NCBI GenBank assembly: GCA_040755515.1
Contig: JBFMAW010000023.1
Coordinates: 39,383 to 103,382, forward strand
From: Thermodesulfobacteriota bacterium
GTDB taxonomy: Bacteria; Desulfobacterota; Desulfarculia; Adiutricales; JAGVGV01
Length of the DNA stretch: 64,000 bases
Direction: 5' to 3'
This document shows, in pieces, positions 1 to 64,000 of the stretch. A model generated the notes under the pieces. It searched no databases, had not been told where the DNA came from, and was given only the letters and a program-made list of their open reading frames with translations. The position numbers and the translations under genes were made by a program. How positions within the stretch are numbered: position 1 is the first letter of the stretch; the number at the start of each line of letters is the position of its first letter.

Positions 1-154
1 AGCGGTCAGGGATTTCTGCCTGAAAAGGCTGCCCGCCGCCTCGGTCCCGGATATCATTCATTTCACCGAGACCTTCCCCATGACCGCCACCGGCAAGATA
101 CAGAAGTTCAAGATGAGAGAGATAACGCTCGAGCTGCTGGCGGGAAAAGGGTGA
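1..154 (+). CDS. Acyl-CoA synthetase (AMP-forming) / long-chain fatty-acid-CoA ligase, C-terminal fragment (5' end lies outside the window)
   Basis: Frame 2 translates to ...DIIHFTETFPMTATGKIQKFKMREITLELLAGKG*. The ...P(K/M)TATGKIQ(K/R)... motif is the conserved C-terminal signature of adenylate-forming acyl-CoA synthetases. Stop codon at 152-154. Confidence 0.6.
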   Translation, partial: AVRDFCLKRLPAASVPDIIHFTETFPMTATGKIQKFKMREITLELLAGKG

Positions 155-174
155 TTGATTATATCATCGCTTGA

Positions 175-1719
175 TCAATCACCGTCCAGCACGAGAATGA
201 AACAGCCGCCGCCTCCACCGCCCGATCCGCCTCCGCCGTTGCCGCCGGATTGACCGAAAATAGCCGTGACGGACTTGGATTCGCTTAGCACCACGGTGCA
301 AGCGCCGGTGCCGGAGCAAGCGTCCCGCCATCCCAGGAAAGTGGAACCGGCGTCGGGTGTGGCGGTCAAAACGACGACGGTGTTCTGGTCAAAACCCTGA
401 TGACAGGTCGGGCCGCAGTCAATACCGGCCGGGTTGCTTAGAACGCGGCCGCCGCCCGGACCTATTTTATAAACCACCAGCCCTACGGCGATCCGCTCGA
501 AGGAGCCGATGTCGCTGATAGCCACGCCGTCGCCGTCTCCGTCCCGGGGCCTGGTGGTCCCTCTTTGGTCGGCCAGGCCGGGCTGGACCGGATCGGCAGC
601 GTCCACGGCCGGGCTGCCCGTCAGGAGGGCGTGGGTCTGGGTCGGGCCGCCGTTGTCGGCCAGCGGGCCGAGTCTGGGATCAGGATCCACCAGGTCGCCG
701 GCCGTCAAGGTCACAACGCAGGAAGTTAAGTCGCCAATCAGGTTGTACCCGGCGCTGGTAAGCGTGCCGGCGCAGTCCGGTCCGTCAGGGCCGGCGTTCC
801 CGGCCAGGAGAGAACCCCGGGCCGTGATGGCGCCCGCGGCCCGCAGGCCGCCACCCCTGGTCGTGGTCGTATTGCCGGATACGGTGCAATGGGCCAGGTT
901 CACGTTGCCGCCGGCGGCGTTGTAGAGGCCTCCTCCGAAATTGGACGAGTTGCCGCTGATCGTGGAGTTGCTCAAGGTTAAAACGGGCGAGCCGGCGCCG
1001 TTGTATAATCCTCCACCTTGGGTCGCGGCCGTATTGCTGTTGAAGGTGCTGTTCTCGACGGTGGCCGAGGCCCCCCAGTCGTTATGTACGCCGCCGCCGT
1101 AATCGGCCGAGTTCCGGCTGAAGGTGCAGTCGGTGACGGACAGGGTGGCGTTAAGGCTGTTGTATACGCCGCCACCGGTATTAGTGGTAGTGTTGTCCGC
1201 GACCAGGCCTTCCCTCAAGGTCACCGAGCCGCCGGGATTATAGATGCCGCCGCCGAAATTGGCCGCGTTGGCGACCAGGCGGAAGCGGCTCAAGGCGAGG
1301 CTTCCGCTCACTAGGTAGAACCCGCCGCCCAGATTGGCGTTGCCGTTGGTGACGGACAGATCAGTGCAGTTGACCGCGGCGTTGCCGGCGATCTGGAAGA
1401 CTCCCTGGGTTCCGCCGCCGCTGACGGTCAATTGGTCCGCGCCCAGGCCGTTGATGGTCAGGTTCTTATCGATGACCAGGACGCCGGCGATCAAGGTAAT
1501 GGTTTGACCGGAAAGGGAGGAGTCAAAAACGATGGTGTCTCCGGCCGCGGCGTTGGCCACGGTCCAACGCAGGCAGCCCGGATCGGCCACGTTGTCCGTG
1601 GCTTTGGTCACGGTCCAGGTGGCGGCCCAGGAGGTCGAAGCCAGCAGGAGGCAGAAAAGAGGCAAGGCCAAAAAGAAGGCGGCCTGGAGACGCCTGGTGG
1701 AGAGACCCGCAATGATCAT
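175..1719 (-). CDS. Secreted right-handed parallel beta-helix repeat protein (Pmp/pectate-lyase-like GGGxYN repeats) with N-terminal signal peptide (RR-containing n-region, possibly Tat) and Gly-rich C-terminus
   Basis: 514-aa ORF. N-terminus MIIAGLSTRRLQAAFFLALPLFCLLLASTSWA/ATW looks like a signal peptide with an AXA cleavage site. There are more than 12 degenerate repeats of ~22 aa, N(T/S)xxxGGG(L/V/I)YN. Its start lies 4 nt downstream of the PAAR-like gene stop, indicating translational coupling. Confidence 0.65.
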   Translation of the reverse strand: MIIAGLSTRRLQAAFFLALPLFCLLLASTSWAATWTVTKATDNVADPGCLRWTVANAAAGDTIVFDSSLSGQTITLIAGVLVIDKNLTINGLGADQLTVSGGGTQGVFQIAGNAAVNCTDLSVTNGNANLGGGFYLVSGSLALSRFRLVANAANFGGGIYNPGGSVTLREGLVADNTTTNTGGGVYNSLNATLSVTDCTFSRNSADYGGGVHNDWGASATVENSTFNSNTAATQGGGLYNGAGSPVLTLSNSTISGNSSNFGGGLYNAAGGNVNLAHCTVSGNTTTTRGGGLRAAGAITARGSLLAGNAGPDGPDCAGTLTSAGYNLIGDLTSCVVTLTAGDLVDPDPRLGPLADNGGPTQTHALLTGSPAVDAADPVQPGLADQRGTTRPRDGDGDGVAISDIGSFERIAVGLVVYKIGPGGGRVLSNPAGIDCGPTCHQGFDQNTVVVLTATPDAGSTFLGWRDACSGTGACTVVLSESKSVTAIFGQSGGNGGGGSGGGGGGCFILVLDGD

Positions 1720-1723
1720 GTCG

Positions 1724-2131
1724 TCAGCTCAGCACCAGAACCTGGACCTGACTGGGCGCCAGGGCCACGCCGGGACAGTTCATGCTCTGGCCGTTCTGGC
1801 CGGTCGTGCCGGTCATTCTGACGGCCGGCGCTCCTCCCACCAGTACGGTGGCGCTGCCGATCAGGAACCTGGTCGGCCCCATGATCATGCCCGAGACCAC
1901 GCCCATCTGCACGCCGGCCTCATCGCCGTTGCTCAGGGGTATCTGGGACATCAGATTCAGGGCCGGCATGCCACTGACCAGGACCGTGCGGGCCGCGGTC
2001 GAGGGGTTGGCCGTGGCGTTCGTGGATATATTCGGATAGGGGACGGGCACGGGCGCGCCCGCCGCGGCCGGTGTGTTGCACACGTCCGGGAAGCCCAGGT
2101 TCATCCCGCCGGCCATGCACGACATGAACAT
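1724..2131 (-). CDS. DUF4150-family PAAR-like protein (T6SS spike-sharpening/tip protein)
   Basis: 135 aa, MFMSCMAGGMNLGFPDVCNTPAAAGAPVPVPYPNISTNATA...MIMGPTRFLIGSATVLVGG. This matches the DUF4150/PAAR-like pattern (GxPDVCxTP...PxPYPN), from memory of the family. It lies at the end of the vgrG operon. Confidence 0.7.
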   Translation of the reverse strand: MFMSCMAGGMNLGFPDVCNTPAAAGAPVPVPYPNISTNATANPSTAARTVLVSGMPALNLMSQIPLSNGDEAGVQMGVVSGMIMGPTRFLIGSATVLVGGAPAVRMTGTTGQNGQSMNCPGVALAPSQVQVLVLS

Positions 2132-2173
2132 TAGCTGACCCTCCTTTCACATATCCGGATGAAATGGATTCTC

Positions 2174-2827
2174 TCAGCCCAGATGTATCTGCTCGGCCTC
2201 CACCTTAACATGTTTTTCAGACTTGATAATGGAATTCCTGGAGTGCATGATCATGGTTCCGTCCACCAGCCACCGCGTCGAGGCGGCTTGAACCTCTTCA
2301 TGCTCGGCCACATAGCGATACGAAGCAGTCAGCCGTTGAACGACTCTTCGGAAGACCAGGTCCAGCGACTGTCCGATCATCTTGACCCGTTCCACTTGAC
2401 CGTGCAGCATCCGGCCGATATAGGTGAATTTTTTAAACCGGGCCAGACCGAAGGCGGTATTGACCTCCAGAGACTCGGAGGCGGCGGTGAGTTTGTTGGC
2501 GGAAGACAGGGTCAAATCCTGAGCGGCGGTGAGCCGCAGGTCGTCCCGACCCTCGATATGCACCGGCCCGTCAAAGATTATTCGTCGTTCCGAGTCCGGA
2601 CCGCTTGCCCGTTCCAGCACGGCCAGGATGTGGCTTTCACCGGTCGGCGCCAAAGCCAAAAGGACCCGATCCCCTTTTTCCGGTTTCAAGAGGCAACTGG
2701 CGGCCTGAACGGCTTTGATCCGGCCGAAACCATTCTCCACCATGAATAGCCGCTCCACCTCGGACAATACCTGTCCGTATTCCAAGACAGGATGGGAGTC
2801 GGTCATCTTATAAGCCAGGTTCTCCAT
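2174..2827 (-). CDS. DUF3540-like protein, a conserved partner of the DUF2169/pentapeptide/DUF4150 modules in vgrG islands (function unknown)
   Basis: 217-aa ORF tightly packed between the pentapeptide-repeat gene (24-nt gap) and the PAAR-like gene (42-nt gap). Size and position match the DUF3540 member of this recurring gene set. The family assignment is from memory of the gene neighbourhood and is not a direct motif match. Confidence 0.5.
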   Translation of the reverse strand: MENLAYKMTDSHPVLEYGQVLSEVERLFMVENGFGRIKAVQAASCLLKPEKGDRVLLALAPTGESHILAVLERASGPDSERRIIFDGPVHIEGRDDLRLTAAQDLTLSSANKLTAASESLEVNTAFGLARFKKFTYIGRMLHGQVERVKMIGQSLDLVFRRVVQRLTASYRYVAEHEEVQAASTRWLVDGTMIMHSRNSIIKSEKHVKVEAEQIHLG

Positions 2828-2851
2828 ATCGTCTCCTTTAATTGGCCAAGG

Positions 2852-3895
2852 TTACCAGTTTTCGGCTTCGGCCAGGTCCGGGTCAGTGCCCAGAGCAGCC
2901 TCGCGGTTGGCGCCCTCCCAATTGACGTGATCCATCAGGCTCCGGTGCAACTTGGTTCGATATAACCGGGCTGATCCGAAATCGGCCGCGGTCAGATCGG
3001 CGTGCGAGAAATCCGTATAGGCGCAGTTCGCGCCGATGAACAACGCTCCCTGGCAGAAGGCTCGCGTGAAGATGGCCTGCTCGATATCGGCCCTGGAGAA
3101 ATCAGCCCGCTTAAGCTTGCTTTTATCAAAGCAGGATTGATAAAGTCGGGCGTCCTTAAGGCTGGCCGCGGTCAGTGTGGTCTCGAGGAAGACGCTGCGT
3201 TTGCCTTTCACCGCGTCGAGCTTCGCCCCGGTCAGATCGGCGCCGGAAAAGTCGGATTGAGTGATATCCGCGCCGGTGAAGTCGCAGCCGGTGAAGTCCG
3301 CTCCACCGGCCTGGACCATGATGAATTCGGCGCCTCGGAAATCCTGTCCGGGCAGGCGACAATCCCGCAGAAAGGTCTTGTGCAATTTGCAGCCTTTGAG
3401 TCTGGCCCCGCTCAAGTCAGCTTCCATGAAGGTCGCCCTGGTCAGGTCCGCGCCGCTCAGATCCGCGTCAACCAAGGAAGCCTGGTAGAGTACCGTCCAG
3501 TTCAATACCGCTCCGGCCATGACGGCTTTATCCAGCCGGGCGTGATCCAATACGGCGCTGCTTAAGTCGGCCAGGGTAAGATCGGCGCCGGCCAGGTCCG
3601 CGCCGGTCAGGACCGCTTCGCGTAAAACCGCCTCTCGAAGAATGACCCCTTTGAGGTTCATCTTATGCCAGATGACTCCGGTCAGGTCCACTCCGGCCAT
3701 GATCGCCCCGAAGAGATCGCAGCCGGTAAAGCCGGTTCTTTGGATTTTGGCCACGGTGAAATTCACTTTTCTCAAGACCGTGTTCTCGAAGCGGCCGCCG
3801 GACAGGTCCGCGCCGGACAGATCGAGTCCGCTCAAGTCCACGTTCTCGATGGTGTCGTCGCGACGAATGGCGGCTAGGACTTCATCCCTGGTCAT
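2852..3895 (-). CDS. Pentapeptide-repeat protein
   Basis: 347 aa composed almost entirely of A(D/N)LxG / (S/T)GADL pentapeptide repeats (…VDLSGLDLSGADLSGGRFENTVLRKVNFT…ADLSGADLTRATFMEADLSGARL…). Start ATGA overlaps the stop of the upstream giant gene. Confidence 0.9.
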   Translation of the reverse strand: MTRDEVLAAIRRDDTIENVDLSGLDLSGADLSGGRFENTVLRKVNFTVAKIQRTGFTGCDLFGAIMAGVDLTGVIWHKMNLKGVILREAVLREAVLTGADLAGADLTLADLSSAVLDHARLDKAVMAGAVLNWTVLYQASLVDADLSGADLTRATFMEADLSGARLKGCKLHKTFLRDCRLPGQDFRGAEFIMVQAGGADFTGCDFTGADITQSDFSGADLTGAKLDAVKGKRSVFLETTLTAASLKDARLYQSCFDKSKLKRADFSRADIEQAIFTRAFCQGALFIGANCAYTDFSHADLTAADFGSARLYRTKLHRSLMDHVNWEGANREAALGTDPDLAEAENW

Positions 3896-6800
3896 GGCAG
3901 CAGGTCGGTCCGTTTATGCAGCTTGGTCATTTTAAGGTTGGCGCCATCGAGTTTGGTCCGGCCCAGCACGGACCGATGAAATTCAACGCCGTAAAGATTG
4001 GCGCCGGAAAAATCCGTGTCCACCAGTCTGGTCTTGCGCAGGGAACCATTTAAAAGGTTAATCCCCCGCAGGTCCCCCCCACTGAGGTCTGATTTGTTAA
4101 AGCTGGTCTGTTTGGCCTGGGTCCGGTTCAGGTTGGCTTGATGCAGGTCGCACTCCTCGATCAGGCTGCCTTCGAGGCGGGCGCCTCGGAAATCGGCCCG
4201 GTGCAACTCGGCCTGGCGCCAGCAGGCTTGGGACAAATCGGCGCCGGAGAAATCGGCGCCCGGCATCTCGGAGCCGCCGCCGATCCGGCTGTTGTGCATA
4301 TCCGTGTCGGTGAAATTGACTTCCCGGCCTTTCACCTGCCAGAAGAAGGCGGATCGGGCCTTCGCGCGGGAAAAGTCTGTCTTATCCAGTGCTGCTTCCG
4401 AAAAAAGCCCATGGCTTATATCCGCTCCGGCCAGGTTGGCCCCGGTAAGATCAGACGAGAGAAAGGAACCGCCATTGATTTTGGTATCATTCAGCCGGGC
4501 GTCTGACAGTTTCGCTCCTTCCAGAAGAGCACTTTCCATTTCGGCCCCTTGCAGATCGGCCGCGGTCAGGTCCGCGTTTTTCAGCAAGGCTTTCGTCATG
4601 GAAGAGCCGCTTAACACCGCTTTGGTAAACTTGGCTTGTTGAAAGAGCCCGCTGTCCAAACGGACGCCCTTTAACGAGGCCCCGGTGAAATCGGCCTCGT
4701 TGGCCACCGCCTCGGTCAGGTTGGCTCCATCGAGCTTTGAGCCGGCAAGGACGGTCTTTTCCAGAAAGGCTTCTTTTAAATCCAGGCCGGACAAGTCCAG
4801 GCCGGATAAATCGAGACCGGACAAGTTCTTGCCGGCCAGGCTTAGGCCTTGCTTATGGCGTTCGATCACATCTTCCCGGGTTAGAGGCTCCAGGTCATCC
4901 ACATCAATACCCGCTTTTTTAAGCTGTCCCAAGGCCCAGTCCGGGACGGGGGGCCGTGATTCGGCCTCGGCGATCCTGGCCATCCCGGCCTGGTATCTTT
5001 CCGCGGCCGCGCCGGTGACCCGCTTTATCTTGCCTTCGGCCTCGTCGAGTTTGGCCCAGACCTCGGGGTCTACCCGATCCACTTGTTTCAACTTTTCACG
5101 AGCCTGACCTAGGGAAGCGAGCATCGGCGCTGGGTCGAAAGGATTGTCGCCCAGGGCGACCTCTTTCCTGTCCAGGATCGTGTCCGGATTCAGGCCGGAT
5201 TTCCTGAGAGGTTCGTCGAATTTTTTCAGTTCCTGCTGGAAGTGGGCCTGCATCTCTTTTTTCATGGCCGCGATGTTTTCCAGCTCTGGTTTGAGGGCGG
5301 CGTCCACGCTGCCTCTTATTTTTTGATCCAGGGCTTGAACGTCAGGCAAGGGAAAATCTTGGGTGGCTTTTCTTTCTTGGCGCTCTTTTTCGATCAGGGC
5401 CAGTTCTTCCTCGATTTGGGTGGATAATTCCGGCGGGAGCGCGGCCAAAAGCCACGGTCTCAAGTCAAAACCGGTCCGGCGCGCCTCGAGCAGGTTCCGG
5501 CCCACGGGCAGGGGCAGGATTTTGGCTTGGGGATGAACATCGAGCCAGGCCGACAGTGTCTCGTCCACTTGTACTTCGGACCAGGCCGGCCCGGCGATCA
5601 GGAAAGCGCGGGCTGGCTCGATCAACTTGGCGGTTTCCTCGGCCGGCTTCCGGCTTGGATCCGGGGCCGCGATTATGGAGCAAAGGTCTGAAGCCTCTTG
5701 CCGGGCCAGCCAGGCCTCCAACTCGTCCGCCACCCGCAGGAAGACGTCAGGCCGTCGCGGGCTGATAAAGGTCAAAGCCAAGTCTTTCGATCCTTCGACC
5801 GGGAAATCAGTCCCGGCCTCGACCGCGTCACCGGTCCGGATAGTGATCCGGTCCAGGATGGCGCCGTCAAAATGAGGTATCACCAAGCCCGCCGGCAGGC
5901 GCTGATTCCTCGGCCGGCCCTGGTCGTCCCAGGCTTCTTTCAAACCCCAGGCGGATCGCGGTTCGGATAATTCCACCGGATTATAACCCAGCCAGGCCCG
6001 TCTGATGGTCTGGTGGGACAGGCCATGGGAGCGAAGTATTTTCATCAGTTCCTGGTTTTCCTGCAATCTCTGTCGGCAATCTTCCACGAAGCGGAAGCCT
6101 TGTTCCCGCCAGAGCTGATCCGGTTTAGGTTCGAAAAGCATGTCCGGTTCAAAACCCTCGGTCGGGATGCCTCTGGCTTCCAGTCGTTTCTTCTGCTCTT
6201 GGAAGGCCTTTTTAATTTCCTGTTGATGTTGAGTTATCTCGGCCTGGGCCTGGGCCACCTGGCCCGGAACTTCCTGAATGGCCGCGGCGGCCGCGGCCAG
6301 TTCACCCTGGGCCTCCTCGAGCATCGAGAGGTCTATTTTGATCAGGTGGCCGAATTCGGCCTTCAATTCAACGAGTCTCTTCCTGGCCTCGGCCAATCTA
6401 GTTGCCGCCTCGGTCATCTGCCCGGCGCCGCCGGCGGTCAGTTCCGATAAAGGCTGGGTGGAGGCCGGCGCCCGTCCCGCGGCCTCGGCCAAGGCCTCGT
6501 CGAGAAGTTGAGGTATTTTCTCCAGTTCGGCCCTGGCTGCCGCCAGCTCTTTTTCGGCCTGCTCCAAGGGGGTCATATCCACGGCCGGCACCGGCCATTT
6601 CATTCTTTCCTTTTCCAACTCGAGGTATTCTTCCAGGGTCCGGGGCGGGTCATGCAGTTTTTCCGTAAGCAGGAACAGCCGTCGGACGTCCGAGGCCTCG
6701 TCATCGGCCACTTCGGTCACGCCCCGGAAGATCAATACGCCCCGCCAGGCGTTGGGTAAGAGCCAGACCGTATCCAGGTTGGTCTTGACCTCCTTGAAGA

Positions 6801-7644
6801 CGGCGTCGGAAGGACTTCGCCTATCGTTCTTAAGTTGGGTGGCGAAACATTTCACCGCGACGCCGGGCAGGTGCGCCTTGATAAGGGGCCGGGCGTTGTT
6901 CATGTTTTCGATGAGCAGGGCTTCGTCGCCGCGCCAGAACCCGGTCAATCGTTGGTCCGGCGGCGCCGCGTTGAAAAAAGTATAGTCCATGTCCTCGGGG
7001 AAGTAAGGCCAGCGTTCCCTGAGCCATTTGGCGTCATATGTTCCCAGCTTACTCGATCTTTGCGGCCAGGTGATCTCGTACGGGCCGAAGCCGGCCGGAT
7101 TCGGCCGGTCCTCGGGCGAAGAGATCAAATGGCCGGGATCTTCCACGTTGGGCGCCAGGACCATAATTTCGCCCGAAGGCAGGCGGACGGGGTTGAGGCC
7201 CTTGCCCAGGGGGTTGCGCGGAAAGTCCGGACCGCCGAAAGCGTTGCGATAACCGACCTCGATGGCCTGAAACGGTTGGGGATCGCTCAGGGTCAGTAAA
7301 CCATTGGGACGGCGGCGCCAATGGCGACGGCCGAAGATGTAAAGACTCTTGTTGATGGGGCCGAGGCGCAAGGAAACTCTCAGGCCGGTAGTGGTCAGGC
7401 CGCCCGGAGCAAAGCACCGGCCCAGCATCAAAACTTCGCCTTGCGGCTTGGGCAGGCCTTGATCGAAGATGGTTTCCGCTCCCAGTTGGTCCTGAACGCA
7501 TGGCCATAGCTCCTGCTCCGGGAGCAGGTCGGCCGGCTCATTCAGATCGAAGAAGAGCAGGATCGAGACGGTCAGGTAGTATTTATCCGCCAGTCCGAAA
7601 TGATTGAGCAGCAGCGACTGGTCCTGTTCTTTTACCACTTCCAC
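3892..7644 (-). CDS. Giant DUF2169-domain protein fused to a coiled-coil linker and C-terminal pentapeptide-repeat domain
   Basis: 1250 aa. The N-terminal ~330 aa (…FPRNPLGKGLNPV…YDAKWLRERWPYFPEDMDYTFFNAAPPDQRL…) resembles DUF2169, a T6SS-associated adaptor-like domain. The middle ~550 aa is E/A/K/Q-rich with heptad character. The last ~340 aa are pentapeptide repeats (NLSGLDLSGLDLSGLDLKEAFL…ADLTAADLQGAEM…). Confidence 0.8.
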   Translation of the reverse strand: MEVVKEQDQSLLLNHFGLADKYYLTVSILLFFDLNEPADLLPEQELWPCVQDQLGAETIFDQGLPKPQGEVLMLGRCFAPGGLTTTGLRVSLRLGPINKSLYIFGRRHWRRRPNGLLTLSDPQPFQAIEVGYRNAFGGPDFPRNPLGKGLNPVRLPSGEIMVLAPNVEDPGHLISSPEDRPNPAGFGPYEITWPQRSSKLGTYDAKWLRERWPYFPEDMDYTFFNAAPPDQRLTGFWRGDEALLIENMNNARPLIKAHLPGVAVKCFATQLKNDRRSPSDAVFKEVKTNLDTVWLLPNAWRGVLIFRGVTEVADDEASDVRRLFLLTEKLHDPPRTLEEYLELEKERMKWPVPAVDMTPLEQAEKELAAARAELEKIPQLLDEALAEAAGRAPASTQPLSELTAGGAGQMTEAATRLAEARKRLVELKAEFGHLIKIDLSMLEEAQGELAAAAAAIQEVPGQVAQAQAEITQHQQEIKKAFQEQKKRLEARGIPTEGFEPDMLFEPKPDQLWREQGFRFVEDCRQRLQENQELMKILRSHGLSHQTIRRAWLGYNPVELSEPRSAWGLKEAWDDQGRPRNQRLPAGLVIPHFDGAILDRITIRTGDAVEAGTDFPVEGSKDLALTFISPRRPDVFLRVADELEAWLARQEASDLCSIIAAPDPSRKPAEETAKLIEPARAFLIAGPAWSEVQVDETLSAWLDVHPQAKILPLPVGRNLLEARRTGFDLRPWLLAALPPELSTQIEEELALIEKERQERKATQDFPLPDVQALDQKIRGSVDAALKPELENIAAMKKEMQAHFQQELKKFDEPLRKSGLNPDTILDRKEVALGDNPFDPAPMLASLGQAREKLKQVDRVDPEVWAKLDEAEGKIKRVTGAAAERYQAGMARIAEAESRPPVPDWALGQLKKAGIDVDDLEPLTREDVIERHKQGLSLAGKNLSGLDLSGLDLSGLDLKEAFLEKTVLAGSKLDGANLTEAVANEADFTGASLKGVRLDSGLFQQAKFTKAVLSGSSMTKALLKNADLTAADLQGAEMESALLEGAKLSDARLNDTKINGGSFLSSDLTGANLAGADISHGLFSEAALDKTDFSRAKARSAFFWQVKGREVNFTDTDMHNSRIGGGSEMPGADFSGADLSQACWRQAELHRADFRGARLEGSLIEECDLHQANLNRTQAKQTSFNKSDLSGGDLRGINLLNGSLRKTRLVDTDFSGANLYGVEFHRSVLGRTKLDGANLKMTKLHKRTDLLP

Positions 7645-7707
7645 GTTTATCGCCCTCCAAGGCCGATGCGCCGGGCCTCGTTGGTGATGGTGAAGAAGGC
7701 CTTGACT

Positions 7708-10700
7708 TCAACCAAGAATCACATTTCCCTTCAGGCAGGCTATTCTGAAATCAAACAAAGCCATATCGGTCTTATCGATGGCTGTCTTGTTTTGTCTGAT
7801 ATCGAGTTCGTTTTGATCAATCCTTTGATTGGTTCGCCGGATCGCGGTGGTGATTCTCCCGACGCGTGTGTTGAAGTCTTCCAGGCGTTGTTGGTGCATC
7901 CTCACGACCCGCTGGCCGAGTTCGATGTCTCTTTCAGCGGTATCCACACGTTCATTGGTAATTCTAATGTGTCTCCGAATGGCCCTGATTTGATTGGTGA
8001 AGACTCGAACATCTTGTTGGCCGGCCGTTATGGACTGTTCATGTGCCAAAACCATGTGGTTGGTGGCTTGCAAGTGGGTCTGCCAGGCGTTAATTCTATT
8101 GTCAATCGCCTCGATCTTTTTGTCCGAAGCGTTGAAGTGGCCGTTCTGCCACTCGTTGTGCCAGGCCAGGCTTCCTTCGAACTCGACGCCGATATGTATC
8201 TCCGAAGCCAGGCCGACCGTGAAGTAGCTCTCCCAGCCGCCGACGTACTGCATTTCTTCGCCATAGACCTTCCTGCTTTCCCCGGCTTCGATCTCCCAGT
8301 CGGCGAAAGAGCCGACCAGGCCCCGAAAGGCGCCCACGGTATGCATCTGAATTCCGTGTTTCCCTTCGCCGCCTTCGCCCTTCTCACCCTTTTCGCCCTT
8401 TTCGCCTTTTTCCCCTTTTTCGCCCGTAGCGCCGGTGGCGCCAGTGGGACCCCGGGCGCCCGTGGGTCCGATCGCGCCGGTGGCGCCTTTAGGTCCCAGA
8501 GGTCCGACCGGGCCGGTGGCGCCCTTTTCACCCTTCAGATCAACATAGGTGTAGTCAGCCTCATCAGACGTCTTCACTCCCAGGCGGGTGCCGTCCCATT
8601 TGTATTCAAAGTTGGCCCCGCGGTCGCCCTGATCGCCTTTGGCGCCCGGCGCCCCCGGCACTCCAGGCAGTCCTTGTTGACCGCGGTCGCCCTGGTCGCC
8701 CTTTGCTCCGGTTGCTCCACTGGCGCCGGTCGCACCGGTCGCACCGGTGGCGCCGGCGGGACCGGTTGGTCCAGCCGGTCCTGGAATACCCGGAGGGCCT
8801 GGCGGCCCTGGTTCGCCTTTTGCTCCGGCCTCGCCCTTTTCACCCGTGGGTCCGGTAGGCCCGGTCGCGCCGGCGGGGCCGGTTGGTCCTACGGCTCCGG
8901 CCGGTCCGGGAATACCCGGGGGTCCGATCGGTCCGGCTTCACCTTTTGCTCCGGCCTCGCCCTTTTCACCCGCGGGTCCGGTAGGCCCGGTCGCGCCGGC
9001 GGGGCCGGTTGGTCCTACGGCTCCGGCCGGTCCGGGAATGCCCGGAGGTCCGATCGGTCCGGCTTCGCCCTTGTCACCGCGGTCGCCCTTTTCGCCCAAC
9101 GGTCCTTGCGGTCCCGCTGGCCCCTGAGGTCCCGGAGGCCCCTGCGGCCCGGGGGGGCCTGGAGGTCCGGGCGGGCCGGGTTCTCCGTCTCCGGTGGGTG
9201 GGTCGTTGGGCGCGCCGATGCGAATCCAGGAGTTGGCCGTGGGCGACAACAGCACGATCCTTTGGCTGCCAGCCGCGTCTTCGATGTGTATCTTGTTCTG
9301 TCCGGCCGTGGTGATGATGTTCATGGTGCTGTTGTCGGCCGTGACCGGGCTGGGATACTCGGGGTTCGGCACCGCTCCGGTGATGATCGGCCGATCCGGG
9401 TCTCCCTCGATGAAGGTCAAAAGCACTTCCGTTCCTTTGTGCAGGGGGAAGTGCAGGCCGTGGTCCGAACCTCCGTAAGGTTGCATCATGCGCAGATAAG
9501 TCGAGGCCTTGCCGTCCTTCCGGCCCGAAAGATCAAAAGGCAGGACCACCTTATACCGGCCGTATTCGTCCAGTTCGGCGTATTCGCCGCTCGCGGCCGC
9601 GTCCACCACGGCGTTGATCACTCCGTAGAACCTTGGTTTTTCGCTGGCCAATTCGGCCCGGAACTGGGCCTGGGCCGGAATGGCCACAAACGAGTTGCGG
9701 TAATAGAGCTGCTGTTCTCGCTCGCTCAGAGCGCGCTTGAGGCCGTCTATCATGTACGCCGTCTGAGTGCCTTCATGCTCCATCTTGATGGTCAGGTACT
9801 TCTGATTGAAGTTTTCCTGATAATGATCCTGTAGCTCGAAGGTGTATCCTGGTCGGAGATAGGGCACCGCGCTCTCGCCGTAAAATTCGCGTTCCCGGCA
9901 GAGATAGGCTTCGGCTCGAACCTGGGCCAGCGTGTCGCCCTCTTCCGGGGTGAGGAAATGGTCGCCGTAAACGTAGATCTGCCCTCGGCCTTCAGGCAGG
10001 ATTCCGGCCCGGCCGGTCAGTTCGAGAGATGGCGTCAGGTAATTGTAATCCTTGAGCAGAACCTCTTGGGGCAGCATATGCTGGCGGCAGACATAAGATT
10101 GGATGACTTCCCGCATATGTCCGGCTTCCAAGCCGGAAGGGGGGGAATAGTAAAGAGTTCGACCTTGAGGCATGTCGGTGTGGGCGATGCCCGTATCGGT
10201 GATGATGACCTTTTCGGCGCCGGAGTCCTGTTCGAAGTAGTAATAGAGCCCTTGATGTTCGAGCCAGCGGGAGACGAAGTTCAGATGGCTTTCCCGGTAC
10301 TGGCTGACATATTCGAGTGATTGATAGGTCTTGGTGGTCTTTATCTCGAAATCCCGGGAAGTCAAGCCGCCGTCCTTGAGGACTTCGACTATTATGTCCG
10401 GCAGGTTCATCTTGAGGAATATCTGGTTATGGAAGGTCAGGGAGAGCCACCAGAGCCTGGGCGCCAGCACGGCCCGGTAAAAGACGTATTCGCCGAAGGC
10501 CTGCCGTTGTTCAAACCGGCTGAGAATGCCGTGAAAGGGCACGTCGCCTTCTTCGCGCCGGATGATGAAGGTGGCCGGCTTTTGTATTATCCGGCCCAGG
10601 TCCAGGTCCCGGCGGTCCGAGACCAGGTCAATCTCGAAGTGGTAGCACTGATTCAAGCCTTCGCTGCCTTTGAAGCTGACCACGTCAAAGGCGTCGGTCG

Positions 10701-10749
10701 GCAGGGCCTGGGAGACAAAGGCGAATTTTTCTTCGGTGATGAACCTCAT
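7708..10749 (-). CDS. vgrG: T6SS spike protein VgrG with long collagen-like (Gly-X-Y) triple-helix extension, a globular C-terminal domain and a terminal coiled coil
   Basis: 1013 aa. Classic VgrG gp27/gp5 core (…[48 protein letters not shown]…). About 230 aa of uninterrupted GXY repeats follow ([25 protein letters not shown]…). Then a ~35-aa non-collagen spacer, a second GXY block ending in (GEK)5, a ~130-aa globular region, and a ~100-aa heptad-like C-terminus. Confidence 0.9.
8695..9072. repeat. Tandem 126-bp (42-aa, 14 GXY triplets) direct repeats inside the vgrG collagen-like region: two near-identical units at 8821-8946 and 8947-9072, plus a more diverged third copy upstream
   Basis: The string tgctccggcctcgcccttttcaccc… recurs at 8821 and 8947. 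The two units differ at only a handful of positions, and the encoded peptide …[32 protein letters not shown](A/T)[11 protein letters not shown]… is duplicated. A 9-bp (cccttttcg)n microsatellite encoding (GEK)5 lies at ~8385-8432. Confidence 0.8.
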
Positions 10750-10952
10750 GCTAAACCTCCCCCGCGGGTCAGGATTGAGGCGTTTGGGACGGAGAGCAGC
10801 CCCGGCCGAGGAGGGCCGGGCTGGCCGGAGTCAATAAGGCCGCCGCTTCGGAATGAGCGGTTTAAATCATGTAATCCTCCGGTACGGCGTCATTATAGGT
10901 GAATACCGGAAAAAATCAATCCGGAAGCAGAGGCCTGGTTCTCCGGTCAGGC

Positions 10953-13469
10953 TCAGAAATCAACGTCCTGGCGGAAGACCGGCCTCAGAACGACGGTCAG
11001 GTCGGGGCCCAGGTTCCGGCCGGTGAAAAGAAGGCGGTAATAATACATTTCGCCTAAGATCTTTTTAACGTAAAGGCGGGTCTGATCGAAGGGTATCTGC
11101 TCGATGAATTCCTCGATGGTCGTTTCGCCGGCCTGCTCCACCCAGCGTTTGACGTTGAAAGGACCGGCGTTGTAGGCGGCCAGGGCCAGGGGGTATTGGC
11201 CGTCGAATTCCTTGATCAAGGCGGCCAGGTACCACGCGCCGAAGCGGATGTTGTTTTCCGGCGAAAAAAGGTCGGCCGGGTGCGGTTCGGCCCGGCCGAG
11301 GTGGGCCGCGATCTTACGTCCCGTGGAAGGCAGGATTTGCATCAGCCCACGGGCGTTGGCCCAGGACAGGATTTCCGGCTGGTAAAACGATTCCGTGCGC
11401 ATCATTGCCAGCAGCAAGGCCGGGTGCAGATGGAATTCATCGGCCGCTTTCAAGACCGGACCGGGATAGGCCAGGGGATAGAAGCGCCGCCGCGCCTTGA
11501 TCTGGTCCTCGGGGGAGCGGTTCTGGACCAGAAGCCGGAAGTAACTGTATTGGAGGCGGACAAAACCGTCATAATCGCCGACGTGAGCCAGGTAGGCGCT
11601 GCTGAAAGCCAGCAGCCTCAACTCCAGATCACCGGCCGCCGAAGAAGGGGACAGGCCCTGTCTCTTGATCAAGGACCGGACGGCTTCGGCCTCGAGATGC
11701 AGCAGGTCCACGGCTCCGGCCGCGGCCAAGTTTCTCAGCCGAGTCAGGGCCTGATTCAACACCGGCCCGGCGGCCGGTTGATCCGGGAGGCTTTCGATCC
11801 GGCGGCGTTCGACGCTCAATTCGCCCAGGCCCAGTCCAGGATCGCTCAAAGCCCAGACCGCCTGTCCGGCTGATCGGGTCTGGTGGTAGCGGAGGGGCAG
11901 GAAGGAATTGTCCAGACCCGGCTGATCCGAAATGAGCAATCTCCGGAAAATAGGCAGGTCCGGCCAATGGTCCTTGTTCCTGATCAGCCCGAGGCGTTCA
12001 TTCGCCCGCTGCCGGTAGTAGAATTCGGTCTGATCGGCCGCCAGAGGCTGGTAATAACCGGCCGCTTGGGCCTTCAGCCCGGCCTGTTCCAGGGAGCGGC
12101 CCAGCCAGTAAGAAGCGCCGGCGGCGTACCGGCTGCCGGGTTGTTCCTTGAGCAGGGCCTTGAATTGTTCGGCCGCCGCCTGATAGCTCCTCTTTCGGAA
12201 ATAAAAGAGGCCCCGCTGCCAGGGCAGGGCGTCCTTGTATTGTCCCTGGAGGCCCCCAGCGCTGATTCGTTTCCAGGCTTCTTCGGTCTGGTCCGGCTGA
12301 TCCAGTCTAAGCCGGACCAGCCCGGTCTGGAACCAGGCCTCGTCGGCCAGGGCCGAAGGTTGGATCGCTTCGGCCACGATCCGGTAGGCCTCCGCGGCCT
12401 TCTGCCATTGGCCCAGTCTTTCCCAACAGCGGGCGTAGGTCATGGCCGCGCCGGGGTTGGCTCTGACCGTGGCTGGCGCTCCATACGACTGGAAATAGAC
12501 GAGCGCTTCCTTGACTTGGCCGCTAAAATACAAGAGCCAGGCCTTTTCCGCGGCCAGACCGCCTCGAAAGCCTGGAGTCCCGCCTTGTCTGGACAGGCGT
12601 TCGATCAAGGCCAGAGCTTCTTCCAGGCGCCATTCCCGTCGCAGAAACCTGACCAGTTCCAATTTGCGGTCTTCGCTTCCGGGAACTTCCTGGGCCGGAG
12701 CCAGCAATTGGTGATATTTCCGGGCCGCTTCGGCCCGGATCGGTCTCTGGTTACTGGCTTCCATGGCCTGGCGGTAGTATTCCCGGGCCCGGGCTTCTTC
12801 GTTCCGGGCTTCGAAGATTCGGGCCAAGGCCAGCCTGGCTTCACCTCGGCGGTCCAAAGGCAGCAGGGCTTTGAATTCCCTGATGGCCTCCTCTGAGCGG
12901 CCTTCGTGGAACCAAGTTTCGGCTTTGAGCAGTCTGGCTTGGTCAGACCAAATTCCGGCGGGATCAGCCTTGAGATAATCTGAAATAAGGAGTCTGGCTT
13001 CGGGGTAACGGCCGGCCAGGTAGCAGGCTTGTCCGCGGAAATAGAGTCCGTAGCCGGCCAGGCTGGCCGGCATGGCTTCCCGACCGGACAGCCATCCGTC
13101 GGCCGCGTCGGCCAGACCGAGCTTGAGGGCCGTCAGGGCGGCCAAAAAGCCGGCCAGTTGTTTCTGCCGGACGGTGAGATCACCGGAGAGTATCTCGCTC
13201 AGGAGGCCCAGGGTCTCTTCATAATGGCCGTCCGTGTACAGTTCCACGGCCCGGTTATAATCGGACCAGTCCGCTTTCCTGATGGACGCTTGCTTTTTCT
13301 CCGGAGCGGCCGGAGTGATACGTTCCGTCTTGGTTTCTAGGGCCGTCGCGTCTCTGATTTGAAGTCGGACTGGCTGGCCCGGTTCACTCGCCCGGCAGGA
13401 TATGGCCGCCAGGCACACCAGCAAAACAGCGAACCAAGCCGCTGGACGCATCAGCCGGAACTCCAGCAC
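10953..13469 (-). CDS. slt: Soluble lytic murein transglycosylase (Slt70-like): signal peptide, TPR/superhelical N-domain, C-terminal SLT domain
   Basis: 838 aa with an N-terminal signal peptide (MLEFRLMRPAAWFAVLLVCLAAISCRA). The C-terminus carries SLT catalytic signatures …LLLAMMRTESFYQPEILSWANARGLMQILPSTG…FSPENNIRFGAWYLAALIKEF…AAYNAGP…. Confidence 0.85.
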   Translation of the reverse strand: MLEFRLMRPAAWFAVLLVCLAAISCRASEPGQPVRLQIRDATALETKTERITPAAPEKKQASIRKADWSDYNRAVELYTDGHYEETLGLLSEILSGDLTVRQKQLAGFLAALTALKLGLADAADGWLSGREAMPASLAGYGLYFRGQACYLAGRYPEARLLISDYLKADPAGIWSDQARLLKAETWFHEGRSEEAIREFKALLPLDRRGEARLALARIFEARNEEARAREYYRQAMEASNQRPIRAEAARKYHQLLAPAQEVPGSEDRKLELVRFLRREWRLEEALALIERLSRQGGTPGFRGGLAAEKAWLLYFSGQVKEALVYFQSYGAPATVRANPGAAMTYARCWERLGQWQKAAEAYRIVAEAIQPSALADEAWFQTGLVRLRLDQPDQTEEAWKRISAGGLQGQYKDALPWQRGLFYFRKRSYQAAAEQFKALLKEQPGSRYAAGASYWLGRSLEQAGLKAQAAGYYQPLAADQTEFYYRQRANERLGLIRNKDHWPDLPIFRRLLISDQPGLDNSFLPLRYHQTRSAGQAVWALSDPGLGLGELSVERRRIESLPDQPAAGPVLNQALTRLRNLAAAGAVDLLHLEAEAVRSLIKRQGLSPSSAAGDLELRLLAFSSAYLAHVGDYDGFVRLQYSYFRLLVQNRSPEDQIKARRRFYPLAYPGPVLKAADEFHLHPALLLAMMRTESFYQPEILSWANARGLMQILPSTGRKIAAHLGRAEPHPADLFSPENNIRFGAWYLAALIKEFDGQYPLALAAYNAGPFNVKRWVEQAGETTIEEFIEQIPFDQTRLYVKKILGEMYYYRLLFTGRNLGPDLTVVLRPVFRQDVDF

Positions 13470-13588
13470 CTGAATAAGTCGAGAGACTCGATACGTCCCT
13501 TGATGGATGGTGTAATCCCTGGGGGCACAAGTCGGTTCCCACCGCCGGTTGATGAAAGTGGGGCCTAGGCCGGCGGCAACACATCGAG

Positions 13589-13774
13589 TTATTTTTCCGT
13601 GACCGTAATGGCTCCTTGTTCACAGGCTTCGACGCAAGATTCGCAACCCACGCACTCATCGGCGTTGACCGGTACTGATTTTTTGTTCTGCAGTTCAAAT
13701 ACGTCCGTGGGACAGACTTCCACGCATTCGCCGCAACCGTTACACTTGTCATGGTCAACCGTCACTTGCCACAT
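13589..13774 (-). CDS. 2x[4Fe-4S] ferredoxin
   Basis: 61 aa with two CxxCxxCxxxCP motifs (CNGCGECVEVCP and CVGCESCVEAC). Confidence 0.85.
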   Translation of the reverse strand: MWQVTVDHDKCNGCGECVEVCPTDVFELQNKKSVPVNADECVGCESCVEACEQGAITVTEK

Positions 13775-14021
13775 TGATCAAACCTCCGTTTTCCCCGGCC
13801 AGCGGTTTCGCTGGCGATTCCGGTGGAAACATCTCGCTGGACGACTTCGAGGGCCGGACTGTATTACGCCGATATGGTTCTTCTTGCCCTTTAGGCTGTG
13901 ACTTTGTTTGTATACTTGACCTTCAAGTCTGTCAAGAGGGGCGGACCGCCCCAGGAGCTTGTTGTTTTCGACGGTTTTTTATGGCAGATTCGATCAGGCC
14001 GAGAGAGATTTAGATTATGAT

Positions 14022-14489
14022 ATGGGAGGACCCGTGAGCGGACCGACACTTGAAGACGCCATCGCTTTGGCGGCCCAGGCCCACCGCGGCCAGATGGACA
14101 AAGTGGGGCAGCCTTACATCCTGCACCCGCTCCGGGTGATGCTCCGGCTCGATTCCCTGACCGAGAAGATGGTGGGCGTCTTGCACGATCTGATCGAGGA
14201 TACGGGTTGGACCTTGGAAAAACTGACCGGCCAAGGCTATCCGCCCGAGGTCATCGTGGCCCTGGATCGTTTGACCAGAAGGCCTAAAGAGGAGTATGAA
14301 GACTTTATCGAACGGCTTAAAAACGATTCCCTGGCCCGACGGGTGAAACTGGCCGACCTGGAAGACAACCTGGACGTTTCACGCCTGCCGGAGATTACAT
14401 CTAGGGACCTCGCCAGATTGGATAAATATCGGCGGGCCAGAGAGGTTTTGATGGCGGTTCAAGCATTGGCCCGGGTGCAACCAAAATGA
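14022..14489 (+). CDS. Small HD-domain phosphohydrolase (RelA/SpoT-like HD, ppGpp-hydrolase-like)
   Basis: …AIALAAQAHRGQMDKVGQPYILHPLRVMLRL…VLHDLIEDT… contains the H…HD…D metal-binding pattern. The start was moved to the internal ATG (MGGPVSGPTLED); the upstream part of the tracked ORF looks non-coding. Confidence 0.65.
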   Translation: MGGPVSGPTLEDAIALAAQAHRGQMDKVGQPYILHPLRVMLRLDSLTEKMVGVLHDLIEDTGWTLEKLTGQGYPPEVIVALDRLTRRPKEEYEDFIERLKNDSLARRVKLADLEDNLDVSRLPEITSRDLARLDKYRRAREVLMAVQALARVQPK

Positions 14490-14608
14490 CGACCTGATCG
14501 AGCCGTTCGAAGGAGCGATAGGTTCTCGGCGGCGATCGCGCGCTGGATATTCAGGACCGGAATTAAGGGCTTTGATTACAGTTTTTCTCTTTCTCCATCG
14601 AGGGCAAG

Positions 14609-15010
14609 ATGATCGACTTGGTCAAATGGTTTAAAAGGCTCTTCCGGAACAACCGCCGCCAGCATAAGCGGTACAAGGTTCTGGATCAAGCCTACTGCGT
14701 CATCGGCTCGGACCCGGCCGAAGGCGAAAGGATGCGCCTGCTGGACATAGGCGAAGGCGGATTGGCCATGGCCTATGCCTTTTCGGACCCATTGATCCAG
14801 AAGACGGGCGAAATAAGCCTCATGGCCGGCGACAAGGTATATATCAAAAATGTCCTGGTCGAAACCATCACCGATCTGGAGATCAAGGATCTGTCCGAGA
14901 CCATGGTCACCATGAGGCGCCGGGGAGTACGTTTTAAAAGGCTTAAAAACGTGGATAAGAAACACCTGATGGATTTTATTAAAAACTGTACGGTTTGCGG
15001 GCCGGATTAG
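14609..15010 (+). CDS. Single-domain PilZ protein (c-di-GMP binding)
   Basis: RRQHKRYKV (RxxxR motif) and DIGEGGLAM (D/NxSxxG motif). Confidence 0.75.
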   Translation: MIDLVKWFKRLFRNNRRQHKRYKVLDQAYCVIGSDPAEGERMRLLDIGEGGLAMAYAFSDPLIQKTGEISLMAGDKVYIKNVLVETITDLEIKDLSETMVTMRRRGVRFKRLKNVDKKHLMDFIKNCTVCGPD

Positions 15011-15111
15011 GCGTCATTGTCTTGAACCCGAAGAGTGGCCGTTCAGATCGAATATTGATATAATATAATTGTATTCTTTCCCAGGCTCCTTAGTACGCCG
15101 GGAGATGTTCA

Positions 15112-15498
15112 ATGAGGACCGGCAGAGGACTGATCAGCCGGCTGATTAAACCCAGGCGCTTCAAACGTTTTCAAGCCAGGGACGGCGCCTTCGTTATCTT
15201 GGGTTCATCGCCCGCCCGTGGTCCAAAGTTAAAGATTCTGGATATAGGTCAGGGTGGTCTTTCCTTTCTATACCAGGGCAACCCCGCGGAACAGGAATAC
15301 CACGGTCAGCTCAGCCTCATGGCCGGAAGGGGACTCTACCTGGATTACGTGCCCTTCGAAGCCGTATCCGACGTTGGTCTGAGCGAACTGACGGGTCAGG
15401 AAAGCCCGTGGCGGCGCCGCAGCATACGCTTCAAGCAATTGGGATATCTGGACGTCAGGCAGCTTCGGGAGTTCATTCGCCGTCACTGCCGCTTCTGA
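15112..15498 (+). CDS. Single-domain PilZ protein, tandem paralog of the previous gene
   Basis: PRRFKRFQ (RxxxR) and DIGQGGLSF (DxSxxG); same architecture and length as the upstream PilZ. Confidence 0.75.
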   Translation: MRTGRGLISRLIKPRRFKRFQARDGAFVILGSSPARGPKLKILDIGQGGLSFLYQGNPAEQEYHGQLSLMAGRGLYLDYVPFEAVSDVGLSELTGQESPWRRRSIRFKQLGYLDVRQLREFIRRHCRF

Positions 15499-15599
15499 CC
15501 CAATCCGACTCGACCTTTCCATCATAACTTGTGATATAAGCCGGGCCGAATGAGGGTGGCGATTCGTTTAGGCCGTCATCCCTCGATTCCGGCTGGAAC

Positions 15600-16628
15600 T
15601 CAGTACGCCTCCTCCGAGCTAAGGTCCTTCTCCTTCACCTTTCCGCTGAATAAAATGTTGACCCAGACCTGGTAAGCGATGACCACGGGCACGAAGATCA
15701 AGGCCAGGACCAGCATTATGGTCAAGGTCAGCGAACTGGAGGCGGCGCCGGCCACGGTCACGCTGAACTTAGGGTCCAGGGTCGAGGGCAGCATATAGGG
15801 ATAAAGGCCGACCACTCCGAAAAAGGTCACGCCGATAATGGCCAGGGCCGAGCTGGCCCAGGCCAGCCAGTAGTTCCGCCGGATCAGTAGATGTTTGATG
15901 CCGGCCAGACCGGCCACCGCGATCACGATTATCAAGAACAAGGCCGGATGGGCCAGATAAATATCGTACAGTCGGGTGGACCAGGCGCTGGCGGCCAGGC
16001 AGAGGACGGCCGCGGCCAGCAGCACCGGCCAGAGTTGATGGGCCAGCTTGACCGCTGAGTCGTGAAGGTCTCCCTCCGTCTTGACGGCCAACATAATGGC
16101 GCCGTGGACCAGAAAGAGAAGCAGGAACAGCACGCCGCCCAAAAGACCGTAGGGATTGAGCAAGGTCAGCAGGTTGCCCTGGAACACGCCCTGGCCGTCA
16201 AGGGGCAGCCCGCGGAAGATGTTGGCGAAGGCCACGCCGAGGAGCACGGCCGGAATCAGGCTGCCCAGGAAGACTCCCCAGTCCCATATTTTCTTCCATT
16301 TTTCATCTTCGATCTGGTGGCGGAACTCGAAGGAGACGCCCCGGAAGATCAAGGCAAAGAGCAGTATCATCAAAGGAGTGTAGAAGGCGCTGAACATGAC
16401 CGCGTACATTTTAGGGAAGGCGGCGAAGGTCACCCCGCCGGCGGTCAGCAGCCAGACTTCGTTGCCGTCCCAGAGAGGGCCTATCACGTTATACATGATC
16501 CTTTTTTTTCCTTCGTCCCGGCCCAGGAAGGGTGACAGGACGCCGATGCCCAGGTCATAGCCGTCGGTGATGAAATAAACGGCCCACAAAAGGCCCCACA
16601 ACAAGAACCAGACCGTGGCCAAATCCAT
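15600..16628 (-). CDS. cydB: Cytochrome bd ubiquinol oxidase subunit II
   Basis: MDLATVWFLLWGLLWAVYFITDGYDLGIGVLSPFLGRDE…WDGNEVWLL… conserved CydB N-terminus; polytopic membrane protein. Confidence 0.9.
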   Translation of the reverse strand: MDLATVWFLLWGLLWAVYFITDGYDLGIGVLSPFLGRDEGKKRIMYNVIGPLWDGNEVWLLTAGGVTFAAFPKMYAVMFSAFYTPLMILLFALIFRGVSFEFRHQIEDEKWKKIWDWGVFLGSLIPAVLLGVAFANIFRGLPLDGQGVFQGNLLTLLNPYGLLGGVLFLLLFLVHGAIMLAVKTEGDLHDSAVKLAHQLWPVLLAAAVLCLAASAWSTRLYDIYLAHPALFLIIVIAVAGLAGIKHLLIRRNYWLAWASSALAIIGVTFFGVVGLYPYMLPSTLDPKFSVTVAGAASSSLTLTIMLVLALIFVPVVIAYQVWVNILFSGKVKEKDLSSEEAY

Positions 16629-16662
16629 TTCTCAACCTCCTTGTTTCAACCGACCCGTCGGT

Positions 16663-17967
16663 TCAGGCCGATTCCGGCGCCTTGGCGGCGATCCTGGCCA
16701 TGAGCGCGAAAGTCGTCACGGATAAAAAGGAATAGACCAGGAAAAAGGCGATCAGGGACGCACCGCCCTGGACGGCGGTTATGGGCGAGAAGGCGTCGGC
16801 CGTCTTCATGACCCGGTAGACGATCCAGGGTTGGCGTCCGACTTCGGCCAAAATCCAACCCAGTTCGCAGGCCAGATAGGGCAGAGGGAGCGACCAGACC
16901 ATGAGCTTGAGATAGGTCGGCTTTTCGGTCAGCCTGTTTCTGAACAGAAAACCGAGAGCGGTCATCAGCACGAACCAACCACCCAGGGCGACCATGGTCC
17001 GGAAGGAGAGAAAGCTGATCAGGACCGGCGGGCGCTCCTCGGCCGGGAAGTCCCTCAATCCCTTGACTTCGGCCCCGGGATCGTGAAAGGCCAGCAGGCT
17101 CAGAAAGCCGGGCAGACGGCCGATGGCCACGCTGTTGGCGGCCTTGGCCTCGTCCGGCCAGGCGAACAGATAAATAGGCGCGCCTTTGGACGTCTCCCAG
17201 TGGGTTTCCATGGCCGCCAGCTTGGTCGGCTGGGTCTGGGCCAGGTCGCTGCCGTGTAGATGGCCTTCCACCACTATAAAAAAGGAAAAAATCAGCCCCA
17301 AGACCAGTCCGATCCGGAAGGAACGGCTGAAAAAGTCAACCCGGCGGCCTTTGAGGAGATGATAGGCGCTGACGCCCATGACGAAGAAGGCCGATAGGAT
17401 ATAGGCCGCGCTTATGGTGTGCAGGATCATCAGCAGGGCGAACTTATTGGTCAGGACGGCGACGAAATCAACGAGTTCGGCCCGGCCGTTCCTGATGGCA
17501 TAGCCCACGGGGTGCTGCATCCAGGAGTTGGCGGTCAATATCCAGATCGCGCTGCCGGTCGAAGCGAAGGCCACCAGCCACATGACCACGGCGTGTGCCT
17601 TGGCCGAGATGCGTCGCCAGCCGAAAATCCATACGCCCAGCAAGGTCGATTCCAGGAAAAAGAAGCCCAAGGCCTCGATGGCCAGCAGGGACCCGAAAAT
17701 ATCGCCCACGAAGGCCGAATAACGCGACCAGTTGGTGCCGAACTGAAACTCCAGGGTTATACCCGAAACCACGCCCATGGCGAAATTGATGAGGAAAATC
17801 TTGCCCCAGAACCTGGCCATCTCGAGATAGACTTTTTCGTTGGTCCGGACGTATTGGGTTTCCATCACCGCCACCAGAACCGACAGGCCCAGGGTCAGGG
17901 GCACGAATAAGAAATGAATAAAGGTGGCGAAAGCGAACTGAAGCCTGGACAACATTAAGACATCCAT
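16663..17967 (-). CDS. cydA: Cytochrome bd ubiquinol oxidase subunit I
   Basis: …LSRLQFAFATFIHFLFVPLTLGL…ETQYVRT…FWGKIFLINFAMGVVSGITLEFQFGTNWS… conserved CydA N-terminus. Confidence 0.9.
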   Translation of the reverse strand: MDVLMLSRLQFAFATFIHFLFVPLTLGLSVLVAVMETQYVRTNEKVYLEMARFWGKIFLINFAMGVVSGITLEFQFGTNWSRYSAFVGDIFGSLLAIEALGFFFLESTLLGVWIFGWRRISAKAHAVVMWLVAFASTGSAIWILTANSWMQHPVGYAIRNGRAELVDFVAVLTNKFALLMILHTISAAYILSAFFVMGVSAYHLLKGRRVDFFSRSFRIGLVLGLIFSFFIVVEGHLHGSDLAQTQPTKLAAMETHWETSKGAPIYLFAWPDEAKAANSVAIGRLPGFLSLLAFHDPGAEVKGLRDFPAEERPPVLISFLSFRTMVALGGWFVLMTALGFLFRNRLTEKPTYLKLMVWSLPLPYLACELGWILAEVGRQPWIVYRVMKTADAFSPITAVQGGASLIAFFLVYSFLSVTTFALMARIAAKAPESA

Positions 17968-18004
17968 ACTACCTCCTTTCCTTGTTTACGCTTTAGTCTG
18001 GGCC

Positions 18005-18430
18005 CTAGGGCCGGCCTTTGGTTGAAAGGCTCTCTTGGACCAGATCCGCCAGACTGGCCCGGGCCAGTTCCGCGCGCAGGGCTTGACCGGCCCGATTCCA
18101 GGCCCGGTGCACTGGACAGGTACGGCTCCGGGAACAGGAATCCTCATACATCAGGCACTCATTAAGAAATATCCGACCCTCCACGGCTTCCACCACGTCC
18201 AGCAGGGTTATCTGATCCGAGGCCCGGGCCAGGCCATAGCCGCCTTGAGCGCCTTGTACGATTCGGATCAGACCGGCCTCGGCCAATTTCGGCCCGATCT
18301 TGCCTAGGAATTGATAAGGAATTTCCATGGCCTGGGCGATTTCCCGGCGTGAAGCCAGGCGGCCTGGTTTAAGCCCGGCTAGATGCAGGGCGCAACGGAT
18401 GGCGTATTCGCCGGCTCGAGTGAGTCTCAA
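18005..18430 (-). CDS. Rrf2-family (IscR/NsrR-like) transcriptional regulator, first gene of the rrf2-cydAB operon
   Basis: MRLTRAGEYAIRCALHLA… wHTH domain with a C-terminal Cys cluster (CLMYEDSCSRSRTCPVH) typical of Fe-S-sensing Rrf2 regulators. TTG start. Confidence 0.85.
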   Translation of the reverse strand: MRLTRAGEYAIRCALHLAGLKPGRLASRREIAQAMEIPYQFLGKIGPKLAEAGLIRIVQGAQGGYGLARASDQITLLDVVEAVEGRIFLNECLMYEDSCSRSRTCPVHRAWNRAGQALRAELARASLADLVQESLSTKGRP

Positions 18431-18444
18431 TTTATTTGACCCTA

Positions 18445-18476
18445 AATAAGATAATTATGACCATATTTATCTTATA
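18445..18476. promoter_or_regulatory. AT-rich imperfect inverted repeat (AATAAGATAA-N12-TTATCTTATA), candidate Rrf2 operator immediately upstream of rrf2
   Basis: AAGATAA (18448-18454) and TTATCTT (18467-18473) are exact reverse complements. The flanking bases extend this to a 9/10-matching 10-nt arm. It lies 15-45 nt upstream of the rrf2 start codon. Confidence 0.45.
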
Positions 18477-18800
18477 TCAATTTAATTCGGGCTTGGCAAG
18501 CTTTTTTTTCGAGACTTGGAAAGAACCGCGGAATTTCTGGCCAGTCCGCTTAAAAACCCAATTGAATCGAGTCCTGATCTTCCTGGTCCGGCCCGAGTCT
18601 TGAGCGAGTCTTAAGGGTCGAGAAATGCGGTCTACTAAAAAAGTGTTAATCGTCCCGATTAAAAATAGTACTCCTTACCTATTGCTCTCCGGCCGAAATT
18701 TTTGTATTAAATTAGCTATAATATGACCGCCGCGCTGAAAGTCGGGGGCGGAGGCTTGAAAAACCAGGGCCGCCGCCGTGGGAGCGGATGAGGATCGGAG

Positions 18801-20525
18801 ATGCGTAAAGCCGATAGAAAGCCGAAATTATTGAACATTGATCTCAATGTGGGCCGAACCGAGGCTGAACTAAAGTATTCGGTCAGCCCCCTCGGCAAAA
18901 GATTCAAGCTGCCCGAAGAAGAGGATTACCGCCTGGAATTCGACAGACTGGAGAGATTAGCCCGGGCTCACCGCCGCGAGGGCCGGGAAATAGTCGTGGT
19001 CCTGGGGTTGGGCTTTGTCGGGGCGGTCATGGCCGGAGTGGTGGCCGACTCGGTGGATGAAAAAACCGGCCGGCCCGGCAAGTTCGTGATTGGAATGCAG
19101 AGGCCCAGCCCGCGCAGCTACTGGAAGATACCGCTTTTAAACCAGGGCGTCTCGCCGGTCGAGGCCGAAGACCCGGAGGTGGCGGTCCTGATCGCCCGAT
19201 GCGTCGGGGAGAAGAAGACCCTGGCCGCCACTTACACCAGCGACGCCCTGAAACTGGCGGACGTGGTCATAGTGGACGTCCAATGCGACTTCCTCAAGCA
19301 GGACCTGGGCAATCTGCGGAGCGGCCACGCGGACATCAGCGCCCTTGAGGACAGCTTCAAGGTGATCGGCGAGAAGATCAATCCGGACTGCTTGGTCCTG
19401 ATCGAGACCACGGTTCCGCCGGGCGCCACGGAATACGTGGCTTATCCTCTCTTGAAGAAAGCCTTTCAAAAGAGAGGCCTGGCCGACGAGCCTCTTCTGG
19501 CGCACAGTTTCGAAAGGGTCATGCCCGGCCGGGAGTACGTGCGTTCGATTCGGGATTTCTGGCGGGTCTGCAGCGGTCTCAACGAAACCAGCCGGCAGAG
19601 GGTGGTGAAGTTCCTGTCCGAAGTCATCAACGTCAAGGAATATCCCTTGACCGTTCTGGACCGGCCCATCGAGAGCGAGACCTGCAAGATCGTGGAAAAC
19701 AGCTACCGGGCCACCATCCTGGCCTTTCTGCACGAATGGAGCCTTTTCGCCGAAACCAACGGCGTGGACTTGATCAAGGTGATCCAGGCCATCAAGGTCC
19801 GGCCCACCCACGACAACATCATCTTCCCGGGTCCGGGCATCGGCGGCTATTGTCTGCCCAAGGACGGCGGCTTGGGCCTGTGGGCCTACCGGCACCTGAT
19901 GGGCTTTGACCAGGATATCTTCCGCATCACGCCCGAGGCCATAAACGTGAACGACACCCGGGCCCTCCACGCGGCCCAATTGGTCCGGGACGCCCTCAGG
20001 AACATGGGGCGGATCGTGGCCGCCTCCCAGATCGCCGTGCTGGGCGTCTCCTATCGGGAGGACGTGGGCGACACCCGTTACAGCGGTTCGGAAGTATTGG
20101 TGCGCAAGCTGACCGAGATGGGGGCCGAGGTGAAGGCTCATGATCCCTACGTCAAGCACTGGTGGGAGCTGGAAAAGCAGGACTCCTATCCGGCCACGGG
20201 GCTCAGCTTGGCCCGTTTTTTCCGCAATCAGGAATTCCTGCGCGACTTTCACATGACCCCTGACCTGGCCGAGACTCTGCAAGGAGCGGATGCCGTGGTC
20301 CTGGCGGTCCGTCACGGCCAGTACCTGAATCTGTCCCCGGATGAAGTCGTACGAATGGCCGGAAATCCCCTGGCCGTGGTGGACTGTTTCGGCATCCTGG
20401 ACGACGGGCGGATTAAGAGATACCTGGAACTGGGCTGCGAAGTCAAGGGACTGGGTCGAGGCCATATAAAACGGATCAAGGATCAGATCGTTCGTCCGGC
20501 GACCGGTTCGGGGTCCGATGGATGA
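18801..20525 (+). CDS. Nucleotide-sugar dehydrogenase (UDP-glucose/GDP-mannose dehydrogenase superfamily; UDP-N-acetyl-hexosamine or UDP-glucose 6-dehydrogenase-like)
   Basis: N-terminal Rossmann motif VVVLGLGFVGAVMAG and catalytic-Cys motif PGPGIGGYCLPKD. It is long for the family at 574 aa. Confidence 0.8.
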   Translation: MRKADRKPKLLNIDLNVGRTEAELKYSVSPLGKRFKLPEEEDYRLEFDRLERLARAHRREGREIVVVLGLGFVGAVMAGVVADSVDEKTGRPGKFVIGMQRPSPRSYWKIPLLNQGVSPVEAEDPEVAVLIARCVGEKKTLAATYTSDALKLADVVIVDVQCDFLKQDLGNLRSGHADISALEDSFKVIGEKINPDCLVLIETTVPPGATEYVAYPLLKKAFQKRGLADEPLLAHSFERVMPGREYVRSIRDFWRVCSGLNETSRQRVVKFLSEVINVKEYPLTVLDRPIESETCKIVENSYRATILAFLHEWSLFAETNGVDLIKVIQAIKVRPTHDNIIFPGPGIGGYCLPKDGGLGLWAYRHLMGFDQDIFRITPEAINVNDTRALHAAQLVRDALRNMGRIVAASQIAVLGVSYREDVGDTRYSGSEVLVRKLTEMGAEVKAHDPYVKHWWELEKQDSYPATGLSLARFFRNQEFLRDFHMTPDLAETLQGADAVVLAVRHGQYLNLSPDEVVRMAGNPLAVVDCFGILDDGRIKRYLELGCEVKGLGRGHIKRIKDQIVRPATGSGSDG

Positions 20526-22137
20526 AGGTATGTCGGATCAGGAATTAAGCCTCCAGGATCTGAAAGACGCCTTACGGCGGCGTTGGCTCGGCTTTCTTAT
20601 CTGCGCCAGCCTGGTGGGTCTGGCCGCGATCATAATAGCCTTGGCCCTGCCGCCTATTTATCGGGCTAAGACCGTTATCCTTATCGAAGCTCAGCAGATA
20701 CCGCCAGAGTACATCAGGACTACCGTCACCAGCTACATCGATGAAAGGTTGAAAATAATCACTCAGCAAGTGATGAGCCGGACCAAACTGATGGAAATAA
20801 TCAACCAGTTCAAGCTGTATACCGACTTGACGGGACAGTACACCACCGATGAAATAATCGATAAAATGCGGGAGGACATTACCTTCACTACTATCAGTGC
20901 CGACGTTACCGGCAAGAAAGCCGACAAAGGCGACAGCGCCACCGTGGCCTTCATGGTGGCTTATGCCGGAAGCAACCCCACCACCGTGCAAAGGGTGACC
21001 AACGCGTTGGCGGCGCTGTATCTGCAAGAGAACACCCGCACCAGGGAAGCCCGGGCCGCCGGCGCCACCGAATTTCTGGAAAAAGAGCGCCGGAACATCA
21101 AGACCGAAATTGACGCCCTGGAACAGCGCATCAGCGATTTCAAGGCGGCCCACGCCGGCGAACTTCCGGAGTTCGCCCTGATAAATAACCAGACTCTAAA
21201 TAATCTCCGCCGGGACCTGGACCATGTAAACAGCCAGTTCAACATGCTCCAGGAAAGAATTGTATATCTTCAAGGACAGTTGTCCGGGGTGACTCCGGCC
21301 GCTCAAGTGCCGGTTTCAGGCGGCCGGGCCGCGACTGGTCCGGCCGAACGCTTGAAAACCCTGAGGATGCAACTCACTTCCTTGCGGGTCACTCATTCGG
21401 ATAAGCATCCGGATGTGATCAGAATAATGAATGAAATAAAACAACTGGAAGATCAGCTAGCGGCCGGGGGAGGCTCCGCGGGCGCGGCCTCCGGATATCG
21501 GATGCAGGAAAATCCGGCCTATATCAGCCTGAAGACTCAACTGGACTCGTCCAAGCTGGAACTGGCCAACCTGAACACGGAAAAGGCCAGGATCGTCGAA
21601 AAAATAGAATTATATGAAAAGCGGATACAAGTCGCGCCGGTGGTGGAGAAGGATTACAACAACCTGGTCAGAAGTTATGACATGGCCAAGTTGAGATACC
21701 GGGAGCTGACCAACAAGCTGATGGAAGCCCGCAGCGCCCAGGACCTGGAAGATGCTCAGAAAGGGGAAAGGTTTGTCATTGTCGAGCCGGCCACTGTCCC
21801 GCAAAAGCCGTACAAACCCAACCGTCTGGCCATACTCCTGGTCGGGTGTGTTCTGGCCCTGGGAACGGGCGCGGGCTTCGCCTTTCTCCGGGAAATGTTC
21901 GACCATTCGATCAAAAACCAGACCGAACTGGTGGCGCAGACCGGTTTGAATCTGCTTACCACGATCAGGTTTATAGAATCTTTCGAGGAGTTGAGGGCCA
22001 AGCGGCGCAGGAAGATAATAATCGCCTGCACCGCCTCGGTTTTTATTGTCGTCTGTCTGATCGCGGTTCATGTCTTCTATACCCCGCTGGACATCCTGTG
22101 GATAAGGGTTCAGAAACGGTTGATGCTGGGAGTATGA
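20518..22137 (+). CDS. Polysaccharide chain-length determinant protein (Wzz/GumC/EpsF-like, PCP family)
   Basis: N-terminal …LQDLKDALRRRWLGFLICASLVGLAAIIIALALPPIYRAKTVILIE… (TM1 plus Wzz motif), a long periplasmic coiled-coil region, and a C-terminal TM. Overlaps the dehydrogenase stop by 8 nt. Confidence 0.8.
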   Translation: MDEGMSDQELSLQDLKDALRRRWLGFLICASLVGLAAIIIALALPPIYRAKTVILIEAQQIPPEYIRTTVTSYIDERLKIITQQVMSRTKLMEIINQFKLYTDLTGQYTTDEIIDKMREDITFTTISADVTGKKADKGDSATVAFMVAYAGSNPTTVQRVTNALAALYLQENTRTREARAAGATEFLEKERRNIKTEIDALEQRISDFKAAHAGELPEFALINNQTLNNLRRDLDHVNSQFNMLQERIVYLQGQLSGVTPAAQVPVSGGRAATGPAERLKTLRMQLTSLRVTHSDKHPDVIRIMNEIKQLEDQLAAGGGSAGAASGYRMQENPAYISLKTQLDSSKLELANLNTEKARIVEKIELYEKRIQVAPVVEKDYNNLVRSYDMAKLRYRELTNKLMEARSAQDLEDAQKGERFVIVEPATVPQKPYKPNRLAILLVGCVLALGTGAGFAFLREMFDHSIKNQTELVAQTGLNLLTTIRFIESFEELRAKRRRKIIIACTASVFIVVCLIAVHVFYTPLDILWIRVQKRLMLGV

Positions 22138-22243
22138 AACGGGGTGGAACTGATTGAGAGGACGTGAGCCGAAGACCGGCCTGGATAAGTGAGACGAAAA
22201 GACAACCGCTTGGAATCAGTAGGGAGACGAAACGGATAGGAAC

Positions 22244-23260
22244 ATGGACATATTGGTGACCGGAGCCGCGGGATTCATTGGCTTTCATCTTTCCAAGAGG
22301 TTGTTGGAAGATGGACACCGCGTCATCGGCGTGGACAACCTGAATGAGTACTACAGCGTTCAGTTGAAGAAGGATCGCTTGAACCTACTCACGAGTTTTG
22401 ACGCTTTTTCTTTCTTGCCTCTGGATATCGCCCAGCAGACGGGTATGGCCGATCTTTTCTCCAGATATCGTTTCGACCGAGTCGTCAATCTGGCGGCCCA
22501 GGCCGGAGTGAGACACAGCCTGACGCACCCCCATGATTACCTGGAAAGCAACATAACCGGCTTCATGAACGTCCTCGAGGGTTGCCGCCACTCGAAGACG
22601 CCGCATTTGATATTCGCTTCCAGCAGTTCGGTTTACGGCCTGAACACCAGCATGCCGTTTTCCGTGCATGACAACGTGGACCATCCGGTCAGCCTGTACG
22701 CGGCGACCAAGAAGGCCAACGAGCTCATGGCCCATGCTTACAGTCATCTATACGCCCTGCCGGTGACCGGCCTGAGGTTTTTCACGGTCTATGGTCCGTG
22801 GGGCCGGCCGGACATGGCGCTTTTTCTCTTCACCGAGGCGATTTTGAACGATCGGCCGATCAAGGTCTTCAATCAGGGACGAATGGTCCGGGATTTTACT
22901 TTCGTGGATGATATAATTGAAGGCGTGGTCAGGGTCATGGATGCTATTCCTGAAGGCAATCAGGACTGGTCCGGCGAGAGGCCGGATCCGGGTTCCAGCC
23001 CGGCCCCTTATCGGCTATATAATATAGGCAATCATAACCCGGTCAAACTTCTGGACTTTATCGAAGCGATCGAGAAGGCTCTAGGCAAGTCGTCCACCAA
23101 GGAACTTTTACCCATGCAACCAGGGGACATCCCGGCCAGTTTCGCGGACGTGGCCGACCTGGCCCGGGCGGTAGGTTTTAAACCAAATACTGACATTCAA
23201 GAAGGGGTGAAAAGGTTCGTGGCCTGGTATAGTAGCTATTACGGCGACACCAGGACTTGA
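22244..23260 (+). CDS. NAD-dependent epimerase/dehydratase, UDP-glucuronate 4-epimerase-like
   Basis: MDILVTGAAGFIGFHLSKRLLEDGHRVIGVDNLNEYYSVQLKKDRL… and the YAATKKANE (YxxxK) catalytic motif. Confidence 0.8.
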   Translation: MDILVTGAAGFIGFHLSKRLLEDGHRVIGVDNLNEYYSVQLKKDRLNLLTSFDAFSFLPLDIAQQTGMADLFSRYRFDRVVNLAAQAGVRHSLTHPHDYLESNITGFMNVLEGCRHSKTPHLIFASSSSVYGLNTSMPFSVHDNVDHPVSLYAATKKANELMAHAYSHLYALPVTGLRFFTVYGPWGRPDMALFLFTEAILNDRPIKVFNQGRMVRDFTFVDDIIEGVVRVMDAIPEGNQDWSGERPDPGSSPAPYRLYNIGNHNPVKLLDFIEAIEKALGKSSTKELLPMQPGDIPASFADVADLARAVGFKPNTDIQEGVKRFVAWYSSYYGDTRT

Positions 23261-23355
23261 ATATCCATCCCTGGGCCTATAACCCTGACCGCAGGGGAAA
23301 GGGCGCCTAGGCAACCTGGCCTGGCGCTGGGCCAGAAAGATCAAGGGGAATTGCT

Positions 23356-25128
23356 ATGAACAAGAAAGTGTTTTTTATTGTATTGGCGCTTCTTATTATT
23401 TACCCCGCCGCCTCATGGGCCAGGGACTGGTATGTCCGGCCGGCCGGCGGCCAGTACGGAACACAAGACGGCACCAGCTATGACAACGCCTGGAACGGCC
23501 TGCACGCGATCAAATGGCTCGAGGGCGGCGTGCAGCCGGGCGACACCTTGTGGGTCTGCGGCCTGCATGTTTGGGATATGAAGACCAAGTCCTACATTGA
23601 CAAACAGGCGGTCATTCCAACGATCAACGGCGCGAGCGATACCCAGAGAATCATGATCCGGGGCGACTATTCTAACGATCCGGGCATTGTCTGGGGTGCG
23701 TACAGAATGAGCAGTTCTCCCTGGGTGGACGAGGGCGGAGGAGTGTGGAGTACCCTTCTTGCGGCCAATTCATTTCCTGAATGGTTCTTCCAGGATATCG
23801 GTAAACCAAAACCGGATTCCTATATTGTTCTGAACAGGCAAAAAAGCATTGACGGCGTCCGAGCCAATCCCGGGTCGTTTTACAGTGAAACCTATACCGC
23901 GGGTTCCAAGCTATACGTTAAAACTACTGACAGCCTGCCACCTCAAGGACGAATTTACGCTAACAGATACGGGTATAGATTCAACCTGGCGGATAATAAA
24001 TTTATAACTTTTTATAAGCTGAAAATGTTTAATTTCTTTCGTATATCCGGGATAAAACCCGTTTCCCCTCCCAGCAATATTACTTGGCAGGGCTGCACCC
24101 TGACTCATGGTGAACACAGTATCATATGGCTCTATGATGGCATGGATAATATGAAAGTCATTGACTGCGAACTGGCTTGGGCCGGAAACGGCATTTACAA
24201 CATCAGTAGTACTCTGGACAAAGCGGCCAGCAATTACCACTTCAAAGGTAATTATATCCATGACATGGGCGTCCGGGAAGCCACCCAGAACAACGATGGC
24301 CATTGCGTCGGGGCTCAAGGAGGGCGGAACGGAATCATAGAGGATAACGTTTGCGTAAACTGCGGTACCGGGCCATTGATTTACACTGGCGCCAGCCAGA
24401 TCGCCACCAACAACATTATCAGAAGGAACCTGGTCAAGGACCCGCATACGCTCGGCGGCGCCAATGGATACGGAATAGCTTTGCTGACCACCAACCTGAA
24501 TACTTCCGACAAGAGCGGCAATATAGTGGTCCAAAATATAGTCATCAACGCGAAGATAGCCTTCAGGTTTCATTGGGAACAGGTTCAACTCGTGGCTAAC
24601 AACGTGGCTTATAATTGCGAAATAGGCCTGGAGTCAAAGCGTAACTACAATGGTCTAGGGGCCAATGTCTATTTTGTCAATAACGTGTTTTTGAACACCA
24701 AGCAATATCACATCAACTGGGACACGGGCGCAAGTAATTTCGTTATATACGCCGACCGTAACATTTATTATCCGTCAACGGGTGCCATGTTCAGGTATAG
24801 GGGAAAGGACTATACTTGGGATGGTTGGCGCGCCTTGACCCGCCCGTCTTGCCTGTTTGACCCGAAGTCCTTCGCTTTGGACCCGAAATTTAAGAACATC
24901 ACGGGCAAGTTCACTGACGCTTTGGACTTCATGTTAAAAAGCGACTCGCCAGCCATTGGTACCGGACAGACGGTCCAGGTAATCACTAGTGATTTTGCCG
25001 GCGGGCCTATCCTGGGCACGCCGGATATCGGCGCTTTTCAGCATACCACGATTCCGCGGGGAGGTATTTCCGCCACTGCGCCAGGGTCGGGACCAATGCC
25101 TGCCCCAGGAGTGCCTGGCACTCCTTGA
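23356..25128 (+). CDS. Secreted right-handed beta-helix protein (possible polysaccharide lyase/depolymerase or EPS-modifying enzyme)
   Basis: Signal peptide MNKKVFFIVLALLIIYPAASWA. The region after the signal peptide (WYV…GG…G.S…) is typical of pectate-lyase-fold proteins, and Asn-rich beta-helix rungs are present (NNVAYNCE…NNVFLNTK). Confidence 0.6.
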   Translation: MNKKVFFIVLALLIIYPAASWARDWYVRPAGGQYGTQDGTSYDNAWNGLHAIKWLEGGVQPGDTLWVCGLHVWDMKTKSYIDKQAVIPTINGASDTQRIMIRGDYSNDPGIVWGAYRMSSSPWVDEGGGVWSTLLAANSFPEWFFQDIGKPKPDSYIVLNRQKSIDGVRANPGSFYSETYTAGSKLYVKTTDSLPPQGRIYANRYGYRFNLADNKFITFYKLKMFNFFRISGIKPVSPPSNITWQGCTLTHGEHSIIWLYDGMDNMKVIDCELAWAGNGIYNISSTLDKAASNYHFKGNYIHDMGVREATQNNDGHCVGAQGGRNGIIEDNVCVNCGTGPLIYTGASQIATNNIIRRNLVKDPHTLGGANGYGIALLTTNLNTSDKSGNIVVQNIVINAKIAFRFHWEQVQLVANNVAYNCEIGLESKRNYNGLGANVYFVNNVFLNTKQYHINWDTGASNFVIYADRNIYYPSTGAMFRYRGKDYTWDGWRALTRPSCLFDPKSFALDPKFKNITGKFTDALDFMLKSDSPAIGTGQTVQVITSDFAGGPILGTPDIGAFQHTTIPRGGISATAPGSGPMPAPGVPGTP

Positions 25129-25446
25129 GGCCTGAACCGTTGCCGAGAGGTGTAGTATAAAGCCGACGGCCGTGAGAGCGGTTCGGTACAGAGGAAGAGT
25201 TATTGGAATACGGAGTGGATCAGGCTGAATAAATTATTAATCTTTGTGCTTCTATATTGTGTAGGCATGGAATAGACTTAGTTCTTAAGAAATGGAAGCA
25301 GTTTCATCGGGGTCAAGGCCGAATCCTTAATCAACTTACGCCCCTTGACTCCGATTTTTATTTTGACCGGAAGCCACGAGGCCTCATGACCTTTATAGAG
25401 GCTAAATCAGCATAATTTCGCTCTTGAGGTAAATGGAGGTGGTGTT

Positions 25447-26589
25447 TTGGGGTATAATATTTTGGAAACCAAATCGTTTGTTACGGAAGAAAATGAAAGC
25501 GTGGTGACAATAAAATTTACTATTGATGCTAATGAGCATACTGTCTATTTTAAGAGTAAGCAGATCCGATTGCAGGATAGCGCGGAAGCTCTTCTGAATT
25601 TTTCAATTCTGCCAAATCTTTATGCTGGTAGTAATTTGAGATTGAATAGACCGATTAGCCGACGGTTATGTAATTCTACCAAGAAGATAATAGATATATT
25701 CTGTAAATGGAATCCAAAATATAACTACGTCGAAATTATTGATGCCGTCCCGGGTAGAACGGAAGATCAGGTTGAACGGAGAGTTGGAGTCTTTTTTTCC
25801 ACCGGGTTAGATTCGATATATACGCTGCTAAAGAATTTACATGAAATTACCGACATGATCTTCATTCATGGTTATGATTTGCGAATTAGCGAGATTGACT
25901 TGAGAAAAAAAACATCCGACATAATAGAACAGATTGGAAGAGAATTTAATAAAAATGTAATTCATGTAGAGACAAATTTAAAGGATGTGTTGGGACAATA
26001 TATCCCCTGGGCCAAGCTTTTACACGGAGCCGCGTTGACTACTATTGGACATATGATGTCACGGCATTTCAGGAAAATATTTATTTCGGCTAATCATACT
26101 TATGCTAATCTTCAACCAAATGGAGCTCATCCTATACTTGATCCCCTGTGGAGTACGGAATCTCTCGAGTTTGAGCATTTCGGCTGCGAGGCAGATAGAA
26201 TAGAGAAAGCTGCTTATATTGCTCAATTCGAAATTGCTTTAAATTCCCTGAGAGTTTGCTGGAAAAAAACAGGTGGGGCCTATAACTGCGGCGAATGCAA
26301 CAAGTGTCTTATTACAATGATTAACTTATATTTGGCAGGCGCATTAGATCGTTGTTCCACATTTGATAAGAAGATAAGTTATTGGAAAATGAAAATGGAA
26401 CTGAACTTCATGCCAGAGGGTTGGCGAGCATACGTAAGGCAAAACATAGATCATCTGGAAAAAACCAATAGTGATAAGAAAATGTTAAAAGCCTTAAGAA
26501 AGATATATAACAGAACTATTTGGGGGTGTTACTTTATAGCTGCTATCAAAAAGGCAGGCATGTTGTATGAAAAATACAAAAAAAGATAG
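25447..26589 (+). CDS. Uncharacterised enzyme-like protein, paralog A: PP-loop-like motif (…GVFFSTGLDS…) plus C-terminal Cys cluster (CWKKTGGAYNCGECNKC)
   Basis: 380 aa. The beta-strand-STGxDS-helix arrangement at ~aa 115 resembles the SGGxDS PP-loop of ATP pyrophosphatases (QueC/WbpG/LarE class) with Gly replaced by Thr. A CxxC-containing Cys cluster is present. TTG start with GGAGG 8 nt upstream. Confidence 0.55.
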   Translation: MGYNILETKSFVTEENESVVTIKFTIDANEHTVYFKSKQIRLQDSAEALLNFSILPNLYAGSNLRLNRPISRRLCNSTKKIIDIFCKWNPKYNYVEIIDAVPGRTEDQVERRVGVFFSTGLDSIYTLLKNLHEITDMIFIHGYDLRISEIDLRKKTSDIIEQIGREFNKNVIHVETNLKDVLGQYIPWAKLLHGAALTTIGHMMSRHFRKIFISANHTYANLQPNGAHPILDPLWSTESLEFEHFGCEADRIEKAAYIAQFEIALNSLRVCWKKTGGAYNCGECNKCLITMINLYLAGALDRCSTFDKKISYWKMKMELNFMPEGWRAYVRQNIDHLEKTNSDKKMLKALRKIYNRTIWGCYFIAAIKKAGMLYEKYKKR

Positions 26590-26639
26590 GAAAAGAAATA
26601 AAATTATACAAAAAAATCTATATATATGGATAGGCAAGA

Positions 26640-28247
26640 ATGAAAGATATTGAAGCACAGGATAACAATGGTGCATCAAACAGAAAGATAAGCGATAAAA
26701 TTAAGATAAGTAAATCGCTGATAATGATAAATTCCGGTAGTTTTATGTTAGCATTTTTGTTGAACATTACCGTCGTCGTTTGGCTACAGCAGTATTTACT
26801 AAAAAGAATTTCGGTGGATGAATATAGCATTTATCCTATAGTTGTTTCAATGATGGTCTTTATATCTTTATTAGAAACAATATTAGTCCCGAGTTTAGTT
26901 AGATATGCGATAGAAGCATTCGCCGTTGGTGATGAAAAGCGGTTAAATCAGGTGTTTTCAACCATGTTATCGCTAACATCCTTTTCCGGAATAGCGATAT
27001 TGTCGGGTGGGATTATATTTTCATGGTATATTGATAGCATTTTCAACATAGCTTCACATCTTGCTTGGGATGCGAGAATCATGATGGCCTTGTTGATTTT
27101 GAATATAAGCGCCGACATTATATTGTCCCCTTATAGAGTTGGATTGAATATACAACAGAAGTATTACCTTATGAATATAATTAAATCACTAGGAGAATTT
27201 TTTCGTTTATTAATTCTATTTGTTCTTTTATTTTCTATAAGCACTAGGATATTATGGGTAGTAGTAGCTACCATAATTAGCAATATAAGTGTTATATTAG
27301 CAAAAGTATACTATTCTCAAAAAGCGATGCCCGGGTTAAGATTTAACAAAAAGGATATTAGGGTCGACCTCTTAAAGAAAATGTTGAATTTTGGCGGTTG
27401 GAATTTCATGTATATGGCAGGCAGGACAATAAGAAATAATTCTGATGTAATAATACTAAACAAGTTTGCCACGGCTTATGATGTCAGCGCGTTTCATATT
27501 GGCAGATTGTTCCATAGATATGCACTTATGAGTTGGGAAATGATACGACTTTCAACTTTTCCTGCCCTGACGGCCATGCACTCTCTTAAAATGGAACAGA
27601 GTCTCAAAAACGCTTATCTACGTGGCGGCAGGTATGCTTTGTGGATAGTGCTTTTTATCGGCGCTCCCCTAGTTGCCTTTAGAGAGGAAGTTATTATATT
27701 ATATTTATCGGAAAAATTTGTAGTTTCAGCTCAAGTACTATTATATTTATTTTTAGCTCTTCCCGCTGAATTAAGCGATATAATGTTAAGTATCATTGCG
27801 AGAGCTAGAGGAAGAATGAAAGAGTTGGCGACGATATACTTGATTATGCAGATAGCAAATATCATACTTACGTTGTACCTTGTCATCGCCTTGAAATCAG
27901 GCTGCGTGGGTTCGGCATTCGGCACTTTCATAACGGCACTAATTTTTGAACCATTGTTTCTTTGGCCGATCGGATTGAAATTGGTAAATCTTTCTCTGAT
28001 GAGATTCATAAGAGAAACAGTCATTCCAGGTATTATACCGGCGTCAGCGGTGGGGTTGTTATATTATGTAATAAAGACACAATTTGAAGTATTAACATTT
28101 ACGCACATTATTGAATGGGTAGCCATCGGTAGTTTAGTTTATACTGGTGTTTTATTCGGATTCTGTTTACAAGCAAGCGATAAAAAAGATTTAGCGGAAG
28201 CTTATATGAAAATACGAGAGATGATATATAGAAAGTTAAGGAGGTGA
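26640..28247 (+). CDS. Oligosaccharide/polysaccharide flippase (Wzx-like, MOP superfamily)
   Basis: 535 aa with ~14 predicted TM helices; size and composition match Wzx/MurJ-type 'polysaccharide biosynthesis protein'. Sits in a glycan locus. Confidence 0.75.
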   Translation: MKDIEAQDNNGASNRKISDKIKISKSLIMINSGSFMLAFLLNITVVVWLQQYLLKRISVDEYSIYPIVVSMMVFISLLETILVPSLVRYAIEAFAVGDEKRLNQVFSTMLSLTSFSGIAILSGGIIFSWYIDSIFNIASHLAWDARIMMALLILNISADIILSPYRVGLNIQQKYYLMNIIKSLGEFFRLLILFVLLFSISTRILWVVVATIISNISVILAKVYYSQKAMPGLRFNKKDIRVDLLKKMLNFGGWNFMYMAGRTIRNNSDVIILNKFATAYDVSAFHIGRLFHRYALMSWEMIRLSTFPALTAMHSLKMEQSLKNAYLRGGRYALWIVLFIGAPLVAFREEVIILYLSEKFVVSAQVLLYLFLALPAELSDIMLSIIARARGRMKELATIYLIMQIANIILTLYLVIALKSGCVGSAFGTFITALIFEPLFLWPIGLKLVNLSLMRFIRETVIPGIIPASAVGLLYYVIKTQFEVLTFTHIIEWVAIGSLVYTGVLFGFCLQASDKKDLAEAYMKIREMIYRKLRR

Positions 28248-29413
28248 ATGCCTTGAGTTTCAATGTTCAGAATGTTAGGACGTTCACCACGCAAGAAGGC
28301 GCCAATGAGGTTGCGCTTGACCTTAACATTGAAAAAGAGATACATCACATTTATTTTAGAAGTGAGAATATAACTCTATTTGATTGCCCAGAGGCTGAAG
28401 TCGCACTCTCCCTACTTTGGCACTTAAAATTCGGAATAGACTTGTCGGTTGATAGATGTGTAAGCAAGCGTTTCCTGGATTCAATGGAACGAGTGATGGA
28501 TATTTATAACACCTGGGATCGCAGCTTAAATCGTATCCGGATAAATACAAAAGAAACCTGCATAAAAGAGAATATAGGATCTGGTAGAGTCGGTTTATTC
28601 TTTTCTACCGGAATAGATTCCTTGTTTACTTTATTGAAGAATCTTGATGAGATCAATGATTTAATTTTTATCCATGGATTTGACTTACGATTAGACGAAA
28701 TTGAATTGAGAAATAAGACTTCTGATATTATAGAAAATATAGGTAAAGAATTCAAGAAAAACGTGATACATATAGAAACCAATTTCCGAGAACGACTTGG
28801 AGATCACTTCTCGTGGGCCAAAATTATGCACGGAGTTACCCTGGCGACGGTGGGACATTTAATATCTCGACACTATAAAAAGATATACATTTCCGCGAAT
28901 CACACTTACGCAAATCTACACCCGGCTGGGGCTCATCCTATCCTTGATCCGCTATGGAGCACCGAATCAACTGAATTCGTTCATTATGGCTGCCAGGCAG
29001 ATAGAATTGAAAAGGCGGCGTTAATCGCGCAATATCCTACGGCCTTAAATTCAATCCGAGTATGCTGGAAAAAAACCGGTGGAGCCTATAATTGCGGAGA
29101 GTGTAACAAATGCGTAAACGCCATGACAAACTTATATTTGGCTGGAGCCTTAGATCATTGTTCCACTTTTAGTAATAAAATAAATTATCGAAAAATGAAA
29201 ATGGCCTTAAACTTTTTAACGGAAGGTGGAAAAGCTTTTGTAATGCAAAATATTTCATATATAGAACGAAACAACGGTGATAAAAAATTGTTGAAAGCTT
29301 TAAAAAAGATACACGATAGACCTTTGTGGAAATGCTATTTTATAGCGGCGATAAAAAAGACAAATATGATTTATGAAACAATGTTAAAAAGAAAGAATAT
29401 AGATCTTAGATAA
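28244..29413 (+). CDS. Uncharacterised enzyme-like protein, paralog B (~70% identical to paralog A over the C-terminal ~270 aa; divergent N-terminal ~110 aa)
   Basis: …VGLFFSTGIDSLFTLLKNLDEINDLIFIHGFDLR…ISANHTYANL…GAHPILDPLWSTES…RVCWKKTGGAYNCGECNKC… aligns colinearly with paralog A. The start overlaps the wzx stop. Confidence 0.55.
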   Translation: MNALSFNVQNVRTFTTQEGANEVALDLNIEKEIHHIYFRSENITLFDCPEAEVALSLLWHLKFGIDLSVDRCVSKRFLDSMERVMDIYNTWDRSLNRIRINTKETCIKENIGSGRVGLFFSTGIDSLFTLLKNLDEINDLIFIHGFDLRLDEIELRNKTSDIIENIGKEFKKNVIHIETNFRERLGDHFSWAKIMHGVTLATVGHLISRHYKKIYISANHTYANLHPAGAHPILDPLWSTESTEFVHYGCQADRIEKAALIAQYPTALNSIRVCWKKTGGAYNCGECNKCVNAMTNLYLAGALDHCSTFSNKINYRKMKMALNFLTEGGKAFVMQNISYIERNNGDKKLLKALKKIHDRPLWKCYFIAAIKKTNMIYETMLKRKNIDLR

Positions 29414-29692
29414 AATATTTATGGAAATAAAGTTCTCCAAAAAAATCAATTCGATTACGAGGCCAATATTTTCGTATATTAAGATCAAGTTCAACATAAA
29501 TATTGGATTAGAAAATGAAACATTTATAGAGAAGTTTAAAGGTAACGAATATGAATAAATGAGGATGTTACATGTAATCGGTAAAGATAACGGTTTCATA
29601 GCTATGTAAAAAGCATTATACAGTATAAACATGAAAAAAATATTGAATAAATCGCGCGAGAGAATATTTTTATAAACAAGAGGAATGGTATT

Positions 29693-31123
29693 TTGACCGG
29701 ACACGACCGGAACCTGGAAGCGTTCATATCTCCACGATCGGTGGCGGTCATAGGCGCCACCGAAAGACCTGGCTCCTGGGGATCGTTCATCATGTTAGGC
29801 CTGAAGTCCCTGGATTATAACGGAGATATATTCCCAGTGAATACGAGCGCCAGCGAAATTTATGGCCTACCAGCGTACAAAGACATACGGGAAATAAGCG
29901 GACCCGTGGATCTGGCCGTGCTAGCCATTCCAGAAGAATATGTAGAGACGGCTATAGAAGCCTGCGGTCAAAAAGGCGTTAAAGGAATAACGATTATCAC
30001 GGCAGGGTACGGAGAGGAATCTGAAGAAGGAAGGGAGCGGCAACGACATCTGGCCCGATTGGCCGCCTTAAATGACCTGCGCGTTCTTGGTCCAAACGTG
30101 AGCGGCACGTTCAATCTTCACGCCGGCTTCAATGCCTCCTCGACGCCAGGCCATGATCTTCTGGCCACGCCGGTCGCGGCCGTATGTCAGGGCGGGTACG
30201 CCTTCTACGACATGCTTTCGGTGGGCGGAGAGCAAGGCTACGGCGTGGGTTGGTTCATCCACACCGGGAACGAAGCTGACCTGACCATCACGGATTTTCT
30301 GGAGCACTTCGGCCGAAAGGACGAGGTCAAGGCAGTGGTCATGTACATCGAGACCGTTCGGGACGGACAGCACTTTCTGGACGCGGCCAGGGCCGCGGCG
30401 GCGAAAAAGCCGGTGCTGGTATATAAAGCCGGCCGCACGGCCGGTTCGGCCCGAGCCGCCCGCAGTCATACAGGCGCCCTGGCCGGTAACAAAGACATAT
30501 ACCAGGGACTGTTCAGGCAGACCGGCCTGGTCATGTGTCCAACCATGGAACTGCTGTTGCCCGCGGCTCATGCCCTGATCGAACGTCCAGCCATGCGCGG
30601 ACGGCGAGTGGGCATCATCACCGTGGGCGGATCGTGGGGCGTATCCCTGACCGACGCCCTGGAGGAAACCGGGCTGCTGGTCCCCGAATTCAGCCCCGGG
30701 TTGCAAGAAACCTTGCGGGAGAAGGGATTGCCGGAGCGGGCTTCGGTAAGGAATCCCGTGGATTTCGGAGCATCGGGTCTGTTCCTGTCCCAGGACACGC
30801 CGGGTCTCCTGGCCCGGGAAATCCTGGCTTCCGGCGAAGTGGACGCCCTGGTGGCGCACGGCCTCGGCCGGCCGGGACTACATGATCGGAACACGCCGGA
30901 CGAATGGAAGTTGTTCCTGGAGATCGAAAAGAACCAGGTGAGGAGCCTGGCCGCCCTGGAGAAAGAGTTCGATCTGCCGGTCCTGATAGGCAGTTATTAC
31001 CACCCCTGGCAAAGCCAGGCGGTCAGCGACCTGAACAAGGAAGGATATAGAATTTATAATCGCCTGGTGGAGACGGCGCAAATATTGTTGATGATGAGCG
31101 AGTACTGGAGCCGGCGCCGTTGA
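29693..31123 (+). CDS. CoA-binding acyl-CoA synthetase (NDP-forming)-like protein / acetate-CoA ligase alpha-domain family
   Basis: …PRSVAVIGATERPGSWGSFIM…GDIFPVN… (CoA-binding Rossmann, succinyl-CoA-synthetase alpha-like) and …VKAVVMYIETVRDGQHFLDAARAAAAKKPVLVYKAGRTAGSARAARSHTGALAG… (ligase-CoA domain). Confidence 0.7.
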   Translation: MTGHDRNLEAFISPRSVAVIGATERPGSWGSFIMLGLKSLDYNGDIFPVNTSASEIYGLPAYKDIREISGPVDLAVLAIPEEYVETAIEACGQKGVKGITIITAGYGEESEEGRERQRHLARLAALNDLRVLGPNVSGTFNLHAGFNASSTPGHDLLATPVAAVCQGGYAFYDMLSVGGEQGYGVGWFIHTGNEADLTITDFLEHFGRKDEVKAVVMYIETVRDGQHFLDAARAAAAKKPVLVYKAGRTAGSARAARSHTGALAGNKDIYQGLFRQTGLVMCPTMELLLPAAHALIERPAMRGRRVGIITVGGSWGVSLTDALEETGLLVPEFSPGLQETLREKGLPERASVRNPVDFGASGLFLSQDTPGLLAREILASGEVDALVAHGLGRPGLHDRNTPDEWKLFLEIEKNQVRSLAALEKEFDLPVLIGSYYHPWQSQAVSDLNKEGYRIYNRLVETAQILLMMSEYWSRRR

Positions 31124-31163
31124 TCCGTTCAAAATAATTCCGGCTGTCCGGTCGTCCCGCTGA

Positions 31164-32837
31164 TTATTGGTCTGCGGCGCCGCCCTGTTCCTTGGGCGTA
31201 AAAGCTTTGACCAGTCCGTGGGCTTCCAGCAGGGAAAAGATCTCCGCTAGAAGGTTCGAAAGCGGCGAAGAGCCCGACCGGTCCAGGACCGTATAGCGAT
31301 CAATTTTCTGGGCGGCCGCGATCTCCGGCAGCCTGGCGGTCAGTTCGGTCAGGACCCGGTTCGGGGAGACCGTGTTTCTCATTTCTTCTTCCAGCCGCAG
31401 GTGCTCGAGACGTTTGGCCTCGGCTTCGTGTTCCACGAGGATAGTTTCCCGCCTCTCTTTCAGGGAATGGGCCAGCCTTTCGGCGGCCAATTCCAGTTCG
31501 GTCTTCTGGCGCGACGCTTTGGCCTGCTGTTCCACGGCCAAGGCCTGGGAGCTTCTTTCCGCTTCCAGCGCCTGTTCCCTTAAAGTCTTCTTATGCCGGG
31601 CCTCGGCTTGGGCCAGTTCGTTGGTGGCCAAGGCTTCGGTGATTTTGGTTTCCGCGGCGGCGGCGTTGATCCGGACCGAAGCCTCGGTCTCGGCTTTCAA
31701 CAGCGCCAGCTTCACTTTCTCATTTTCCTGGTGGGCCGCGATCTCCATTTCCCGGGTGGCCTGACGCCTGGCCTGCTGGGCCAGATGCTCGTTCATCCGC
31801 TCCGTCGCTTCGGCTTCGGACCTCCGGCGATCCTCGTCGGCCTTGCGCAGTTCCTGCTCCCTTTTGGCCTTTTCGTCCAGTTCGACCTTATGGATGCCGG
31901 TTTCGGTGGTGGCCCGCAAGACGCGCGCCTCCGCTTCGGTCTTGGCCTTTATCCGCTCCATCTCCTCGCTGTACTGGGCCTGCTTCTTCTCGATCTCCTG
32001 GTCGGTCTGCATGCGGCTCTCGGCCGAACTCAATCTGAGTTGGTCCCGGGTCTTCTGCTGCAGGTCTTCAAAAACCCGGGCCGAGAGGATGGTCACCCTT
32101 TCTATGCCCACCTGATCGAAGATCAGACCCCAGGTCCGCTCGATCCTCTGCAACTGGCCTTTCAGGTCCCGGCCGATCTCGTCCTTCTTGGTCAGGGATT
32201 CTTCGATGGTGATATTGGCGATGATATGCCGGATGGCCTCGGTGCAAATGGTCCTGATGATCCGGTTGGTGTTGCCCATGGGGTTTTCCTGGTCGCTGAA
32301 GTCCAGGGTCCGGGCCGCCAGTTCCGGGGCCTCGGGATTCACCCGCCAGCAGGCGTAACCGTCTATCTTCAGGCCCTGGTAGTTCTTGTTGGCGTTGTCC
32401 GAGGTAAAATAAACCGTCTGGACCGTGGCCGGGAACTTCAAGAAATGCTTGCCCCACTTGAAGAACTTGCCGCCCAGGACAGGCTTGACCTCTTTTCTGC
32501 CGATCTCGACGATATACTCGTTGGGCAGGGCGTGCTCATATAGCAGCGAGCGTATCTGGCTTACCTTGGCGGGACGGGCCTTGATGGTCTGTGATTCGGG
32601 TAGATAAGGATCGGTCATGGCTGGCATCCTCCGTTTGGCGGCCTTCCTGGCCGGGCTCGGAGCGGCGGCGACTGGTTCCTCGAGGTCAGGTTCGGTAGAT
32701 AATGAAAAAGCCAGGGCGGGTTCTTCCTCCTCTGGGGCCTCCCGCAGGATATGTTCGATTTCGGTTTCGCTCAAGCCTAATTGAGATTTCTGATCCTTGA
32801 GAAACTGCTCGACCTCTTCCCGTGACTTGGCTTTCAT
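31164..32837 (-). CDS. Flotillin-like SPFH/band-7 protein with long C-terminal coiled coil
   Basis: SPFH core (…IDGYACWRVNPEAPELAARTLDF…IIRTICTEAIRHIIANITIEESLTKKDEIGRDL…) followed by ~250 aa of EA-rich heptads. The N-terminal ~100 aa is acidic with no obvious TM. Confidence 0.75.
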   Translation of the reverse strand: MKAKSREEVEQFLKDQKSQLGLSETEIEHILREAPEEEEPALAFSLSTEPDLEEPVAAAPSPARKAAKRRMPAMTDPYLPESQTIKARPAKVSQIRSLLYEHALPNEYIVEIGRKEVKPVLGGKFFKWGKHFLKFPATVQTVYFTSDNANKNYQGLKIDGYACWRVNPEAPELAARTLDFSDQENPMGNTNRIIRTICTEAIRHIIANITIEESLTKKDEIGRDLKGQLQRIERTWGLIFDQVGIERVTILSARVFEDLQQKTRDQLRLSSAESRMQTDQEIEKKQAQYSEEMERIKAKTEAEARVLRATTETGIHKVELDEKAKREQELRKADEDRRRSEAEATERMNEHLAQQARRQATREMEIAAHQENEKVKLALLKAETEASVRINAAAAETKITEALATNELAQAEARHKKTLREQALEAERSSQALAVEQQAKASRQKTELELAAERLAHSLKERRETILVEHEAEAKRLEHLRLEEEMRNTVSPNRVLTELTARLPEIAAAQKIDRYTVLDRSGSSPLSNLLAEIFSLLEAHGLVKAFTPKEQGGAADQ

Positions 32838-32904
32838 GCGGACCTCCCGCGTGGCAGGGTAAACGGATCAAGCGGTCGGGTCGTGTCTTCGGCCGATGAA
32901 GCTT

Positions 32905-34413
32905 CTATTCGTCGGTATCTTCCAGGGCTTCCATCTGGCCGGATTTAATCTGCAACCATAAGCCGCGGCCAATGGAAAGAAAGGCCAGGATCATAAAGGC
33001 CGCGGCGATGGGCCGGGTGAAAAAGATGCCCAGGGACCCCCGCGAGATCAACAGGGACTGGGAAAGAGAAGTCTCGAGCATCTGGGCCAGCACGCTGGCC
33101 AGAACCAGCGGGGCCACGGGGAATTTGAACTTGCGCATGAAGTAACCGATGACTCCGAAAATCAGGGCCACCCACACGTCGAACAAAAGGAAGCGGAGAC
33201 TGTAGGCGCCGATGACGGAAAAGACCACGATCAACGGCCCCAGGATAGGGAAGGGGATGGTGGCGATGCGGGCCCACAACCCCACCAGGGGGAGATTCAA
33301 AACCAGGCAGATGACGTTGCCGATGTACATGCTGGCGATGACCGCCCAGACGAAGCTAGGGTTGTTCTTGAAAAGCAGTGGCCCGGGTTGCAGGCCGTAC
33401 ATCATCAATCCGCCCAGAAGCACGGCCAGGGCCGGGCCGGTGGGCAGGCCGAAGGCGAACAGGGGCACGAAGCCGCCGCTGCACGTGGCGTTGTTGGCCC
33501 CTTCCGGCGCGGCGACCCCTTCTATGGCCCCTTTCCCGAATTCCTCGGGATGCTTCGAGAGTCTCTTTTCAATGTCGTAAGCCACGAAAGTGGTCACCGC
33601 GGGCGCGCAGCCGGGAAGCAAACCCAGGAAAAAGCCTATGCCGGTGGACCTCAGCATGGCGGCCCAGCTGCGTTTGAGGTCGGCCCAGGTGGGCATCCAG
33701 TCAATCTTCTTCCCGCTGTCGTAAATCAGGGCGATCTTTTGTTCGACGTTGGTCAGGACTTCCGCGATGGCGAACAGGCCGATGATGATGCTGATGAAGT
33801 TGACGCCGGCCATCAGGTGGTCGCTGCCGAAAGTGAGGCGGGTGGCGCCGGTGAGAGGGTTCTGGCCGATGAGGGAGACGATCAGGCCGATGGCCATGCC
33901 GATGAACCCCTTGAGCAAGGCCTTGCCGGACAGGCTGATGACCAGGCTCAAGCCCATGAACATCAGGGCGAAATATTCCGGCGGACCGAAGGACAAAGCG
34001 AAATCGGCCAGCACCGGAGTGAAGAAGGTCAAGCCTATGAGACTGACGGTTCCGGCCACGAAGGAGGAAATGGCGGCGATGGCCAGAGCCGGTCCGGCCC
34101 GACCCTGTTTCGACAGGGCGTAACCATCCATGGCCGTGGGCACGGAAGAGGCTTCGCCGGGGATATTGACCACGATGGCGGTGGTCGAGCCGCCGTACAT
34201 GGCCCCGTAATAAATGGCGGCCATCATGATTATGGCCGACGTGGGCGGCAGGAAAGTGGTCAGTGGCAGAAGAATGGCTATGCCGGACGAGGGACCGATG
34301 CCGGGCAGCACTCCGATCAAGGTGCCGATCAGACAACCCACCAGGGCCCAGAGCAGGTTCATCGGAGAAATCGAAGTGATGAAACCCTGCCATAACAGAT
34401 CGAAGGTAAACAT
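32905..34413 (-). CDS. tctA: Tripartite tricarboxylate transporter large permease
   Basis: …GTLIGVLPGIGPSSGIAILLPLTTFLPPTSAIIMMAAIYYGAMYGGSTTAIVVNIPGEASSVPTAMDGYALSKQGRAGPAL… canonical TctA motifs. Confidence 0.9.
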   Translation of the reverse strand: MFTFDLLWQGFITSISPMNLLWALVGCLIGTLIGVLPGIGPSSGIAILLPLTTFLPPTSAIIMMAAIYYGAMYGGSTTAIVVNIPGEASSVPTAMDGYALSKQGRAGPALAIAAISSFVAGTVSLIGLTFFTPVLADFALSFGPPEYFALMFMGLSLVISLSGKALLKGFIGMAIGLIVSLIGQNPLTGATRLTFGSDHLMAGVNFISIIIGLFAIAEVLTNVEQKIALIYDSGKKIDWMPTWADLKRSWAAMLRSTGIGFFLGLLPGCAPAVTTFVAYDIEKRLSKHPEEFGKGAIEGVAAPEGANNATCSGGFVPLFAFGLPTGPALAVLLGGLMMYGLQPGPLLFKNNPSFVWAVIASMYIGNVICLVLNLPLVGLWARIATIPFPILGPLIVVFSVIGAYSLRFLLFDVWVALIFGVIGYFMRKFKFPVAPLVLASVLAQMLETSLSQSLLISRGSLGIFFTRPIAAAFMILAFLSIGRGLWLQIKSGQMEALEDTDE

Positions 34414-34437
34414 GGATCACCCGTTATAACCCAGCCG

Positions 34438-34899
34438 TCACCAGGAGAGAGGCCCAACCGGAAAAGCCAGGCCCAGAAAGCGTATGAAAACGAACAGGAT
34501 CAAGACGCTGGTGGCAAGTCCTACTATGGCCGCCCGCCCTATTTTCTTTTCCAGAAACCAAATGTGGAAAGACAGATAGAGCAGCGTGGCCAGCGGGAAG
34601 CCCAAAGGACTGATCAAGACGAGGTAAAGACAGAACGCGGCGTAGCTGATGGCCAGGCGGCCCCACCCGCCGCGGTCGGGCCACTCGATCAACACCGCCG
34701 GCCCCTGGTATTGCCAGGCCCGGAAGCTGAGCAGCAAGCCGGTGACGATCAGCAGGACGCCCATGACCACAGGCAAGGTCCGGGGGGGTAGCTTTTCGGC
34801 AAAGGCGGCCTCGATTTGAAAGGCGGCGATGATTATCCCCAGACCCACCGCCGCCAGCACCAGGCCGACCACCAGGTCCGCTACACGTTGGGTTTTCAT
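34438..34899 (-). CDS. tctB: Tripartite tricarboxylate transporter small subunit
   Basis: 153 aa, 4 TM helices, positioned between tctC and tctA. Confidence 0.7.
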   Translation of the reverse strand: MKTQRVADLVVGLVLAAVGLGIIIAAFQIEAAFAEKLPPRTLPVVMGVLLIVTGLLLSFRAWQYQGPAVLIEWPDRGGWGRLAISYAAFCLYLVLISPLGFPLATLLYLSFHIWFLEKKIGRAAIVGLATSVLILFVFIRFLGLAFPVGPLSW

Positions 34900-34929
34900 G
34901 GCCTGCCCCGCTTCAGCCCGGCCGTGATT

Positions 34930-35901
34930 CTATTTCTTGATGGCCCTTACTTCCTTGACCAGGTCCTTGTACACGGCCACCTTGTTCTTGATGTAGTCCA
35001 CGCTCTCGGCATGGCCCATGGCCAGGGGCACGAAGCCCTGCTCGGTCATTTCCTTCATTATGGCCGGGTCCTGGGCGATCTTCAGGAAGACCGATTCGAG
35101 TTTGGCGATTATTTCTTTGGGCGTGCCCGGAGGAACGGCCACGCCTCGATCAACGGAGTGGATCACTTCATAGCCCAGTTCCTTGAAGGTGGGCGCTTCC
35201 GGGAAAGCGCTGAAACGTTGGGTCGAGGCAAAGGCCAGGACGCGGACCTTGTCTTTATAACGCACCAGGTCGTCGGAGTTGCCCAGGCAGGCGTCGGTGT
35301 GCCCTCCCAGGAAGGCGGTCATCTGGGGGGCCGAGCCGGTGAAAGGCACGTAGGTCACCTTGCAGCCCGTGGCCTTCTCGAAATGCAGGGTGGTGAAGTG
35401 AGGTCCGGAAAATACGGCCGATCCGCCCACGGTCAGTTTTTCCGGGTCCTTCTTGGCCGCTTCGACCAAGTCCTTCAGAGTTTTGTACGGGCTGGTGTTG
35501 AGAACGGTCAAGGCCATCCAGGTCCGTTGAAACAGGGCCACGGGCACGATCTGTTCCGTCTTGTAACCTACGTTTTGCTGCATGGGCTGGAGGATGACGT
35601 GGGGAATATTAAAACCGGCGAAAAAATACCCGTCGGGTTTGCCGTTGGCCAGTTCCTTCCAGCCAAGGGCTCCCCCGCCGCCGACTTTATAATCTATTAT
35701 CACCTGCTGGCCCAGGAGCTTGATCAGATGGGGTTGCTGGCGCCGGGCTTCCCGGTCGGACTGGCCGCCCGGATCGAAGGTGATCAGGTAGGTGAGCTGT
35801 TTGGACGGATAATCTTTTTCCGCGCTCCAGGCCAGAGGAGGGAATGGTTTGAGGCATAAAGCCAGGGTAAAGATCAGGGCCAGGATCATGATCCGCTTCA
35901 T
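34930..35901 (-). CDS. tctC: Tripartite tricarboxylate transporter substrate-binding protein (Bug/TctC family)
   Basis: Signal peptide plus …YPSKQLTYLITFDPGGQSD…IDYKVGGGGALGWKELANGKPDGYFFAGFN… TctC signatures. Confidence 0.85.
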   Translation of the reverse strand: MKRIMILALIFTLALCLKPFPPLAWSAEKDYPSKQLTYLITFDPGGQSDREARRQQPHLIKLLGQQVIIDYKVGGGGALGWKELANGKPDGYFFAGFNIPHVILQPMQQNVGYKTEQIVPVALFQRTWMALTVLNTSPYKTLKDLVEAAKKDPEKLTVGGSAVFSGPHFTTLHFEKATGCKVTYVPFTGSAPQMTAFLGGHTDACLGNSDDLVRYKDKVRVLAFASTQRFSAFPEAPTFKELGYEVIHSVDRGVAVPPGTPKEIIAKLESVFLKIAQDPAIMKEMTEQGFVPLAMGHAESVDYIKNKVAVYKDLVKEVRAIKK

Positions 35902-36217
35902 AATCTAAGTCCTCCTTGTCGCCTTCACCCGACCGGGTTTCTGATCGGGCGTCGTGATGACATTTGGTTTTATAAAAACTCCGAGCGTTAATGATTTATC
36001 CTTAAGCCAACCCCGGCTTCCTGTCAAGCCGAGGGTTCGGCTGCTGGACAAGAGAGGCTTTGACTATAGACCACGGCCCCATTTGAGTCCTTGTTCAAGT
36101 CGGCCTGTTCATGTCCTGGTAGTGGTTTTATATTGGATGCCTTTTTGGTATTATGGGGTTTCCCTGGAACGGCGGTCCGCCATCGGGCCAGGGAAACGTT
36201 ACAGATCATAGGGAGGT

Positions 36218-36502
36218 TTGAGAATGATTCAATTCCTGGTTCACGAACAGGCCGACTCGGTGGGCGTGGCGACGGTGGACATCAAGGCCGGCGAAACCGT
36301 TCGGGGCCTTTTCATGGACAACCAGACGCCCATTGAAATCAAGGCCCTCGACGACATCCCCCTGGGGCACAAGATCGCTCTCAAGGATCACGCCGCGGGC
36401 GAGGCGGTTATCAAATACGGACATGACATCGGTCGGGTCGTTCAGCCTATTAAAAAGGCGGAACACGTCCACATTCACAATTTGAAAACCAAAAGGTGGT
36501 AG
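36218..36502 (+). CDS. UxaA-family dehydratase small subunit (SAF domain; altronate/galactarate dehydratase N-terminal part)
   Basis: 94 aa …[12 protein letters not shown]…[37 protein letters not shown]… SAF-domain pattern. Overlaps the large-subunit start. Confidence 0.75.
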
Positions 36503-37668
36503 CCATGAAGAATTACCAAGTCCAGGGATATCGTCGCGAGAACGGGCGGGTGGGTATCCGCAACCATGTGGTCATCCTGCCTTTGGACGACCTGTCCAAC
36601 GCGGCCTGCGAGGCCGTGGCCAACAACATAAAGGGAACCAGGGCCATACCCCATGCCTACGGCCGGCTGCAGTTCGGCGAAGACTTGAAGCTGTTCTTTC
36701 GCACCATCATCGGCACCGGCGCCAATCCCAACGTGGCCGCCTGCGTGGTGATCGGGATCGAGCCGGAGTGGACCAACCTCGTGGTGGAAGGCATAGCCCG
36801 GACGGGCAAGCCGGTCACCGGTTTTGCCATCGAACGCGCGGGCGACCTGGCCACCATCGCCGCCGCTTCCCAAAAGGCCAAGGAATACGTTCAATGGGCT
36901 TCCGAACTCAGGCGGGCAGAATGCGAGCTCAGGGATATCTGGGTATCGGTCAAATGCGGCGAATCGGACACCACCTCGGGGCTGGCCTCCAACCCCACCG
37001 TGGGCAACGCCATTGACAAGCTGGTGGAACTAGGCGCGACCTGTTCCTTCGGCGAGACTTCCGAGATAACCGGCGCGGAAATGGTCTGCCGGGAAAGGGC
37101 GGCCAACAAGGAGATCGGCGACCGGTTCTATAAAGTCTGGTCCGACTACAACGACTTTATCAACGCCAACAAGACCGATGACCTGTCCGGCTCGCAGCCG
37201 ACCAAGGGCAACATCCGGGGCGGGCTGACCACCATCGAGGAAAAGGCTTTCGGCAATCTGCAGAAAATAGGGAAGAAGGCCCGCTACGTCGGCGTGTTGG
37301 AGCCGGCCGAGGCGCCGGCCGGGCCGGGCCTCTGGTTCATGGACACTTCCTCGGCGGCGGCCGAAGCGGTCACGCTCTGGGCCGCGGCCGGCTTCGTGGC
37401 CCATTTCTTCCCCACCGGCCAGGGCAACATCATCGGTAATCCCATCGAACCGGTAATAAAGCTCTCGGCCAACCCCTTGACCGTCAGGACCATGCGGGAG
37501 CACATTGATTTTGACTGCTCGGCCATCCTGCGAGGAGAGATGACCCTGGATCAAGCCGGCGATGGCCTGCTGGACATGCTGGTCAGGACCGGCAACGGCC
37601 GTCTGACCGCCAACGAGGTCTTGGGGCACTTCGAGTTCGTACTGACCAAACTCTACCGCAGCGCCTGA
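36496..37668 (+). CDS. UxaA-family sugar-acid dehydratase large subunit (D-galactarate/altronate dehydratase-like)
   Basis: …[32 protein letters not shown]…[14 protein letters not shown]…[23 protein letters not shown]…[16 protein letters not shown]… UxaA C-domain motifs. Confidence 0.8.
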
Positions 37669-37715
37669 TCGCCGGCGGTCCCAACCCCGCGGCCTTTTTC
37701 AGGGCCGCGGGGCTT

Positions 37716-38987
37716 TCAGTCGCCATTTCCTTCGGCCCGATAGAAATAGGTGGTGTTGGCGTTGGGCACCACGGCCACCCGGGGCCGGCCCGGCCGCTCA
37801 GCCAGCCAGCGGTCCAGGGTCTCCTGGGCCGGCCGCGGCGCCAGATAACAGCGCCGCAGGTCTTCGGCGGACATCTCCGACTCGATCGCCACCTCGTACC
37901 GGCTCAAGGTCCGGCCAAAAAGATAGGCTTTGTGAGCCCCCATCCTGAAGCCGCCCCTTCTAAAGTCTTCCATGGCTTCCCGGCAGGAATCGAAGCGGCT
38001 GACGTAATCGAAATAAACCTGGTCCCCGACGCCCTGGTCGCAGGAGGCCAGCAGCAATATTCCGCCGCCCGGCTTGACGGCCCGGGAGGCCAGGTTGAGC
38101 CCTTTTTGAGCCTGATATAAACAGATGTCCTTGGGATATCCCCCGCAGGAAGCCACAGCCAGGTCATACTGTTCCGAGATGGCCACGCCGTAAACCCTGG
38201 CGCAGGTTTGAGCCCCCCGCCGGAGCACGGCCATTGGTTCGCCGGCCCAGAGTCCCACCGCCCTTTTGTCCGGATCCAGGACCACGTTTACTGCCAGGTC
38301 CACGCCGGCCAGACGGCCGATGTCGTTCAGGTCTTCCCGGACGGGGTTGCCGTCCAGCCGGCCGGCTTCGGCGCCGTCCTGGAACATCAGACTATGGTTG
38401 TGTTCGATGGTCGCCGGCGAAGCGCAACCGATGGCCACGCCTTTGGCTCCGCCGGTGAAGCCCACGAACTGATGGGGGTCAATCTGGCCGATAACCATCT
38501 TCAAGTCGGCCTGGGAATATTCGGTGTTGATCGCCACCGGTGTTCCCCGGCTGGTGCGCCCGAGGTCGGTCAAGGGCGAAAGGTGGGGATCGTGGATCAC
38601 CATCCGGCATTCCAGAGACACTTCCGGAGGAACCCAGAGCCGGGCTCGATCTGAACCCATCCGCGGATGGAGCCCGCCGCCTATGATAATGCTGATGTCC
38701 TCCGGCTCTAAGTTCGAATAAGCGTTGAAGAGGCGCCGCAGAACGACCGGTAGGATTGCTTTAAAGGGAACCGGTCGGCTTTCATCGGGTAGGGCGATAG
38801 CCACGCGTCGGGGCGGCGGTCGATCTTCCAACCTGGCGGCCTCGAGAGGTGAATCGAGGGCCTGCTTTACGGCATGTTCGAGGTCCGTCAGGGTTGGGTG
38901 GGGAGAAGGGGCCAGAAAGACGATCTCGGCCCGATCCGGAAGGCTCAGGGTTTTGTATCCTTGTCCATATTTTAGCTTTATCTCCAT
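37716..38987 (-). CDS. LarA-like (lactate racemase family / DUF2088) protein; candidate Ni-pincer-dependent alpha-hydroxy-acid racemase or epimerase
   Basis: 423 aa; the N-terminal domain pattern (…RRVAIALPDESRPVP…IIIGGGLHP…) and overall length match the LarA family, from memory of the family. Confidence 0.6.
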   Translation of the reverse strand: MEIKLKYGQGYKTLSLPDRAEIVFLAPSPHPTLTDLEHAVKQALDSPLEAARLEDRPPPRRVAIALPDESRPVPFKAILPVVLRRLFNAYSNLEPEDISIIIGGGLHPRMGSDRARLWVPPEVSLECRMVIHDPHLSPLTDLGRTSRGTPVAINTEYSQADLKMVIGQIDPHQFVGFTGGAKGVAIGCASPATIEHNHSLMFQDGAEAGRLDGNPVREDLNDIGRLAGVDLAVNVVLDPDKRAVGLWAGEPMAVLRRGAQTCARVYGVAISEQYDLAVASCGGYPKDICLYQAQKGLNLASRAVKPGGGILLLASCDQGVGDQVYFDYVSRFDSCREAMEDFRRGGFRMGAHKAYLFGRTLSRYEVAIESEMSAEDLRRCYLAPRPAQETLDRWLAERPGRPRVAVVPNANTTYFYRAEGNGD

Positions 38988-39543
38988 GCGCCGCCTCGTT
39001 CTTGATTCCGTAACATTATGGTCCGCCGGGTCGGTTTTGGCAACCCAAGACGTGGGATATCGTCTGGAACGGCCGCGCTCGATTCGAATAGACCTCGACG
39101 TTCACCGTTCACCCGTAGGCTGGGCGGGACCATAAGCGGGCGAGCCCTGGGTCTCATCTTCTGAAGGGATGGATTGAAGGGAGACTTGCCCGCCTCCGGC
39201 ATAGTGAAACTTCCTCAACTTAATTCCAACCCTGGAGGGGGATAGCCCTCTCCCGGCGATAAAATTCATCGTCGTTTTTATTAAAAATGATTTCTTGACT
39301 GGTATGTTTTTACAAATATACTAATCCTTATGTAGGTAGAGGGAAATATAAGGTCTGCCGCCAGGTTGCCTTATCCAGTCTTCCATAAGCTCAGCCTGCT
39401 CAAAAGACATCACTGGCGTTCCAGGCCGCGGAAGAAAAGACGCGAGGAAGGCCTCAAGGACTTTTTACGGGTTTCCGCCTTCAAGCCATCGCCGCGGGCG
39501 GATATGACCTGATGACGTCCCTATTCCTGGAAAGGAGGTCGAA

Positions 39544-40881
39544 ATGGAGCGTTTCGAAAAATTGATCGCCCAGGGCGTGCGCGAATACTATTCCGATGTC
39601 CATATGACCGGCGGACATCCCCTGGTCTTCAGGAGAAACGGGGTCATTGACTTTCAGAAAGAGGTCAAATGGTCCCATGAAGAGATTGACGACCTGGTGG
39701 AAGAATTACTGACCCCCCGGGAAAGACAGCTTCTCCAGGTTTATCAGGCCGTGGACATCGGCCGAAGCATCAACATGGTCCGGGTCCGCGTCAACGTGTT
39801 CAACACGACCCGGGGCCTCAGCCTGGCCGTCCGGTTGTTGCCGGGAATGGTCCCCGAGATAGGCAGCTTGAACCTACACCCGTCGCTAAGGGATTTCGCC
39901 CATAGAAAGAACGGTCTTTTCCTTATCTGTGGAGCCACCGGCTGCGGGAAATCAACGACCATGGCCGCCATGATCGAGGAAATCAATCGGACCCGTTCAG
40001 CGCACATAGTCACCCTGGAAGACCCGGTCGAGTACCGTTTCAAGTCCAAGAAGTCTTTCATCGAGCAACGGGAACTGGGCACGCATTTCCCCACCTTCGA
40101 CCGCGGTCTGTACGACGTGCTGAGGGAAGACCCGGACGTCATACTGGTCGGTGAGCTCCGCGATCCGGAGACGATCCGCCTCACGCTCAACGCGGTCGAA
40201 TCCGGACACATGGTCATCGCTTCTTTACACGCCACCAATTCAGAGGACGCCGTGTACCGCATCGGCAACTCTTTTGCCCAGGAGGCCCAGGACATTGTCC
40301 GGCATCAACTGGCCTCCACCCTCGCCGTTCTCATCGTTCAGACGCTCTCCTTCCTGCCCAGGGTCGGATTCAGGGTCCCGGTGCTGTCGATCATGACCGG
40401 AAGCTCGGCGGTAAAGGGCATGATCAGGGAGAACAGGCTGGCCCAGATAGAGAGCACCATGCAGACCAGCCGCAAGGACGGCATGATGACCATGGAACAA
40501 TACCAGCAGGAATTCGTGGACCAGCGCCAGTTTTTCACCCTGCCGGAGGAAAACTTCCGGCCCTCCACTGAAATCACCACGGAGATTATTTATACCTCCC
40601 GCTTGATGAAGGACAGGGAGGCCATGGTCCGGTCCGCCGTAGCGGCGCAGGCGGAAGCGAGGGCCGCCAGGCCCGTCCCCGAGAAGCCGTCCCCCGTCTC
40701 GACCCTCCCCTCGCAATTGATCGCCAGGACACCGTTTCCTCTATCGCCGGCCGAACAATCCCTGGCCAGCGCCGGGGCTCTGCCCGAAACCCAGCCCCAG
40801 GAAGGCTCATCATTCTATGTGTTGACCGAGGAAAAACCCATCCACGAACTCATTGCCGAAATGAAGAAATTAGAACACTGA
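39544..40881 (+). CDS. pilT: PilT-family type IV pilus retraction ATPase with ~95-aa Pro/Ala-rich C-terminal extension
   Basis: Walker A GATGCGKSTT, Asp box and His box (…VILVGELRDPETI…VESGHMVIASLHA…). Confidence 0.85.
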   Translation: MERFEKLIAQGVREYYSDVHMTGGHPLVFRRNGVIDFQKEVKWSHEEIDDLVEELLTPRERQLLQVYQAVDIGRSINMVRVRVNVFNTTRGLSLAVRLLPGMVPEIGSLNLHPSLRDFAHRKNGLFLICGATGCGKSTTMAAMIEEINRTRSAHIVTLEDPVEYRFKSKKSFIEQRELGTHFPTFDRGLYDVLREDPDVILVGELRDPETIRLTLNAVESGHMVIASLHATNSEDAVYRIGNSFAQEAQDIVRHQLASTLAVLIVQTLSFLPRVGFRVPVLSIMTGSSAVKGMIRENRLAQIESTMQTSRKDGMMTMEQYQQEFVDQRQFFTLPEENFRPSTEITTEIIYTSRLMKDREAMVRSAVAAQAEARAARPVPEKPSPVSTLPSQLIARTPFPLSPAEQSLASAGALPETQPQEGSSFYVLTEEKPIHELIAEMKKLEH

Positions 40882-41074
40882 GGACGTCTCCCACCGGCCG
40901 CCCAGTCCTGGCGGCAAGTGGAAAAACCAACCTGACCGAGACCCTTCCGGGATGTTTGTGACTTATTAAAGTCTGGAATGTATCTAGAGAAGACAAAAGG
41001 ATTCGAAGCCGTCAATCTTTTCGTCTGATGCCTTATTGATCCCTGGCGACGGGCGTGGACAAGAAAGAGGCTAG

Positions 41075-41407
41075 TTGGTTATGGCTGAAGACAGCAGGTC
41101 CAAGAAACGATTTCAGGTGGTTGCACCGGCGGTAGTGGAGATCGAAAAACCTTCCGGAACTGAGGTTGAAACCGAATTTCTGAACTTACTAAGCCGGGAC
41201 GTGAGCGCCGGCGGCGCGTTCTTTTACACTGATTCGCCCCTGCCTGAAGGGACCAGGGTCAAGGTGGACCTGGTTCTGATGACCGATCAGTTGAAAAAGA
41301 TCGAGTCAGATCAAGCCATGATCAAGCTGGTCGGCGAGGTGGTCCGGGTGGAATCAGGCGGCATGGCCGTCCGGTTCAATAAACGTTGTCATATTCTGCC
41401 CCTCTAG
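41075..41407 (+). CDS. Single-domain PilZ protein
   Basis: RSKKRFQV (RxxxR) and DVSAGGAF (DxSxGG). Confidence 0.65.
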   Translation: MVMAEDSRSKKRFQVVAPAVVEIEKPSGTEVETEFLNLLSRDVSAGGAFFYTDSPLPEGTRVKVDLVLMTDQLKKIESDQAMIKLVGEVVRVESGGMAVRFNKRCHILPL

Positions 41408-41637
41408 ACTTTAGGCCCTGGATTTATCCCTCCCCTGGGGCCGGCGGTAATATTCTGGCGGATGCTTCTGATTCGAGACCTCCGTAAAACGAGTAATTTG
41501 AACCGAGATCGCGAAAGGCGATATTTTAAGCCGCGGGAATATTAGATATATTTCGAGGACTTAAAATTGAGCCTGACAAAGAGCTTGGCCAAAGGACGAA
41601 GTTTTGCAGGGGTCTCGATTCAACCTTGAGGCTGACT

Positions 41638-42636
41638 TCAGATCACGGAAGCCAAAGCCGTTTTGAGATGAGCCAGGGAAGTGTTGCCGCCGGAACAGAT
41701 CAGACCGACTTTGGTCCCGGCCAAGACTGATTTGAGGCGATAGGCCGCGGCCAGAGGGCTGGCTCCAGCGGCTTCGGCCAAAGTGTGGGCGCATTCGATC
41801 ATCCAGACCATGGCCTGCCTGATCTCGTCATCGTCGACCAGGATGAAGTCGTCCAAATCCCGCCATAGAATGCTCTGAGGCAGTTCAAAACCGGCTCCCG
41901 TGGCCAGACCTTCGGCGAAGGTGCGGCAAGGGGCCGTGACCATCTTTCTTTGGCGCCAGCATTCATAGGCCGCCGGAGCTTGAGCGCTTTGAACGCCGAT
42001 GATCCTTATCCGGGGATTGACGGCCTTGGCCGCCAGACAGGCGCCGGCCGCGCCGCTGCCTCCGCCCACGGGCACGATCAAAGTCTCGAGGTCGGGCTGG
42101 TCTTCCAGCATCTCCAGGGTCTCCGTGGCCACTCCGGCGATCAACAGCGGTTCGTTGCCCGAATTGATGTAACGGCACCCAATAGTCTCGGTCAGGACCT
42201 CGCAATGGCGTTTGGCTTCTTCAAAGTCCCGTCCGTGAAGGATGACTTCCGCGCCCAGACCCCGCATGGCCGCCACCTTCCCGGGATTAGCCCCTTCCGG
42301 GACCACGATGCGGGCCTGGACGTTGAACAGGCGGGCGGCATAGGCTATGGATTGTCCGTGGTTGCCCGTGGAAGCTCCGATGACTCCCCTGGAACGCTCT
42401 TCCGATGTGAGCCGCGCCATCAAGTTGATTCCGCCCCGCACCTTGAAGGCTCCAACCGGCTGGTAGTTTTCATGTTTGATGAAAACGTCGGCGCCGATCA
42501 ATTGGCTGACCGCCGGGAAGGCGTGCAGAGGGGTCCGGGGTAGATATCGGGAAATGACCCGCCGGGCCGAAAGAACGTCTTTGAATTCAAGAAGGGCTGG
42601 GTTATCCGCGGCTTTAATATCCGATTCAGTTTTCAT
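41638..42636 (-). CDS. PLP-dependent threonine/serine dehydratase (threonine ammonia-lyase family, no ACT domain)
   Basis: …FIKHENYQPVGAFKVRGGINLMARL… (PLP Lys motif) and …GGGSGAAG… glycine loop. Confidence 0.8.
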   Translation of the reverse strand: MKTESDIKAADNPALLEFKDVLSARRVISRYLPRTPLHAFPAVSQLIGADVFIKHENYQPVGAFKVRGGINLMARLTSEERSRGVIGASTGNHGQSIAYAARLFNVQARIVVPEGANPGKVAAMRGLGAEVILHGRDFEEAKRHCEVLTETIGCRYINSGNEPLLIAGVATETLEMLEDQPDLETLIVPVGGGSGAAGACLAAKAVNPRIRIIGVQSAQAPAAYECWRQRKMVTAPCRTFAEGLATGAGFELPQSILWRDLDDFILVDDDEIRQAMVWMIECAHTLAEAAGASPLAAAYRLKSVLAGTKVGLICSGGNTSLAHLKTALASVI

Positions 42637-42748
42637 TTAGTCTGGAGTCCTCCGCCGGTCGATGGCTTTCTTCTTGGAGTTTGCCCCGGCCGGATCATCT
42701 CTTTCGCTGGCGGCGGTCATGATCCGGCTATCCCTCTCCGTTCCAGGT

Positions 42749-43717
42749 CTATTCCTTTCCGTAGAACTCGGGATAAAGCTTCCGGGCGCATTCCGGGCAG
42801 ATACTATGACTGAAAAGGGCTTCCGTCCGGTCCTGTATATACTTTTCCAACTGTTGCCAGTAGCCCGCATCGTCCCTTATTTTCTTACAACAAGTGCAGA
42901 TGGGCAAAAAGCCCCGCAGGGTCTTGACTTCATCCAGGGCCGCCCTGAGGCTGGTCAGGGCTGACTTGAGTTCGGTTACGTCCCGGTTGCTGCCCCGCCG
43001 GCCCAACCATTCGCCCGTGGATGATAAAATGGACTGGCATTGGTGGCTTATCCATTTCTCCTGGCCTTCGGCGTCAATGATTCGGAAATCGAGTTGCATC
43101 GGGCCGGATTCCACTTGATAGAGATTTTCGTGCTTGATCAGGGCCTCTTGGTCTTCGGGGTGGGTTATCCTTTGCATCAGGCCTGAGTCGCGCAGGAACT
43201 CCTCGTGGCCGTGTCCGGTAATTCTCCGGCAGGAAGGCGTCACGTAGATATAACGGCCTTTCGGGTCCAGCCACGTTTCCCAGTCGTAGGTGTAATCGGC
43301 GAAAGCCCTGAATCTTTCCTCGCTGGCCTTCAGTTTCTTCTCCATCTCTGATTTGTATAGGGCTATCTCGATGCTGGCCTGCAGTTGCTGGTCATTGAAG
43401 GGTTTGAGCACTAGACCAAAAGGCTCGGTGGCCTTGGCCCGACTGACCATTCCTTCGTCTCCATGGGCGGTTAGAAAGATGATGGGCAGCACGTGGCGTC
43501 GGTTGATCTCTTCGGCCGCCTCGATGCCGTCCATGCGCCCTTGCAAGGTTATGTCCATTAAAATGATGTCCGGATCTGTATGTTTCACCTGAAAAACGGC
43601 CTCCTCGCCGGTAGTGGCCTGGGCGCAGACCAGGTATCCCATTTCCTCGAGGCGATTATTAAGGTCGGCAGCCACGATCAGGTCGTCTTCCACAATCATG
43701 ATTCTGGCTGATTTCAT
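42749..43717 (-). CDS. Response regulator (REC) - PAS - C-terminal Cys4 (zinc-ribbon-like) domain protein
   Basis: REC domain with phospho-acceptor Asp (…IILMDITLQG…). PAS-like middle region. C-terminus …LPICTCCKKIRDDAGYWQQLEKYIQDRTEALFSHSICPECARKL. No HTH or enzymatic output domain. Confidence 0.75.
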   Translation of the reverse strand: MKSARIMIVEDDLIVAADLNNRLEEMGYLVCAQATTGEEAVFQVKHTDPDIILMDITLQGRMDGIEAAEEINRRHVLPIIFLTAHGDEGMVSRAKATEPFGLVLKPFNDQQLQASIEIALYKSEMEKKLKASEERFRAFADYTYDWETWLDPKGRYIYVTPSCRRITGHGHEEFLRDSGLMQRITHPEDQEALIKHENLYQVESGPMQLDFRIIDAEGQEKWISHQCQSILSSTGEWLGRRGSNRDVTELKSALTSLRAALDEVKTLRGFLPICTCCKKIRDDAGYWQQLEKYIQDRTEALFSHSICPECARKLYPEFYGKE

Positions 43718-43985
43718 TGGTTCGTTCCTTTCAGCTTAACGCTGTTTCCCGGTATGGTCCAGGCCGGGTTTCCCCTGGACGACCGGGGTAAAGGCCCGTC
43801 TCGGTTCAAGACCAAAGATATTCCAACCTGAGAAAACCGGTGGACCCGGCGTCTTCCACCGCGGTCGGCCGTGGAGAACTTCGGTATTATTTTGTCACAA
43901 AAAAACGGGCAAGGGAAGACGTTCATCGGCTTATCAATAAGCAATTGGTTAAAGGTCTTTAGTACCGGGCAGACCAGGAAACGGA

Positions 43986-44015
43986 TTGACCCTGGCGAAT
44001 GGGGCAAGTTAGAAT
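43986..44015 (+). promoter_or_regulatory. Candidate sigma70-type promoter (TTGACC-18-TAGAAT) for the ferredoxin-aor operon
   Basis: TTGACC at 43986-91 and TAGAAT at 44010-15, ~55 nt upstream of the ferredoxin start. Confidence 0.35.
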
Positions 44016-44068
44016 AGCCTGGGTATGGCGGTGGATTCTATTTGGGTCAGGGCGAAATAGGGCGAAAC

Positions 44069-44308
44069 ATGGCGGCGGATGATATTAAAGTGGATGAGGG
44101 ATTGTGCGCTGGTTGCCTTCGCTGCGCGCTGGCCTGTTCGAGTCTGTACACCGGGGAGTACAACGCGGAGCTGGGTCGGATTCGCGTCGAGGCTGACGGC
44201 GTTCAGATGAAGGTTTGGTTTACCGAAGAATGCCCGAACTGCGGTCATTGCGTCGGTTTCTGCTTTTACGGCGCCTTGAGCCAGGTCGGGCCCGAGACTC
44301 GGTCATGA
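44069..44308 (+). CDS. Small ferredoxin-like 4Fe-4S protein, probable electron acceptor/partner of the downstream AOR
   Basis: CAGCLRCALAC… and …CPNCGHCVGFC Cys motifs; the stop overlaps the AOR start (ATGA). Confidence 0.6.
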   Translation: MAADDIKVDEGLCAGCLRCALACSSLYTGEYNAELGRIRVEADGVQMKVWFTEECPNCGHCVGFCFYGALSQVGPETRS

Positions 44309-46161
44309 CCGGTCGTGGTTTCGCCGGCCGTGTATTACGGGTGGACCTGACCGCCGGCCGATGTCAATCCGAACCGTTGGATATGACATTGGCTGAAAAA
44401 TTCGCCGGGGGTCTGGGCCTGACCATCAGGCTGGCGGCGAATGAGGTCCGGCCCGGCGTCGAGCCGTTGGCGCCGGAGAACGCCGTCGTTTTGGGAGTGG
44501 GGCCGTTGGTCGGGACGGAAGTCCCGTCCTCATCCAGACTGTACTCTGTGACCGTCCTGCCGGCCAGTGGGACCTTGGGCTGGTGCGGCGCGGGCGGGGT
44601 GACCCTGGCCGCTCAACTCAAACAGGCCGGATTCGACCACATAGTCATCACCGGCCGGTCGGCCCGGCCGGCCATGCTCAGGATCGAAGACGGACGAGCC
44701 GAACTCGTCGAGGCCGGACGCCTCTGGGGACTGGGCACGGCTGAAACGGCCCGGGCCGTCTGGGAAAGCGATCCCTGGCCGGCCGGCGTTCTGACCATCG
44801 GTCCGGCCGGTGAAAACCGATCGTCCCTGGCCATGGCCTACGTCAATCGACTGGCCACCCTGGGCCGCGGCGGACTGGGAGCCGTTCTGGGCGCCAAGAA
44901 CCTGAAAGCGGTTCTGGTACGGGGCCACGGCGGAGTTGAAGTCCATGATCAGAAGCGGATTCGCGGCCTGGTGGATGGCTTGCTGGCCCGAATGCGAAAC
45001 TGGCCGCAACTGGCCGCCTGGCATGACCTGGGCATGATCAATTCCTTCCCTTTCATACCCGTTGACGTCTACCGGGAGATCAAATTGCGTCGGGTGGCCT
45101 GCGTGAGCTGCCCGATCGGCTGCAAGGACGTGGTCCGAATAAGGGACGGCCGCTTCGCCGGGTTCACCACCTGCTCCAGTTCGGCGATCAATCTGTTCAC
45201 GCCGGTCATCTACGGTTTCAAGGATTATCGGGAGGCGGTCAGACTGGTGGCCGAACTGGACGAATACGGGCTGGACATGTTCGAGTTTTTCGGCGTCATG
45301 AAAGCCGTTTCCAACCTGGTGGAACAGGGAACCATACCGGCCCGGGAAATCGAACCTCCCCTCGTTCTGGATTCCTTCGACTCCATGTCGGCCTGGGCCG
45401 GAAAGACTGCCCGCCGGGAAGGTTTGGGGCAAATCCTGGCCGACGGTTTCAAAGGCCTGCTGGACTCTTTCGGCGCTCAGGCCCGCCCGGCCCTGCCGGC
45501 CTTGGTTAAAAACATGCACCCTTATACCGGTCCCGGTTCAGCCCTGCCTTGGGACCTGTTCGGCACCATGGAACTGGGCCAGGTCCTGGACCCCCGGGGC
45601 CCTCACGTGGGCTCGGGAGGTTCGCCCACCTATTTCGCCAAAAGACCCCTGGAAGTATTTCCCGGCCACCTGCAAAGAATGGGCGTTCCGGACGAGGCGG
45701 CGGCGCGGATACTGGACAATTCCAGACTCGACGTGGGCCGGCTGCTTAAATACTCGCATACCTGGTTCGCTGCTTTGGGCTGCCTGGGATTATGCGCCCG
45801 GGCCCAGATAAACCGTTTTTACAGCGCCCGTCTCTGCGCCGATATCTACCAGGCCGTGACCGGCTTCCCCGGCGGCGTGGACGAGCTTAGACTCAAGGCC
45901 GAGCGGGCCTGGAACCTGTTGAGGCTTTTAAACCTGCGCTTGGGTTTTGATCCCCGTAACCTTGAAACTCCGCCGGACAGATGGTTCCAGACGCCGGGGT
46001 TCAAGGAATACGTCGCGGAGCAACCGCTGAACCGCGGCCAGGTCGAGCGCATGATTGAGGACTACTATGACGAGTGGGGCTGGGATCTGGCCACTGGAGC
46101 TCCCAAGGCGGAAACCCTGGCCAGGCTCGGCCTGACCGAATATGCCCTGAAAAAGGAATGA
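44305..46161 (+). CDS. Aldehyde:ferredoxin oxidoreductase (tungsten/molybdopterin AOR family)
   Basis: N-terminus MTGRGFAGRVLRVDLTAGR… is the typical AOR family start. [4Fe-4S] Cys ligands are present (…VACVSCPIGCKD…). Full length of ~620 aa. Confidence 0.85.
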   Translation: MTGRGFAGRVLRVDLTAGRCQSEPLDMTLAEKFAGGLGLTIRLAANEVRPGVEPLAPENAVVLGVGPLVGTEVPSSSRLYSVTVLPASGTLGWCGAGGVTLAAQLKQAGFDHIVITGRSARPAMLRIEDGRAELVEAGRLWGLGTAETARAVWESDPWPAGVLTIGPAGENRSSLAMAYVNRLATLGRGGLGAVLGAKNLKAVLVRGHGGVEVHDQKRIRGLVDGLLARMRNWPQLAAWHDLGMINSFPFIPVDVYREIKLRRVACVSCPIGCKDVVRIRDGRFAGFTTCSSSAINLFTPVIYGFKDYREAVRLVAELDEYGLDMFEFFGVMKAVSNLVEQGTIPAREIEPPLVLDSFDSMSAWAGKTARREGLGQILADGFKGLLDSFGAQARPALPALVKNMHPYTGPGSALPWDLFGTMELGQVLDPRGPHVGSGGSPTYFAKRPLEVFPGHLQRMGVPDEAAARILDNSRLDVGRLLKYSHTWFAALGCLGLCARAQINRFYSARLCADIYQAVTGFPGGVDELRLKAERAWNLLRLLNLRLGFDPRNLETPPDRWFQTPGFKEYVAEQPLNRGQVERMIEDYYDEWGWDLATGAPKAETLARLGLTEYALKKE

Positions 46162-46165
46162 CGAC

Positions 46166-47059
46166 ATGTCCCGGCCACTTAGCGGCGTGATGCCGCCCGT
46201 GATCACTCCTTTTCAAGACGAGGAACTGGACCTCGAGGCTTTTAAAGCCAACTTCGAGCGCTGGAACGAGACCGGACTGACAGGTTATCTGGTCTTAGGG
46301 TCTAACGGCGAAAACGCTTATCTGTCGGATGGGGAAAAAGAACAGGTCCTGGCCGCGGCCAGGGAAGCAGTGCCGCCGGAGAAAATCTTCCTAGCCGGCG
46401 CCGGTTGCGAATCCACCCGGGCCACCATTCATCTATGCCGGCGCGCCGCCGATCTGGGCGCCGACGGCTGCCTGATCCTCACGCCGGCCTACTTCAAAGG
46501 TCAAATGACGGCCGAGCGTTTGGAAAGCCATTACCGCCGGGTGGCCGATGCCTCGCCTCGACCCGTGCTGATATATAATTTCCCCCAAGCGACCGGCTTG
46601 AACCTCGGGCCGGATTCCGTGGCCCGCCTGGCCGAACATCCTAATATAGTCGGCCTGAAGGACAGCTCGGGCAACGTGTCCCAGCTAGGCGAGATTCTGC
46701 GCCAGGTTCCGGCCGGCTTTTCGGTGTTCTCCGGGAACGCCGAGGTTTTTTATCCGGCCTTGTGCCTGGGAGCCGTGGGCGGCATTCTGGCCGTGGCCAA
46801 CGTGGTTCCGGAAATATGCCTGGCCATATATGATCGGTTTTTGTCCGGCGACTACACCCGAGCTCGGGACCTCCAGCTAAAGGTCGGCCGTCTGGCCGCC
46901 CTCGTGACCAGGATACATGGAGTGCCCGGCCTCAAGGCGGCCATGATGCAAGCGGGGTATCAGCCGGGAGGCGTTCGTTCGCCGCTGACCATGCCGGTTT
47001 CGGAAGTGACGGCCGGCCTGGCCGCGGAATTGAAAGACCTGCTCCAAGGATGCGAGTGA
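46166..47059 (+). CDS. DapA-family lyase/aldolase (dihydrodipicolinate synthase / KDG-aldolase / N-acetylneuraminate lyase family)
   Basis: …GVMPPVITPF…TGYLVLGSNGE…IYNFP… and a Schiff-base Lys region (…VGLKDSSG…). Confidence 0.8.
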   Translation: MSRPLSGVMPPVITPFQDEELDLEAFKANFERWNETGLTGYLVLGSNGENAYLSDGEKEQVLAAAREAVPPEKIFLAGAGCESTRATIHLCRRAADLGADGCLILTPAYFKGQMTAERLESHYRRVADASPRPVLIYNFPQATGLNLGPDSVARLAEHPNIVGLKDSSGNVSQLGEILRQVPAGFSVFSGNAEVFYPALCLGAVGGILAVANVVPEICLAIYDRFLSGDYTRARDLQLKVGRLAALVTRIHGVPGLKAAMMQAGYQPGGVRSPLTMPVSEVTAGLAAELKDLLQGCE

Positions 47060-47222
47060 AATTTCTATACAAGACCTGTCGGCCATGGTAATAATTCGAG
47101 CTTGTTTTTCCCCGGAACGGGGCGGAATGATATGGGACGGACGGCGGGAAGTTTCCACTGACCGGCGGGAAGTCATAATAAATATTGAAATCAACGTAAA
47201 GGTAGGAGGAACGTTTTACAAC

Positions 47223-48206
47223 ATGTCGGCGATTTCATTAAACCGGCGTAACCATTTCCAGCCGGTAGGCGTTTTGTGGATAGTGCTTCTGGTGCTGGGG
47301 CTGATGCTGGTCGTTCCGGTGTCGGCCCAGCCGGCGGACAAGAAGGCCGGCGCTGAAGGGCTCAAGACCCCCTCCGCCGCCGTGGCCACGGCCGGCCAGA
47401 CCGGCTCGGCCCCGGCGTTGCTGCCGCCGGGGCTGCCGGTCGCGCAGGTAAATCCGCCCAAGGACAGCGTGGACAATTTCGTGAAATACATGAAGGAGCA
47501 ACGCCAGGAGGATGACAAGTACCTCCGCCAGCGGTTCAGCCGCACCCAGGCCCTGATCCATAACAAGGACCTTTGGCGGGACAAGGAGATTCGCGCCTTC
47601 CTGATGACGCCGCGCGAAGAGTTCTGCCGCAAGTGGAACCTGTCGCGGGCCTATGAAAGCAACTTCATGGACATAAAATACGGCGTGACCATCTCCGGGC
47701 CTCACCTGGTGGGTCGCATGACTTCGGCCCTGGACATACTACCCGGCGAGAAAGTGCTGGAGATAGGCACCGGCTCCGGGTACCAGTCGGCCATGCTGGC
47801 TTACCTGACCGATAAGGTCTACACCGTCGAAATCATCGAGCCCCTGGCCAAGGAGACGGATCAGATCTACGCTGATCTGGGCAAGACCAAGTACAAGGAA
47901 TACGGGAGCATTGTCCGCAAGGCCGACGACGGCTATTATGGCTGGGAGCAGTATGCGCCTTTCGACAAGATCATTGTCACCTGCGGCATTGACCATATTC
48001 CGCCGGCCTTGCTGAACCAGTTGAAGGAAGGCGGGGCCATGGTCATCCCGGTGGGTCCGCCGGGAGCGCAGATAGTCCTGAAGGTCACCAAAACCAAGGA
48101 CAAGGACGGCAATTTCGTCATCGCCAGGGAAGACATCTACCAAGGCAAAAAGAAGGTGCCGTTTGTTCCTTTCACCAAGAAGGGCGGCGGGGCTCATACC
48201 AAATGA
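47223..48206 (+). CDS. pcm: Protein-L-isoaspartate O-methyltransferase with N-terminal signal/TM anchor and ~130-aa linker (exported or periplasm-facing Pcm)
   Basis: C-terminus …VLEIGTGSGYQSAMLAYL…(SAM motif I)…GGAMVIPVGP… gives a canonical PCMT fold. N-terminus MSAISLNRRNHFQPVGVLWIVLLVLGLMLVVPVSAQPA is a signal-anchor. AGGAGGA RBS upstream. Confidence 0.8.
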   Translation: MSAISLNRRNHFQPVGVLWIVLLVLGLMLVVPVSAQPADKKAGAEGLKTPSAAVATAGQTGSAPALLPPGLPVAQVNPPKDSVDNFVKYMKEQRQEDDKYLRQRFSRTQALIHNKDLWRDKEIRAFLMTPREEFCRKWNLSRAYESNFMDIKYGVTISGPHLVGRMTSALDILPGEKVLEIGTGSGYQSAMLAYLTDKVYTVEIIEPLAKETDQIYADLGKTKYKEYGSIVRKADDGYYGWEQYAPFDKIIVTCGIDHIPPALLNQLKEGGAMVIPVGPPGAQIVLKVTKTKDKDGNFVIAREDIYQGKKKVPFVPFTKKGGGAHTK

Positions 48207-48297
48207 CGGGCTTCTTTAGTCCGTCATCGAGCCGAGGGCGATCAAGCAGAGTGGTGCGGCGGGCCTCCCGGCCCGTTTTTTACGAGGTTATCAATAA

Positions 48298-50841
48298 ATG
48301 AATTTCCCCCGGAAAGCGGGCGAAGAGTTGACCTCTTCGCCCGCCGCATATCTGGCCATCGCCCTGGTTTCCGGCGCCATTATCGCCTACGAGTTGTTCG
48401 TGATGCGGGTCTTCGCCAACGGTGGCTGGGCCCACTTCGGCTCGACGGTGATAAGCATAGCCATGTTCGGCTTCGGTGTCTTCAGCACCGTCTTGTGCCT
48501 TTGGAAGCAGGTGTTCAAGGCCAGGCTGGTCTTCTTCACCAACCTCAGCCTGCTGCTCCTGGGGCCGGCCATGGTCGCGGCCAACTCGGCGGCCCAGACG
48601 CTGTCCTTCAATCCCATCTTTCTCGTTTCCGATCCGGACCAGAAATATCATCTGGCCCTGCTCTTCCTGATCTATTTCGTACCCTTCCTGTTCGGCGCCG
48701 GTTTCATTGGCCTCGTGTTTCTGGCGGGTCAGAGTAATTTCGGCCTGGTTTACTTCGCCAATATGGCCGGGTCCGGCCTGGGCGGTTTGGTTCTTTTCGC
48801 CGCCCTGTATTACCTGCTCCCGGAGAAGCTGTTCGTCATCCCGGTGGCCATCTGGGCCGTCGGAGCCCTCTTGTGGTACCTGGGGCAAGGCCGGTCCGGG
48901 CTGGCCGTCCTGCTCTTGGCCGCGACGGCCCTGACGGTGATCGCCGGTGGTCTGGCGCCCCAGATCAACGTCTCGACCTTCAAGGGCGTCAGTTACGCCC
49001 GGAATTTTCCGGATGCCCAGAAGGTCTATCAGAGCGCCAGCCCTTTTGGCTACGTGGAGGTGTATTCCAGTTCCTATTTCCACTTCGCCCCTGGTTTAAG
49101 CGACGTGGCCTCGCTGTATCTGAAGGAGATGCCGGAAAAAGCCTACCTGGGCATGTATATGGACGGCGACGGCCCTATTGGCATAATGAAAAAACTGCCC
49201 GACCGCCAGGTGGAATACTTCAAGTTCCTGCCGCTCTCCATGCCCTACCTGCTCAAGCCAGACCCGGAAGTCCTGATAATGCAGTTCGGCGGCGGCATTT
49301 CCACTAACGTGGCCTTGAAGATGGGCGCCCGGAAGGTGACCGTGGCCGAGGGCAATCCCATGGTCATCCAGGCCGTCCGCGACAGTGAAGTCATCTCCGA
49401 GTTCACCGGCCGCATACTCGATGACCCCAAGGTCAATCTCGTGCCTTACGACGGCCGCATCTACGTAAACGAAGCGCCGGGCGGCTTTGACGTGGTTGAT
49501 CTAAGCCTGGCCGATTCGACCGGGTTGTCCATGCCCGGCGGTTCCTCCATTTATGAAAAATACACCTACACGCGGGAAACCTTGTCTTCCTGCCTGCGGG
49601 CCTTGAAAAGAGGCGGATTGCTTTCCATAACCGTGTGGAACAAGGAAGACCCGCCCAAGTCCACCTTGAAACTGATTGGCAGCCTGATTCTGGCCGCCCG
49701 GGCAGCGGCCGGCCGGGATGTGAGCCGCCATCTCTTCCTGGCCCACACCTATCTATCCACCCTAACCATCCTGTTCAAGGACGGCGGGTTCAGTGATGAA
49801 GAGGTCCGGCGCTTGTCGGACTACTGCCGGAAGATGAGCTTCGAAATCATCCACCAGCCCGGACAGGCGCCGGTTCCGGATGATCTGGACCGGGTGTTCA
49901 AAGCCTATCGCAACGCCTACTTCCTGCCCCAGGAGAACGAGGGGCAGGAGCAGGACGTAAATATGACCGCCGGACATCTTTACCGCCTGGCGGTCAGCCG
50001 ACTGCTGAGCGGCGATTTCAAGTCGGTCGAGGACGGCTACGTCTTCAACGTCAAACCCTTGACCAACGACCGGCCCTACTTCGCCGGGTTTGTCAAACCG
50101 GAAGACATCCCCAGGTTCCTGGACAAGCTGGAGGTCATCTCCGACGAATGGGGCTATCTGCTCCTAGGGGCCACCTTGCTGCTGTCCATGATTTTCGGTT
50201 GTCTGCTGCTGCTCTTCCCGATGATCTTCGGCTGGAAGGCGTTTTTCTCCAGCCACCGCGGCAAGACGGGCATAGTGGTCTATTTTTCCTGTCTGGGCGT
50301 CGGATATATGTTGGTCGAAATCGGCCTGATCGCCAAGTATATCCTTTGCCTGGGCAATCCCACCGTGTCCGTGGCCGTGCTCATCCCGGGCATGTTGATC
50401 TTTTCCGGCCTGGGAAGCTATTTTTCGGGACGGCTGGCGGATAAGGCCGGCCGGGCCATGATCTTAATCTGCGGGGCCATCGCCGGCCTGCTTTTGGTCT
50501 ATATGCTGGGTCTGGACGTTGTATTCCGGGCCGTGGGCTTGTGGCCGTACTCCCTGAGGATTCTGGTCTGCCTGGCCTTGCTGTTTCCCCTGGCCTTCCT
50601 GATGGGCTTCCCCTTCGCCCTGGGCATGTCCAAGTTGTCTTCCCTGAAGAAGGAGCCCTTCTTTGTCTGGGCCTGGGGTATCAATGGGTCCTTTTCCGTG
50701 GTGGGCTCGGTCCTGGTGCCGATCCTTTCGGTCCTCCTCGGCCTCTCCGCGGTGATGATCATTTCGGCCGCCGTCTATCTATTGGCCTTGCCGGCCTTCT
50801 TCCGGCTTATGACCCCTGACGTGGGAGACCCGGCGTCGTGA
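48298..50841 (+). CDS. Polytopic membrane protein with central spermidine-synthase-like (PABS/class I MTase fold) domain
   Basis: 847 aa: ~7 N-terminal TM helices, a central soluble domain (…VLIMQFGGGISTNVALKMGARKVTVAEGNPMVIQAVRD…DGRIYVNEAPGGFDVVDLSLADS…), then ~7 C-terminal TM helices. Confidence 0.7.
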   Translation: MNFPRKAGEELTSSPAAYLAIALVSGAIIAYELFVMRVFANGGWAHFGSTVISIAMFGFGVFSTVLCLWKQVFKARLVFFTNLSLLLLGPAMVAANSAAQTLSFNPIFLVSDPDQKYHLALLFLIYFVPFLFGAGFIGLVFLAGQSNFGLVYFANMAGSGLGGLVLFAALYYLLPEKLFVIPVAIWAVGALLWYLGQGRSGLAVLLLAATALTVIAGGLAPQINVSTFKGVSYARNFPDAQKVYQSASPFGYVEVYSSSYFHFAPGLSDVASLYLKEMPEKAYLGMYMDGDGPIGIMKKLPDRQVEYFKFLPLSMPYLLKPDPEVLIMQFGGGISTNVALKMGARKVTVAEGNPMVIQAVRDSEVISEFTGRILDDPKVNLVPYDGRIYVNEAPGGFDVVDLSLADSTGLSMPGGSSIYEKYTYTRETLSSCLRALKRGGLLSITVWNKEDPPKSTLKLIGSLILAARAAAGRDVSRHLFLAHTYLSTLTILFKDGGFSDEEVRRLSDYCRKMSFEIIHQPGQAPVPDDLDRVFKAYRNAYFLPQENEGQEQDVNMTAGHLYRLAVSRLLSGDFKSVEDGYVFNVKPLTNDRPYFAGFVKPEDIPRFLDKLEVISDEWGYLLLGATLLLSMIFGCLLLLFPMIFGWKAFFSSHRGKTGIVVYFSCLGVGYMLVEIGLIAKYILCLGNPTVSVAVLIPGMLIFSGLGSYFSGRLADKAGRAMILICGAIAGLLLVYMLGLDVVFRAVGLWPYSLRILVCLALLFPLAFLMGFPFALGMSKLSSLKKEPFFVWAWGINGSFSVVGSVLVPILSVLLGLSAVMIISAAVYLLALPAFFRLMTPDVGDPAS

Positions 50842-51869
50842 GCCAAGGTGGAGGGCCACCTTCTGTTTTTGAACTCGTATTAATCGCTCTCTTCCTGATC
50901 GCCGGGAACCTGGTCCCGCCGTCGGCCCAGGCCAAGGCGACCAGACCGGCGGGGACGTCGGTCCAGGAACCGGTTCAATCGGCCGCCAAGAACCCGACCC
51001 GCCAATCAAGGAATCAACCCCTGACCTTCATCGCCCGGCTGGACCACGCGCCCTTTCCCTATACGGGCAAGGTCGGGGATACGGACCATGATTTTTTCGA
51101 TTACGTGGACCCGGCCACGGGTGAAAGGTTCCACACCGGCCGCAACGGCGAACGTTTCTCCGAGACGGCCTGCTATGGCGACAGCAGCGTTTTATTTCAT
51201 CTACCCAACGGCTTCAGCGCGGCCAGACCGTTGATTTACGTAGTCTTCTTCCACGGTATCCTAACGGAAGTAAACGAATTTGTCCGGGACTTCTATCTCG
51301 TGGATCAGGTGGAGAACTCGGGCCGGAACGCCATCCTGATCGTGCCTCAACTGGCCAAGCACGCTACCGACACCAGCCCGGGCAAGTTTTTTCAAAGGAA
51401 AGCCTTCCGGCGCTTCATGGACGAAGTCAGCCAGGTCCTGGCCGCCCGCCTGGGCCGACGGCATCTCAAGAAGCTGAACCAGGCCCCGGTGATTCTGGCC
51501 GCCTTTAGTGGGGGATACAAGGCCACGGCGCTTGTTCTGGACCGGGGCGGCCTTGACGCCAGGTTAAAAGGCGTAATGCTGCTGGACGCCTTGTACGATG
51601 ACGTGGACCGGTTCGAAAAGTGGTGGCTCAAGAATAACCGGCGGACCTTCTTGTTGAACATTTTCGGAGCCGGGTCCTGCGAGGAAAACAGCCGGCTCCT
51701 GGCCGACGGCTTGGTCCGACGCGGCTTTAGACCTTCCCCGGAGTGGCCGCGCCAGGTGGACAAGCGGGGCCTTTACTTCATCCGCAGCAATAATGAGCAC
51801 CTGCAAATACCCCTGCTGGGCCCGCCCGAAAGACCGCTGGAAAAACTACTGCGGAACCTGGCTTTTTGA
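50838..51869 (+). CDS. Secreted hypothetical protein, possible alpha/beta-hydrolase-like
   Basis: Signal-anchor N-terminus (…VFELVLIALFLIAGNLVPPSAQA). No confident family match. …ILAAFSGGYKA… is a weak GxSxG-like nucleophile elbow. Start overlaps the upstream stop. Confidence 0.45.
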   Translation: MSQGGGPPSVFELVLIALFLIAGNLVPPSAQAKATRPAGTSVQEPVQSAAKNPTRQSRNQPLTFIARLDHAPFPYTGKVGDTDHDFFDYVDPATGERFHTGRNGERFSETACYGDSSVLFHLPNGFSAARPLIYVVFFHGILTEVNEFVRDFYLVDQVENSGRNAILIVPQLAKHATDTSPGKFFQRKAFRRFMDEVSQVLAARLGRRHLKKLNQAPVILAAFSGGYKATALVLDRGGLDARLKGVMLLDALYDDVDRFEKWWLKNNRRTFLLNIFGAGSCEENSRLLADGLVRRGFRPSPEWPRQVDKRGLYFIRSNNEHLQIPLLGPPERPLEKLLRNLAF

Positions 51870-51900
51870 GGTTCCCGGAGGTCGGATTTCGAGGGAAGAA

Positions 51901-52023
51901 TCAGGTCTCCGGCTGGCGTCGGAGTATGTACCCGGCCTGAGCGCCGGCGCCTAGGCTAAGGGCGTGAAGGGCGGCCACGTGGCCGCTCGGGCCGGCGCCG
52001 ATGACGCAAATTCTCTTGGACAT
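51901..52023 (-). pseudogene. Approximately 40-codon remnant of the N-terminus of an FAD/NAD(P)-binding oxidoreductase
   Basis: Minus-strand translation MSKRICVIGAGPSGHVAALHALSLGAGAQAGYILRRQPET* contains the GxGxxG dinucleotide-binding motif but terminates after 40 aa. Coordinates are approximate. Confidence 0.35.
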
Positions 52024-52161
52024 GTCGGCTGGGCCTCCTCTAATGGGGTATTATCACCCCGCGAAATCGACCGTCCCGCCAGAAATCGTCGGTGACTGCG
52101 TGAGTGATTTCATGATTATTAAATAATATTTTTATGAAATGTTAAGTACAATAAATAAATA

Positions 52162-52190
52162 TTGACTAATAACTCAATAGTGGATATAAA
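52162..52190 (+). promoter_or_regulatory. Candidate sigma70 promoter (TTGACT-17-TATAAA) in the AT-rich region upstream of lrp
   Basis: TTGACT at 52162-67, a 17-nt spacer and TATAAA at 52185-90. The surrounding sequence is strongly AT-rich, so Lrp autoregulatory sites are plausible. Confidence 0.35.
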
Positions 52191-52223
52191 AAATTGACTC
52201 TGGAGCAGGCGTGAGGGGGCGGG

Positions 52224-52667
52224 ATGAGGATTGATGAGACCAGTCTGGAAATCATCAAGCGTCTGAAAGACGGCCGGAAATCCTTTCGCGAAATCGCCCA
52301 GGAGTTGTCCATCTCCGAAAACACGGTCCGCTCCAGGGTGAACAGACTCCAGGAAGAAGGAATCCTGGAAATCGCCGGTTTGGTTGATCCTTCCGCCATG
52401 CCCGGCCACGCCCTGATTCTGGTGGGAGTGAAGCTCCTGACCATGGAATTGGTCAAGAAAGGAGAAGAATTAAGCCGGCTGCGGGGTGTGGTGTCCGTCA
52501 GCGTGGTCACCGGCCGTTTCGATATCATCCTGTTGGTTTTATTGAACCAGGAATTCGGATTATTGCAGTTTTACACCGAGGAAATGTCCAGGGTGAAGGA
52601 CGTGGGTTCGGTGGAAACCTTTGTGGTTTACAAATCCTTCAATCTTAAGGTTTCTTATATTTTGTGA
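52224..52667 (+). CDS. lrp: Lrp/AsnC-family transcriptional regulator
   Basis: …LEIIKRLKDGRKSFREIAQELSISENTVRSRVNRLQEEGIL… HTH domain plus C-terminal RAM/ACT-like domain. Confidence 0.85.
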   Translation: MRIDETSLEIIKRLKDGRKSFREIAQELSISENTVRSRVNRLQEEGILEIAGLVDPSAMPGHALILVGVKLLTMELVKKGEELSRLRGVVSVSVVTGRFDIILLVLLNQEFGLLQFYTEEMSRVKDVGSVETFVVYKSFNLKVSYIL

Positions 52668-52755
52668 ACGCGGCCGGCGCCGGCGGAGTCAAGGGTCGGC
52701 CGCGTCCTTCCGCCTCGAATGGTTCGCCAAGGATTCTAAAGCCAAGGAGGTTGAC

Positions 52756-53160
52756 ATGAAAGAAATCAGCGAACTCGTTCTGCCCGAATATGTCCGCTAC
52801 GCCAAGGACCACGAATGGGTCCGGCCCCTGAACGGCCGGGTCAAGATAGGTGTTTCGGATTATGCCCAGGATCAATTGGGCGACATCACTTTTGTCGAAC
52901 TGCCCGAGACGGGTGACGTTTTCGAGGCCGGCGAAGAATTCGGGACCCTGGAGTCCACCAAAGCGGTGGGCGAACTGTTCATGCCTCTGGCCGGCGAGGT
53001 TACGGCCGTGAACAAGGCCCTTCTGGACGAACCGGGCCTGGTCAACAGGGACCCGTACGGAGAAGGCTGGTTGGTGGAATTGGAGCCGGAGGACCCCGAA
53101 GCCGTCGAGGAAATGATGAATCGGGAAGAGTACCTGGACATGCTGGAAAGGATGGTGTAG
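52756..53160 (+). CDS. gcvH: Glycine cleavage system H protein
   Basis: …HEWVR…VKIGVSDYAQDQLGDITFVELPETGDVFEAGEEFGTLESTKAV… lipoyl-Lys motif (ESTKA). Start at the internal ATG preceded by AAGGAGG. Confidence 0.9.
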   Translation: MKEISELVLPEYVRYAKDHEWVRPLNGRVKIGVSDYAQDQLGDITFVELPETGDVFEAGEEFGTLESTKAVGELFMPLAGEVTAVNKALLDEPGLVNRDPYGEGWLVELEPEDPEAVEEMMNREEYLDMLERMV

Positions 53161-54483
53161 ATGCGCTATCTGCCCCATACGCCGGAGGACGTGGCGGCCA
53201 TGCTGTCGGCGATCGGCCTTTCCGACCTGGACGATCTTTTCTCCATGGTGCCGCCGGACTGCCGCTGGCCGGACGATCTGAATCTGCCGCCGGCCCTGTC
53301 CGAACTGGAGTTGATCCGCCACTTGTCCGATCTGGCCGACCGATCGGCCCAGGGATATAAGGTCTTCCTGGGGGCGGGTCGGTACGAGCACTTCGTGCCT
53401 GAGACCGTTCGCTATCTGCTGGGCCGCTCCGAGTTCAGCACCGCCTACACGCCTTATCAACCCGAACTCAGCCAGGGCACCCTCCAGGCCATCTACGAGT
53501 ATCAGACCCTGATCGCCAGGCTGTTGGGACTGGATGTGGCCAACGCCTCTCTTTACGACGGGGCCACGGCCCTGGCCGAGGCCCTTTTCATGGCCGTCCG
53601 GATAACCAGGCGCACCCGGGTGGCGCTGTCCCGGGCCATCCACCCGGCCTATCGGCAGGTGGTCAAGACATATTTCCGGCCGACCGGTTACGAGGTGATC
53701 GAGTTGCCCTACGGGTCTGACGGCCGGACCGATCTGACGGCCCTGGAGGGAGGGGGAGGCCTGGCGGCCGTGGCCGTGCAGTCACCCAACTTCTTTGGAT
53801 GCATTGAAGACCTGCCGGCCGCCTCTGACCTGGCTCACCGCAGGGAGGCCTTGATGGTGGCCACGTTCACCGAGGCCCTGGCTTATGGCTGGCTCAAGAA
53901 TCCGGGCGGCTCAGGCGCGGACATCGCCTGCGGCGAAGGTCAGAGCCTGGGGCTGCCGCGCGGTTTCGGCGGGCCCGGCCTGGGCCTGTTCGCCTGTCGG
54001 AATCAGTTCGTCCGCAACATGCCGGGGCGTCTGGTCGGCCAGACCCAGGACCTGGAAGGCCGCCGGGGTTTTGTCCTGACCCTGGCCACCCGGGAACAGC
54101 ATATCCGGCGGGAAAAGGCGGTCTCGAACATATGCACCAACAACAGCCTCTGCGCGCTGACCGCGGCCATGTTCCTGGCTTCGGCCGGGTCCCAGGGCCT
54201 GAAAAACATGGCCAGGCTCAATTACGACAAAAGCGAGTACTTGAAGAACAGACTGGACCGGGCCGGCCTGGCCCCGAGTTTCTCCGCTCCGACTTTCAAT
54301 GAGTTCGTGTTCCAGGGACCGGGTGACGCCGGATTCTACCGGCGTTTGCTCGATAAAGGCATGGCGGCCGGCCTGCCGTTAGGGACCTGGTACCCCGAGT
54401 TGGAAGGCCATTTTCTTATCTGCGTCACCGAAGTCAAGACCAGGAGCGATTTGGACCACCTGGTCGAGGAGATGATAAAATGA
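53161..54483 (+). CDS. gcvPA: Glycine dehydrogenase (decarboxylating) subunit 1
   Basis: MRYLPHTPEDVAAMLSAIGLSDLDDLF… canonical GcvPA N-terminus. Confidence 0.9.
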   Translation: MRYLPHTPEDVAAMLSAIGLSDLDDLFSMVPPDCRWPDDLNLPPALSELELIRHLSDLADRSAQGYKVFLGAGRYEHFVPETVRYLLGRSEFSTAYTPYQPELSQGTLQAIYEYQTLIARLLGLDVANASLYDGATALAEALFMAVRITRRTRVALSRAIHPAYRQVVKTYFRPTGYEVIELPYGSDGRTDLTALEGGGGLAAVAVQSPNFFGCIEDLPAASDLAHRREALMVATFTEALAYGWLKNPGGSGADIACGEGQSLGLPRGFGGPGLGLFACRNQFVRNMPGRLVGQTQDLEGRRGFVLTLATREQHIRREKAVSNICTNNSLCALTAAMFLASAGSQGLKNMARLNYDKSEYLKNRLDRAGLAPSFSAPTFNEFVFQGPGDAGFYRRLLDKGMAAGLPLGTWYPELEGHFLICVTEVKTRSDLDHLVEEMIK

Positions 54484-55934
54484 CCATCTTTCCGGGCGCG
54501 GGCGGTCTGGTTTTCAACGAACCGCTCCTCTGGGAAAAGGGGAAAAAGGGTCGCTGCGGTCTCAGTCTTCCCCAGACCGACGTTCCGGCCGCCGCGTTGG
54601 ACGAAAGCCTGACCGCCGAAACGCCGGACCTGCCCGACCTGTCCGAACTGGAGATAGTGCGGCACTACACCCGCCTCTCGCAGTGGAACGTGGGGGTGGA
54701 TTCCGTCTTCTATCCCCTGGGTTCCTGCACCATGAAGTACAACCCGAAGATCAACGAAAAACTGGCCGGGTTGGCCGGACTGGCCGAAGCCCATCCCCTG
54801 CTGCCGGTCGAGTTGAACCAGGGACCGCTCAAGCTGATATACGATATGGAACGCTTCCTGGCCGCCATTACCGGCCTGGACGCGGTCAGCCTTCAACCCA
54901 CGGCCGGGGCCCACGGAGAATTGACGGGCATGCTCATTCTGAACGCCTATCACCACCATCTGGGACGCCCCAGGTCCAAAATCATCGTGCCGGACACGGC
55001 CCACGGAACCAACCCGGCCAGCGCGGCCATGTGCGGTCTGACGCCGGTGAACGTCAAATCCGGCGAACGGGGGGTGCTGACGCCCCAAGCCGTGACCGAA
55101 GTCATGGACGAAGACACGGCCGGAGTCATGATCACCAATCCCAACACCCTGGGCCTGTTTGAGGAACACATCAAGGAGATCGCCGATATAGTCCACGGCC
55201 GGGGAGGACTGGTCTATTTAGACGGCGCCAACCTGAACGCGGTCATGGGTATCGTCCATCAGGGACGAGCCGGCGTGGACGTAATGCACCTGAACCTGCA
55301 TAAGACTTTCAGTACGCCGCACGGCGGCGGAGGCCCGGGCGCCGGCCCGGTCTGCGTCAACCAAAACCTGGCCAGGTTTCTGCCCGTGCCTCGGGTCGTG
55401 GAAAAAGAAGGCCGTTACCTTGTGTCCGAGGACTTTCCCGACTCCGTGGGCCGGCTGCACGCCTTTCACGGCAACTTCGGGGTGATAGTCAAGGCCTATT
55501 GTTATATCCTCAGCCTGGGGCCTGATCTGAAAAAGGTGAGTCAACTGGCGGTGCTCAACGCCAACTACCTCAAAGAAAAGCTCAAGGGAACGCTTCATCT
55601 GCCCTACGACCGTCCCTGCCTGCACGAGTGCGTCTTTTCGGACAAGTATCAGAAGGGCCACAAGACCACTACCTTGGATTTGGTCAAAGGCCTGATGGAT
55701 TACGGCTTTCATCCGCCCACGATCTACTTTCCGCTGGTGGTCCCGGGCGCCATCATGATCGAACCTACCGAAACCGAGACCAAAGAGGAACTGGACCTGT
55801 TCATCGAGGCGTTCCAGGCCGTGGCGGCCGAGGCGGAGGCCGACCCCGAAAGCCTGCGCCGCGCGCCGAAAAGAACCAAGGTGACCAGACTGGACGAAAC
55901 CGCGGCGGCCCGGCGGCCCTGTCTGGCGGGTTGA
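54480..55934 (+). CDS. gcvPB: Glycine dehydrogenase (decarboxylating) subunit 2
   Basis: …NLHKTFSTPHGGGGPGAGPVCV… PLP-Lys region of GcvPB. Confidence 0.9.
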   Translation: MTIFPGAGGLVFNEPLLWEKGKKGRCGLSLPQTDVPAAALDESLTAETPDLPDLSELEIVRHYTRLSQWNVGVDSVFYPLGSCTMKYNPKINEKLAGLAGLAEAHPLLPVELNQGPLKLIYDMERFLAAITGLDAVSLQPTAGAHGELTGMLILNAYHHHLGRPRSKIIVPDTAHGTNPASAAMCGLTPVNVKSGERGVLTPQAVTEVMDEDTAGVMITNPNTLGLFEEHIKEIADIVHGRGGLVYLDGANLNAVMGIVHQGRAGVDVMHLNLHKTFSTPHGGGGPGAGPVCVNQNLARFLPVPRVVEKEGRYLVSEDFPDSVGRLHAFHGNFGVIVKAYCYILSLGPDLKKVSQLAVLNANYLKEKLKGTLHLPYDRPCLHECVFSDKYQKGHKTTTLDLVKGLMDYGFHPPTIYFPLVVPGAIMIEPTETETKEELDLFIEAFQAVAAEAEADPESLRRAPKRTKVTRLDETAAARRPCLAG

Positions 55935-55966
55935 ACCGGCCGGCGGTCGAGAAGCGGAGTCAGGCG

Positions 55967-56491
55967 ATGAAAAAGTACATGATTCTTTTCGTGGTGGGTA
56001 AAGACAGGCCCGGCATCGTGGACGACGTCTCCACCATGCTCTTCGAACGCGGGGCCAACATCGAAGACAGCCGCATGGCCACTTTGGGCGGGTGCTTTTC
56101 CATCATGGTGCTGATCTCCTGTCCCGAGGAGAAGGCCGTGGAAGTCAGAAGGGGCCTGGAGGTACTGTCAGGCCTGGGCTTCGACGCCTATCTTCACGAA
56201 GCCGCCGATCCGGTTTCGGTCCCCAGGCAGGTGGAAATACCCATGTCACTTGAAATCAGAGCCATGGATCATCCGGGCATAGTCCAAAAGGTGGTCCGCC
56301 TCCTGCGCCGCCGCAACGTTAACATTGAGAGCCTGGACACCCACGTGACCAGCGCCCCCTGGTCCGGCGCGCCGCTCTTCAACCTGCGGCTGTCCGCCGG
56401 CGTGCCGGCCGGCCAGTCCATCATGAAGATCAAGGAGGAACTGACGGCCTTGGCCGCGGAGATGAACCTGGACTTGAGTTTCGGACGATAG
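55967..56491 (+). CDS. Tandem-ACT-domain protein, GcvR-like (glycine cleavage system regulatory protein homolog)
   Basis: 174 aa with two ACT domains (MKKYMILFVVGKDRPGIVDDVSTMLFERGANIEDSRM… and …IRAMDHPGIVQKVVRLLRRRNVNIESLD…). The architecture matches the E. coli GcvR/YbeD class. Confidence 0.65.
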   Translation: MKKYMILFVVGKDRPGIVDDVSTMLFERGANIEDSRMATLGGCFSIMVLISCPEEKAVEVRRGLEVLSGLGFDAYLHEAADPVSVPRQVEIPMSLEIRAMDHPGIVQKVVRLLRRRNVNIESLDTHVTSAPWSGAPLFNLRLSAGVPAGQSIMKIKEELTALAAEMNLDLSFGR

Positions 56492-56534
56492 CCGGCGCCC
56501 CGCGGCAGGACGCGGAAATCCTTCCCGGCGCCGG

Positions 56535-56709
56535 CGTATCGAGGAAAACCGGCTTCCCAACTTCTCGCCTCGCTGCTACGTCATGGACACCGGCAACGTC
56601 ACTCTTGCCGGGCGTTCCTCGGACCTGTTGAACGATCCCGAGGTGAAACGGGTGTACCTGGGGGGTAAGAATATCAGCCACGAAGGGCACGAAGAACACG
56701 AAGGTTTAT
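56535..56709 (+). pseudogene. 3'-terminal remnant (~55 codons) of a livF-like branched-chain amino-acid ABC transporter ATPase gene
   Basis: Translation …IEENRLPNFSPRCYVMDTGNVTLAGRSSDLLNDPEVKRVYLGGKNISHEGHEEHEGL* aligns with the C-terminus of the intact LivF in this window (…VEQNALMALQVASRGYVLQSGRIVLHDSTDNLSENEMVRKAYLGES). No upstream ABC domain is present. Confidence 0.5.
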
Positions 56710-56943
56710 GAGGTAATTGCAAAACCCCAGCGTCTCTGTGGATTTCCGATTTTTCACCCAGACCAAAACCGTGACGTCGCGATGGTTCGATGATCCCGCC
56801 ATCGGCCAAAGCCCCTGACGCCACCCTGCACTCCATACAATGAAGGCAGGGGCGCACCAAGCTTAAAACGGAATGGGGCGCGATCCGACCGCCCAATCCG
56901 ACCGCCTCATAAAGCTCACCGCATTCGGAAGATGCTTTACTCA

Positions 56944-56987
56944 TCGGTCAACTCATGTGCTACCTAATTCGGTCAGATCATGTGCTA
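56944..56987. repeat. Two 19-bp direct repeats (TCGGTCAACTCATGTGCTA / TCGGTCAGATCATGTGCTA, 25-bp period) in the AT-rich non-coding region
   Basis: 17/19 identity between copies; each contains CATGTG. Candidate regulator-binding iteron or recombination scar. Confidence 0.5.
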
Positions 56988-57121
56988 GCGACATTATCCC
57001 CTAAAATGTCTTGACTTAAGGGTCGCACTACAGTAATTTGGGACAAAGGCAAATTATGAGATTTATGAGGAGGTAGAGAAGAATTTTAGCGAGTAAAGTG
57101 GGATAACCCCTTTTTTTCTTC

Positions 57122-57151
57122 TTGACATGAAATTTTCATTTGTTATATATT
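57122..57151 (+). promoter_or_regulatory. Candidate sigma70 promoter (TTGACA-17-ATATAT), giving a ~450-nt leader upstream of livJ
   Basis: Perfect -35 TTGACA at 57122-27, a 17-nt spacer and an AT-rich -10 at 57145-51. Downstream ORFs up to livJ look spurious. Confidence 0.4.
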
Positions 57152-57610
57152 TTATAGATTCTAAAGTGAGTTCTTATTATTTCATCTAAATCGGGAAATA
57201 AGGAGCCTAGAGGGAACGGCGCCAAGCACTTCATACCCGCCGCTCCGCAACAGGGAAAGCAATTTACAGTGTGGGTGGGCTTGCGGGGAGGAGATCTCCA
57301 GGTTGTAGCGACCGACATCCCCATCTTGTTCCCCGGCGACATGATCGGAGGGAGCCAAAAGAGGAGATTACGCGCTTGAACGCGCTGGACGAGTGATTGG
57401 CCAATGGACTACGTGAGGCATATGACTCGGACGCCGTAAAGGAGGTATGTCCTGTCATTAGAAAGGGAGGAATGAGCCATCGAAAATCCTCCGCCGGGGT
57501 ATGCGAAGCTGCGACCATACCACTGTTATTGACCGAGGCAAGGGATCGGCTCCCAAATCGAGTTTCGGTATGTTTAAATCTCCATAAAAACTTCGAAGGA
57601 GGGTCTTGCA

Positions 57611-58867
57611 ATGAAAAAGCTTCGTATCATTTCCCTTATTGTTTTAGGCGGTCTGTTCATTGTTCTAGCAGCCCATCCGGCTGCGGCTCAAACAAAGGTC
57701 ATCAAGGTCTATCAGAGTTGGCCGTTACAGGGGGCCATGATCCCCGAAGGCAAGGCCATGCTGAATGCCGCCCAGATGGCGTTGGACGAGGTAAAAGGGC
57801 AGGTTGCCGGCTACAAGATTGAGTTGGTTTTCCTGGATGATGCCTCTCCGACCACCGGCTCGTGGGACGGCACGATCGAAGCGAACAACGCGCAAAAAGC
57901 CATCGCCGACCCACAATGCCTCGTCTACTTCGGCACCTACAACTCCGGCGCCGCCAAGGTCTCCATGCCCCTGACCAACGAGGCCGGCATGGCGCAGATC
58001 ACCCCGGCGAACAGTTATCCCGGCTTGACCAAACCCGGCTATGCCCCCGGTGAACCGGGTATCTACCGTCCGACGGGCAAGGTCAACTACTTCCGCACGT
58101 TCGGCGCGGATGATTTCCAGGGCGCCTCCGGTGCGGCCTGGGCGAAATGCCTCGGCTTCAAGAAGGTTTACATCCTTGATGACCGCCAGCTTTACGGCAA
58201 GGGCATAGCCGATGTTTTCGAGAAGAGCGCCAAGCAACTCGGGCTGCAAGTCGCCGCCCACGACGGCATCGAGTCCGTGAACATAGACTTTCGCGCGCTG
58301 CTCACCAAGGTCAAGGCCTCCGGTGCGGACCTCGTCTACTTCGGCGGGTTGGTGGATTCCGGCGGTCCCCAGATCGCGCAGCAATTGGACGCCCTGGGAT
58401 TGTTCAAGGCAGGCGCCAAACTGCTCTCCGATGACGCCATGTATTCAGACGCCGTTCCCAAGGCGGTCAGCCCCAACGTTCTCAACGGCAACCTGTACGT
58501 GACCTTCGCCAGCCCGGCTTTGGACCAACTGCCGACCGACGTGGGCAAGAACTTTTACAAGAACTACAAGGCCAAGTTCGGCGGGGAACCCATCGGGTGG
58601 TCCATTTACTCTTACAACGCCATGTTGGTGATCCTGGATTCGATCAAGAGGGCTGCGCCAATGCTCGATAAGGCCGCTGACGTCAAGGCCAAGCGCGCCG
58701 CGGTCCTCGAGGCAATGCGCGCCACCAAGGACCTGGATGGCGTCTCCGGCAAGATCACCTTCGACCAAAACGGCGATCCGACGACCTACCTGATGTCCGG
58801 CTTTTTGTTCAAAGACGGCAAGTACGTCTGGCAGCGGAATATCAGCGGCGACATGACCTGCAAGTAG
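57611..58867 (+). CDS. livJ: Branched-chain amino-acid ABC transporter substrate-binding protein (LivJ/LivK family)
   Basis: Signal peptide plus type-I periplasmic binding protein features (…VIKVYQSWPLQG…VKGQVAGYKIELVFLDDAS…). Confidence 0.85.
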   Translation: MKKLRIISLIVLGGLFIVLAAHPAAAQTKVIKVYQSWPLQGAMIPEGKAMLNAAQMALDEVKGQVAGYKIELVFLDDASPTTGSWDGTIEANNAQKAIADPQCLVYFGTYNSGAAKVSMPLTNEAGMAQITPANSYPGLTKPGYAPGEPGIYRPTGKVNYFRTFGADDFQGASGAAWAKCLGFKKVYILDDRQLYGKGIADVFEKSAKQLGLQVAAHDGIESVNIDFRALLTKVKASGADLVYFGGLVDSGGPQIAQQLDALGLFKAGAKLLSDDAMYSDAVPKAVSPNVLNGNLYVTFASPALDQLPTDVGKNFYKNYKAKFGGEPIGWSIYSYNAMLVILDSIKRAAPMLDKAADVKAKRAAVLEAMRATKDLDGVSGKITFDQNGDPTTYLMSGFLFKDGKYVWQRNISGDMTCK

Positions 58868-59033
58868 CATTCGCGGAATCTCGTCTTACCCTGGCGATCG
58901 GATTTTTTCGTCGCCAGGGTAAGTTTTTGGACCGCGGCGGTTAAACGCATTTTCGCCTATATCATCAGCCGTTGGCGCATGTGCGCGGTGTTGAAAAGAT
59001 CCTCAGATTACCCGATGAGGGGGATGGGGTTAG

Positions 59034-59972
59034 ATGACCGAGACTGAGCTTTTCATGCAGCTCCTTATCAACGGGGTCACGATCGGCTCTTACCTGGCCT
59101 TGATCGCCTTGGGCTACACCATGGTGTACGGCATCATCGAGCTGATCAATTTCGCCCACGGCGACATCTACATGTTGGGTTTCCTGATCTCGCTGACCTT
59201 CCTGGGGTTTCTCGATGTCAACTCGACCCTGGGAGGCTGGTACCTGTGGGTCATTATCTTCGGGGTGATGTTCGTGACCATGATCTGCACGGGAACGATC
59301 AACATGCTGATCGATCGCATCGGCTATAAACCGCTGCGCCGCGCCCCGCGCTTGGCCGCGCTCATCACGGCGGTCGGCATGTCCTTCATGTTGGAGAACT
59401 TGGCCATGATCTGGAGGGGACCCAGCCAGATCAATTATCCGAACATCTTCCCCACGATCGACATTCTGAACGATATGCTGGGAATGAAGACCGCCGTGCT
59501 CTTTACGACCAAGGACGTGTTTCTCATGGGCTTCACCGTGCCGTTGATGGTACTCTTGAGCCTGTTCATTCGGAAAACCAAGATGGGCAAGGCCATGCGG
59601 GCCACGGCCCAGGATCGCGAGGCGGCGGCGTTCATGGGCATCAACGTCGAGACGGTGATTCGCAACACGTTCTTTATCGGCGGCGCCCTCGCCGGTGCGG
59701 CCGGTATGGTGGTCGGCATTTACCTGAACACAGGCCGTTACCTGATGGGTTTTGACGCCGGCCTTCTGGCGTTCACCTCGGCGGTCTTGGGAGGCATTGG
59801 CAATATCGGTGGTGCGGTGTTGGGCGGCTACGTCATCGGTTTTCTCAACGCCTTCAGCGATCAATATTTATCCTCGGAATGGACGCGTGCCCTGGTCTTT
59901 ACGATACTCATCCTGGTGCTGGTCTTCAAACCATCCGGGCTCCTGGGCATTCGCACACAGGAGAGAGACTGA
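59034..59972 (+). CDS. livH: Branched-chain amino-acid ABC transporter permease
   Basis: …LLINGVTIGSYLALIALGYTMVYGIIELINFAHGDIYMLG… canonical LivH. Confidence 0.9.
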   Translation: MTETELFMQLLINGVTIGSYLALIALGYTMVYGIIELINFAHGDIYMLGFLISLTFLGFLDVNSTLGGWYLWVIIFGVMFVTMICTGTINMLIDRIGYKPLRRAPRLAALITAVGMSFMLENLAMIWRGPSQINYPNIFPTIDILNDMLGMKTAVLFTTKDVFLMGFTVPLMVLLSLFIRKTKMGKAMRATAQDREAAAFMGINVETVIRNTFFIGGALAGAAGMVVGIYLNTGRYLMGFDAGLLAFTSAVLGGIGNIGGAVLGGYVIGFLNAFSDQYLSSEWTRALVFTILILVLVFKPSGLLGIRTQERD

Positions 59973-59982
59973 GCGGGGGGCT

Positions 59983-61131
59983 ATGGCTGAACTCTGGCAT
60001 TCGTTGACTGGTCCCTGGCGGGCACTGCCAGTTCGGCAGCGCCAGATCCTCACCTGGTCCTGCTCGATTCTTCTGCTCCTGACATTTCCCCTGTTGGACA
60101 AGGCGTTCAGATGGGGAATCGTCAATGATGTCACAGACGTGCTGGTCCTGGTGATCCTGGCTCTCGGCCTGAACATCGTCGTCGGCTATGCCGGTCTTCT
60201 CGACCTGGGTTACGCCGCGTTCTTTGCGATCGGCGCCTATACCACGGGGGTCCTCACCTGGCCTGGGCATCCCTTGCAATGGAATTTTTGGATCGTTATC
60301 TGGGCCGCCGTGATTGTCGCCGCGTTTTGCGGCATCATCATCGGTACCCCAACATTGCGCCTGCGCGGCGACTATCTCGCCATCGTTACGCTGGCTTTCG
60401 GCGAAATCGTGCCCGTCGTCATGCGCAATTTGGGCAGTGTGTCGATCGGCATCGGGCCCTGGCGGCTGGTCAGCGACTTCAACTTGACCAACGGGGTGCA
60501 GGGGCTGAACCCGGTCGGGCGGCCGTCGGTTTTTGGATTTACCTTCAGCTTCGACCCCACACCCTGGTATTACCTGATCTTGATTATCGCCGCCCTCGTC
60601 ATTTTCGCGAACGTGCGCTTGCAGTATTCACGCCTGGGCAGGGCCTGGATGGCGCTGCGCGAGGACGAAACCGCCGCGGACTGCATGGGGGTTGACCCCA
60701 TTCGAACCAAACTCCTGGCTTTTGCCATCGGTGCCTCTTTCTCTGGGTTTGCGGGAGCGTTTTACGCGGCCAAACTGCAAGCGATCTTCCCGGAGTTGTT
60801 CAAGTTCAATTTGTCGATCATGATCCTGTGTATGGTCATTCTCGGCGGCATGGGCAACATCAAAGGGGTCGTGATCGGTGGCTTGATGCTCCAACTCTTT
60901 GACCGCGTCATCCTGACTCAGACCACTTTCTTTGTACGCTACGTCGGCCAGTCGCTTCACATTGCTCCGCTGGCAACGGTTGACCTCTCTTTGTGGCGGT
61001 GGTTCTTCTTTGGTTTGGCGATGGTGGTTGTTATGGTGCTCAAACCTGAAGGGCTCTTTCCCAGCGCCGTGCGGCGCGCTGAATTCCACGCGGCGGAAGA
61101 AGAAATGCCCCAGCCGGCCGAAAGAGGATAG
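59983..61131 (+). CDS. livM: Branched-chain amino-acid ABC transporter permease
   Basis: …VLVLVILALGLNIVVGYAGLLDLGYAAFFAIGAYT… canonical LivM. Start chosen at the internal ATG 10 nt after the livH stop. Confidence 0.85.
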   Translation: MAELWHSLTGPWRALPVRQRQILTWSCSILLLLTFPLLDKAFRWGIVNDVTDVLVLVILALGLNIVVGYAGLLDLGYAAFFAIGAYTTGVLTWPGHPLQWNFWIVIWAAVIVAAFCGIIIGTPTLRLRGDYLAIVTLAFGEIVPVVMRNLGSVSIGIGPWRLVSDFNLTNGVQGLNPVGRPSVFGFTFSFDPTPWYYLILIIAALVIFANVRLQYSRLGRAWMALREDETAADCMGVDPIRTKLLAFAIGASFSGFAGAFYAAKLQAIFPELFKFNLSIMILCMVILGGMGNIKGVVIGGLMLQLFDRVILTQTTFFVRYVGQSLHIAPLATVDLSLWRWFFFGLAMVVVMVLKPEGLFPSAVRRAEFHAAEEEMPQPAERG

Positions 61132-61145
61132 CGGAGGAGACGGCC

Positions 61146-61979
61146 ATGGCCTTGTTGGAAGCTCGAAGGATCAGCAAGCGATTTGGCGGCTTGACCGCGG
61201 TGTCTGAACTCGACCTCGATATCGAGAACGGCACGATCGCAAGTCTGATCGGCCCGAACGGCGCGGGCAAGACGACCTTTTTCAACATGGTCTCCGGCAT
61301 CTACAAGCCAACGTCCGGTCAGATGTTGCTCGATGGCAAGGAGATCGGCGGCCTGCGCCCCAATCGCGTTACTGCGCTGGGGCTGGGACGGACCTTCCAA
61401 AATATCCGTCTCTTCAGCAACATGACCGCCCTCGAGAATGTATTGGTCGGAATGAACTGCCGCCTGGAATCGACTTGGTACGGTGCACTGCTGCGAACGC
61501 GGTCCGTGGTGCAGGAGGAGGCCAATGCGCGCGGGCGCGCGCAGGAGCTCTTGGCGTATGTAGGCTTGGGTGGCAAGGCCGAGACCACCGCCAAGAACCT
61601 TCCTTACGGACTTCAGCGGCGGTTGGAGATCGCCCGGGCTCTGGCGTCCCAGCCGAAGCTCATGCTCCTGGACGAGCCTACCGCCGGCATGAACCCGCAG
61701 GAAACCGTCGACGCGATGGCGCTGATCAAGCGCGTGCGCGACGATTTGGGCATCACGATCCTACTGATCGAGCACGATATGAAAGTGGTGATGAGCATCT
61801 CGGAATTTATCACCGTTCTGGATTATGGCGCCAAGATCGCGGAAGGAACGCCGGATCAGGTGCGTACCAACCCGAAAGTCATCGAAGCCTACCTCGGCAA
61901 AGGGGTCGCCACCGGGATCAGGCGAGCAAAACGAAAGGTCGTGGCCCAAACAGAGAGCGAGGAAGATGGCGCTGCTTGA
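61146..61979 (+). CDS. livG: Branched-chain amino-acid ABC transporter ATP-binding protein
   Basis: Walker A GPNGAGKTT, ABC signature and Walker B LLLDEP. Confidence 0.9.
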   Translation: MALLEARRISKRFGGLTAVSELDLDIENGTIASLIGPNGAGKTTFFNMVSGIYKPTSGQMLLDGKEIGGLRPNRVTALGLGRTFQNIRLFSNMTALENVLVGMNCRLESTWYGALLRTRSVVQEEANARGRAQELLAYVGLGGKAETTAKNLPYGLQRRLEIARALASQPKLMLLDEPTAGMNPQETVDAMALIKRVRDDLGITILLIEHDMKVVMSISEFITVLDYGAKIAEGTPDQVRTNPKVIEAYLGKGVATGIRRAKRKVVAQTESEEDGAA

Positions 61980-62679
61980 ACTCCATAACGTCCACACATA
62001 TTACGGCAATATCCACGCCCTTAAAGGCATCTCGGTTACCGTCGACAAGGGCGAGGTCGTTACGCTCATCGGCTCGAACGGGGCCGGAAAAACGACCACA
62101 CTCAAGACGATCTCCGGCGTGCTGCGGCCCAAAGAGGGAACGATAACGCTCGATGGACGGCGGATAGACCGCGTCCCGGCCCACGACATCGTCGCAATCG
62201 GCATCTGCCAGGCGCCGGAAGGCCGCCGCATCTTCCCCCGGCTGACGACCCTCGAAAATCTGGAAATGGGTGCCTTCCACCGTGACGACAAGATCGGCAT
62301 CCAGCAAGACCTGGAGCGCGTGTTTGAGCTCTTTCCAAGGTTGAAAGAAAGACGGAGTCAGTTGGGCGGGACACTCTCCGGCGGAGAGCAGCAAATGCTG
62401 GCGATCGGACGCGCCCTGATGTCGCGTCCGAGTATCCTGCTTCTGGACGAGCCAAGTATGGGACTTTCGCCGGTTCTAGTCGAAGCGATTTTCCAGATCA
62501 TCCAAGACATTCACACGCAGGGCATTACGATCCTTTTGGTCGAACAGAACGCCCTCATGGCACTCCAGGTGGCGAGTCGGGGTTATGTGCTGCAGAGCGG
62601 ACGCATCGTGCTGCATGACAGCACAGATAATCTGAGCGAAAACGAGATGGTGCGCAAAGCATACTTGGGAGAATCATGA
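61966..62679 (+). CDS. livF: Branched-chain amino-acid ABC transporter ATP-binding protein
   Basis: MALLELHNVHTYYGNIHALKGISVTVDKGEVVTLIGSNGAGKTT… ; overlaps the livG stop by 14 nt. Confidence 0.9.
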   Translation: MALLELHNVHTYYGNIHALKGISVTVDKGEVVTLIGSNGAGKTTTLKTISGVLRPKEGTITLDGRRIDRVPAHDIVAIGICQAPEGRRIFPRLTTLENLEMGAFHRDDKIGIQQDLERVFELFPRLKERRSQLGGTLSGGEQQMLAIGRALMSRPSILLLDEPSMGLSPVLVEAIFQIIQDIHTQGITILLVEQNALMALQVASRGYVLQSGRIVLHDSTDNLSENEMVRKAYLGES

Positions 62680-62975
62680 CCGCGTGAGGCAATGACAGGC
62701 TATAAATGGAGTACACCTCACCCTGGCTGCCGGAGAAAAACTGGATAGGTCAATAGGCTCAGGCATCTTCCTCCTCCTTTTTATTTTATCATTCATCAGA
62801 GCGTCCAACTAGCACCTTTTTCCCTTTCATCTTGTCCAGATTGGACTGAAACATTATAGATGGCCGCACCTATAACTTTATGGACAAGGTCCTCCAATTC
62901 ATCGGTAAGTACGCTTTCGACCCTCAGCTTCATTCTTGCTTATAAGGAAAAAAAATTCCTTCGTGTTCTTCGTGG

Positions 62976-63968
62976 CTAAAATATCTTCTCCGGGACGAAG
63001 TCCGAGCTTCTGACCTCTTTCATGGTAATGGCCTCGGACGGACAGGTGACTTGGCAGAGGCCGCAGCCCAGGCATTTCTCCGCGGCCACCCTGGCCGACT
63101 CATCCTCGATGGCAATGGCCTTGAAGAAACAGCGGGTCAGGCAGGTCTCGCAGGCGGTGCACCTGTCCGGGTCCACTTCGGCCGCGAACCGGCTCGGCTC
63201 GATGACCTTGATGCCGTGCTCGATCAGGATGGGCATGGTCTGGCAGCAGCAGGCGCAGCAGTTGCAAATAAAGTGGTCCACGTCCCGCTTGTTGATCACC
63301 ACGTGAATGAGGCCGGCTTCCTCGCACTTCTTCATCAGGTCCAGGGTCTCCTCTTTAGTCAACTCCCGGCCCGTGCCGCGGTTAAGGGAATAGGCCGCGG
63401 CGTTGTTGATCTGGAGGCAGACTTGGAGCGGTTTGTCGCATTTGTGGGCGGTGAGGCGGCAGGTGCAATTGGTCACGGCCAGTTTCCAGGCCCGGGACAC
63501 GATCTCCTTGATGTCTTCGTAAGCCAGTATCTGGCTCCTGGCCGGCACGGTCACGCCCACCGGTATGATCCGGGTGAACGGCCGGGGCAGGAGTTGATTG
63601 TACGTCCTGGCCATCTCCGGCCATTCCACTTCCATCAGTTCCTGCCAGAGGTCGAGAAACTCCCGGGGGGCCTCCGGCCAGAGTATGGTGGCGTCATGGA
63701 ACTGGACGAAATCCCGGCAGAGCCGGTATGAAGGCGGACTGGTCTTGGAAGAAGGGAAGACCAGACCCTTGAGAAAAAGCTCCCGCAAGGACCGGGCAAC
63801 CTCTTCCTCCGGGCGTCCCAACTTCGCGGCCACGGCCGGGGCCTGGCCCGGCAGCGTCAATAGAATATCGGCTTCGGCCGGATCGGCCAGCATCTTGAAC
63901 AGTTTCGGCGCTCTTTCCGATTGGCCCAGCCCGATTCTTCGGGCCAACTCCAGGTACCGGGATGCCAT
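62976..63968 (-). CDS. Iron-sulfur cluster-binding protein (4Fe-4S dicluster domain plus CNCCACCC Cys-rich segment)
   Basis: C-terminal …CTACETCLTRC…CLGCGLCQVTCP… is ferredoxin-like, preceded by HFICNCCACCCQ. The N-terminal ~150 aa lacks a recognisable family. Confidence 0.65.
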   Translation of the reverse strand: MASRYLELARRIGLGQSERAPKLFKMLADPAEADILLTLPGQAPAVAAKLGRPEEEVARSLRELFLKGLVFPSSKTSPPSYRLCRDFVQFHDATILWPEAPREFLDLWQELMEVEWPEMARTYNQLLPRPFTRIIPVGVTVPARSQILAYEDIKEIVSRAWKLAVTNCTCRLTAHKCDKPLQVCLQINNAAAYSLNRGTGRELTKEETLDLMKKCEEAGLIHVVINKRDVDHFICNCCACCCQTMPILIEHGIKVIEPSRFAAEVDPDRCTACETCLTRCFFKAIAIEDESARVAAEKCLGCGLCQVTCPSEAITMKEVRSSDFVPEKIF

Positions 63969-64000
63969 AGGCCGCTCCTGACTGAAGACGCGGGATCGCC

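Follow-up and report, generated by a model that had tools for sequence, protein, structure and literature searches.

A probable Class III Tvp spike-loading cassette with a collagen-like insertion in VgrG in a Thermodesulfobacteriota bacterium

In a Thermodesulfobacteriota bacterium, five genes at the left edge of the 64-kb window, the whole stretch of DNA analyzed here, very likely form a Class III Tvp cassette that loads a VgrG spike (1724-10749), of the tagAB/tagB/tagC/tagD type and of synteny type C. Synteny type C is the class of Sachar et al. that holds the vgrG / DUF2169-PPR / PPR / DUF3540 / DUF4150 set. The identification rests on domain content and order, which match the published class exactly, and on the PIPY motif of the cap, here PVPY. 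While this gene module is already known, what stands apart is a collagen-like insertion in VgrG, and the collagen-like stalk is the sole unusual feature of the cassette.

Gene content and the proposed loading pathway

Six co-oriented ORFs occupy positions 175-10749 of the minus strand, on which all features given coordinates here lie, with gaps of 63, -4, 24, 42 and 4 nt. Their packing is tight and operon-like, with coupled or overlapping starts. In order, they are vgrG (tssI; 7708-10749, 1013 aa), tvpAB of the long-linker type (tagAB; 3892-7644, 1250 aa, MEW6265910.1), tvpB for a stand-alone pentapeptide-repeat protein (tagB; 2852-3895, 347 aa), tvpC (tagC; 2174-2827, 217 aa, DUF3540), a PAAR-like cap gene consisting of the DUF4150/PIPY domain only (1724-2131, 135 aa, MEW6265907.1) and a gene for a 514-aa parallel-beta-helix-like protein with predicted export (175-1719, MEW6265906.1). 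A convergent acyl-CoA-ligase-like gene lies directly left of the island. In the 203-nt gap upstream of vgrG, a candidate sigma-70-like promoter, TTGATT-16-TATAAT (10892-10919), agrees with the consensus at 10 of 12 positions; this is a consensus match only, and such sites are no more numerous in the region than expected after shuffling. All five cassette ORFs are intact and full length relative to their profiles. The ORF positions and gaps given in the initial annotation are exact, and its five family assignments (VgrG, DUF2169 plus pentapeptide repeats, pentapeptide repeats, DUF3540 and DUF4150 PAAR-like) hold in the HMM searches it had proposed, with DUF2169, DUF3540, DUF4150, Pentapeptide and Phage_GPD matches far above chance. 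Its observations are thus confirmed apart from a coiled coil and a one-sided statement about core genes, both discussed below; its interpretation as a whole is partly supported.

The role of the pentapeptide-repeat and DUF3540 proteins in T6SS, initially considered not established, has been worked out experimentally in the homologous cassette of Serratia marcescens (Monlezun et al., EMBO J 2026, PMC13373197). In the Serratia model, a DUF3540 trimer (TvpC) replaces VgrG, and the cap is assembled on this trimer under TvpAB and TvpB before being passed to VgrG (PMC13373197). DUF2169 proteins chaperone DUF4150/PIPY caps, and both families are reported to be found strictly together with T6SS spikes (Sachar et al., JBC 2025, PMC11883445). 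Chaperone, adaptor or cargo functions had been suggested for the pentapeptide and DUF3540 components; these studies point to chaperones and a VgrG surrogate, and away from cargo (PMC13373197, PMC11883445).

By homology to the Serratia system, TvpC would trimerize and mimic the tip end of VgrG, and the small DUF4150/PIPY cap would fold on this surrogate tip. The DUF2169 domain of TvpAB would cover the cap's hydrophobic patch, and the pentapeptide-repeat beta-helices of TvpAB and TvpB would wrap round the cap assembly. The real VgrG would then replace TvpC, and the capped, chaperoned spike would proceed to a T6SS baseplate encoded elsewhere, with the chaperones remaining in the cell. Domain searches of the five proteins revealed no recognizable toxin domain in the cassette. 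Effector activity, if any, would reside in the VgrG C-terminal region, as suspected for Serratia VgrG1; otherwise the spike would be purely structural.

In TvpAB, the DUF2169 (TvpA) domain (aa 22-307, 6724-7581; PF09937, 2.6e-82) is a putative chaperone of the PAAR-like cap by analogy with characterized systems (PMC11883445, PMC13373197). It is followed by a linker of ~600 aa (aa 308-917, 4894-6723), without Pfam or PDB sequence matches, in which charged helical stretches lie on either side of a conserved W/G/P-rich segment (~aa 500-740). Prolines occur in every 40-aa window of the linker, which was initially described as one ~550-aa coiled coil, and the longest run without proline is 61 aa; the spread prolines and the conserved segment rule out that description. 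Nor is the "giant" size of the protein unusual: because 54 of the 71 TvpAB proteins of related loci have a homologous linker of 565-702 aa, the long-linker form is the normal one in Thermodesulfobacteriota. The pentapeptide-repeat (TvpB-like) domain (aa ~918-1240, 3925-4893; Pfam Pentapeptide, 1.8e-49) scores below the cut-offs of the Qnr, MfpA and PipB models. TvpB itself matches Pentapeptide at 4.4e-62; the first 4 nt of its gene coincide with the last 4 of tvpAB, and a stand-alone tvpB holds the equivalent position in related loci.

TvpC matches DUF3540 (PF12059, 6e-55) over the full length of the profile. Its AF2 model has an N-terminal OB-like barrel (pLDDT 74-90), among whose Foldseek matches are OB folds as well as the CIS spikes 6rbk_C, 4s37, 3qr8 and 6j0m_A. 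TvpC is proposed to act as a trimeric VgrG stand-in in the pre-complex, a mimicry only partly reproduced here because the AF2 monomer is helical in the part that the published trimer model builds as a beta-prism. Profile-profile comparison found no sequence similarity between TvpC and VgrG, which counts against the cassette reading. The PAAR-like cap, MFMSCMAGGMNLGFPDVCNTPAAAGAPVPVPYPN, matches Tox-PAAR-like/DUF4150 (PF13665, 1.3e-35) without a toxin extension, and its PVPY conforms to the P(I/V)P(Y/F) motif as defined by PMC11883445.

A collagen-like insertion in VgrG

VgrG is matched by Phage_GPD (3e-78), TIGR03361 (1e-105; 354 bits, cut-off 186) and Collagen (1e-37), and its core shares 58-66% identity with Thermodesulfobacteriota VgrGs. 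The gp27/gp5-OB core leads into a short beta-prism start, the collagen-like insertion and a clade-typical C-terminal domain. The insertion comprises 275 aa in total, and the collagen noted initially is borne out: tract 1 (aa 522-713, 8611-9186), which carries the Collagen match, contains 64 uninterrupted Gly-X-Y triplets, and the GEK-rich tract 2 (aa 740-796, 8362-8532) another 19, with glycine first in 83/83 triplets and the whole perfectly in frame. The tracts are separated by a 26-aa non-collagen break (8533-8610), a possible hinge, for which a family search gave no match. Inside tract 1 lies a 126-nt tandem repeat of 2.6 copies (8770-9097), from which it follows that the tract grew by duplication.

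The insertion site is the family's hypervariable linker between VgrG core and C-terminal domain, and the flanks, GAPNDP before the collagen and GIQMHT... after it, both align to the VgrG family. In 34 VgrGs whose partner TvpAB has the long linker, the part beyond the core measures 210-275 aa, and the 503 aa found here equal 228 aa plus the 275 aa of collagen. Given these alignments and lengths, the tract is, as judged from sequence, a real in-frame insertion. Only one of ~186 relatives (P0038/L199) has a similar tract, a shorter Gly-X-Y stretch at the same site in a VgrG that also belongs to a tvp array, and no report of a collagen-like tract inside a T6SS spike protein was found in the literature searched. 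Since VgrG is a trimer, the insertion most plausibly forms a triple-helical stalk. If rigid, the stalk would measure ~70 nm and would have to be fitted into the T6SS, a point against the cassette reading.

The C-terminal domain (aa 797-1013, 7711-8361) has a beta-rich part, then a heptad-periodic part and a hydrophobic end. It aligns with the C-terminus of a 769-aa VgrG (P0001, 26% identity) and with a family block starting GIxxxT. An unreliable AF2 monomer prediction places helices at 876-981 and 989-1011. That the presumed docking site of the cap is heptad-periodic and predicted to be helical likewise weighs against the assignment.

Genomic context and alternative readings

Outside the island, 30 ORFs, which make up most of the larger ones from 13.9 to 64 kb, were scanned against Pfam and gave no T6SS core family, which counts against the cassette reading. 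The window itself spans 64 kb of a 110.5-kb contig, up to 46 kb of which lies outside it, and with the island at the left edge the absence of core genes is shown on one side only. The earlier statement that no core occurs within 64 kb therefore stands for the ORFs scanned, whereas the label "orphan" is one-sided. The activity of the cassette depends on a T6SS machine outside these ORFs. The five-gene order recurs, often in tandem arrays, in 77 loci found with the TvpC profile, and one relative's array (L200) lies 2.5 kb from tssJ and tssK; this conserved synteny, with sheath-like genes near seven of the loci, speaks for the cassette reading. Because a sheath-like gene occurs within 10 kb in only 7 of the 77, the orphan arrangement is the rule for such cassettes in this clade.

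The 514-aa gene follows the PAAR-like gene at a distance of 4 nt and is therefore probably co-transcribed with the cassette, but is judged to lie outside the T6SS module. Its product has a signal peptide, MIIAGLSTRRLQAAFFLALPLFCLLLASTSWA, followed by ATW, as well as GGGxYN-type repeats, a choice-of-anchor Q domain (NF041518, 1e-19) and an InlB B-repeat-like domain, and the 77 related loci contain no homologue, other genes taking its position. T6SS substrates normally lack signal peptides. On these grounds, the protein is predicted to be a Sec/Tat-exported surface protein, and its initial designation as a beta-helix cargo candidate is rejected.

A cargo reading, in which the pentapeptide-repeat proteins, DUF3540 or both would be secreted, for instance as DNA-mimic effectors, and the DUF2169 adaptor would load the 514-aa protein as a T6SS cargo effector, is highly improbable. 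In its favor, DNA mimicry is known among pentapeptide-repeat proteins, and the repeats also occur in type III effectors, PipB2 among them, although the corresponding model matches here fall below cut-offs; the probable co-transcription of the 514-aa gene would also fit. In Serratia, however, secretion of TvpAB or TvpB was never observed, and VgrG1-dependent firing needs TvpAB, TvpB and TvpC, which form defined pre-complexes (PMC13373197). With the export signal and the 0/77 distribution of the 514-aa protein, the cargo proposal is already largely refuted. Export would also suit a factor for immunity or self-protection against a VgrG spike active in the periplasm, similar to Serratia Vai1 in role but not in sequence. 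Where T6SS toxins act in the periplasm, the matching immunity proteins are exported, Vai1 is encoded within the Serratia cassette and faces the periplasm, and the 514-aa gene is just 4 nt from the cassette. Yet the protein, with its size, anchor domain and B-repeats, looks like a surface protein or adhesin, lacks DUF3192 and is conserved with no related cassette, and Vai1 directly follows vgrG, a position left empty here (63-nt gap); such a role is very unlikely.

A stranded or decaying island, whose genome lacks a working T6SS or whose VgrG has been inactivated by the collagen, is unlikely. The lack of core genes among the ORFs scanned, the outlier status of the insertion among ~186 relatives and the recent tandem duplication within it would be expected of decay, but the ORFs are intact with coupled or overlapping starts, the orphan state is usual for the clade, the insertion keeps both frame and glycine register, and a second VgrG in a tvp array carries a shorter tract at the same site. 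Phage and eCIS fibers often contain collagen-like segments. Together with TvpC fold matches to Afp8, Pvc8 and pyocin spikes, this could suggest that the vgrG-like gene derives from a phage-like or extracellular contractile injection particle, but such an origin is extremely improbable: VgrG exceeds the cut-off of the T6SS-specific TIGR03361, no sheath, tube, baseplate or terminase-type genes were found among the window ORFs scanned, a close relative's array adjoins tssJ and tssK, and DUF2169 with DUF4150 is strictly tied to T6SS spikes as reported (PMC11883445).

Comparison with known systems

The Class III Tvp cassette of Serratia marcescens Db10 (VgrG1, TvpAB, TvpB, TvpC, Paar1; Monlezun, Earl & Coulthurst, PMC13373197) has the same five families in the same order: vgrG, DUF2169-PPR fusion, stand-alone PPR, DUF3540 and toxin-less DUF4150 cap. 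Both cassettes are without a recognizable effector domain, and in both VgrG exceeds the minimal form. The DUF2169-PPR linker, in contrast, measures ~600 aa here and ~240-270 aa in the Pseudomonadota-type TvpABs of related loci, and the VgrG tail, instead of forming a continuous beta-prism, consists of a collagen-like tract and then a separate C-terminal domain. The present cassette also lies outside a T6SS core cluster, in the phylum Thermodesulfobacteriota, and lacks a Vai1/DUF3192 gene after vgrG, an absence that counts against the assignment.

Burkholderia T6SS-5 has the same accessory gene set, tagAB-5 / tagB-5 / tagC-5 / tagD-5 with vgrG-5 (Shalom et al. 2007, reviewed in PMC13584744 and PMC6335564; B. 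glumae work, PMC8747328), and all four tag genes are required for sheath assembly, Hcp secretion or virulence (PMC13584744, PMC6335564, PMC8747328). Those genes lie within the T6SS-5 cluster, whereas this cassette stands alone, and VgrG-5 has a characterized C-terminal fusogenic effector domain where the domain here is uncharacterized. In the DUF2169-PIPY pairs of synteny types A/B (P. aeruginosa PA0097/Tse7, V. parahaemolyticus VP1398/VP1415, A. tumefaciens Tap2/Tde2; PMC11883445), DUF2169 is likewise paired 1:1 with a DUF4150/PIPY cap bearing the P(I/V)P(Y/F) motif beside vgrG. Their DUF2169 is single-domain, however, PPR proteins are missing, TvpC is DUF6484 or absent, and the cap is usually toxin-fused rather than a bare 135-aa domain.

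The collagen-like tract itself resembles streptococcal Scl1/Scl2, Legionella Lcl and phage tail fibers in its long unbroken Gly-X-Y, Pro-rich composition, charged triplets (GEK, GDR), tandem-repeat structure and obligate-trimer host protein. A signal peptide, an LPXTG anchor and an Lcl C-terminal domain are absent from VgrG, which scores far below the cut-offs of the Scl and Lcl models. Unlike in Scl, Lcl and the phage fibers, the collagen-like tract here is internal to a T6SS spike protein.

The cassette as a member of a known spike-loading family

The six minus-strand ORFs of the island and their spacing (gaps of 63, -4, 24, 42 and 4 nt) were exactly reproduced in an ORF listing of the window, and searches with Pfam and NCBIfam models matched the proteins to every family proposed in the initial annotation, namely VgrG, DUF2169 with Pentapeptide, Pentapeptide, DUF3540 and DUF4150. 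The vgrG gene (7708-10749, minus strand) encodes 1013 aa with matches to Phage_GPD (3e-78), Phage_base_V and Collagen (1e-37). Its product passes the T6SS-specific VgrG/TssI model and contains the gp27-like and gp5 OB-fold core, scoring 353.9 bits with TIGR03361 (cut-off 186.35) and 289.5 bits with TIGR01646 (cut-off 121.8). It ends 63 nt before tvpAB (3892-7644, minus strand; NCBI MEW6265910.1), whose 1250-aa product carries DUF2169 at aa 22-307 (PF09937, 2.6e-82, 277 bits against a cut-off of 25, profile positions 4-294 of 294) and pentapeptide repeats at aa ~918-1240 (1.8e-49). Overlapping tvpAB by 4 nt, tvpB (2852-3895, minus strand) encodes a stand-alone pentapeptide-repeat (PPR) protein of 347 aa (4.4e-62). 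The 217-aa TvpC (2174-2827, minus strand), identical in sequence to the database protein P0121, matches DUF3540 over aa 18-217 and the whole profile (PF12059, 6.1e-55, positions 1-199 of 199). The PAAR-like cap (1724-2131, minus strand, 135 aa; NCBI MEW6265907.1) belongs to Tox-PAAR-like/DUF4150 (PF13665, 1.3e-35), and its sequence ...APVPVPYPN... includes PVPY, which fits the motif P(I/V)P(Y/F). Membership of the two PPR proteins in the Qnr, MfpA, PipB or HetL groups was considered and rejected, as all of these models fell below cut-off for both (Qnr, for example, at 85-88 bits against 240); the one exception among these family models was the short Alr5209 repeat model, which TvpB passed (129.5 bits against 125).

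Judged by its sequence, the cassette is a Class III Tvp system, equivalent to synteny type C, since every sequence-level hallmark is present: a TvpA, a TvpAB fusion with TvpB downstream, a long TvpC of the DUF3540 type (not DUF6484), a PIPY cap, and a co-oriented vgrG directly preceding tvpAB. The resulting order, vgrG-tvpAB-tvpB-tvpC-paar, is shared by most of 77 related loci (local phmmer annotation). This gene set was first named tagAB/tagB/tagC/tagD in the Burkholderia T6SS-5 (reviewed in PMC13584744), and the tag genes have been studied genetically in B. glumae (PMC8747328). Sachar et al. described it as the DUF2169 'synteny type C' and demonstrated that DUF2169 chaperones DUF4150 caps, renamed PIPY domains after their P(I/V)P(Y/F) motif (PMC11883445). 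[quoted passage not shown] Firing that depends on VgrG1 in Serratia marcescens requires every one of TvpAB, TvpB, TvpC and Paar1; a TvpC-TvpAB-TvpB-Paar1 pre-complex gives way to a VgrG1-TvpAB-TvpB-Paar1 complex, and neither TvpAB nor TvpB was ever found among secreted proteins (PMC13373197). The module is thus not functionally unexplained, as had been supposed: its role is already in the literature (PMC11883445, PMC13373197), and in this respect the locus only adds a member from an under-studied anaerobic phylum.

Serratia TvpC has been modelled as a trimeric OB-fold followed by a beta-prism that mimics the VgrG tip (PMC13373197). An AlphaFold2 monomer model of the window TvpC (mean pLDDT 62) predicts that aa 14-72 form an OB-like barrel (pLDDT 74-90), with a low-confidence region at aa 86-144 and a helical C-terminus. 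Foldseek retrieved OB folds together with the contractile-injection spike proteins Afp8 (6rbk_C), R2 pyocin spike (4s37), P2 gpV (3qr8) and Pvc8 (6j0m_A), at E values of about 1e-3 to 1e-2. The predicted N-terminal barrel and these spike matches lend partial support to TvpC as a VgrG mimic; hhalign detected no sequence similarity between TvpC and VgrG. The monomer model also gives a helix of 80 residues (pLDDT about 60-78) for the DUF3540 segment whose published model is a trimeric beta-prism. Single-chain helices predicted for trimeric spike proteins should not be taken as coiled coils.

Genomic setting and the position after the cap

The 77 loci were found in representative genomes with a TvpC profile and belong mostly to Syntrophales, Syntrophorhabdaceae, Desulfobacterales and Desulfovibrionales, with a few in Nitrospirota, Myxococcota and Betaproteobacteria. 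Their cassettes are frequently doubled or tripled in tandem, and Class III cassettes in Thermodesulfobacteriota and neighbouring lineages often lie far from T6SS core genes. A sheath-like gene occurs within 10 kb of only 7 of the 77 cassettes, and the tandem array of one further locus, L200, is situated 2.5 kb from tssJ and tssK. Together, these neighbourhoods fit auxiliary cassettes, and the window cassette would likewise serve a T6SS encoded elsewhere. The initial annotation had described the island as an orphan with no core genes within 64 kb. A Pfam scan of 30 further ORFs, which make up the majority of the larger ORFs from 13.9 to 64 kb, found no core gene among them; this result covers the window, whereas up to 46 kb of the 110,542-bp contig, and the rest of the genome, lie beyond it.

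The scanned ORFs encode a cytochrome bd oxidase, an Rrf2 regulator, polysaccharide-synthesis proteins, TctAB transporter subunits, a periplasmic solute-binding protein, sugar-acid enzymes, a PilT-like ATPase, an aldehyde ferredoxin oxidoreductase (AFOR) and glycine-cleavage P proteins. On its left, the island is bordered by the C-terminus of a convergent acyl-CoA-ligase-like gene (the first 150 nt of the window), and on its right by a TPR/SLT lytic transglycosylase. With a sigma-70-like promoter candidate upstream of vgrG (consensus match), these flanking genes indicate that the island is self-contained. The transglycosylase was considered as a T6SS partner and set aside, as none of the related loci has a homologue.

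Several features elsewhere in the window deserve mention in their own right. Adjacent small plus-strand ORFs at 14609-15010 and 15112-15498 (133 and 128 aa) share similar arginine-rich N-termini and look like paralogues; neither has a Pfam match. At the edge of the polysaccharide locus, a 590-aa ORF (23356-25128) begins with a clear signal peptide, MNKKVFFIVLALLIIYPAASWA, and has no Pfam match at 1e-5. GC content drops sharply to 36-37% at 25400-29450, from about 58% in the surrounding DNA. The three plus-strand ORFs in this low-GC island (380, 535 and 389 aa) all lack a Pfam match at 1e-5, and the first and third have similar-looking N-termini. Because the island comes right after genes for UDP-glucose dehydrogenase, a Wzz-like protein and an epimerase, it looks like a horizontally acquired portion of the polysaccharide locus.

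The last gene of the island (175-1719, minus strand; NCBI MEW6265906.1) encodes a 514-aa protein that had been put forward as a cargo candidate. Because only 4 nt separate it from the cap gene, it is probably co-transcribed with the cassette. A T6SS cargo effector would be expected to lack a Sec/Tat signal, to recur beside vgrG, PAAR or adaptor genes and to carry a toxin or known effector marker domain. The properties of the 514-aa protein speak against that role. The N-terminus, MIIAGLSTRRLQAAFFLALPLFCLLLASTSWA|ATW, reads as a signal peptide, in which an RR-containing basic n-region is joined by a hydrophobic core and a site of the AxA type. The only recognizable domains, choice-of-anchor Q (1e-19) and an InlB B-repeat-like domain, are typical of surface proteins, and the tail is Gly-rich. 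Moreover, none of the 77 related loci has a homologue. The cargo assignment was dropped on these grounds, and the reading of this surface-type protein as an immunity factor is possible but unlikely.

In the related loci, the position after the cap is taken by another vgrG cassette, a protein of ~258 aa, a 622-aa fusion or a fused VipA/VipB-like sheath gene. The ~258-aa protein (~255-275 aa) is encoded immediately after the cap gene of 13 Class III cassettes from Thermodesulfobacteriota, Nitrospirota and Polaromonas (for example L003:7048-7824 and L059:19003-19782) and is missing from the window. It is conserved, with an N-terminus of MKKVWITALDKD...YGL..GHFW.DD and no Pfam or NCBIfam match, and may be an undescribed sixth cassette component, or an effector or immunity gene. 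The second occupant is a fusion of ~622 aa joining a GlcNAc-type glycosyltransferase (PF11397) to radical-SAM and SPASM domains. It starts 0-1 nt after the PAAR-like gene and is full-length in nine loci (L019:11020-12888 and eight others of Syntrophorhabdus type), with a 109-aa fragment in L070; it is an odd, tightly coupled partner of the spike cassette. Lastly, single genes of 527-730 aa adjoining tvp cassettes (L002:11124-12707; also L004, L042, L046, L066 and L012) match both VipA/TssB and, in their N-terminal part, VipB/TssC, below the family cut-offs, and may encode fused or divergent sheath proteins.

The TvpAB linker

The 1250-aa TvpAB had been singled out as a giant. Among 71 TvpABs of the related loci, the spacer between DUF2169 and the PPR region is 236-270 aa long in 16 and 565-702 aa long in 54, and the long spacers are homologous to that of the window (phmmer E down to 1e-94), so this size is the norm of the clade. 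Nor does a ~550-aa coiled coil describe the linker: no 40-aa window is without proline, and stretches lacking proline reach 61 aa at most. An alignment of 37 sequences instead reveals a conserved W/G/P-rich block at ~aa 500-740 with charged, helical-looking stretches on either side. The spacer has no Pfam match, its profile found no significant sequence match in the PDB, and searching for homologues of the linker yielded one protein. The possibility that linker length scales with the VgrG tail was rejected, as the pairing is the reverse of what a simple match in length would give: TvpABs with long linkers accompany VgrG tails of 210-275 aa (n = 34), and the longest VgrGs (tails of 426-505 aa) accompany short-linker TvpABs. 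Both linker types can share one tandem array (L007, L200). In Thermodesulfobacteriota and neighbouring lineages, Class III cassettes mainly have the long-linker TvpAB with its conserved insert, a subtype that is not described in the literature consulted, and it widens a published classification that was built on Pseudomonadota models.

A collagen-like insertion in VgrG

The collagen-bearing VgrG is a new variant, and the interest of the locus rests on its possible stalk, not on the function of the module. The core of the protein (aa 1-~515) shares 58-66% identity with VgrGs of ~750 aa from the same phylum. It is followed by 64 perfect Gly-X-Y triplets (aa 522-713) and, after a break of 26 aa, by 19 further triplets (aa 740-796), placed between the conserved 'GAPNDP' and 'GIxxxT' blocks. 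This site is the hypervariable linker of the family, whose length in homologues is 10-60 aa and which in some is rich in Pro and Thr. The part of the protein beyond the tract (aa 797-1013) can be aligned to the C-terminal domain found in ordinary VgrGs such as the database protein P0001 (26% identity over 211 aa). The window VgrG reaches 503 aa past its core, the sum of 228 aa and a 275-aa insertion. Within the tract, at 8770-9097 of the window, lies a tandem repeat of 126 nt (14 triplets) in 2.6 copies at 88% identity, from which it follows that the tract grew by tandem duplication. Repeats of this type readily change in length and are easily mis-assembled in MAGs built from short reads. The aligned flanks, the tail-length sum and the 126-nt repeat together show that the insertion is real and in frame; it is also rare.

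Its rarity is evident among the relatives. Pfam Collagen is annotated in none of the best 120 VgrG homologues, and in the related loci not one of the 66 full VgrGs contains a run of five or more Gly-X-Y triplets. A single exception is known in P0038, a database VgrG of 993 aa from another tvp array (L199), with 14 triplets at the same site. A search with aa 501-1013 of the window VgrG was dominated by giant collagen-like proteins, with no VgrG core or C-terminal domain among the 150 matches listed, and so is uninformative on how common collagen VgrGs are. At the DNA level, a metagenome pattern of N-D-P followed within 34 nt by 12 or more Gly-X-Y triplets occurred in at least 120 stretches, with no VgrG core among the matches listed, and a metagenome scan with the VgrG C-terminal domain found no relatives. 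A literature search likewise found no published report of a collagen-like VgrG.

In the 64-triplet tract, proline is the X residue of 28 triplets and the Y residue of 16, and GEK and GDR triplets are numerous. Such triplets in a protein that forms trimers suggest that the tract could fold as a triple helix, which would be coaxial with the spike because VgrG is a trimer. A surface adhesin of the Scl/Lcl type would combine collagen-like triplets with a signal peptide and an LPXTG anchor or Lcl C-terminal domain; the corresponding models match in the Gly-X-Y part only and stay far below their cut-offs (NF038329, 118 bits against 325; NF038330, 103 against 400; NF046116, 97 against 500), and this candidate was rejected. 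A functional insertion, in which the 64 and 19 triplets build a triple-helical stalk hinged at the 26-aa break, is a tentative proposal that we consider rather unlikely. Such a stalk would span about 55 + 16 nm between the hub and the cap-bearing tip domain, and gain or loss of tandem repeats could tune its length.

The domain beyond the tract is itself predicted with modest confidence. An AlphaFold2 monomer model of aa 797-1013 (mean pLDDT 68) begins with 79 irregular residues and continues with helices at 876-981 and 989-1011; sub-threshold matches to FliJ, tropomyosin and SMC-type models are consistent with heptad periodicity in this region. A C-terminal coiled coil was not accepted on this model: the same method renders the published beta-prism of TvpC as a helix, and the VgrG helix is therefore not taken as established.

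If the stalk were true, it would represent an undescribed T6SS spike architecture, and the question would become how the baseplate and membrane complex house it. Extended reach, a flexible tether or host-matrix mimicry are possible purposes. A VgrG with 83 triplets, if secreted, would probe the axial length tolerated by a T6SS spike, and a collagen triple helix, if formed, would be the first found in a T6SS component according to the literature search. Neither the long-linker subtype nor the collagen stalk overturns current understanding. VgrGs of known Class III systems tend to have an unusually long continuous beta-prism, as a tendency and not a requirement. In the window VgrG, only ~45 aa of beta-prism-like sequence come after the OB domain, then collagen (aa 522-796) and then a domain of 217 aa.

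What the first reader, a model, noticed from the sequence alone, without database searches (positions are those of the whole stretch)
175..2131. PAAR-like gene translationally coupled to a Sec/Tat-signal-bearing beta-helix protein: conflicting export signals for a putative T6SS cargo
Cargo effectors usually follow PAAR or VgrG genes and lack signal peptides. Here the 514-aa beta-helix protein starts 4 nt after the DUF4150 stop, yet opens with a textbook signal peptide containing an RR pair (STRRLQAAFF…SWA/AT). Alternatives from the sequence are a Tat/Sec-exported surface beta-helix adhesin that is merely co-transcribed, a cargo whose hydrophobic N-terminus is really a TM or prePAAR-like element, or a periplasm-acting immunity or anchoring factor.
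Basis: partly seen in the sequence, partly recalled or inferred. Interest (0 to 1): 0.55.

Follow-up and report, generated by a model that had tools for sequence, protein, structure and literature searches.

The report
Secreted beta-helix gene beside T6SS spike
The gene after the PAAR-like spike-tip gene encodes an ordinary Sec-exported surface beta-helix protein from a very large family that shows no link to type VI secretion elsewhere, so the "conflicting export signals" most likely reflect gene neighbourhood, not a new kind of cargo.

Summary
On the minus strand, a 135-aa PAAR-like (DUF4150/PIPY) gene (1724-2131) is followed after 4 nt by a 514-aa ORF (175-1719) that opens with a classic signal peptide.

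The upstream genes form a textbook Class III Tvp module (also called TagAB/TagB/TagC/TagD): VgrG, DUF2169+pentapeptide, pentapeptide, DUF3540, PAAR-like.

The 514-aa protein is a choice-of-anchor Q / CSLREA-type right-handed beta-helix. It also carries an InlB-B-repeat beta-sandwich and a Gly-rich tail with a sub-threshold CFI-box sorting motif. The AF2 model has pLDDT 90.9, and the best solved fold match is RbtA, an Acinetobacter cell-surface protein listed as a T2SS substrate.

- The family has thousands of members across many phyla, and most complete ones carry the same signal peptide followed by the same mature N-terminus.
- 0 of 8 homologue neighbourhoods contain T6SS genes.
- 0 of 82 related PAAR-like loci contain a homologue of the beta-helix.
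- The RR pair is not a Tat motif, and there is no alternative start, lipobox or prePAAR motif.

Most likely this is a Sec-exported surface protein that is merely co-transcribed with an orphan vgrG island. It is not a T6SS cargo. Interest is low.

The parts
10892..10919 (-). Only sigma-70-like promoter match on the minus strand near the island (TTGATT-16-TATAAT), about 140 nt upstream of vgrG
   Evidence: this is a consensus match only, and the count of such sites is no higher than in shuffled sequence
7708..10749 (-). VgrG spike protein (1013 aa) with a collagen-like Gly-X-Y extension (res 522-713 and 740-790) and a C-terminal domain of about 220 aa
   Evidence: Pfam Phage_GPD E 3e-78 and Collagen E 1e-37, TIGR03361 E 1e-105; Gly-X-Y runs counted
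3892..7644 (-). TvpAB/TagAB: DUF2169 N-terminal domain fused to pentapeptide repeats (1250 aa)
   Evidence: Pfam DUF2169 E 3e-82 and Pentapeptide E 2e-49; classification from bioRxiv 10.64898/2026.02.23.707444 and PMC13584744
2852..3895 (-). TvpB/TagB: stand-alone pentapeptide-repeat protein (347 aa)
   Evidence: Pfam Pentapeptide E 4e-62
2174..2827 (-). TvpC/TagC: DUF3540 protein (217 aa)
   Evidence: Pfam DUF3540 E 6e-55
1724..2131 (-). PAAR-like DUF4150/PIPY spike-tip protein without a toxin domain (135 aa; PVPY motif), preceded by a strong SD (AAGGAGGG)
   Evidence: Pfam Tox-PAAR-like E 1.3e-35; sequence; alignment A2
1720..1723 (-). 4-nt spacer (CGAC) between the PAAR stop and the ATG of the beta-helix gene; no room for a promoter and no strong SD
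1624..1719 (-). Codons 1-32: Sec-type signal peptide, with predicted cleavage SWA|AT
   Evidence: heuristic; homologues have their own signal peptide ending directly before the same mature motif A(T/S)xTV; low-pLDDT detached helix 8-26 in the AF2 model
682..1623 (-). Residues 33 to about 346: CSLREA-like N-terminal cap (GCLRWTV...GDTIVF) and a right-handed parallel beta-helix with GGGxxN repeats
   Evidence: AF2 model with pLDDT above 94 over this stretch; best fold match RbtA 9cdu/9cdv E 6e-9; homologues carry Pfam Beta_helix or Chlam_PMP
496..681 (-). Residues 347-408: choice-of-anchor Q domain (DPRLGPLADNGGPT..HALL.GSPAVDA...DQRG..RP...DIGSFE)
   Evidence: NCBIfam NF041518 70.5 bits (cut-off 25), E 1e-19; invariant columns in A3
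253..405 (-). Residues 439-489: divergent InlB B-repeat (Flg_new_2) beta-sandwich; in the model this domain spans about 411-490
   Evidence: Pfam PF18998 E 1.8e-7; strands 411-490 in the AF2 model
178..240 (-). Residues 494-514: disordered Gly-rich linker and the tail GGGGGGCFILVLDGD, a possible truncated CFI-box sorting motif; stop codon at 175-177
   Evidence: NCBIfam NF041763 12.5 bits, below the cut-off of 15.9, E 0.09; pLDDT below 50; family member P0208 has a full CFI-box C-terminal domain; no remnant in the window
1..154 (+). 3' end of a convergent gene, probably an AMP-binding enzyme; its stop at 152-154 lies 20 nt from the stop of the beta-helix gene, so no gene (for example an immunity gene) follows the beta-helix gene
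   Evidence: AMP-binding_C E 0.005, partial, sub-threshold

Best explanation
The 514-aa product is a Sec-exported envelope or cell-surface protein of the very large choice-of-anchor Q / CSLREA beta-helix family. It is made as a precursor. The N-terminal signal peptide (residues 1-32) takes it through SecYEG and is cut after SWA. The mature protein is a right-handed beta-helix, followed by a choice-of-anchor Q cap, an InlB-B-repeat beta-sandwich, and a flexible Gly-rich tail. That tail may be the stump of a CFI-box sorting signal. The likely role is binding or adhesion at the surface; this is inferred from the fold and the family, not shown. The gene sits as the last cistron behind an orphan Class III Tvp spike module (VgrG, TvpAB, TvpB, TvpC, PAAR-like). 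It is probably transcribed with that module and translated by re-initiation after the PAAR stop. It is not loaded onto the spike and does not leave the cell through the T6SS. The apparent conflict of export signals therefore comes from gene order. In this kind of module the effector activity is more likely carried by the extended VgrG itself, as reported for Serratia VgrG1.
For: Shown:
- Domain content: NF041518 70.5 bits and Flg_new_2.
- An identical protein is named 'choice-of-anchor Q domain-containing protein' in an NCBI Thermodesulfobacteriota MAG.
- The AF2 model has pLDDT 90.9, with a detached N-terminal helix, a beta-helix, a beta-sandwich and a disordered tail.
- The best solved fold match is RbtA (E 6e-9). 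RbtA is described as a cell-surface protein and is listed among T2SS substrates.
- More than 6,200 homologues were found. Complete ones carry a signal peptide directly followed by the same mature N-terminus, and their C-terminal anchors vary.
- 8 of 8 homologue neighbourhoods lack T6SS genes.
- 0 of 82 PAAR-like loci contain a homologue of the beta-helix; at least 42 of those loci have DUF3540 directly upstream.
- The genes that follow PAAR in those loci are heterogeneous: another vgrG, tssG, tssJ, a transposase, a transglutaminase, HlyD, peptidase C26 and a 257-aa family.
- No gene follows the beta-helix gene that could encode an immunity protein.
- No toxin, MIX or other effector marker was found in Pfam or NCBIfam.
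- The module matches Class III Tvp. In Serratia the effector activity co-purifies with VgrG1 itself.

Inferred: co-transcription and translational coupling, from the 4-nt gap, the absence of an SD and the absence of a promoter-like site. The surface-binding function is also inferred.
Against: - The gene is packed unusually tightly into the operon: a 4-nt gap and no ribosome-binding site or promoter of its own. Such packing often goes with a functional link.
- A JBC 2025 model says synteny type C clusters encode the PIPY domain and the effector as separate proteins, so a separate cargo somewhere is expected.
- One signal-peptide-bearing protein, PseM, has been reported as T6SS-dependent.
- No homologue above 45% identity exists, so conservation of the adjacency in true orthologues could not be tested.
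- The signal peptide was judged without SignalP.
- Whether this genome has a T6SS core at all is unknown; none lies in the window.
Confidence: 0.75

Rival explanations
1. Functionally linked accessory. The beta-helix protein is exported by Sec but works with the T6SS island it is co-expressed with. It could be a surface adhesin that promotes the cell contact needed for firing, or an envelope-located protective or immunity-like factor against the VgrG-borne activity.
For: The gene is embedded in the operon with a 4-nt gap and no SD or promoter of its own. The immunity protein of the Serratia Class III system faces the periplasm. The beta-helix and B-repeat architecture is typical of binding proteins, and RbtA is a surface protein.
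Against: No homologue of the beta-helix occurs in 82 related PAAR-like loci, and none of 8 homologue neighbourhoods has T6SS genes. The family is abundant in lineages whose members carry other anchors. At 514 aa and with a cosmopolitan family, it is unlike known immunity proteins. The two closest PAAR relatives (68% identity, L007 and L008) have other genes at this position.
Confidence: 0.13
2. Non-canonical T6SS cargo. The protein is exported to the periplasm by Sec and then picked up by the spike or tube there (as proposed for PseM), or the signal-like segment is ignored and the protein is loaded onto the PAAR-like tip in the cytoplasm.
For: Its position directly after a toxin-less PAAR-like gene matches the usual place for cargo. 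The statement that synteny type C encodes PIPY and effector separately leaves room for a separate cargo. PseM is a precedent for a signal-peptide-bearing, T6SS-dependent toxin.
Against: All the linkage tests are negative. There is no toxin domain, no adjacent immunity gene, no adaptor (DUF1795, DUF2169-specific or DUF4123) dedicated to it, and no MIX, FIX or Rhs marker. The signal peptide and mature N-terminus are conserved family-wide, in organisms and contexts without T6SS genes. PseM itself was described as unique.
Confidence: 0.05
3. The N-terminal hydrophobic segment is not a cleaved Sec signal. It is instead a Tat signal, a lipoprotein signal, a signal anchor or TM helix, or a prePAAR-like element.
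For: An RR pair precedes the h-region. No dedicated predictor could be run.
Against: STRRLQA lacks the hydrophobic F-L positions of the Tat consensus. The h-region is strongly hydrophobic (KD 2.8), unlike Tat signals. No TAT model hit appeared. RR is present in only 22 of 84 signal-bearing homologues and a Tat-like motif in 1 of 84. There is no lipobox: F stands at -1 of the only Cys. The h-region is 17 residues with a central Pro and is followed by S-W-A|A, and homologues' signals end at the same aligned position. There is no AARxxDxxxH motif and no PAAR domain in this protein.
Confidence: 0.04
4. Gene remnant. The ORF is a 3'-truncated relic of a CFI-box-anchored surface protein, pushed against the PAAR gene and the convergent AMP-binding gene by deletions. 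It may no longer be properly sorted or functional. This reading is compatible with the best explanation and refines it.
For: The tail GGGGGGCFILVLDGD* matches only the first residues of the CFI-box motif (12.5 bits, cut-off 15.9). Family member P0208 has GCFIATAAYGS followed by about 75 further residues. Nothing of that domain remains in the window. There are only 20 nt to the convergent stop and 4 nt to the PAAR stop.
Against: The ORF is intact over 514 codons and gives a high-confidence fold. GC3 is host-like. The CFI match is sub-threshold and could be chance after a poly-Gly run. Many family members have no recognisable anchor.
Confidence: 0.3

Closest known systems
Choice-of-anchor Q / CSLREA-domain beta-helix repeat proteins (NCBIfam NF041518; 'predicted outer membrane repeat protein', Pmp-like repeats)
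   Same: Shares the signal peptide, the mature N-terminus A-T-x-T-V...GDTI.F, the GGGxxN beta-helix coils, the choice-of-anchor Q cap with the DQRG motif, and a frequent C-terminal InlB-B-repeat module. NCBI names the identical protein this way.
   Different: It is only 45% identical or less to any other member. It is shorter than most (514 aa against 600-900). It lacks a clear C-terminal anchor. It is the only member seen here next to T6SS genes.
Rhombotarget A (RbtA) of Acinetobacter baumannii (PDB 9CDU/9CDV)
   Same: It is the best solved-structure match to the AF2 model (Foldseek E 6e-9, TM 0.48-0.56). Both have an N-terminal signal peptide followed by a beta-helix domain. RbtA is described as a cell-surface protein and is listed among T2SS substrates. 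From my own knowledge, it carries a C-terminal GlyGly-CTERM sorting signal.
   Different: Identity is only 16-17% and no sequence-level match was found. The putative C-terminal motif differs (CFI-box-like, not GlyGly-CTERM). No rhombosortase or T2SS link was shown here.
Class III Tvp accessory system (Serratia TvpAB/TvpB/TvpC/Paar1), equivalent to Burkholderia T6SS-5 TagAB/TagB/TagC/TagD and to DUF2169 synteny type C
   Same: The five genes upstream of the beta-helix gene have exactly this domain set and order: VgrG with a long extension, DUF2169+PPR, PPR, DUF3540, and a toxin-less DUF4150/PIPY.
   Different: None of the described systems, and none of 82 related loci, has a signal-peptide beta-helix gene as the next cistron. 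Here the module is an orphan island with no T6SS core genes within 64 kb. The VgrG carries collagen-like repeats.
PseM of Pseudomonas aeruginosa (signal-peptide-bearing muramidase reported as T6SS-dependent)
   Same: It has an N-terminal Sec signal and a claimed link to T6SS secretion.
   Different: PseM is a small toxin (186 aa) with an adjacent immunity gene and demonstrated toxicity. The window protein has no toxin domain and no immunity gene, and its family shows no association with T6SS.

Membership tests
Choice-of-anchor Q / CSLREA beta-helix secreted proteins | Choice-of-anchor Q domain (NF041518) above the curated cut-off | tested here: met
   70.5 bits against a cut-off of 25, E 1e-19, residues 347-408
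Choice-of-anchor Q / CSLREA beta-helix secreted proteins | N-terminal signal peptide followed by the conserved mature N-terminus | tested here: met
   Heuristic positive (KD 2.8, 2 Arg, SWA|A). The mature ATWTVT...GDTIVF aligns with the homologues' A(T/S)xTV...GDTIxF directly after their own signals. SignalP was not available.
Choice-of-anchor Q / CSLREA beta-helix secreted proteins | Right-handed parallel beta-helix built of GGGxxN-type coils | tested here: met
   AF2 pLDDT 90.9 with regular three-strand coils over residues 61-340; beta-helix folds dominate the PDB matches
Choice-of-anchor Q / CSLREA beta-helix secreted proteins | A C-terminal sorting or anchor signal of some kind | tested here: inconclusive
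   CFI-box motif NF041763 scores 12.5 bits, below the cut-off of 15.9. The tail ends 8 residues after CFI, whereas P0208 has the full domain.
T6SS cargo effector | Conserved genetic linkage to vgrG, PAAR or adaptor genes | tested here: not met
   0 of 82 PAAR-like loci hold a homologue of the beta-helix; 0 of 8 homologue neighbourhoods hold T6SS genes
T6SS cargo effector | No Sec or Tat signal peptide (cytoplasmic loading) | tested here: not met
   A clear Sec-type signal is present and is conserved across the family
T6SS cargo effector | Toxin domain or effector marker, plus an adjacent immunity gene | tested here: not met
   No toxin, MIX, FIX or Rhs hit. The next gene is convergent and ends 20 nt away.
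T6SS cargo effector | T6SS-dependent secretion or delivery | not testable with these tools
   This needs a secretome or competition assay in a cultured host. The source is a MAG.
Tat substrate | Twin-arginine consensus S/T-R-R-x-F-L-K with a weakly hydrophobic h-region | tested here: not met
   The sequence is STRRLQA. The h-region KD is 2.8. No TAT-signal model hit at E<=10. A Tat-like motif occurs in 1 of 84 homologues. TatP was not available.
prePAAR / TM-anchored PAAR effector | N-terminal AARxxDxxxH motif, TM helices and a PAAR domain in the same polypeptide | tested here: not met
   The motif is absent from MIIAGLSTRRLQAAFF.... The 514-aa protein has no PAAR domain.
Class III Tvp / TagAB-TagD spike module (the context, not the beta-helix gene) | VgrG, DUF2169-PPR fusion, PPR protein, DUF3540, and toxin-less DUF4150 with a P(I/V)P(Y/F) motif, in one operon | tested here: met
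   All five domains were found, with E values of 1e-35 or better for the defining domain of each protein. The PVPY motif is at residues 29-32 of the PAAR-like protein.

The most novel reading that the evidence does not exclude
A Sec-exported choice-of-anchor Q beta-helix protein has been recruited into a Class III Tvp operon as a real partner of the spike. It would be either a periplasm-loaded cargo (the route proposed for PseM) or a co-expressed surface adhesin that sets up the cell contact for firing. That would be the first T6SS-linked member of this huge, uncharacterised family.
Probability: 0.06. Interest if true: 0.6.

Novelty: new member of a known kind. Interest (0 to 1): 0.15.

Why it matters
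As it stands, this mainly matters as a caution. A gene directly behind a PAAR or VgrG gene is not automatically cargo, even when it is packed into the operon. Automated "guilt by adjacency" effector calls in MAGs should check whether the linkage holds across the family.

If the minority reading were true, it would add a second, independent case of a signal-peptide-bearing protein working with a T6SS. It would also give a first functional handle on the choice-of-anchor Q family.

The surrounding island is a clean Thermodesulfobacteriota example of the recently defined Class III Tvp module, and its VgrG has an unusual collagen-like extension. That extension is arguably more interesting than the flagged gene.

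Tried and rejected
- Exact-sequence look-up of the 514-aa protein in the contig index gave nothing, so the wider contig could not be read.
- The genome scan with the PAAR-like protein gave only two loci. PAAR is followed there by tssJKLM or by another vgrG.
- Composition is uninformative. GC3 of the beta-helix gene is 0.79, within the host range of 0.68-0.88.
- Internal alternative start: the only in-frame TTG and GTG codons near the N-terminus have no SD, and homologues conserve the signal peptide, so this was rejected.
- Lipoprotein signal was rejected because there is no lipobox.
- A prePAAR element was rejected because the motif is absent.
- Tat was rejected.
- T6SS core genes elsewhere in the window: none found by tblastn against the T6SS loci or by Pfam scans of the large ORFs.
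- A second protein search with the beta-helix part alone, to find close orthologues, gave nothing above 45% identity.
- A search for a remnant of the CFI-box C-terminal domain in the window gave only chance hits.
- Literature on 'CFI-box': none.
- Literature linking beta-helix, signal peptide and vgrG: nothing relevant.
- A sequence-level search of the PDB with the family profile gave only Pmp-like repeats in a Tetrahymena protein and VexL. It did not find RbtA.
Full report
**1. Observation**

The minus strand of window 175-10749 carries six tightly packed ORFs.
- By Pfam and NCBIfam they are:
  - VgrG (7708-10749; Phage_GPD E 3e-78, TIGR03361 E 1e-105, plus Collagen repeats E 1e-37);
  - a DUF2169 protein fused to pentapeptide repeats (3892-7644; E 3e-82);
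  - a stand-alone pentapeptide-repeat protein (2852-3895);
  - DUF3540 (2174-2827; E 6e-55);
  - a 135-aa Tox-PAAR-like/DUF4150 protein (1724-2131; E 1.3e-35);
  - a 514-aa ORF (175-1719).
- The PAAR stop (TGA, 1724-1726) is separated from the ATG at 1717-1719 by the four bases CGAC.
- The PAAR gene is preceded by AAGGAGGG. The 514-aa ORF has only GAG at -11..-9.
- The only minus-strand sigma-70-like site in 11 kb lies upstream of vgrG (10919-10892), and no terminator-like site separates the genes.
- The coordinates, the spacing and the quoted N-terminus are therefore correct. Co-transcription and translational coupling are reasonable inferences that have not been demonstrated.

**2. What the 514-aa protein is**

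*Domains and fold*
- NCBIfam finds a choice-of-anchor Q domain (NF041518, 70.5 bits against a cut-off of 25, residues 347-408). Pfam finds a divergent InlB B-repeat (Flg_new_2, residues 439-489).
- The identical sequence is on record as 'choice-of-anchor Q domain-containing protein' from a Thermodesulfobacteriota MAG, on a 110-kb contig.
- An AlphaFold2 model built on 36 homologues is confident (pLDDT 90.9, pTM 0.84). It shows a detached, low-confidence N-terminal helix (8-26), a regular right-handed beta-helix (about 34-340), a cap, a beta-sandwich (411-490) and a disordered Gly-rich tail (494-514).
- The best solved fold match is Rhombotarget A of Acinetobacter baumannii (9cdu/9cdv, E 6e-9, TM 0.48-0.56). 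Polysaccharide lyases and phage tailspikes follow far behind.
- RbtA is described as a cell-surface protein whose beta-helix domain starts after a signal peptide, and it is listed among T2SS substrates.
- At the sequence level the PDB holds only remote repeat matches.

*The signal peptide*
- The N-terminus has the layout MIIAGLSTRR / LQAAFFLALPLFCLLLA / STSWA|ATWTV. It has two Arg, a 17-residue h-region with a central Pro (best 12-residue Kyte-Doolittle mean 2.8), and small residues at -3 and -1.
- Homologues have their own, unrelated signal peptides, and these end directly before the same mature motif. Examples are ...AQA|ATLTVTN...ASA|ATITVTN...VQA|ASFTVAN and ...AWG|ATYQVTN. This fixes both the start codon and the cleavage region by comparison.
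- By the heuristic, 84 of 120 and 71 of 116 listed homologues have a clear signal. Most of the rest are N-terminal fragments from short contigs.

*Other export signals*
- The RR pair does not make a Tat signal. STRRLQA lacks the hydrophobic positions of S/T-R-R-x-F-L-K, and the h-region is too hydrophobic.
- No TAT-signal model matched even at E<=10. RR occurs in 22 of 84 signal-bearing homologues and a Tat-like motif in 1 of 84.
- There is no lipobox (F stands at -1 of the only Cys), no prePAAR motif, and no in-frame alternative start with a ribosome-binding site.

*The C-terminus*
- Family members end in many different tags, such as FLPLxLR, TM+RRR and RFYRxxxP. This variety is what 'choice of anchor' refers to.
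- The window protein ends GGGGGGCFILVLDGD*. That tail matches the first 13 of 14 positions of NCBIfam's CFI-box sorting motif, but below threshold (12.5 bits against 15.9).
- One family member, P0208, has the complete ...KGCFIATAAYGS... motif followed by about 75 further residues. No trace of that domain is left in the window.
- The convergent gene, a probable AMP-binding enzyme, stops only 20 nt away.
- A 3' truncation is possible but unproven.

**3. Is it tied to the T6SS?**

Three independent tests say no.
- *Neighbourhoods of homologues.* Eight homologues on longer contigs were looked up (P0022, P0108, P0054, P0043, P0012, P0028, P0026, P0053). Their neighbours include peptidases, transporters, SpaA-like proteins and housekeeping genes, and never a T6SS gene.
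- *Related PAAR-like loci.*
  - 82 loci encode relatives of the PAAR-like protein at 42-68% identity: two from genomes and 80 from metagenomes. At least 42 of the 70 loci with enough upstream sequence have DUF3540 directly upstream.
  - A tblastn search of all 236 collected beta-helix homologues against these loci gave a single 69-aa B-repeat hit, 2.7 kb away in one locus, and no beta-helix hit.
  - The genes that follow PAAR in these loci are heterogeneous: another vgrG, tssG, tssJ-K-L-M, a Mutator transposase, a transglutaminase, HlyD, a peptidase C26, or a recurrent unannotated 257-aa family. The two closest relatives (L007 and L008, 68% identity) have that 257-aa gene, not a beta-helix.
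- *Effector hallmarks.* The protein has no toxin or effector-marker domain, and no gene follows it that could encode an immunity protein.

A second database search with the beta-helix part alone found nothing above 45% identity. The adjacency therefore cannot be followed in true orthologues. This is the main gap in the argument.

**4. Context**

- The five upstream genes match the recently defined Class III Tvp system: TvpAB = DUF2169+PPR, TvpB = PPR, TvpC = DUF3540, Paar1 = DUF4150 (bioRxiv 10.64898/2026.02.23.707444).
- The same set is known as TagAB/TagB/TagC/TagD in Burkholderia T6SS-5 (PMC13584744) and as DUF2169 synteny type C (PMC11883445).
- The PAAR-like protein has the P(I/V)P(Y/F) motif, here PVPY.
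- In Serratia, the effector activity of this pathway co-purified with VgrG1 itself. Class III VgrGs tend to have long extensions.
- The VgrG here has 81 Gly-X-Y triplets and a further C-terminal domain. A separate cargo is therefore not required to make sense of the island.
- Against this, PMC11883445 states that type C clusters encode the PIPY domain and the effector as separate proteins.
- No T6SS core gene lies in the 64-kb window, so this is an orphan vgrG island. Whether the genome has a T6SS core at all cannot be seen from here.

**5. Mechanism proposed**

- *Shown:* the family, the fold, the signal-peptide features, and the lack of conserved linkage to T6SS genes.
- *Inferred:*
  - The gene is transcribed from the vgrG promoter region as the last cistron and translated by re-initiation after the PAAR stop.
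  - The precursor crosses the inner membrane through Sec and is cleaved after Ala32.
  - The mature beta-helix and B-repeat protein ends up in the envelope or at the cell surface, where it binds something.
  - It never meets the cytoplasmic spike-loading pathway.
- I put 0.75 on this reading.
- Rivals (the truncated-remnant idea, put at about 0.3, is a refinement of the main reading, not an alternative):

| Rival reading | Confidence | Main arguments |
|---|---|---|
| A real functional partner, such as an adhesin or a protective factor | 0.13 | The tight operon packing speaks for it; the linkage data speak against it. |
| A non-Sec meaning of the N-terminus | 0.04 | An RR pair is present, but the Tat, lipobox, TM-anchor and prePAAR checks are all negative. 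|

**6. Verdict**

The gene is a new, divergent member of a known and very large family, in an unusual but probably fortuitous position. Interest is low (0.15).

Noticed in passing
window 7708-10749 (-), especially about 8380-9190: The VgrG carries 64+17 Gly-X-Y collagen-like triplets (res 522-713 and 740-790). They lie between the gp5-like region and a C-terminal domain of about 220 aa that has weak coiled-coil/SMC-like hits. A trimeric spike continued by a collagen triple helix is unusual. None of the few VgrGs visible in the 82 related loci has 12 or more such triplets. The 744-aa antisense ORF 7600-9834 (+) is probably an artefact of this repeat.
   Followed up: partly
L007:7840-8613, L008:1152-1955, L019:6427-7200, L011:6480-7256 and about 10 more loci: A conserved family of about 257 aa (N-terminus MKKVWITSLG...GHFW.DD..KMAW) lies directly downstream of the PAAR-like gene in 13-15 of 82 related loci, including the two closest relatives. 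It has no Pfam match and is absent from the window. It could be the real conserved partner (effector, immunity or accessory protein) of this PAAR clade.
   Followed up: partly
window 175-240 (-): The C-terminal tail GGGGGGCFILVLDGD* resembles the start of NCBIfam's CFI-box sorting motif (sub-threshold). Family member P0208 has the full CFI-box C-terminal domain. No literature on the CFI-box was found.
   Followed up: partly
window 23356-29413 (+), especially 26640-28247: Four consecutive ORFs (590, 380, 535 and 389 aa) have no Pfam match. They follow a Wzz / UDP-glucose dehydrogenase / epimerase cluster. One of them has GC 0.35 against 0.57 for the window, which suggests a horizontally acquired polysaccharide (O-antigen or EPS) cassette.
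   Followed up: no
window 48298-51869 (+): Two adjacent ORFs (847 and 343 aa, overlapping by 4 nt) have no Pfam match at E<=1e-5. They sit between a PCMT-like methyltransferase and the glycine-cleavage P-protein genes.
   Followed up: no
L007:6567-7808: In the closest long relative locus, a Mutator-family transposase sits between the PAAR-like gene and the 257-aa gene. This shows that the 3' junction of the module is a site of rearrangement.
   Followed up: no

Follow-up and report, generated by a model that had tools for sequence, protein, structure and literature searches.

A collagen-like insertion in a VgrG-type protein encoded in a Tvp cassette of a Thermodesulfobacteriota-like bacterium

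The window, i.e. the whole 64-kb stretch of DNA analysed, contains a vgrG (tssI) gene at positions 7708..10749 of the (-) strand, which also carries all other features described below. The ORF is intact and encodes 1013 amino acids followed by a stop codon. The protein scores 353.9 bits against the VgrG model TIGR03361 (cut-off 186.35) and 289.5 bits against TIGR01646 (cut-off 121.8). Its gp27-like hub domain comprises residues 30-329 (9763..10662; Pfam Phage_GPD, E 3.4e-78) and its gp5-like OB fold residues 411-459 (9373..9519; Phage_base_V, E 1.1e-8), with a 15-letter gp5-like motif at residues 448-462. The core is modelled by AF2 with pLDDT >90 and resembles Pseudomonas aeruginosa VgrG1 (4mtk; Foldseek E 8.7e-46, rmsd 2.9 A over 508 columns, TM-score 0.70 normalised to the target), with further Foldseek matches to 7q5p and 4uhv. 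The hub and OB domains, with scores above curated thresholds, and the similarity of the predicted fold to solved VgrGs identify the protein as VgrG/TssI. The core is followed by a short gp5-like beta-helix stub, residues 460-521 (9187..9372), which shows a weak T6SS_Vgr match and AF2 strands between residues 476 and 512, terminates in a 12-letter end and is wholly conserved across relatives (alignment occupancy about 1.0).

Directly behind the stub lies a first collagen-like block of 64 uninterrupted GXY triplets, residues 522-713 (8611..9186; Pfam Collagen, E 1.4e-37), which is absent from 93 relatives. It is 192 residues long and contains 23% Pro and many charged triplets; 64 in-register glycines in succession cannot be a product of chance. 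A VgrG with a gp5-like region running into uninterrupted, Pro-rich GXY had been proposed in the original prediction, and the domains, the TIGR03361 score and the triplet count bear this out, with the correction that the first block falls short of the roughly 230 residues assumed there. Likewise confirmed is the order of a non-collagen spacer and a second GXY block: residues 714-739 (8533..8610) form a 26-aa beta interruption, and residues 740-796 (8362..8532) comprise 19 GXY triplets, encoded in part by 9-nt tandem repeats, in which GEK occurs five times before the terminal GEG GEG. Both blocks are long, uninterrupted (Gly-X-Y)n as in PF01391 and together amount to 249 GXY residues. In the monomer AF2 model they are unstructured (pLDDT ~30), as expected. 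The spacer is predicted to form three short strands at residues 715-718, 722-726 and 734-737. Its sequence is recovered by tblastn in phage tail fibres with E-values down to 1e-7, among them the tail fibre of phiCD111, which repeats the unit in a 29-letter form; Pfam contains no family for this spacer or for the phage tail-fibre repeat.

The part distal to the collagen consists of two segments. Residues 797-873 (8131..8361) form a beta module with a VxG-type periodicity of eight residues, recognisable in alignments with relatives and in AF2 strands at 799-803, 823-828 and 831-835. Gly799 at its start is invariant in all 94 clade sequences and indels between relatives measure exactly eight residues; pLDDT is low. 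The best matches in a profile search of the PDB are trimeric-autotransporter-like proteins with insignificant E-values of 0.5-1.3, and the module may adopt a beta-prism. Residues 874-1013 (7711..8130) comprise 20 unbroken heptads, a predicted coiled coil with a hydrophobic tail ending in KGNVILG. The periodicity power reaches 117 at 3.5 residues vs <=13 at the other periods tested (the 7-residue harmonic aside), and heptad position 6 is nearly always I, L or V. With the distal module modelled alone, AF2 predicts a helix from 874 to 1012 with pLDDT >90. The C-terminal tail is hydrophobic in 74 of 94 clade members, compared with 11 of 94 for a control segment. That the heptads form a parallel three-chain coiled coil is suggested by the trimeric state of VgrG and a weak likeness to P22 gp26 needle and trimeric autotransporter (TAA) stalk fragments, which is not significant in a PDB sequence search (E 0.046-0.5). 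The heptad-rich C-terminus announced by the original prediction is present, but extends over about 140 rather than ~100 residues. The preceding domain, predicted at ~130 aa, shrinks to a non-helical part of about 77-85 residues (797-873/881).

VgrGs of this clade share a layout of gp27-like hub, OB fold, beta-helix stub, short variable linker and distal module. Residues 797-1013 are collinear with the collagen-free C-terminus of the relative P0001 (local search, E 4e-27, residues 3-215 of the 217-residue query), and an iterated profile finds a homologous module in 96 of the 120 closest relatives listed. When full-length sequences are aligned with MAFFT, the relatives fill residues 1-520 and about 800-1013 of the query, with almost none occupying 521-796. 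The comparison of stalk lengths across homologous vgrG genes proposed in the original prediction gives a linker between stub and distal module of 281 residues here vs 9-61 (median 20) in 93 relatives, while the distal module measures 215 residues here and in the median of the relatives. Sequence homology identifies residues 797-1013 as the 215-residue distal module that is standard in the Thermodesulfobacteriota VgrG clade. Single-sequence searches miss this fast-evolving module: a word-indexed search for homologues of the C-terminal 217 residues returned zero matches, and for the same query HMMER, run exhaustively against 1.84 billion representatives, gave six weak, apparently heptad-driven matches. 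The homology was recovered only by comparison with the C-termini of those relatives that the N-terminal core had brought up.

Collagen is found in just one of the 120 closest relatives listed, P0038 with 14 triplets, and in none of the 93 relatives sharing the distal module. The P0038 collagen sits at the same VgrG junction, and the gene adjoins a DUF2169 gene and lies downstream of DUF3540 and PAAR-like genes; P0038 is an independent, shorter case of a collagen-bearing VgrG. Scanning contigs with exact octapeptide patterns yielded 14 VgrG-like ORFs, collagen being present solely in P0038. A DNA pattern (CCC-AAY-GAY-CC, 1-31 nt, nine in-phase GG) matched 46 metagenome loci; those inspected are of low complexity and none has a VgrG-like ORF, a negative confined to one motif and codon choice. 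No further contig came up when the exact sequences of the VgrG, PAAR-like and DUF3540 proteins were looked up. A junction query of 76 aa VgrG and 56 aa collagen is uninformative as a census of fusions, being swamped by short collagen proteins. The VgrG-collagen fusion is rare according to these searches, and no description of a collagen triple helix in a T6SS spike was found in the literature searched, in agreement with the earlier notion that joining such a fibre to VgrG is unusual.

Within the first block, a 126-bp unit of 14 triplets is tandemly duplicated (residues 561-602 and 603-644; 8818..9069; TRF period 126, 2.6 copies). Four substitutions in 126 nucleotides separate the two copies, affecting three synonymous codons and one non-synonymous codon (97% identity), and a third, diverged copy follows. 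The duplication is recent, and the stalk length is evolving through tandem duplication of 14-triplet units, a simple route to tune reach. Copies this similar could be miscounted by short reads, and GC3 and Gly codon usage of the collagen segment are somewhat unlike those of the rest of vgrG. The spacer is phage-tail-fibre-like, and the exact protein is not on record elsewhere. These features would suit an assembly artefact, either a collagen-like phage tail-fibre fragment mis-joined into vgrG or a wrong repeat copy number. The reading frame, however, is continuous through both junctions, both flanks are genuine clade VgrG with normal module lengths, which a random chimera would not restore, and P0038 carries collagen independently at the same junction. 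An error in copy number would concern about 14 triplets of length and could not create the feature; we regard an artefact as very unlikely.

The original prediction had tentatively placed a globular, trimeric C1q/TNF-like head of BclA type on the collagen stalk, providing the T6SS tip with an adhesin or a receptor-binding domain. The succession of collagen and a non-collagen C-terminus does recall BclA and phage fibres, but the BclA chain 1wck was matched only via its collagen part (E 0.044), and the region in question has its homologue in the distal module of VgrGs that lack collagen. Merely about 77 non-helical residues are available, vs about 120-140 for a jelly-roll beta-sandwich. Remote-homology searches for C1q/TNF, one of the checks proposed with the claim, gave neither PF00386, PF00229 nor any other globular family in Pfam at E<=10 and no PDB match by sequence, profile or fold. 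The other check, a structure prediction of the C-terminal region, resulted in a long helix and an unfolded segment with short strands (AF2 monomer), with neither a compact fold nor a jelly-roll. A C1q/TNF-like head is largely refuted by these results, and its presence is extremely improbable.

Downstream of vgrG follow four accessory genes, all of them intact. The first, immediately adjacent, is a tvpAB-like gene (3892..7644) whose 1250-aa product combines DUF2169 at residues 22-307 (Pfam E 2.6e-82) with a C-terminal domain of pentapeptide repeats to ~1240 (E 1.8e-49). It is followed by a tvpB-like gene for a pentapeptide-repeat protein of 347 aa (2852..3895; E 4.4e-62), a tvpC-like gene for a DUF3540 protein of 217 aa (2174..2827; E 6.1e-55 over the full length) and a gene for a PAAR-like DUF4150 ('PIPY') tip protein of 135 aa with a PVPYP motif (1724..2131; Tox-PAAR-like, E 1.3e-35). 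The C-terminal beta elements of VgrG comprise the 62-residue stub before the collagen and the 77-residue distal module with its 8-residue period. The ends of VgrG (NVILG) and TvpC (QIHLG) were considered as equivalent PAAR-docking strands; the heptad phase continues to the last residue of VgrG and AF2 predicts a helix there, which leaves a weak hint only.

In composition the cassette corresponds to the arrangement named Class III in PMC13373197 and synteny type C in PMC11883445, and, judged by gene content, in which every expected component is present, vgrG appears to head a complete Class III Tvp cassette. The neighbourhood is that of a T6SS Tvp cassette and not of a prophage. This Tvp/PAAR-like context points to a role in spike-tip assembly rather than to an adhesin, and no CBM or RBP family was detected, contrary to the receptor-binding function that had been suggested for the tip. 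Core T6SS genes (TssA-M, Hcp) are absent from the scanned ORFs of the 64-kb window; on the contig of the closest relative the same cassette adjoins TssJ/TssK, and homology together with the context of relatives suggests use by a T6SS. The missing core genes, the great rarity of the feature and a length that is geometrically hard to fit to the apparatus could also indicate a decaying orphan allele, i.e. a transient gene in an island apart from the core genes whose spike has been inactivated by the insertion. Against this stand the intact 1013-codon ORF with its four intact accessory genes and the predominantly synonymous changes that separate the duplicated units. T6SS genomes, moreover, commonly contain orphan vgrG islands remote from the core cluster, and we judge a non-functional allele to be decidedly unlikely. 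The host protein is best read as the spike of a T6SS cassette of Class III Tvp type, from a Thermodesulfobacteriota-like bacterium.

The collagen is probably a trimeric length extender inserted into the T6SS spike, which adds no new binding head. The short linker of the clade is replaced in this allele by 281 residues made up of 64 triplets, the 26-residue three-strand interruption and 19 triplets. At one end of this insertion lies VgrG, an obligate parallel trimer, and at the other end the putative three-chain heptad coiled coil. With trimerising elements at both ends, the collagen chains would be held in register, and a triple helix on the spike axis is therefore expected; the AF2 models here are of the monomer. 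The collagen would then act as a rigid or semi-rigid extender. This is consistent with the expectation that the VgrG axis is continued by three-chain segments of collagen and coiled-coil type, the part of the original fibre model that found support. By analogy with the Serratia marcescens model, the TvpAB-, TvpB-, TvpC- and PAAR-like proteins may assemble the tip cap, docking possibly on the conserved hydrophobic C-terminal tail, and the extra reach could serve e.g. against thick prey envelopes, capsules or larger target cells.

Alternatively, the GXY region may be a flexible tether that gives reach after firing to a payload, e.g. a membrane-active one, consisting of the distal beta/coiled-coil module and the hydrophobic tail. 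For S. marcescens VgrG1, which belongs to the same Tvp class, a loss of membrane potential is reported that involves no separate effector domain (PMC13373197). The apparently unstructured linker of 9-61 residues in all relatives suggests a distal module that is tethered and not stacked, the C-terminal tail is both conserved and hydrophobic, and the modelled three-strand interruption could serve as a hinge. However, for 64 uninterrupted triplets with 23% Pro, many of them charged, between two trimerising elements a triple helix is to be expected. GXY runs of this kind fold as a triple helix in bacterial collagens such as Scl2. The flexible tether is an unlikely explanation.

If triple-helical, the collagen of the preferred length extender would add about 55 + 16 nm (roughly 70 nm) at 0.286 nm per residue; with interruption, beta module and coiled coil included, the structure would project about 100 nm beyond the stub. 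An axial rod of ~100 nm has no obvious fit with the baseplate and membrane complex, and a tip of 24 nm was already deemed problematic by the authors of PMC13373197. The misfit may indicate a collagen that is not straight while the machine is at rest, or a different mode of action of this allele. Taken at face value, this would be by far the longest T6SS spike tip (about 100 nm vs 8-24 nm for described VgrG-PAAR tips), too long for the baseplate/membrane complex and, if functional, a sign of an unrecognised mode of T6SS assembly or use; we consider this conceivable but unlikely. In that event the fibre might sense contact or serve as a tether, being threaded across the envelope or projecting from it prior to firing; alternatively, repeat expansion might adjust the reach of the spike to how thick the envelope, capsule or sheath of the prey is.

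It is known that C-terminal extensions of VgrG can bear toxins or domains for adaptor binding, and spikes lengthened through an additional beta-prism have been described only recently. New here is the predicted collagen triple helix in a T6SS spike, which is without precedent in the literature searched. It would represent a natural experiment on the axial length tolerated by the T6SS baseplate and membrane complex and on the delivery of a Tvp/PAAR-like cap to a distant tip. The locus also shows that phage tail fibres and T6SS spikes exchange modules. The interest of the locus is nevertheless moderate and not high, because the allele is rare, its function is putative and the claim of a C1q-like head is wrong.

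Several known systems resemble this protein in part. 'Evolved' VgrGs with tropomyosin-like and YadA-like C-terminal extensions were reportedly described by Pukatzki et al. in 2007; they likewise consist of a core followed by fibrous, non-enzymatic trimeric elements, to which the weak resemblance of the present protein to trimeric-autotransporter stalks and P22 gp26 corresponds. We know of no collagen triple helix among such extensions, nor was one encountered in the literature searched. In Bacillus BclA and C1q/TNF-headed collagen fibres, as is predicted here, a collagen-like triple helix leads into a trimerising region without collagen at the C-terminus; BclA, however, ends in a jelly-roll of roughly 130 residues, in contrast to about 77 residues of beta repeats and a long helix here.

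The cassette with the same gene content is that of S. marcescens Db10, where VgrG1 with TvpAB, TvpB, TvpC and Paar1 represents Class III (Monlezun, Earl and Coulthurst, EMBO J 2026, PMC13373197), equivalent to synteny type C of Sachar et al. (JBC 2025, PMC11883445). Shared with Class III are the five genes, i.e. VgrG, a DUF2169 protein with pentapeptide repeats, a pentapeptide protein, DUF3540 and a small DUF4150 PAAR-like protein without toxin domain, and shared with VgrG1 is a non-enzymatic C-terminal extension that lengthens the spike. That a TvpC pre-complex forms and is handed over to VgrG is known only for S. marcescens (PMC13373197). The VgrG1 extension is a continuous beta-prism of 186 A, in contrast to the collagen-expanded linker, beta module and 140-residue heptads found here, and the present extension, estimated at about 100 nm, would be roughly five times as long. 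The PAAR-like protein would here meet a tip that is not a plain beta-prism end, unlike that of VgrG1.

The spacer links the protein to tail fibres of the Clostridioides phages phiCD111 and phiCD38-2 and the Vibrio phage ICP2, which contain the same GXY-flanked unit of 26-30 residues (xFxWDGTxLGVxxxxxxxYxYxDLKGxKG) at 52-59% identity. In these fibres the unit is repeated about six times with few GXY triplets in between, and the N-termini are of BppU type and not a VgrG core. The closest analogue is the collagen-linked hub extension of Tal, the tail-associated lysin or distal tail hub protein of siphophages of streptococci and lactococci (Goulet et al. 2022, PMC9437275), in which a gp27/VgrG-like trimeric hub continues into a C-terminal fibre with triple-helical, collagen-like linkers of variable length and small three-strand beta domains. 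Tal belongs to a phage tail and carries carbohydrate- or receptor-binding modules; the VgrG described here is set in a T6SS Tvp context, with no CBM or RBP family detected in it.

The vgrG gene (7708..10749, minus strand) is an intact ORF encoding 1013 residues. Its product is a VgrG in which 83 Gly-X-Y (GXY) triplets, interrupted once by a phage-type beta segment, lie between the conserved core and a distal module that is conserved as well. In Pfam the core comprises a gp27-like hub (residues 30-329, matched by Phage_GPD at E 3e-78) and a gp5-type OB fold (residues 411-459), and residues 14-500 match the NCBIfam VgrG models TIGR03361/TIGR01646 far above their cut-offs. A short gp5-like beta-helix, the stub, occupies residues 460-521. 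In the full-length AlphaFold2 model, with 93 relatives in the input, the first ~520 residues have pLDDT values mostly >90, and in a PDB comparison VgrG1 of P. aeruginosa ranks first (4mtk, E 9e-46, rmsd 2.9 Å). By membership the protein is a VgrG/TssI, encoded with a Class III Tvp cassette.

The collagen repeats (Pfam, E 1e-37) form two blocks. Block 1 (residues 522-713, Pro 23%) consists of 64 uninterrupted triplets, followed by a non-collagen spacer of 26 residues (714-739) and by the 19 triplets of block 2 (residues 740-796), which end in five GEK, GEG and GEG. Blocks, spacer and GEK end, all recognised in the original prediction, are real, as in-phase glycine counts leave no room for chance, but the first block measures 192 residues and not the ~230 claimed. 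A 744-aa ORF antisense to the collagen part (7600-9834, plus strand) owes its existence to the GC-rich GXY repeat, in which frames stay open on both strands, and is not a gene.

Relatives were the best 120 matches to VgrG found via its N-terminal core. They are VgrGs of Thermodesulfobacteriota/"Deltaproteobacteria" MAGs, mostly about 740-780 residues long and 57-66% identical, and match the first ~51% of the query only. In a full-length alignment, 93 of them cover query residues 1-520 and roughly 800-1013 and leave 521-796 almost empty. The comparison of stalk length among homologous VgrGs proposed originally sets 281 residues between the conserved GAPNDP motif and the invariant glycine here against 9-61 (median 20) in 93 relatives; the collagen thus expands or replaces what in the relatives is a short linker of variable length. 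The 26-residue interruption, for which Pfam has no model and AlphaFold2 predicts three short strands, is 52-59% identical (E down to 1e-7) to a phage tail fibre unit present in about six copies in Clostridioides phage phiCD111 and also found in the tail fibre of Vibrio phage ICP2. The resemblance suggests that the insert came from a collagen module of the phage-tail-fibre type. Block 1 contains a tandem duplication of a 126-bp unit (14 triplets), the two copies differing at four nucleotides (three of the four changes synonymous) and being followed by an older, diverged copy. The near-identical tandem copies show stalk length to be changing through repeat duplication. The number of 126-bp units could be mis-assembled. 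That the gene as a whole is an assembly chimera is unlikely, since beyond the insert the frame runs on into clade-specific VgrG sequence of the usual length, and since an independent case exists.

This case, P0038 of candidate division CSSED10-310 (contig L003, 4073-7054), is the only collagen bearer among the best 120 relatives listed. Its collagen, at the same junction, comprises 14 triplets and leads into another distal domain, and DUF3540, PAAR-like and DUF2169 genes lie on the same contig. P0038 is likewise the only one with collagen among 14 VgrG-like ORFs checked, earlier-fetched loci included. A pattern-based scan of 185,579 species genomes yielded no further collagen-bearing VgrG, the junction pattern had 46 matches in 241 million metagenome records, none of them a VgrG, and no description of a VgrG with a collagen triple helix was found in the literature searched. 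These incomplete censuses indicate that the fusion is unusual, as had been supposed. The domain after the P0038 collagen (~420 residues, beta-rich, without family) is common to the collagen-free relatives P0076, P0114 and P0120.

The only Pfam (E<=10) and PDB matches of the distal module (residues 797-1013) are coiled-coil families, with weak, non-significant likeness to the P22 gp26 tail needle and trimeric-autotransporter stalks. As sole query the module has no significant match in Pfam or PDB, and single-sequence searches of large protein collections did not recover homologues. A two-round profile matches it in 96 of the best 120 relatives, and in a local search the closest relative, P0001 (769 aa, without collagen), is collinear with residues 3-215 of the 217-residue query (E 4e-27). 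Gly799 is invariant in the alignment of 93 relatives, and 215 residues separate it from the C-terminus, exactly the median of the relatives (range 179-243). Residues 797-1013 are the distal module that VgrGs of this clade ordinarily have. The first ~77 residues follow the pattern KNExILGExxxxVxGxxxxxVxGxxxDxxxG, and the relatives' indels in these beta repeats are exactly 8 residues; pattern and indels argue for a gp5/VgrG-type beta-helix, of which such repeats are the signature, and not for a jelly-roll. The rest consists of 20 heptads without phase break, position 6 being nearly always I/L/V, with a spectral peak at 3.5 residues ~10x that of other tested periods (7-residue harmonic excepted). 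AlphaFold2 predicts helices at 882-1012 in the full-length model and one long helix (pLDDT >90) for the module alone, and fold comparison finds no significant PDB neighbour. In 74 of 94 clade members the protein ends in a hydrophobic stretch of six residues; a control window is hydrophobic in 11 of the 94.

The heptads of the C-terminus were therefore rightly noticed, but extend over about 140 and not ~100 residues, and the preceding non-helical part shrinks from ~130 to about 77-85 residues. The globular C1q/TNF-like head, for which a jelly-roll was expected in AlphaFold models of residues ~700-1013, is not supported, because the module is clade-wide, carries beta-helix-type repeats and heptads, and contains no C1q, TNF or other globular family in Pfam at E<=10. 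An adhesin with collagen stalk and C1q head is essentially refuted and gives way to a clade-standard distal module. In the relatives P0004, P0043, P0028 and P0002 the C-terminal ~130 residues contain GEVTKLx (Gly in every 7-residue repeat) or GNxTxVx repeats, the latter matching the beta-roll family LbR_Ice_bind, at the position of the Gly-free heptads of the query; the module seems to switch between coiled-coil-like and beta-roll-like repeat chemistry among clade members.

Bacterial and phage collagens fold only with their chains held in parallel register. Here the VgrG trimer on the N-terminal side and the heptad region on the C-terminal side would hold three chains in this way, and a triple helix running along the spike axis is accordingly expected of the GXY blocks. 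With rises per residue of 0.286 nm (collagen), 0.148 nm (coiled coil) and about 0.06 nm (gp5-type beta-helix), the estimated lengths of blocks 1 and 2 are about 55 nm and about 16 nm, to which the coiled coil adds about 20 nm and the beta-helix part about 4-5 nm. The predicted length past the stub is roughly 100 nm, several-fold the thickness of a Gram-negative envelope, and on this ground we read the collagen as a length extender and not as the stalk of a new head. It is plausible that the GXY repeats instead form a flexible tether presenting a membrane-active distal module, which would suit a clade whose members all share the tethered architecture, and also the effector-like behaviour reported for Serratia marcescens VgrG1.

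Downstream of vgrG on the same strand follow four genes, encoding a TvpAB-like protein (3892..7644, 1250 aa, DUF2169 with C-terminal pentapeptide repeats), a pentapeptide-repeat protein (347 aa), a DUF3540 protein (217 aa) and a DUF4150 PAAR-like protein (135 aa, PVPYP motif). The cassette is a Class III Tvp system, with the complete Tvp/PAAR-like set encoded alongside vgrG. All five genes are intact, and a decaying vgrG allele is rather unlikely. Class III was defined in S. marcescens by TvpAB, TvpB, TvpC and Paar1 (PMC13373197) and corresponds to what Sachar et al. call "synteny type C" (PMC11883445). In S. marcescens, assembly begins on TvpC, which mimics VgrG by an OB and a beta-prism part and joins with TvpAB, TvpB and the PAAR-like protein; VgrG later takes the place of TvpC (PMC13373197). 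The likeness of the VgrG (NVILG) and TvpC (QIHLG) ends and the conserved hydrophobic tail only hint at docking of a PAAR-like cap. Among Class III VgrGs the beta-prism tends to be long; that of S. marcescens VgrG1 measures 186 Å, and the 242-Å tip of this protein is already considered to intrude into the membrane complex (PMC13373197).

No T6SS core gene occurs among the scanned ORFs of the window, which therefore holds an orphan vgrG island. P0001 lies within a tandem array of such cassettes adjoining TssJ and TssK; its contig (L002, 1-22310) carries two complete VgrG-TvpAB-TvpB-TvpC-PAAR-like cassettes and two long VgrGs of 1032 and 1041 aa whose C-terminal domains are unrelated. In the TvpAB-like protein, the ~600 residues that separate DUF2169 from the pentapeptide domain (~308-917; rich in Ala, Glu, Lys and Gln, helical by eye) belong to no family. 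TvpAB is 1250 aa long here, 1233 aa in the P0001 cassette (same heptad-type VgrG tail) and 901 aa in a neighbouring cassette (different tail), and its helical region and the distal module of VgrG may vary together. A 514-aa ORF (175-1719, minus strand) begins 4 nt after the PAAR-like stop and may share the vgrG-tvp transcript. Its N-terminus resembles a signal peptide, and it contains Pmp-like beta-helix repeats rich in Gly and Asn, a choice-of-anchor Q domain (NF041518), a Flg_new_2 domain and, C-terminally, a poly-Gly stretch before CFILVLDGD; effector, surface protein or an unrelated protein are candidate roles. Some 200 bp upstream of vgrG, on the same strand, lies an 838-aa TPR and SLT-domain lytic transglycosylase (10953-13469, minus strand), which could be housekeeping (Slt70-like) or tied to insertion of the machine through peptidoglycan. 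Cytochrome bd oxidase subunits (15600-17967, minus strand) and an aldehyde:ferredoxin oxidoreductase (44215-46161, plus strand) agree with a host that is anaerobic or microaerophilic.

The extreme predicted length and the apparent transfer of a module from phage to T6SS are of moderate interest, tempered by the rarity of the fusion and by a triple helix and trimer that we infer. The closest analogues by design are the C-terminal extensions of siphophage Tal proteins (PMC9437275). These differ in carrying carbohydrate-binding modules, of which none was detected in this VgrG, and share a gp27/VgrG-like hub that is followed by collagen-like linkers, variable in length, and by small beta domains of three strands (PMC9437275).
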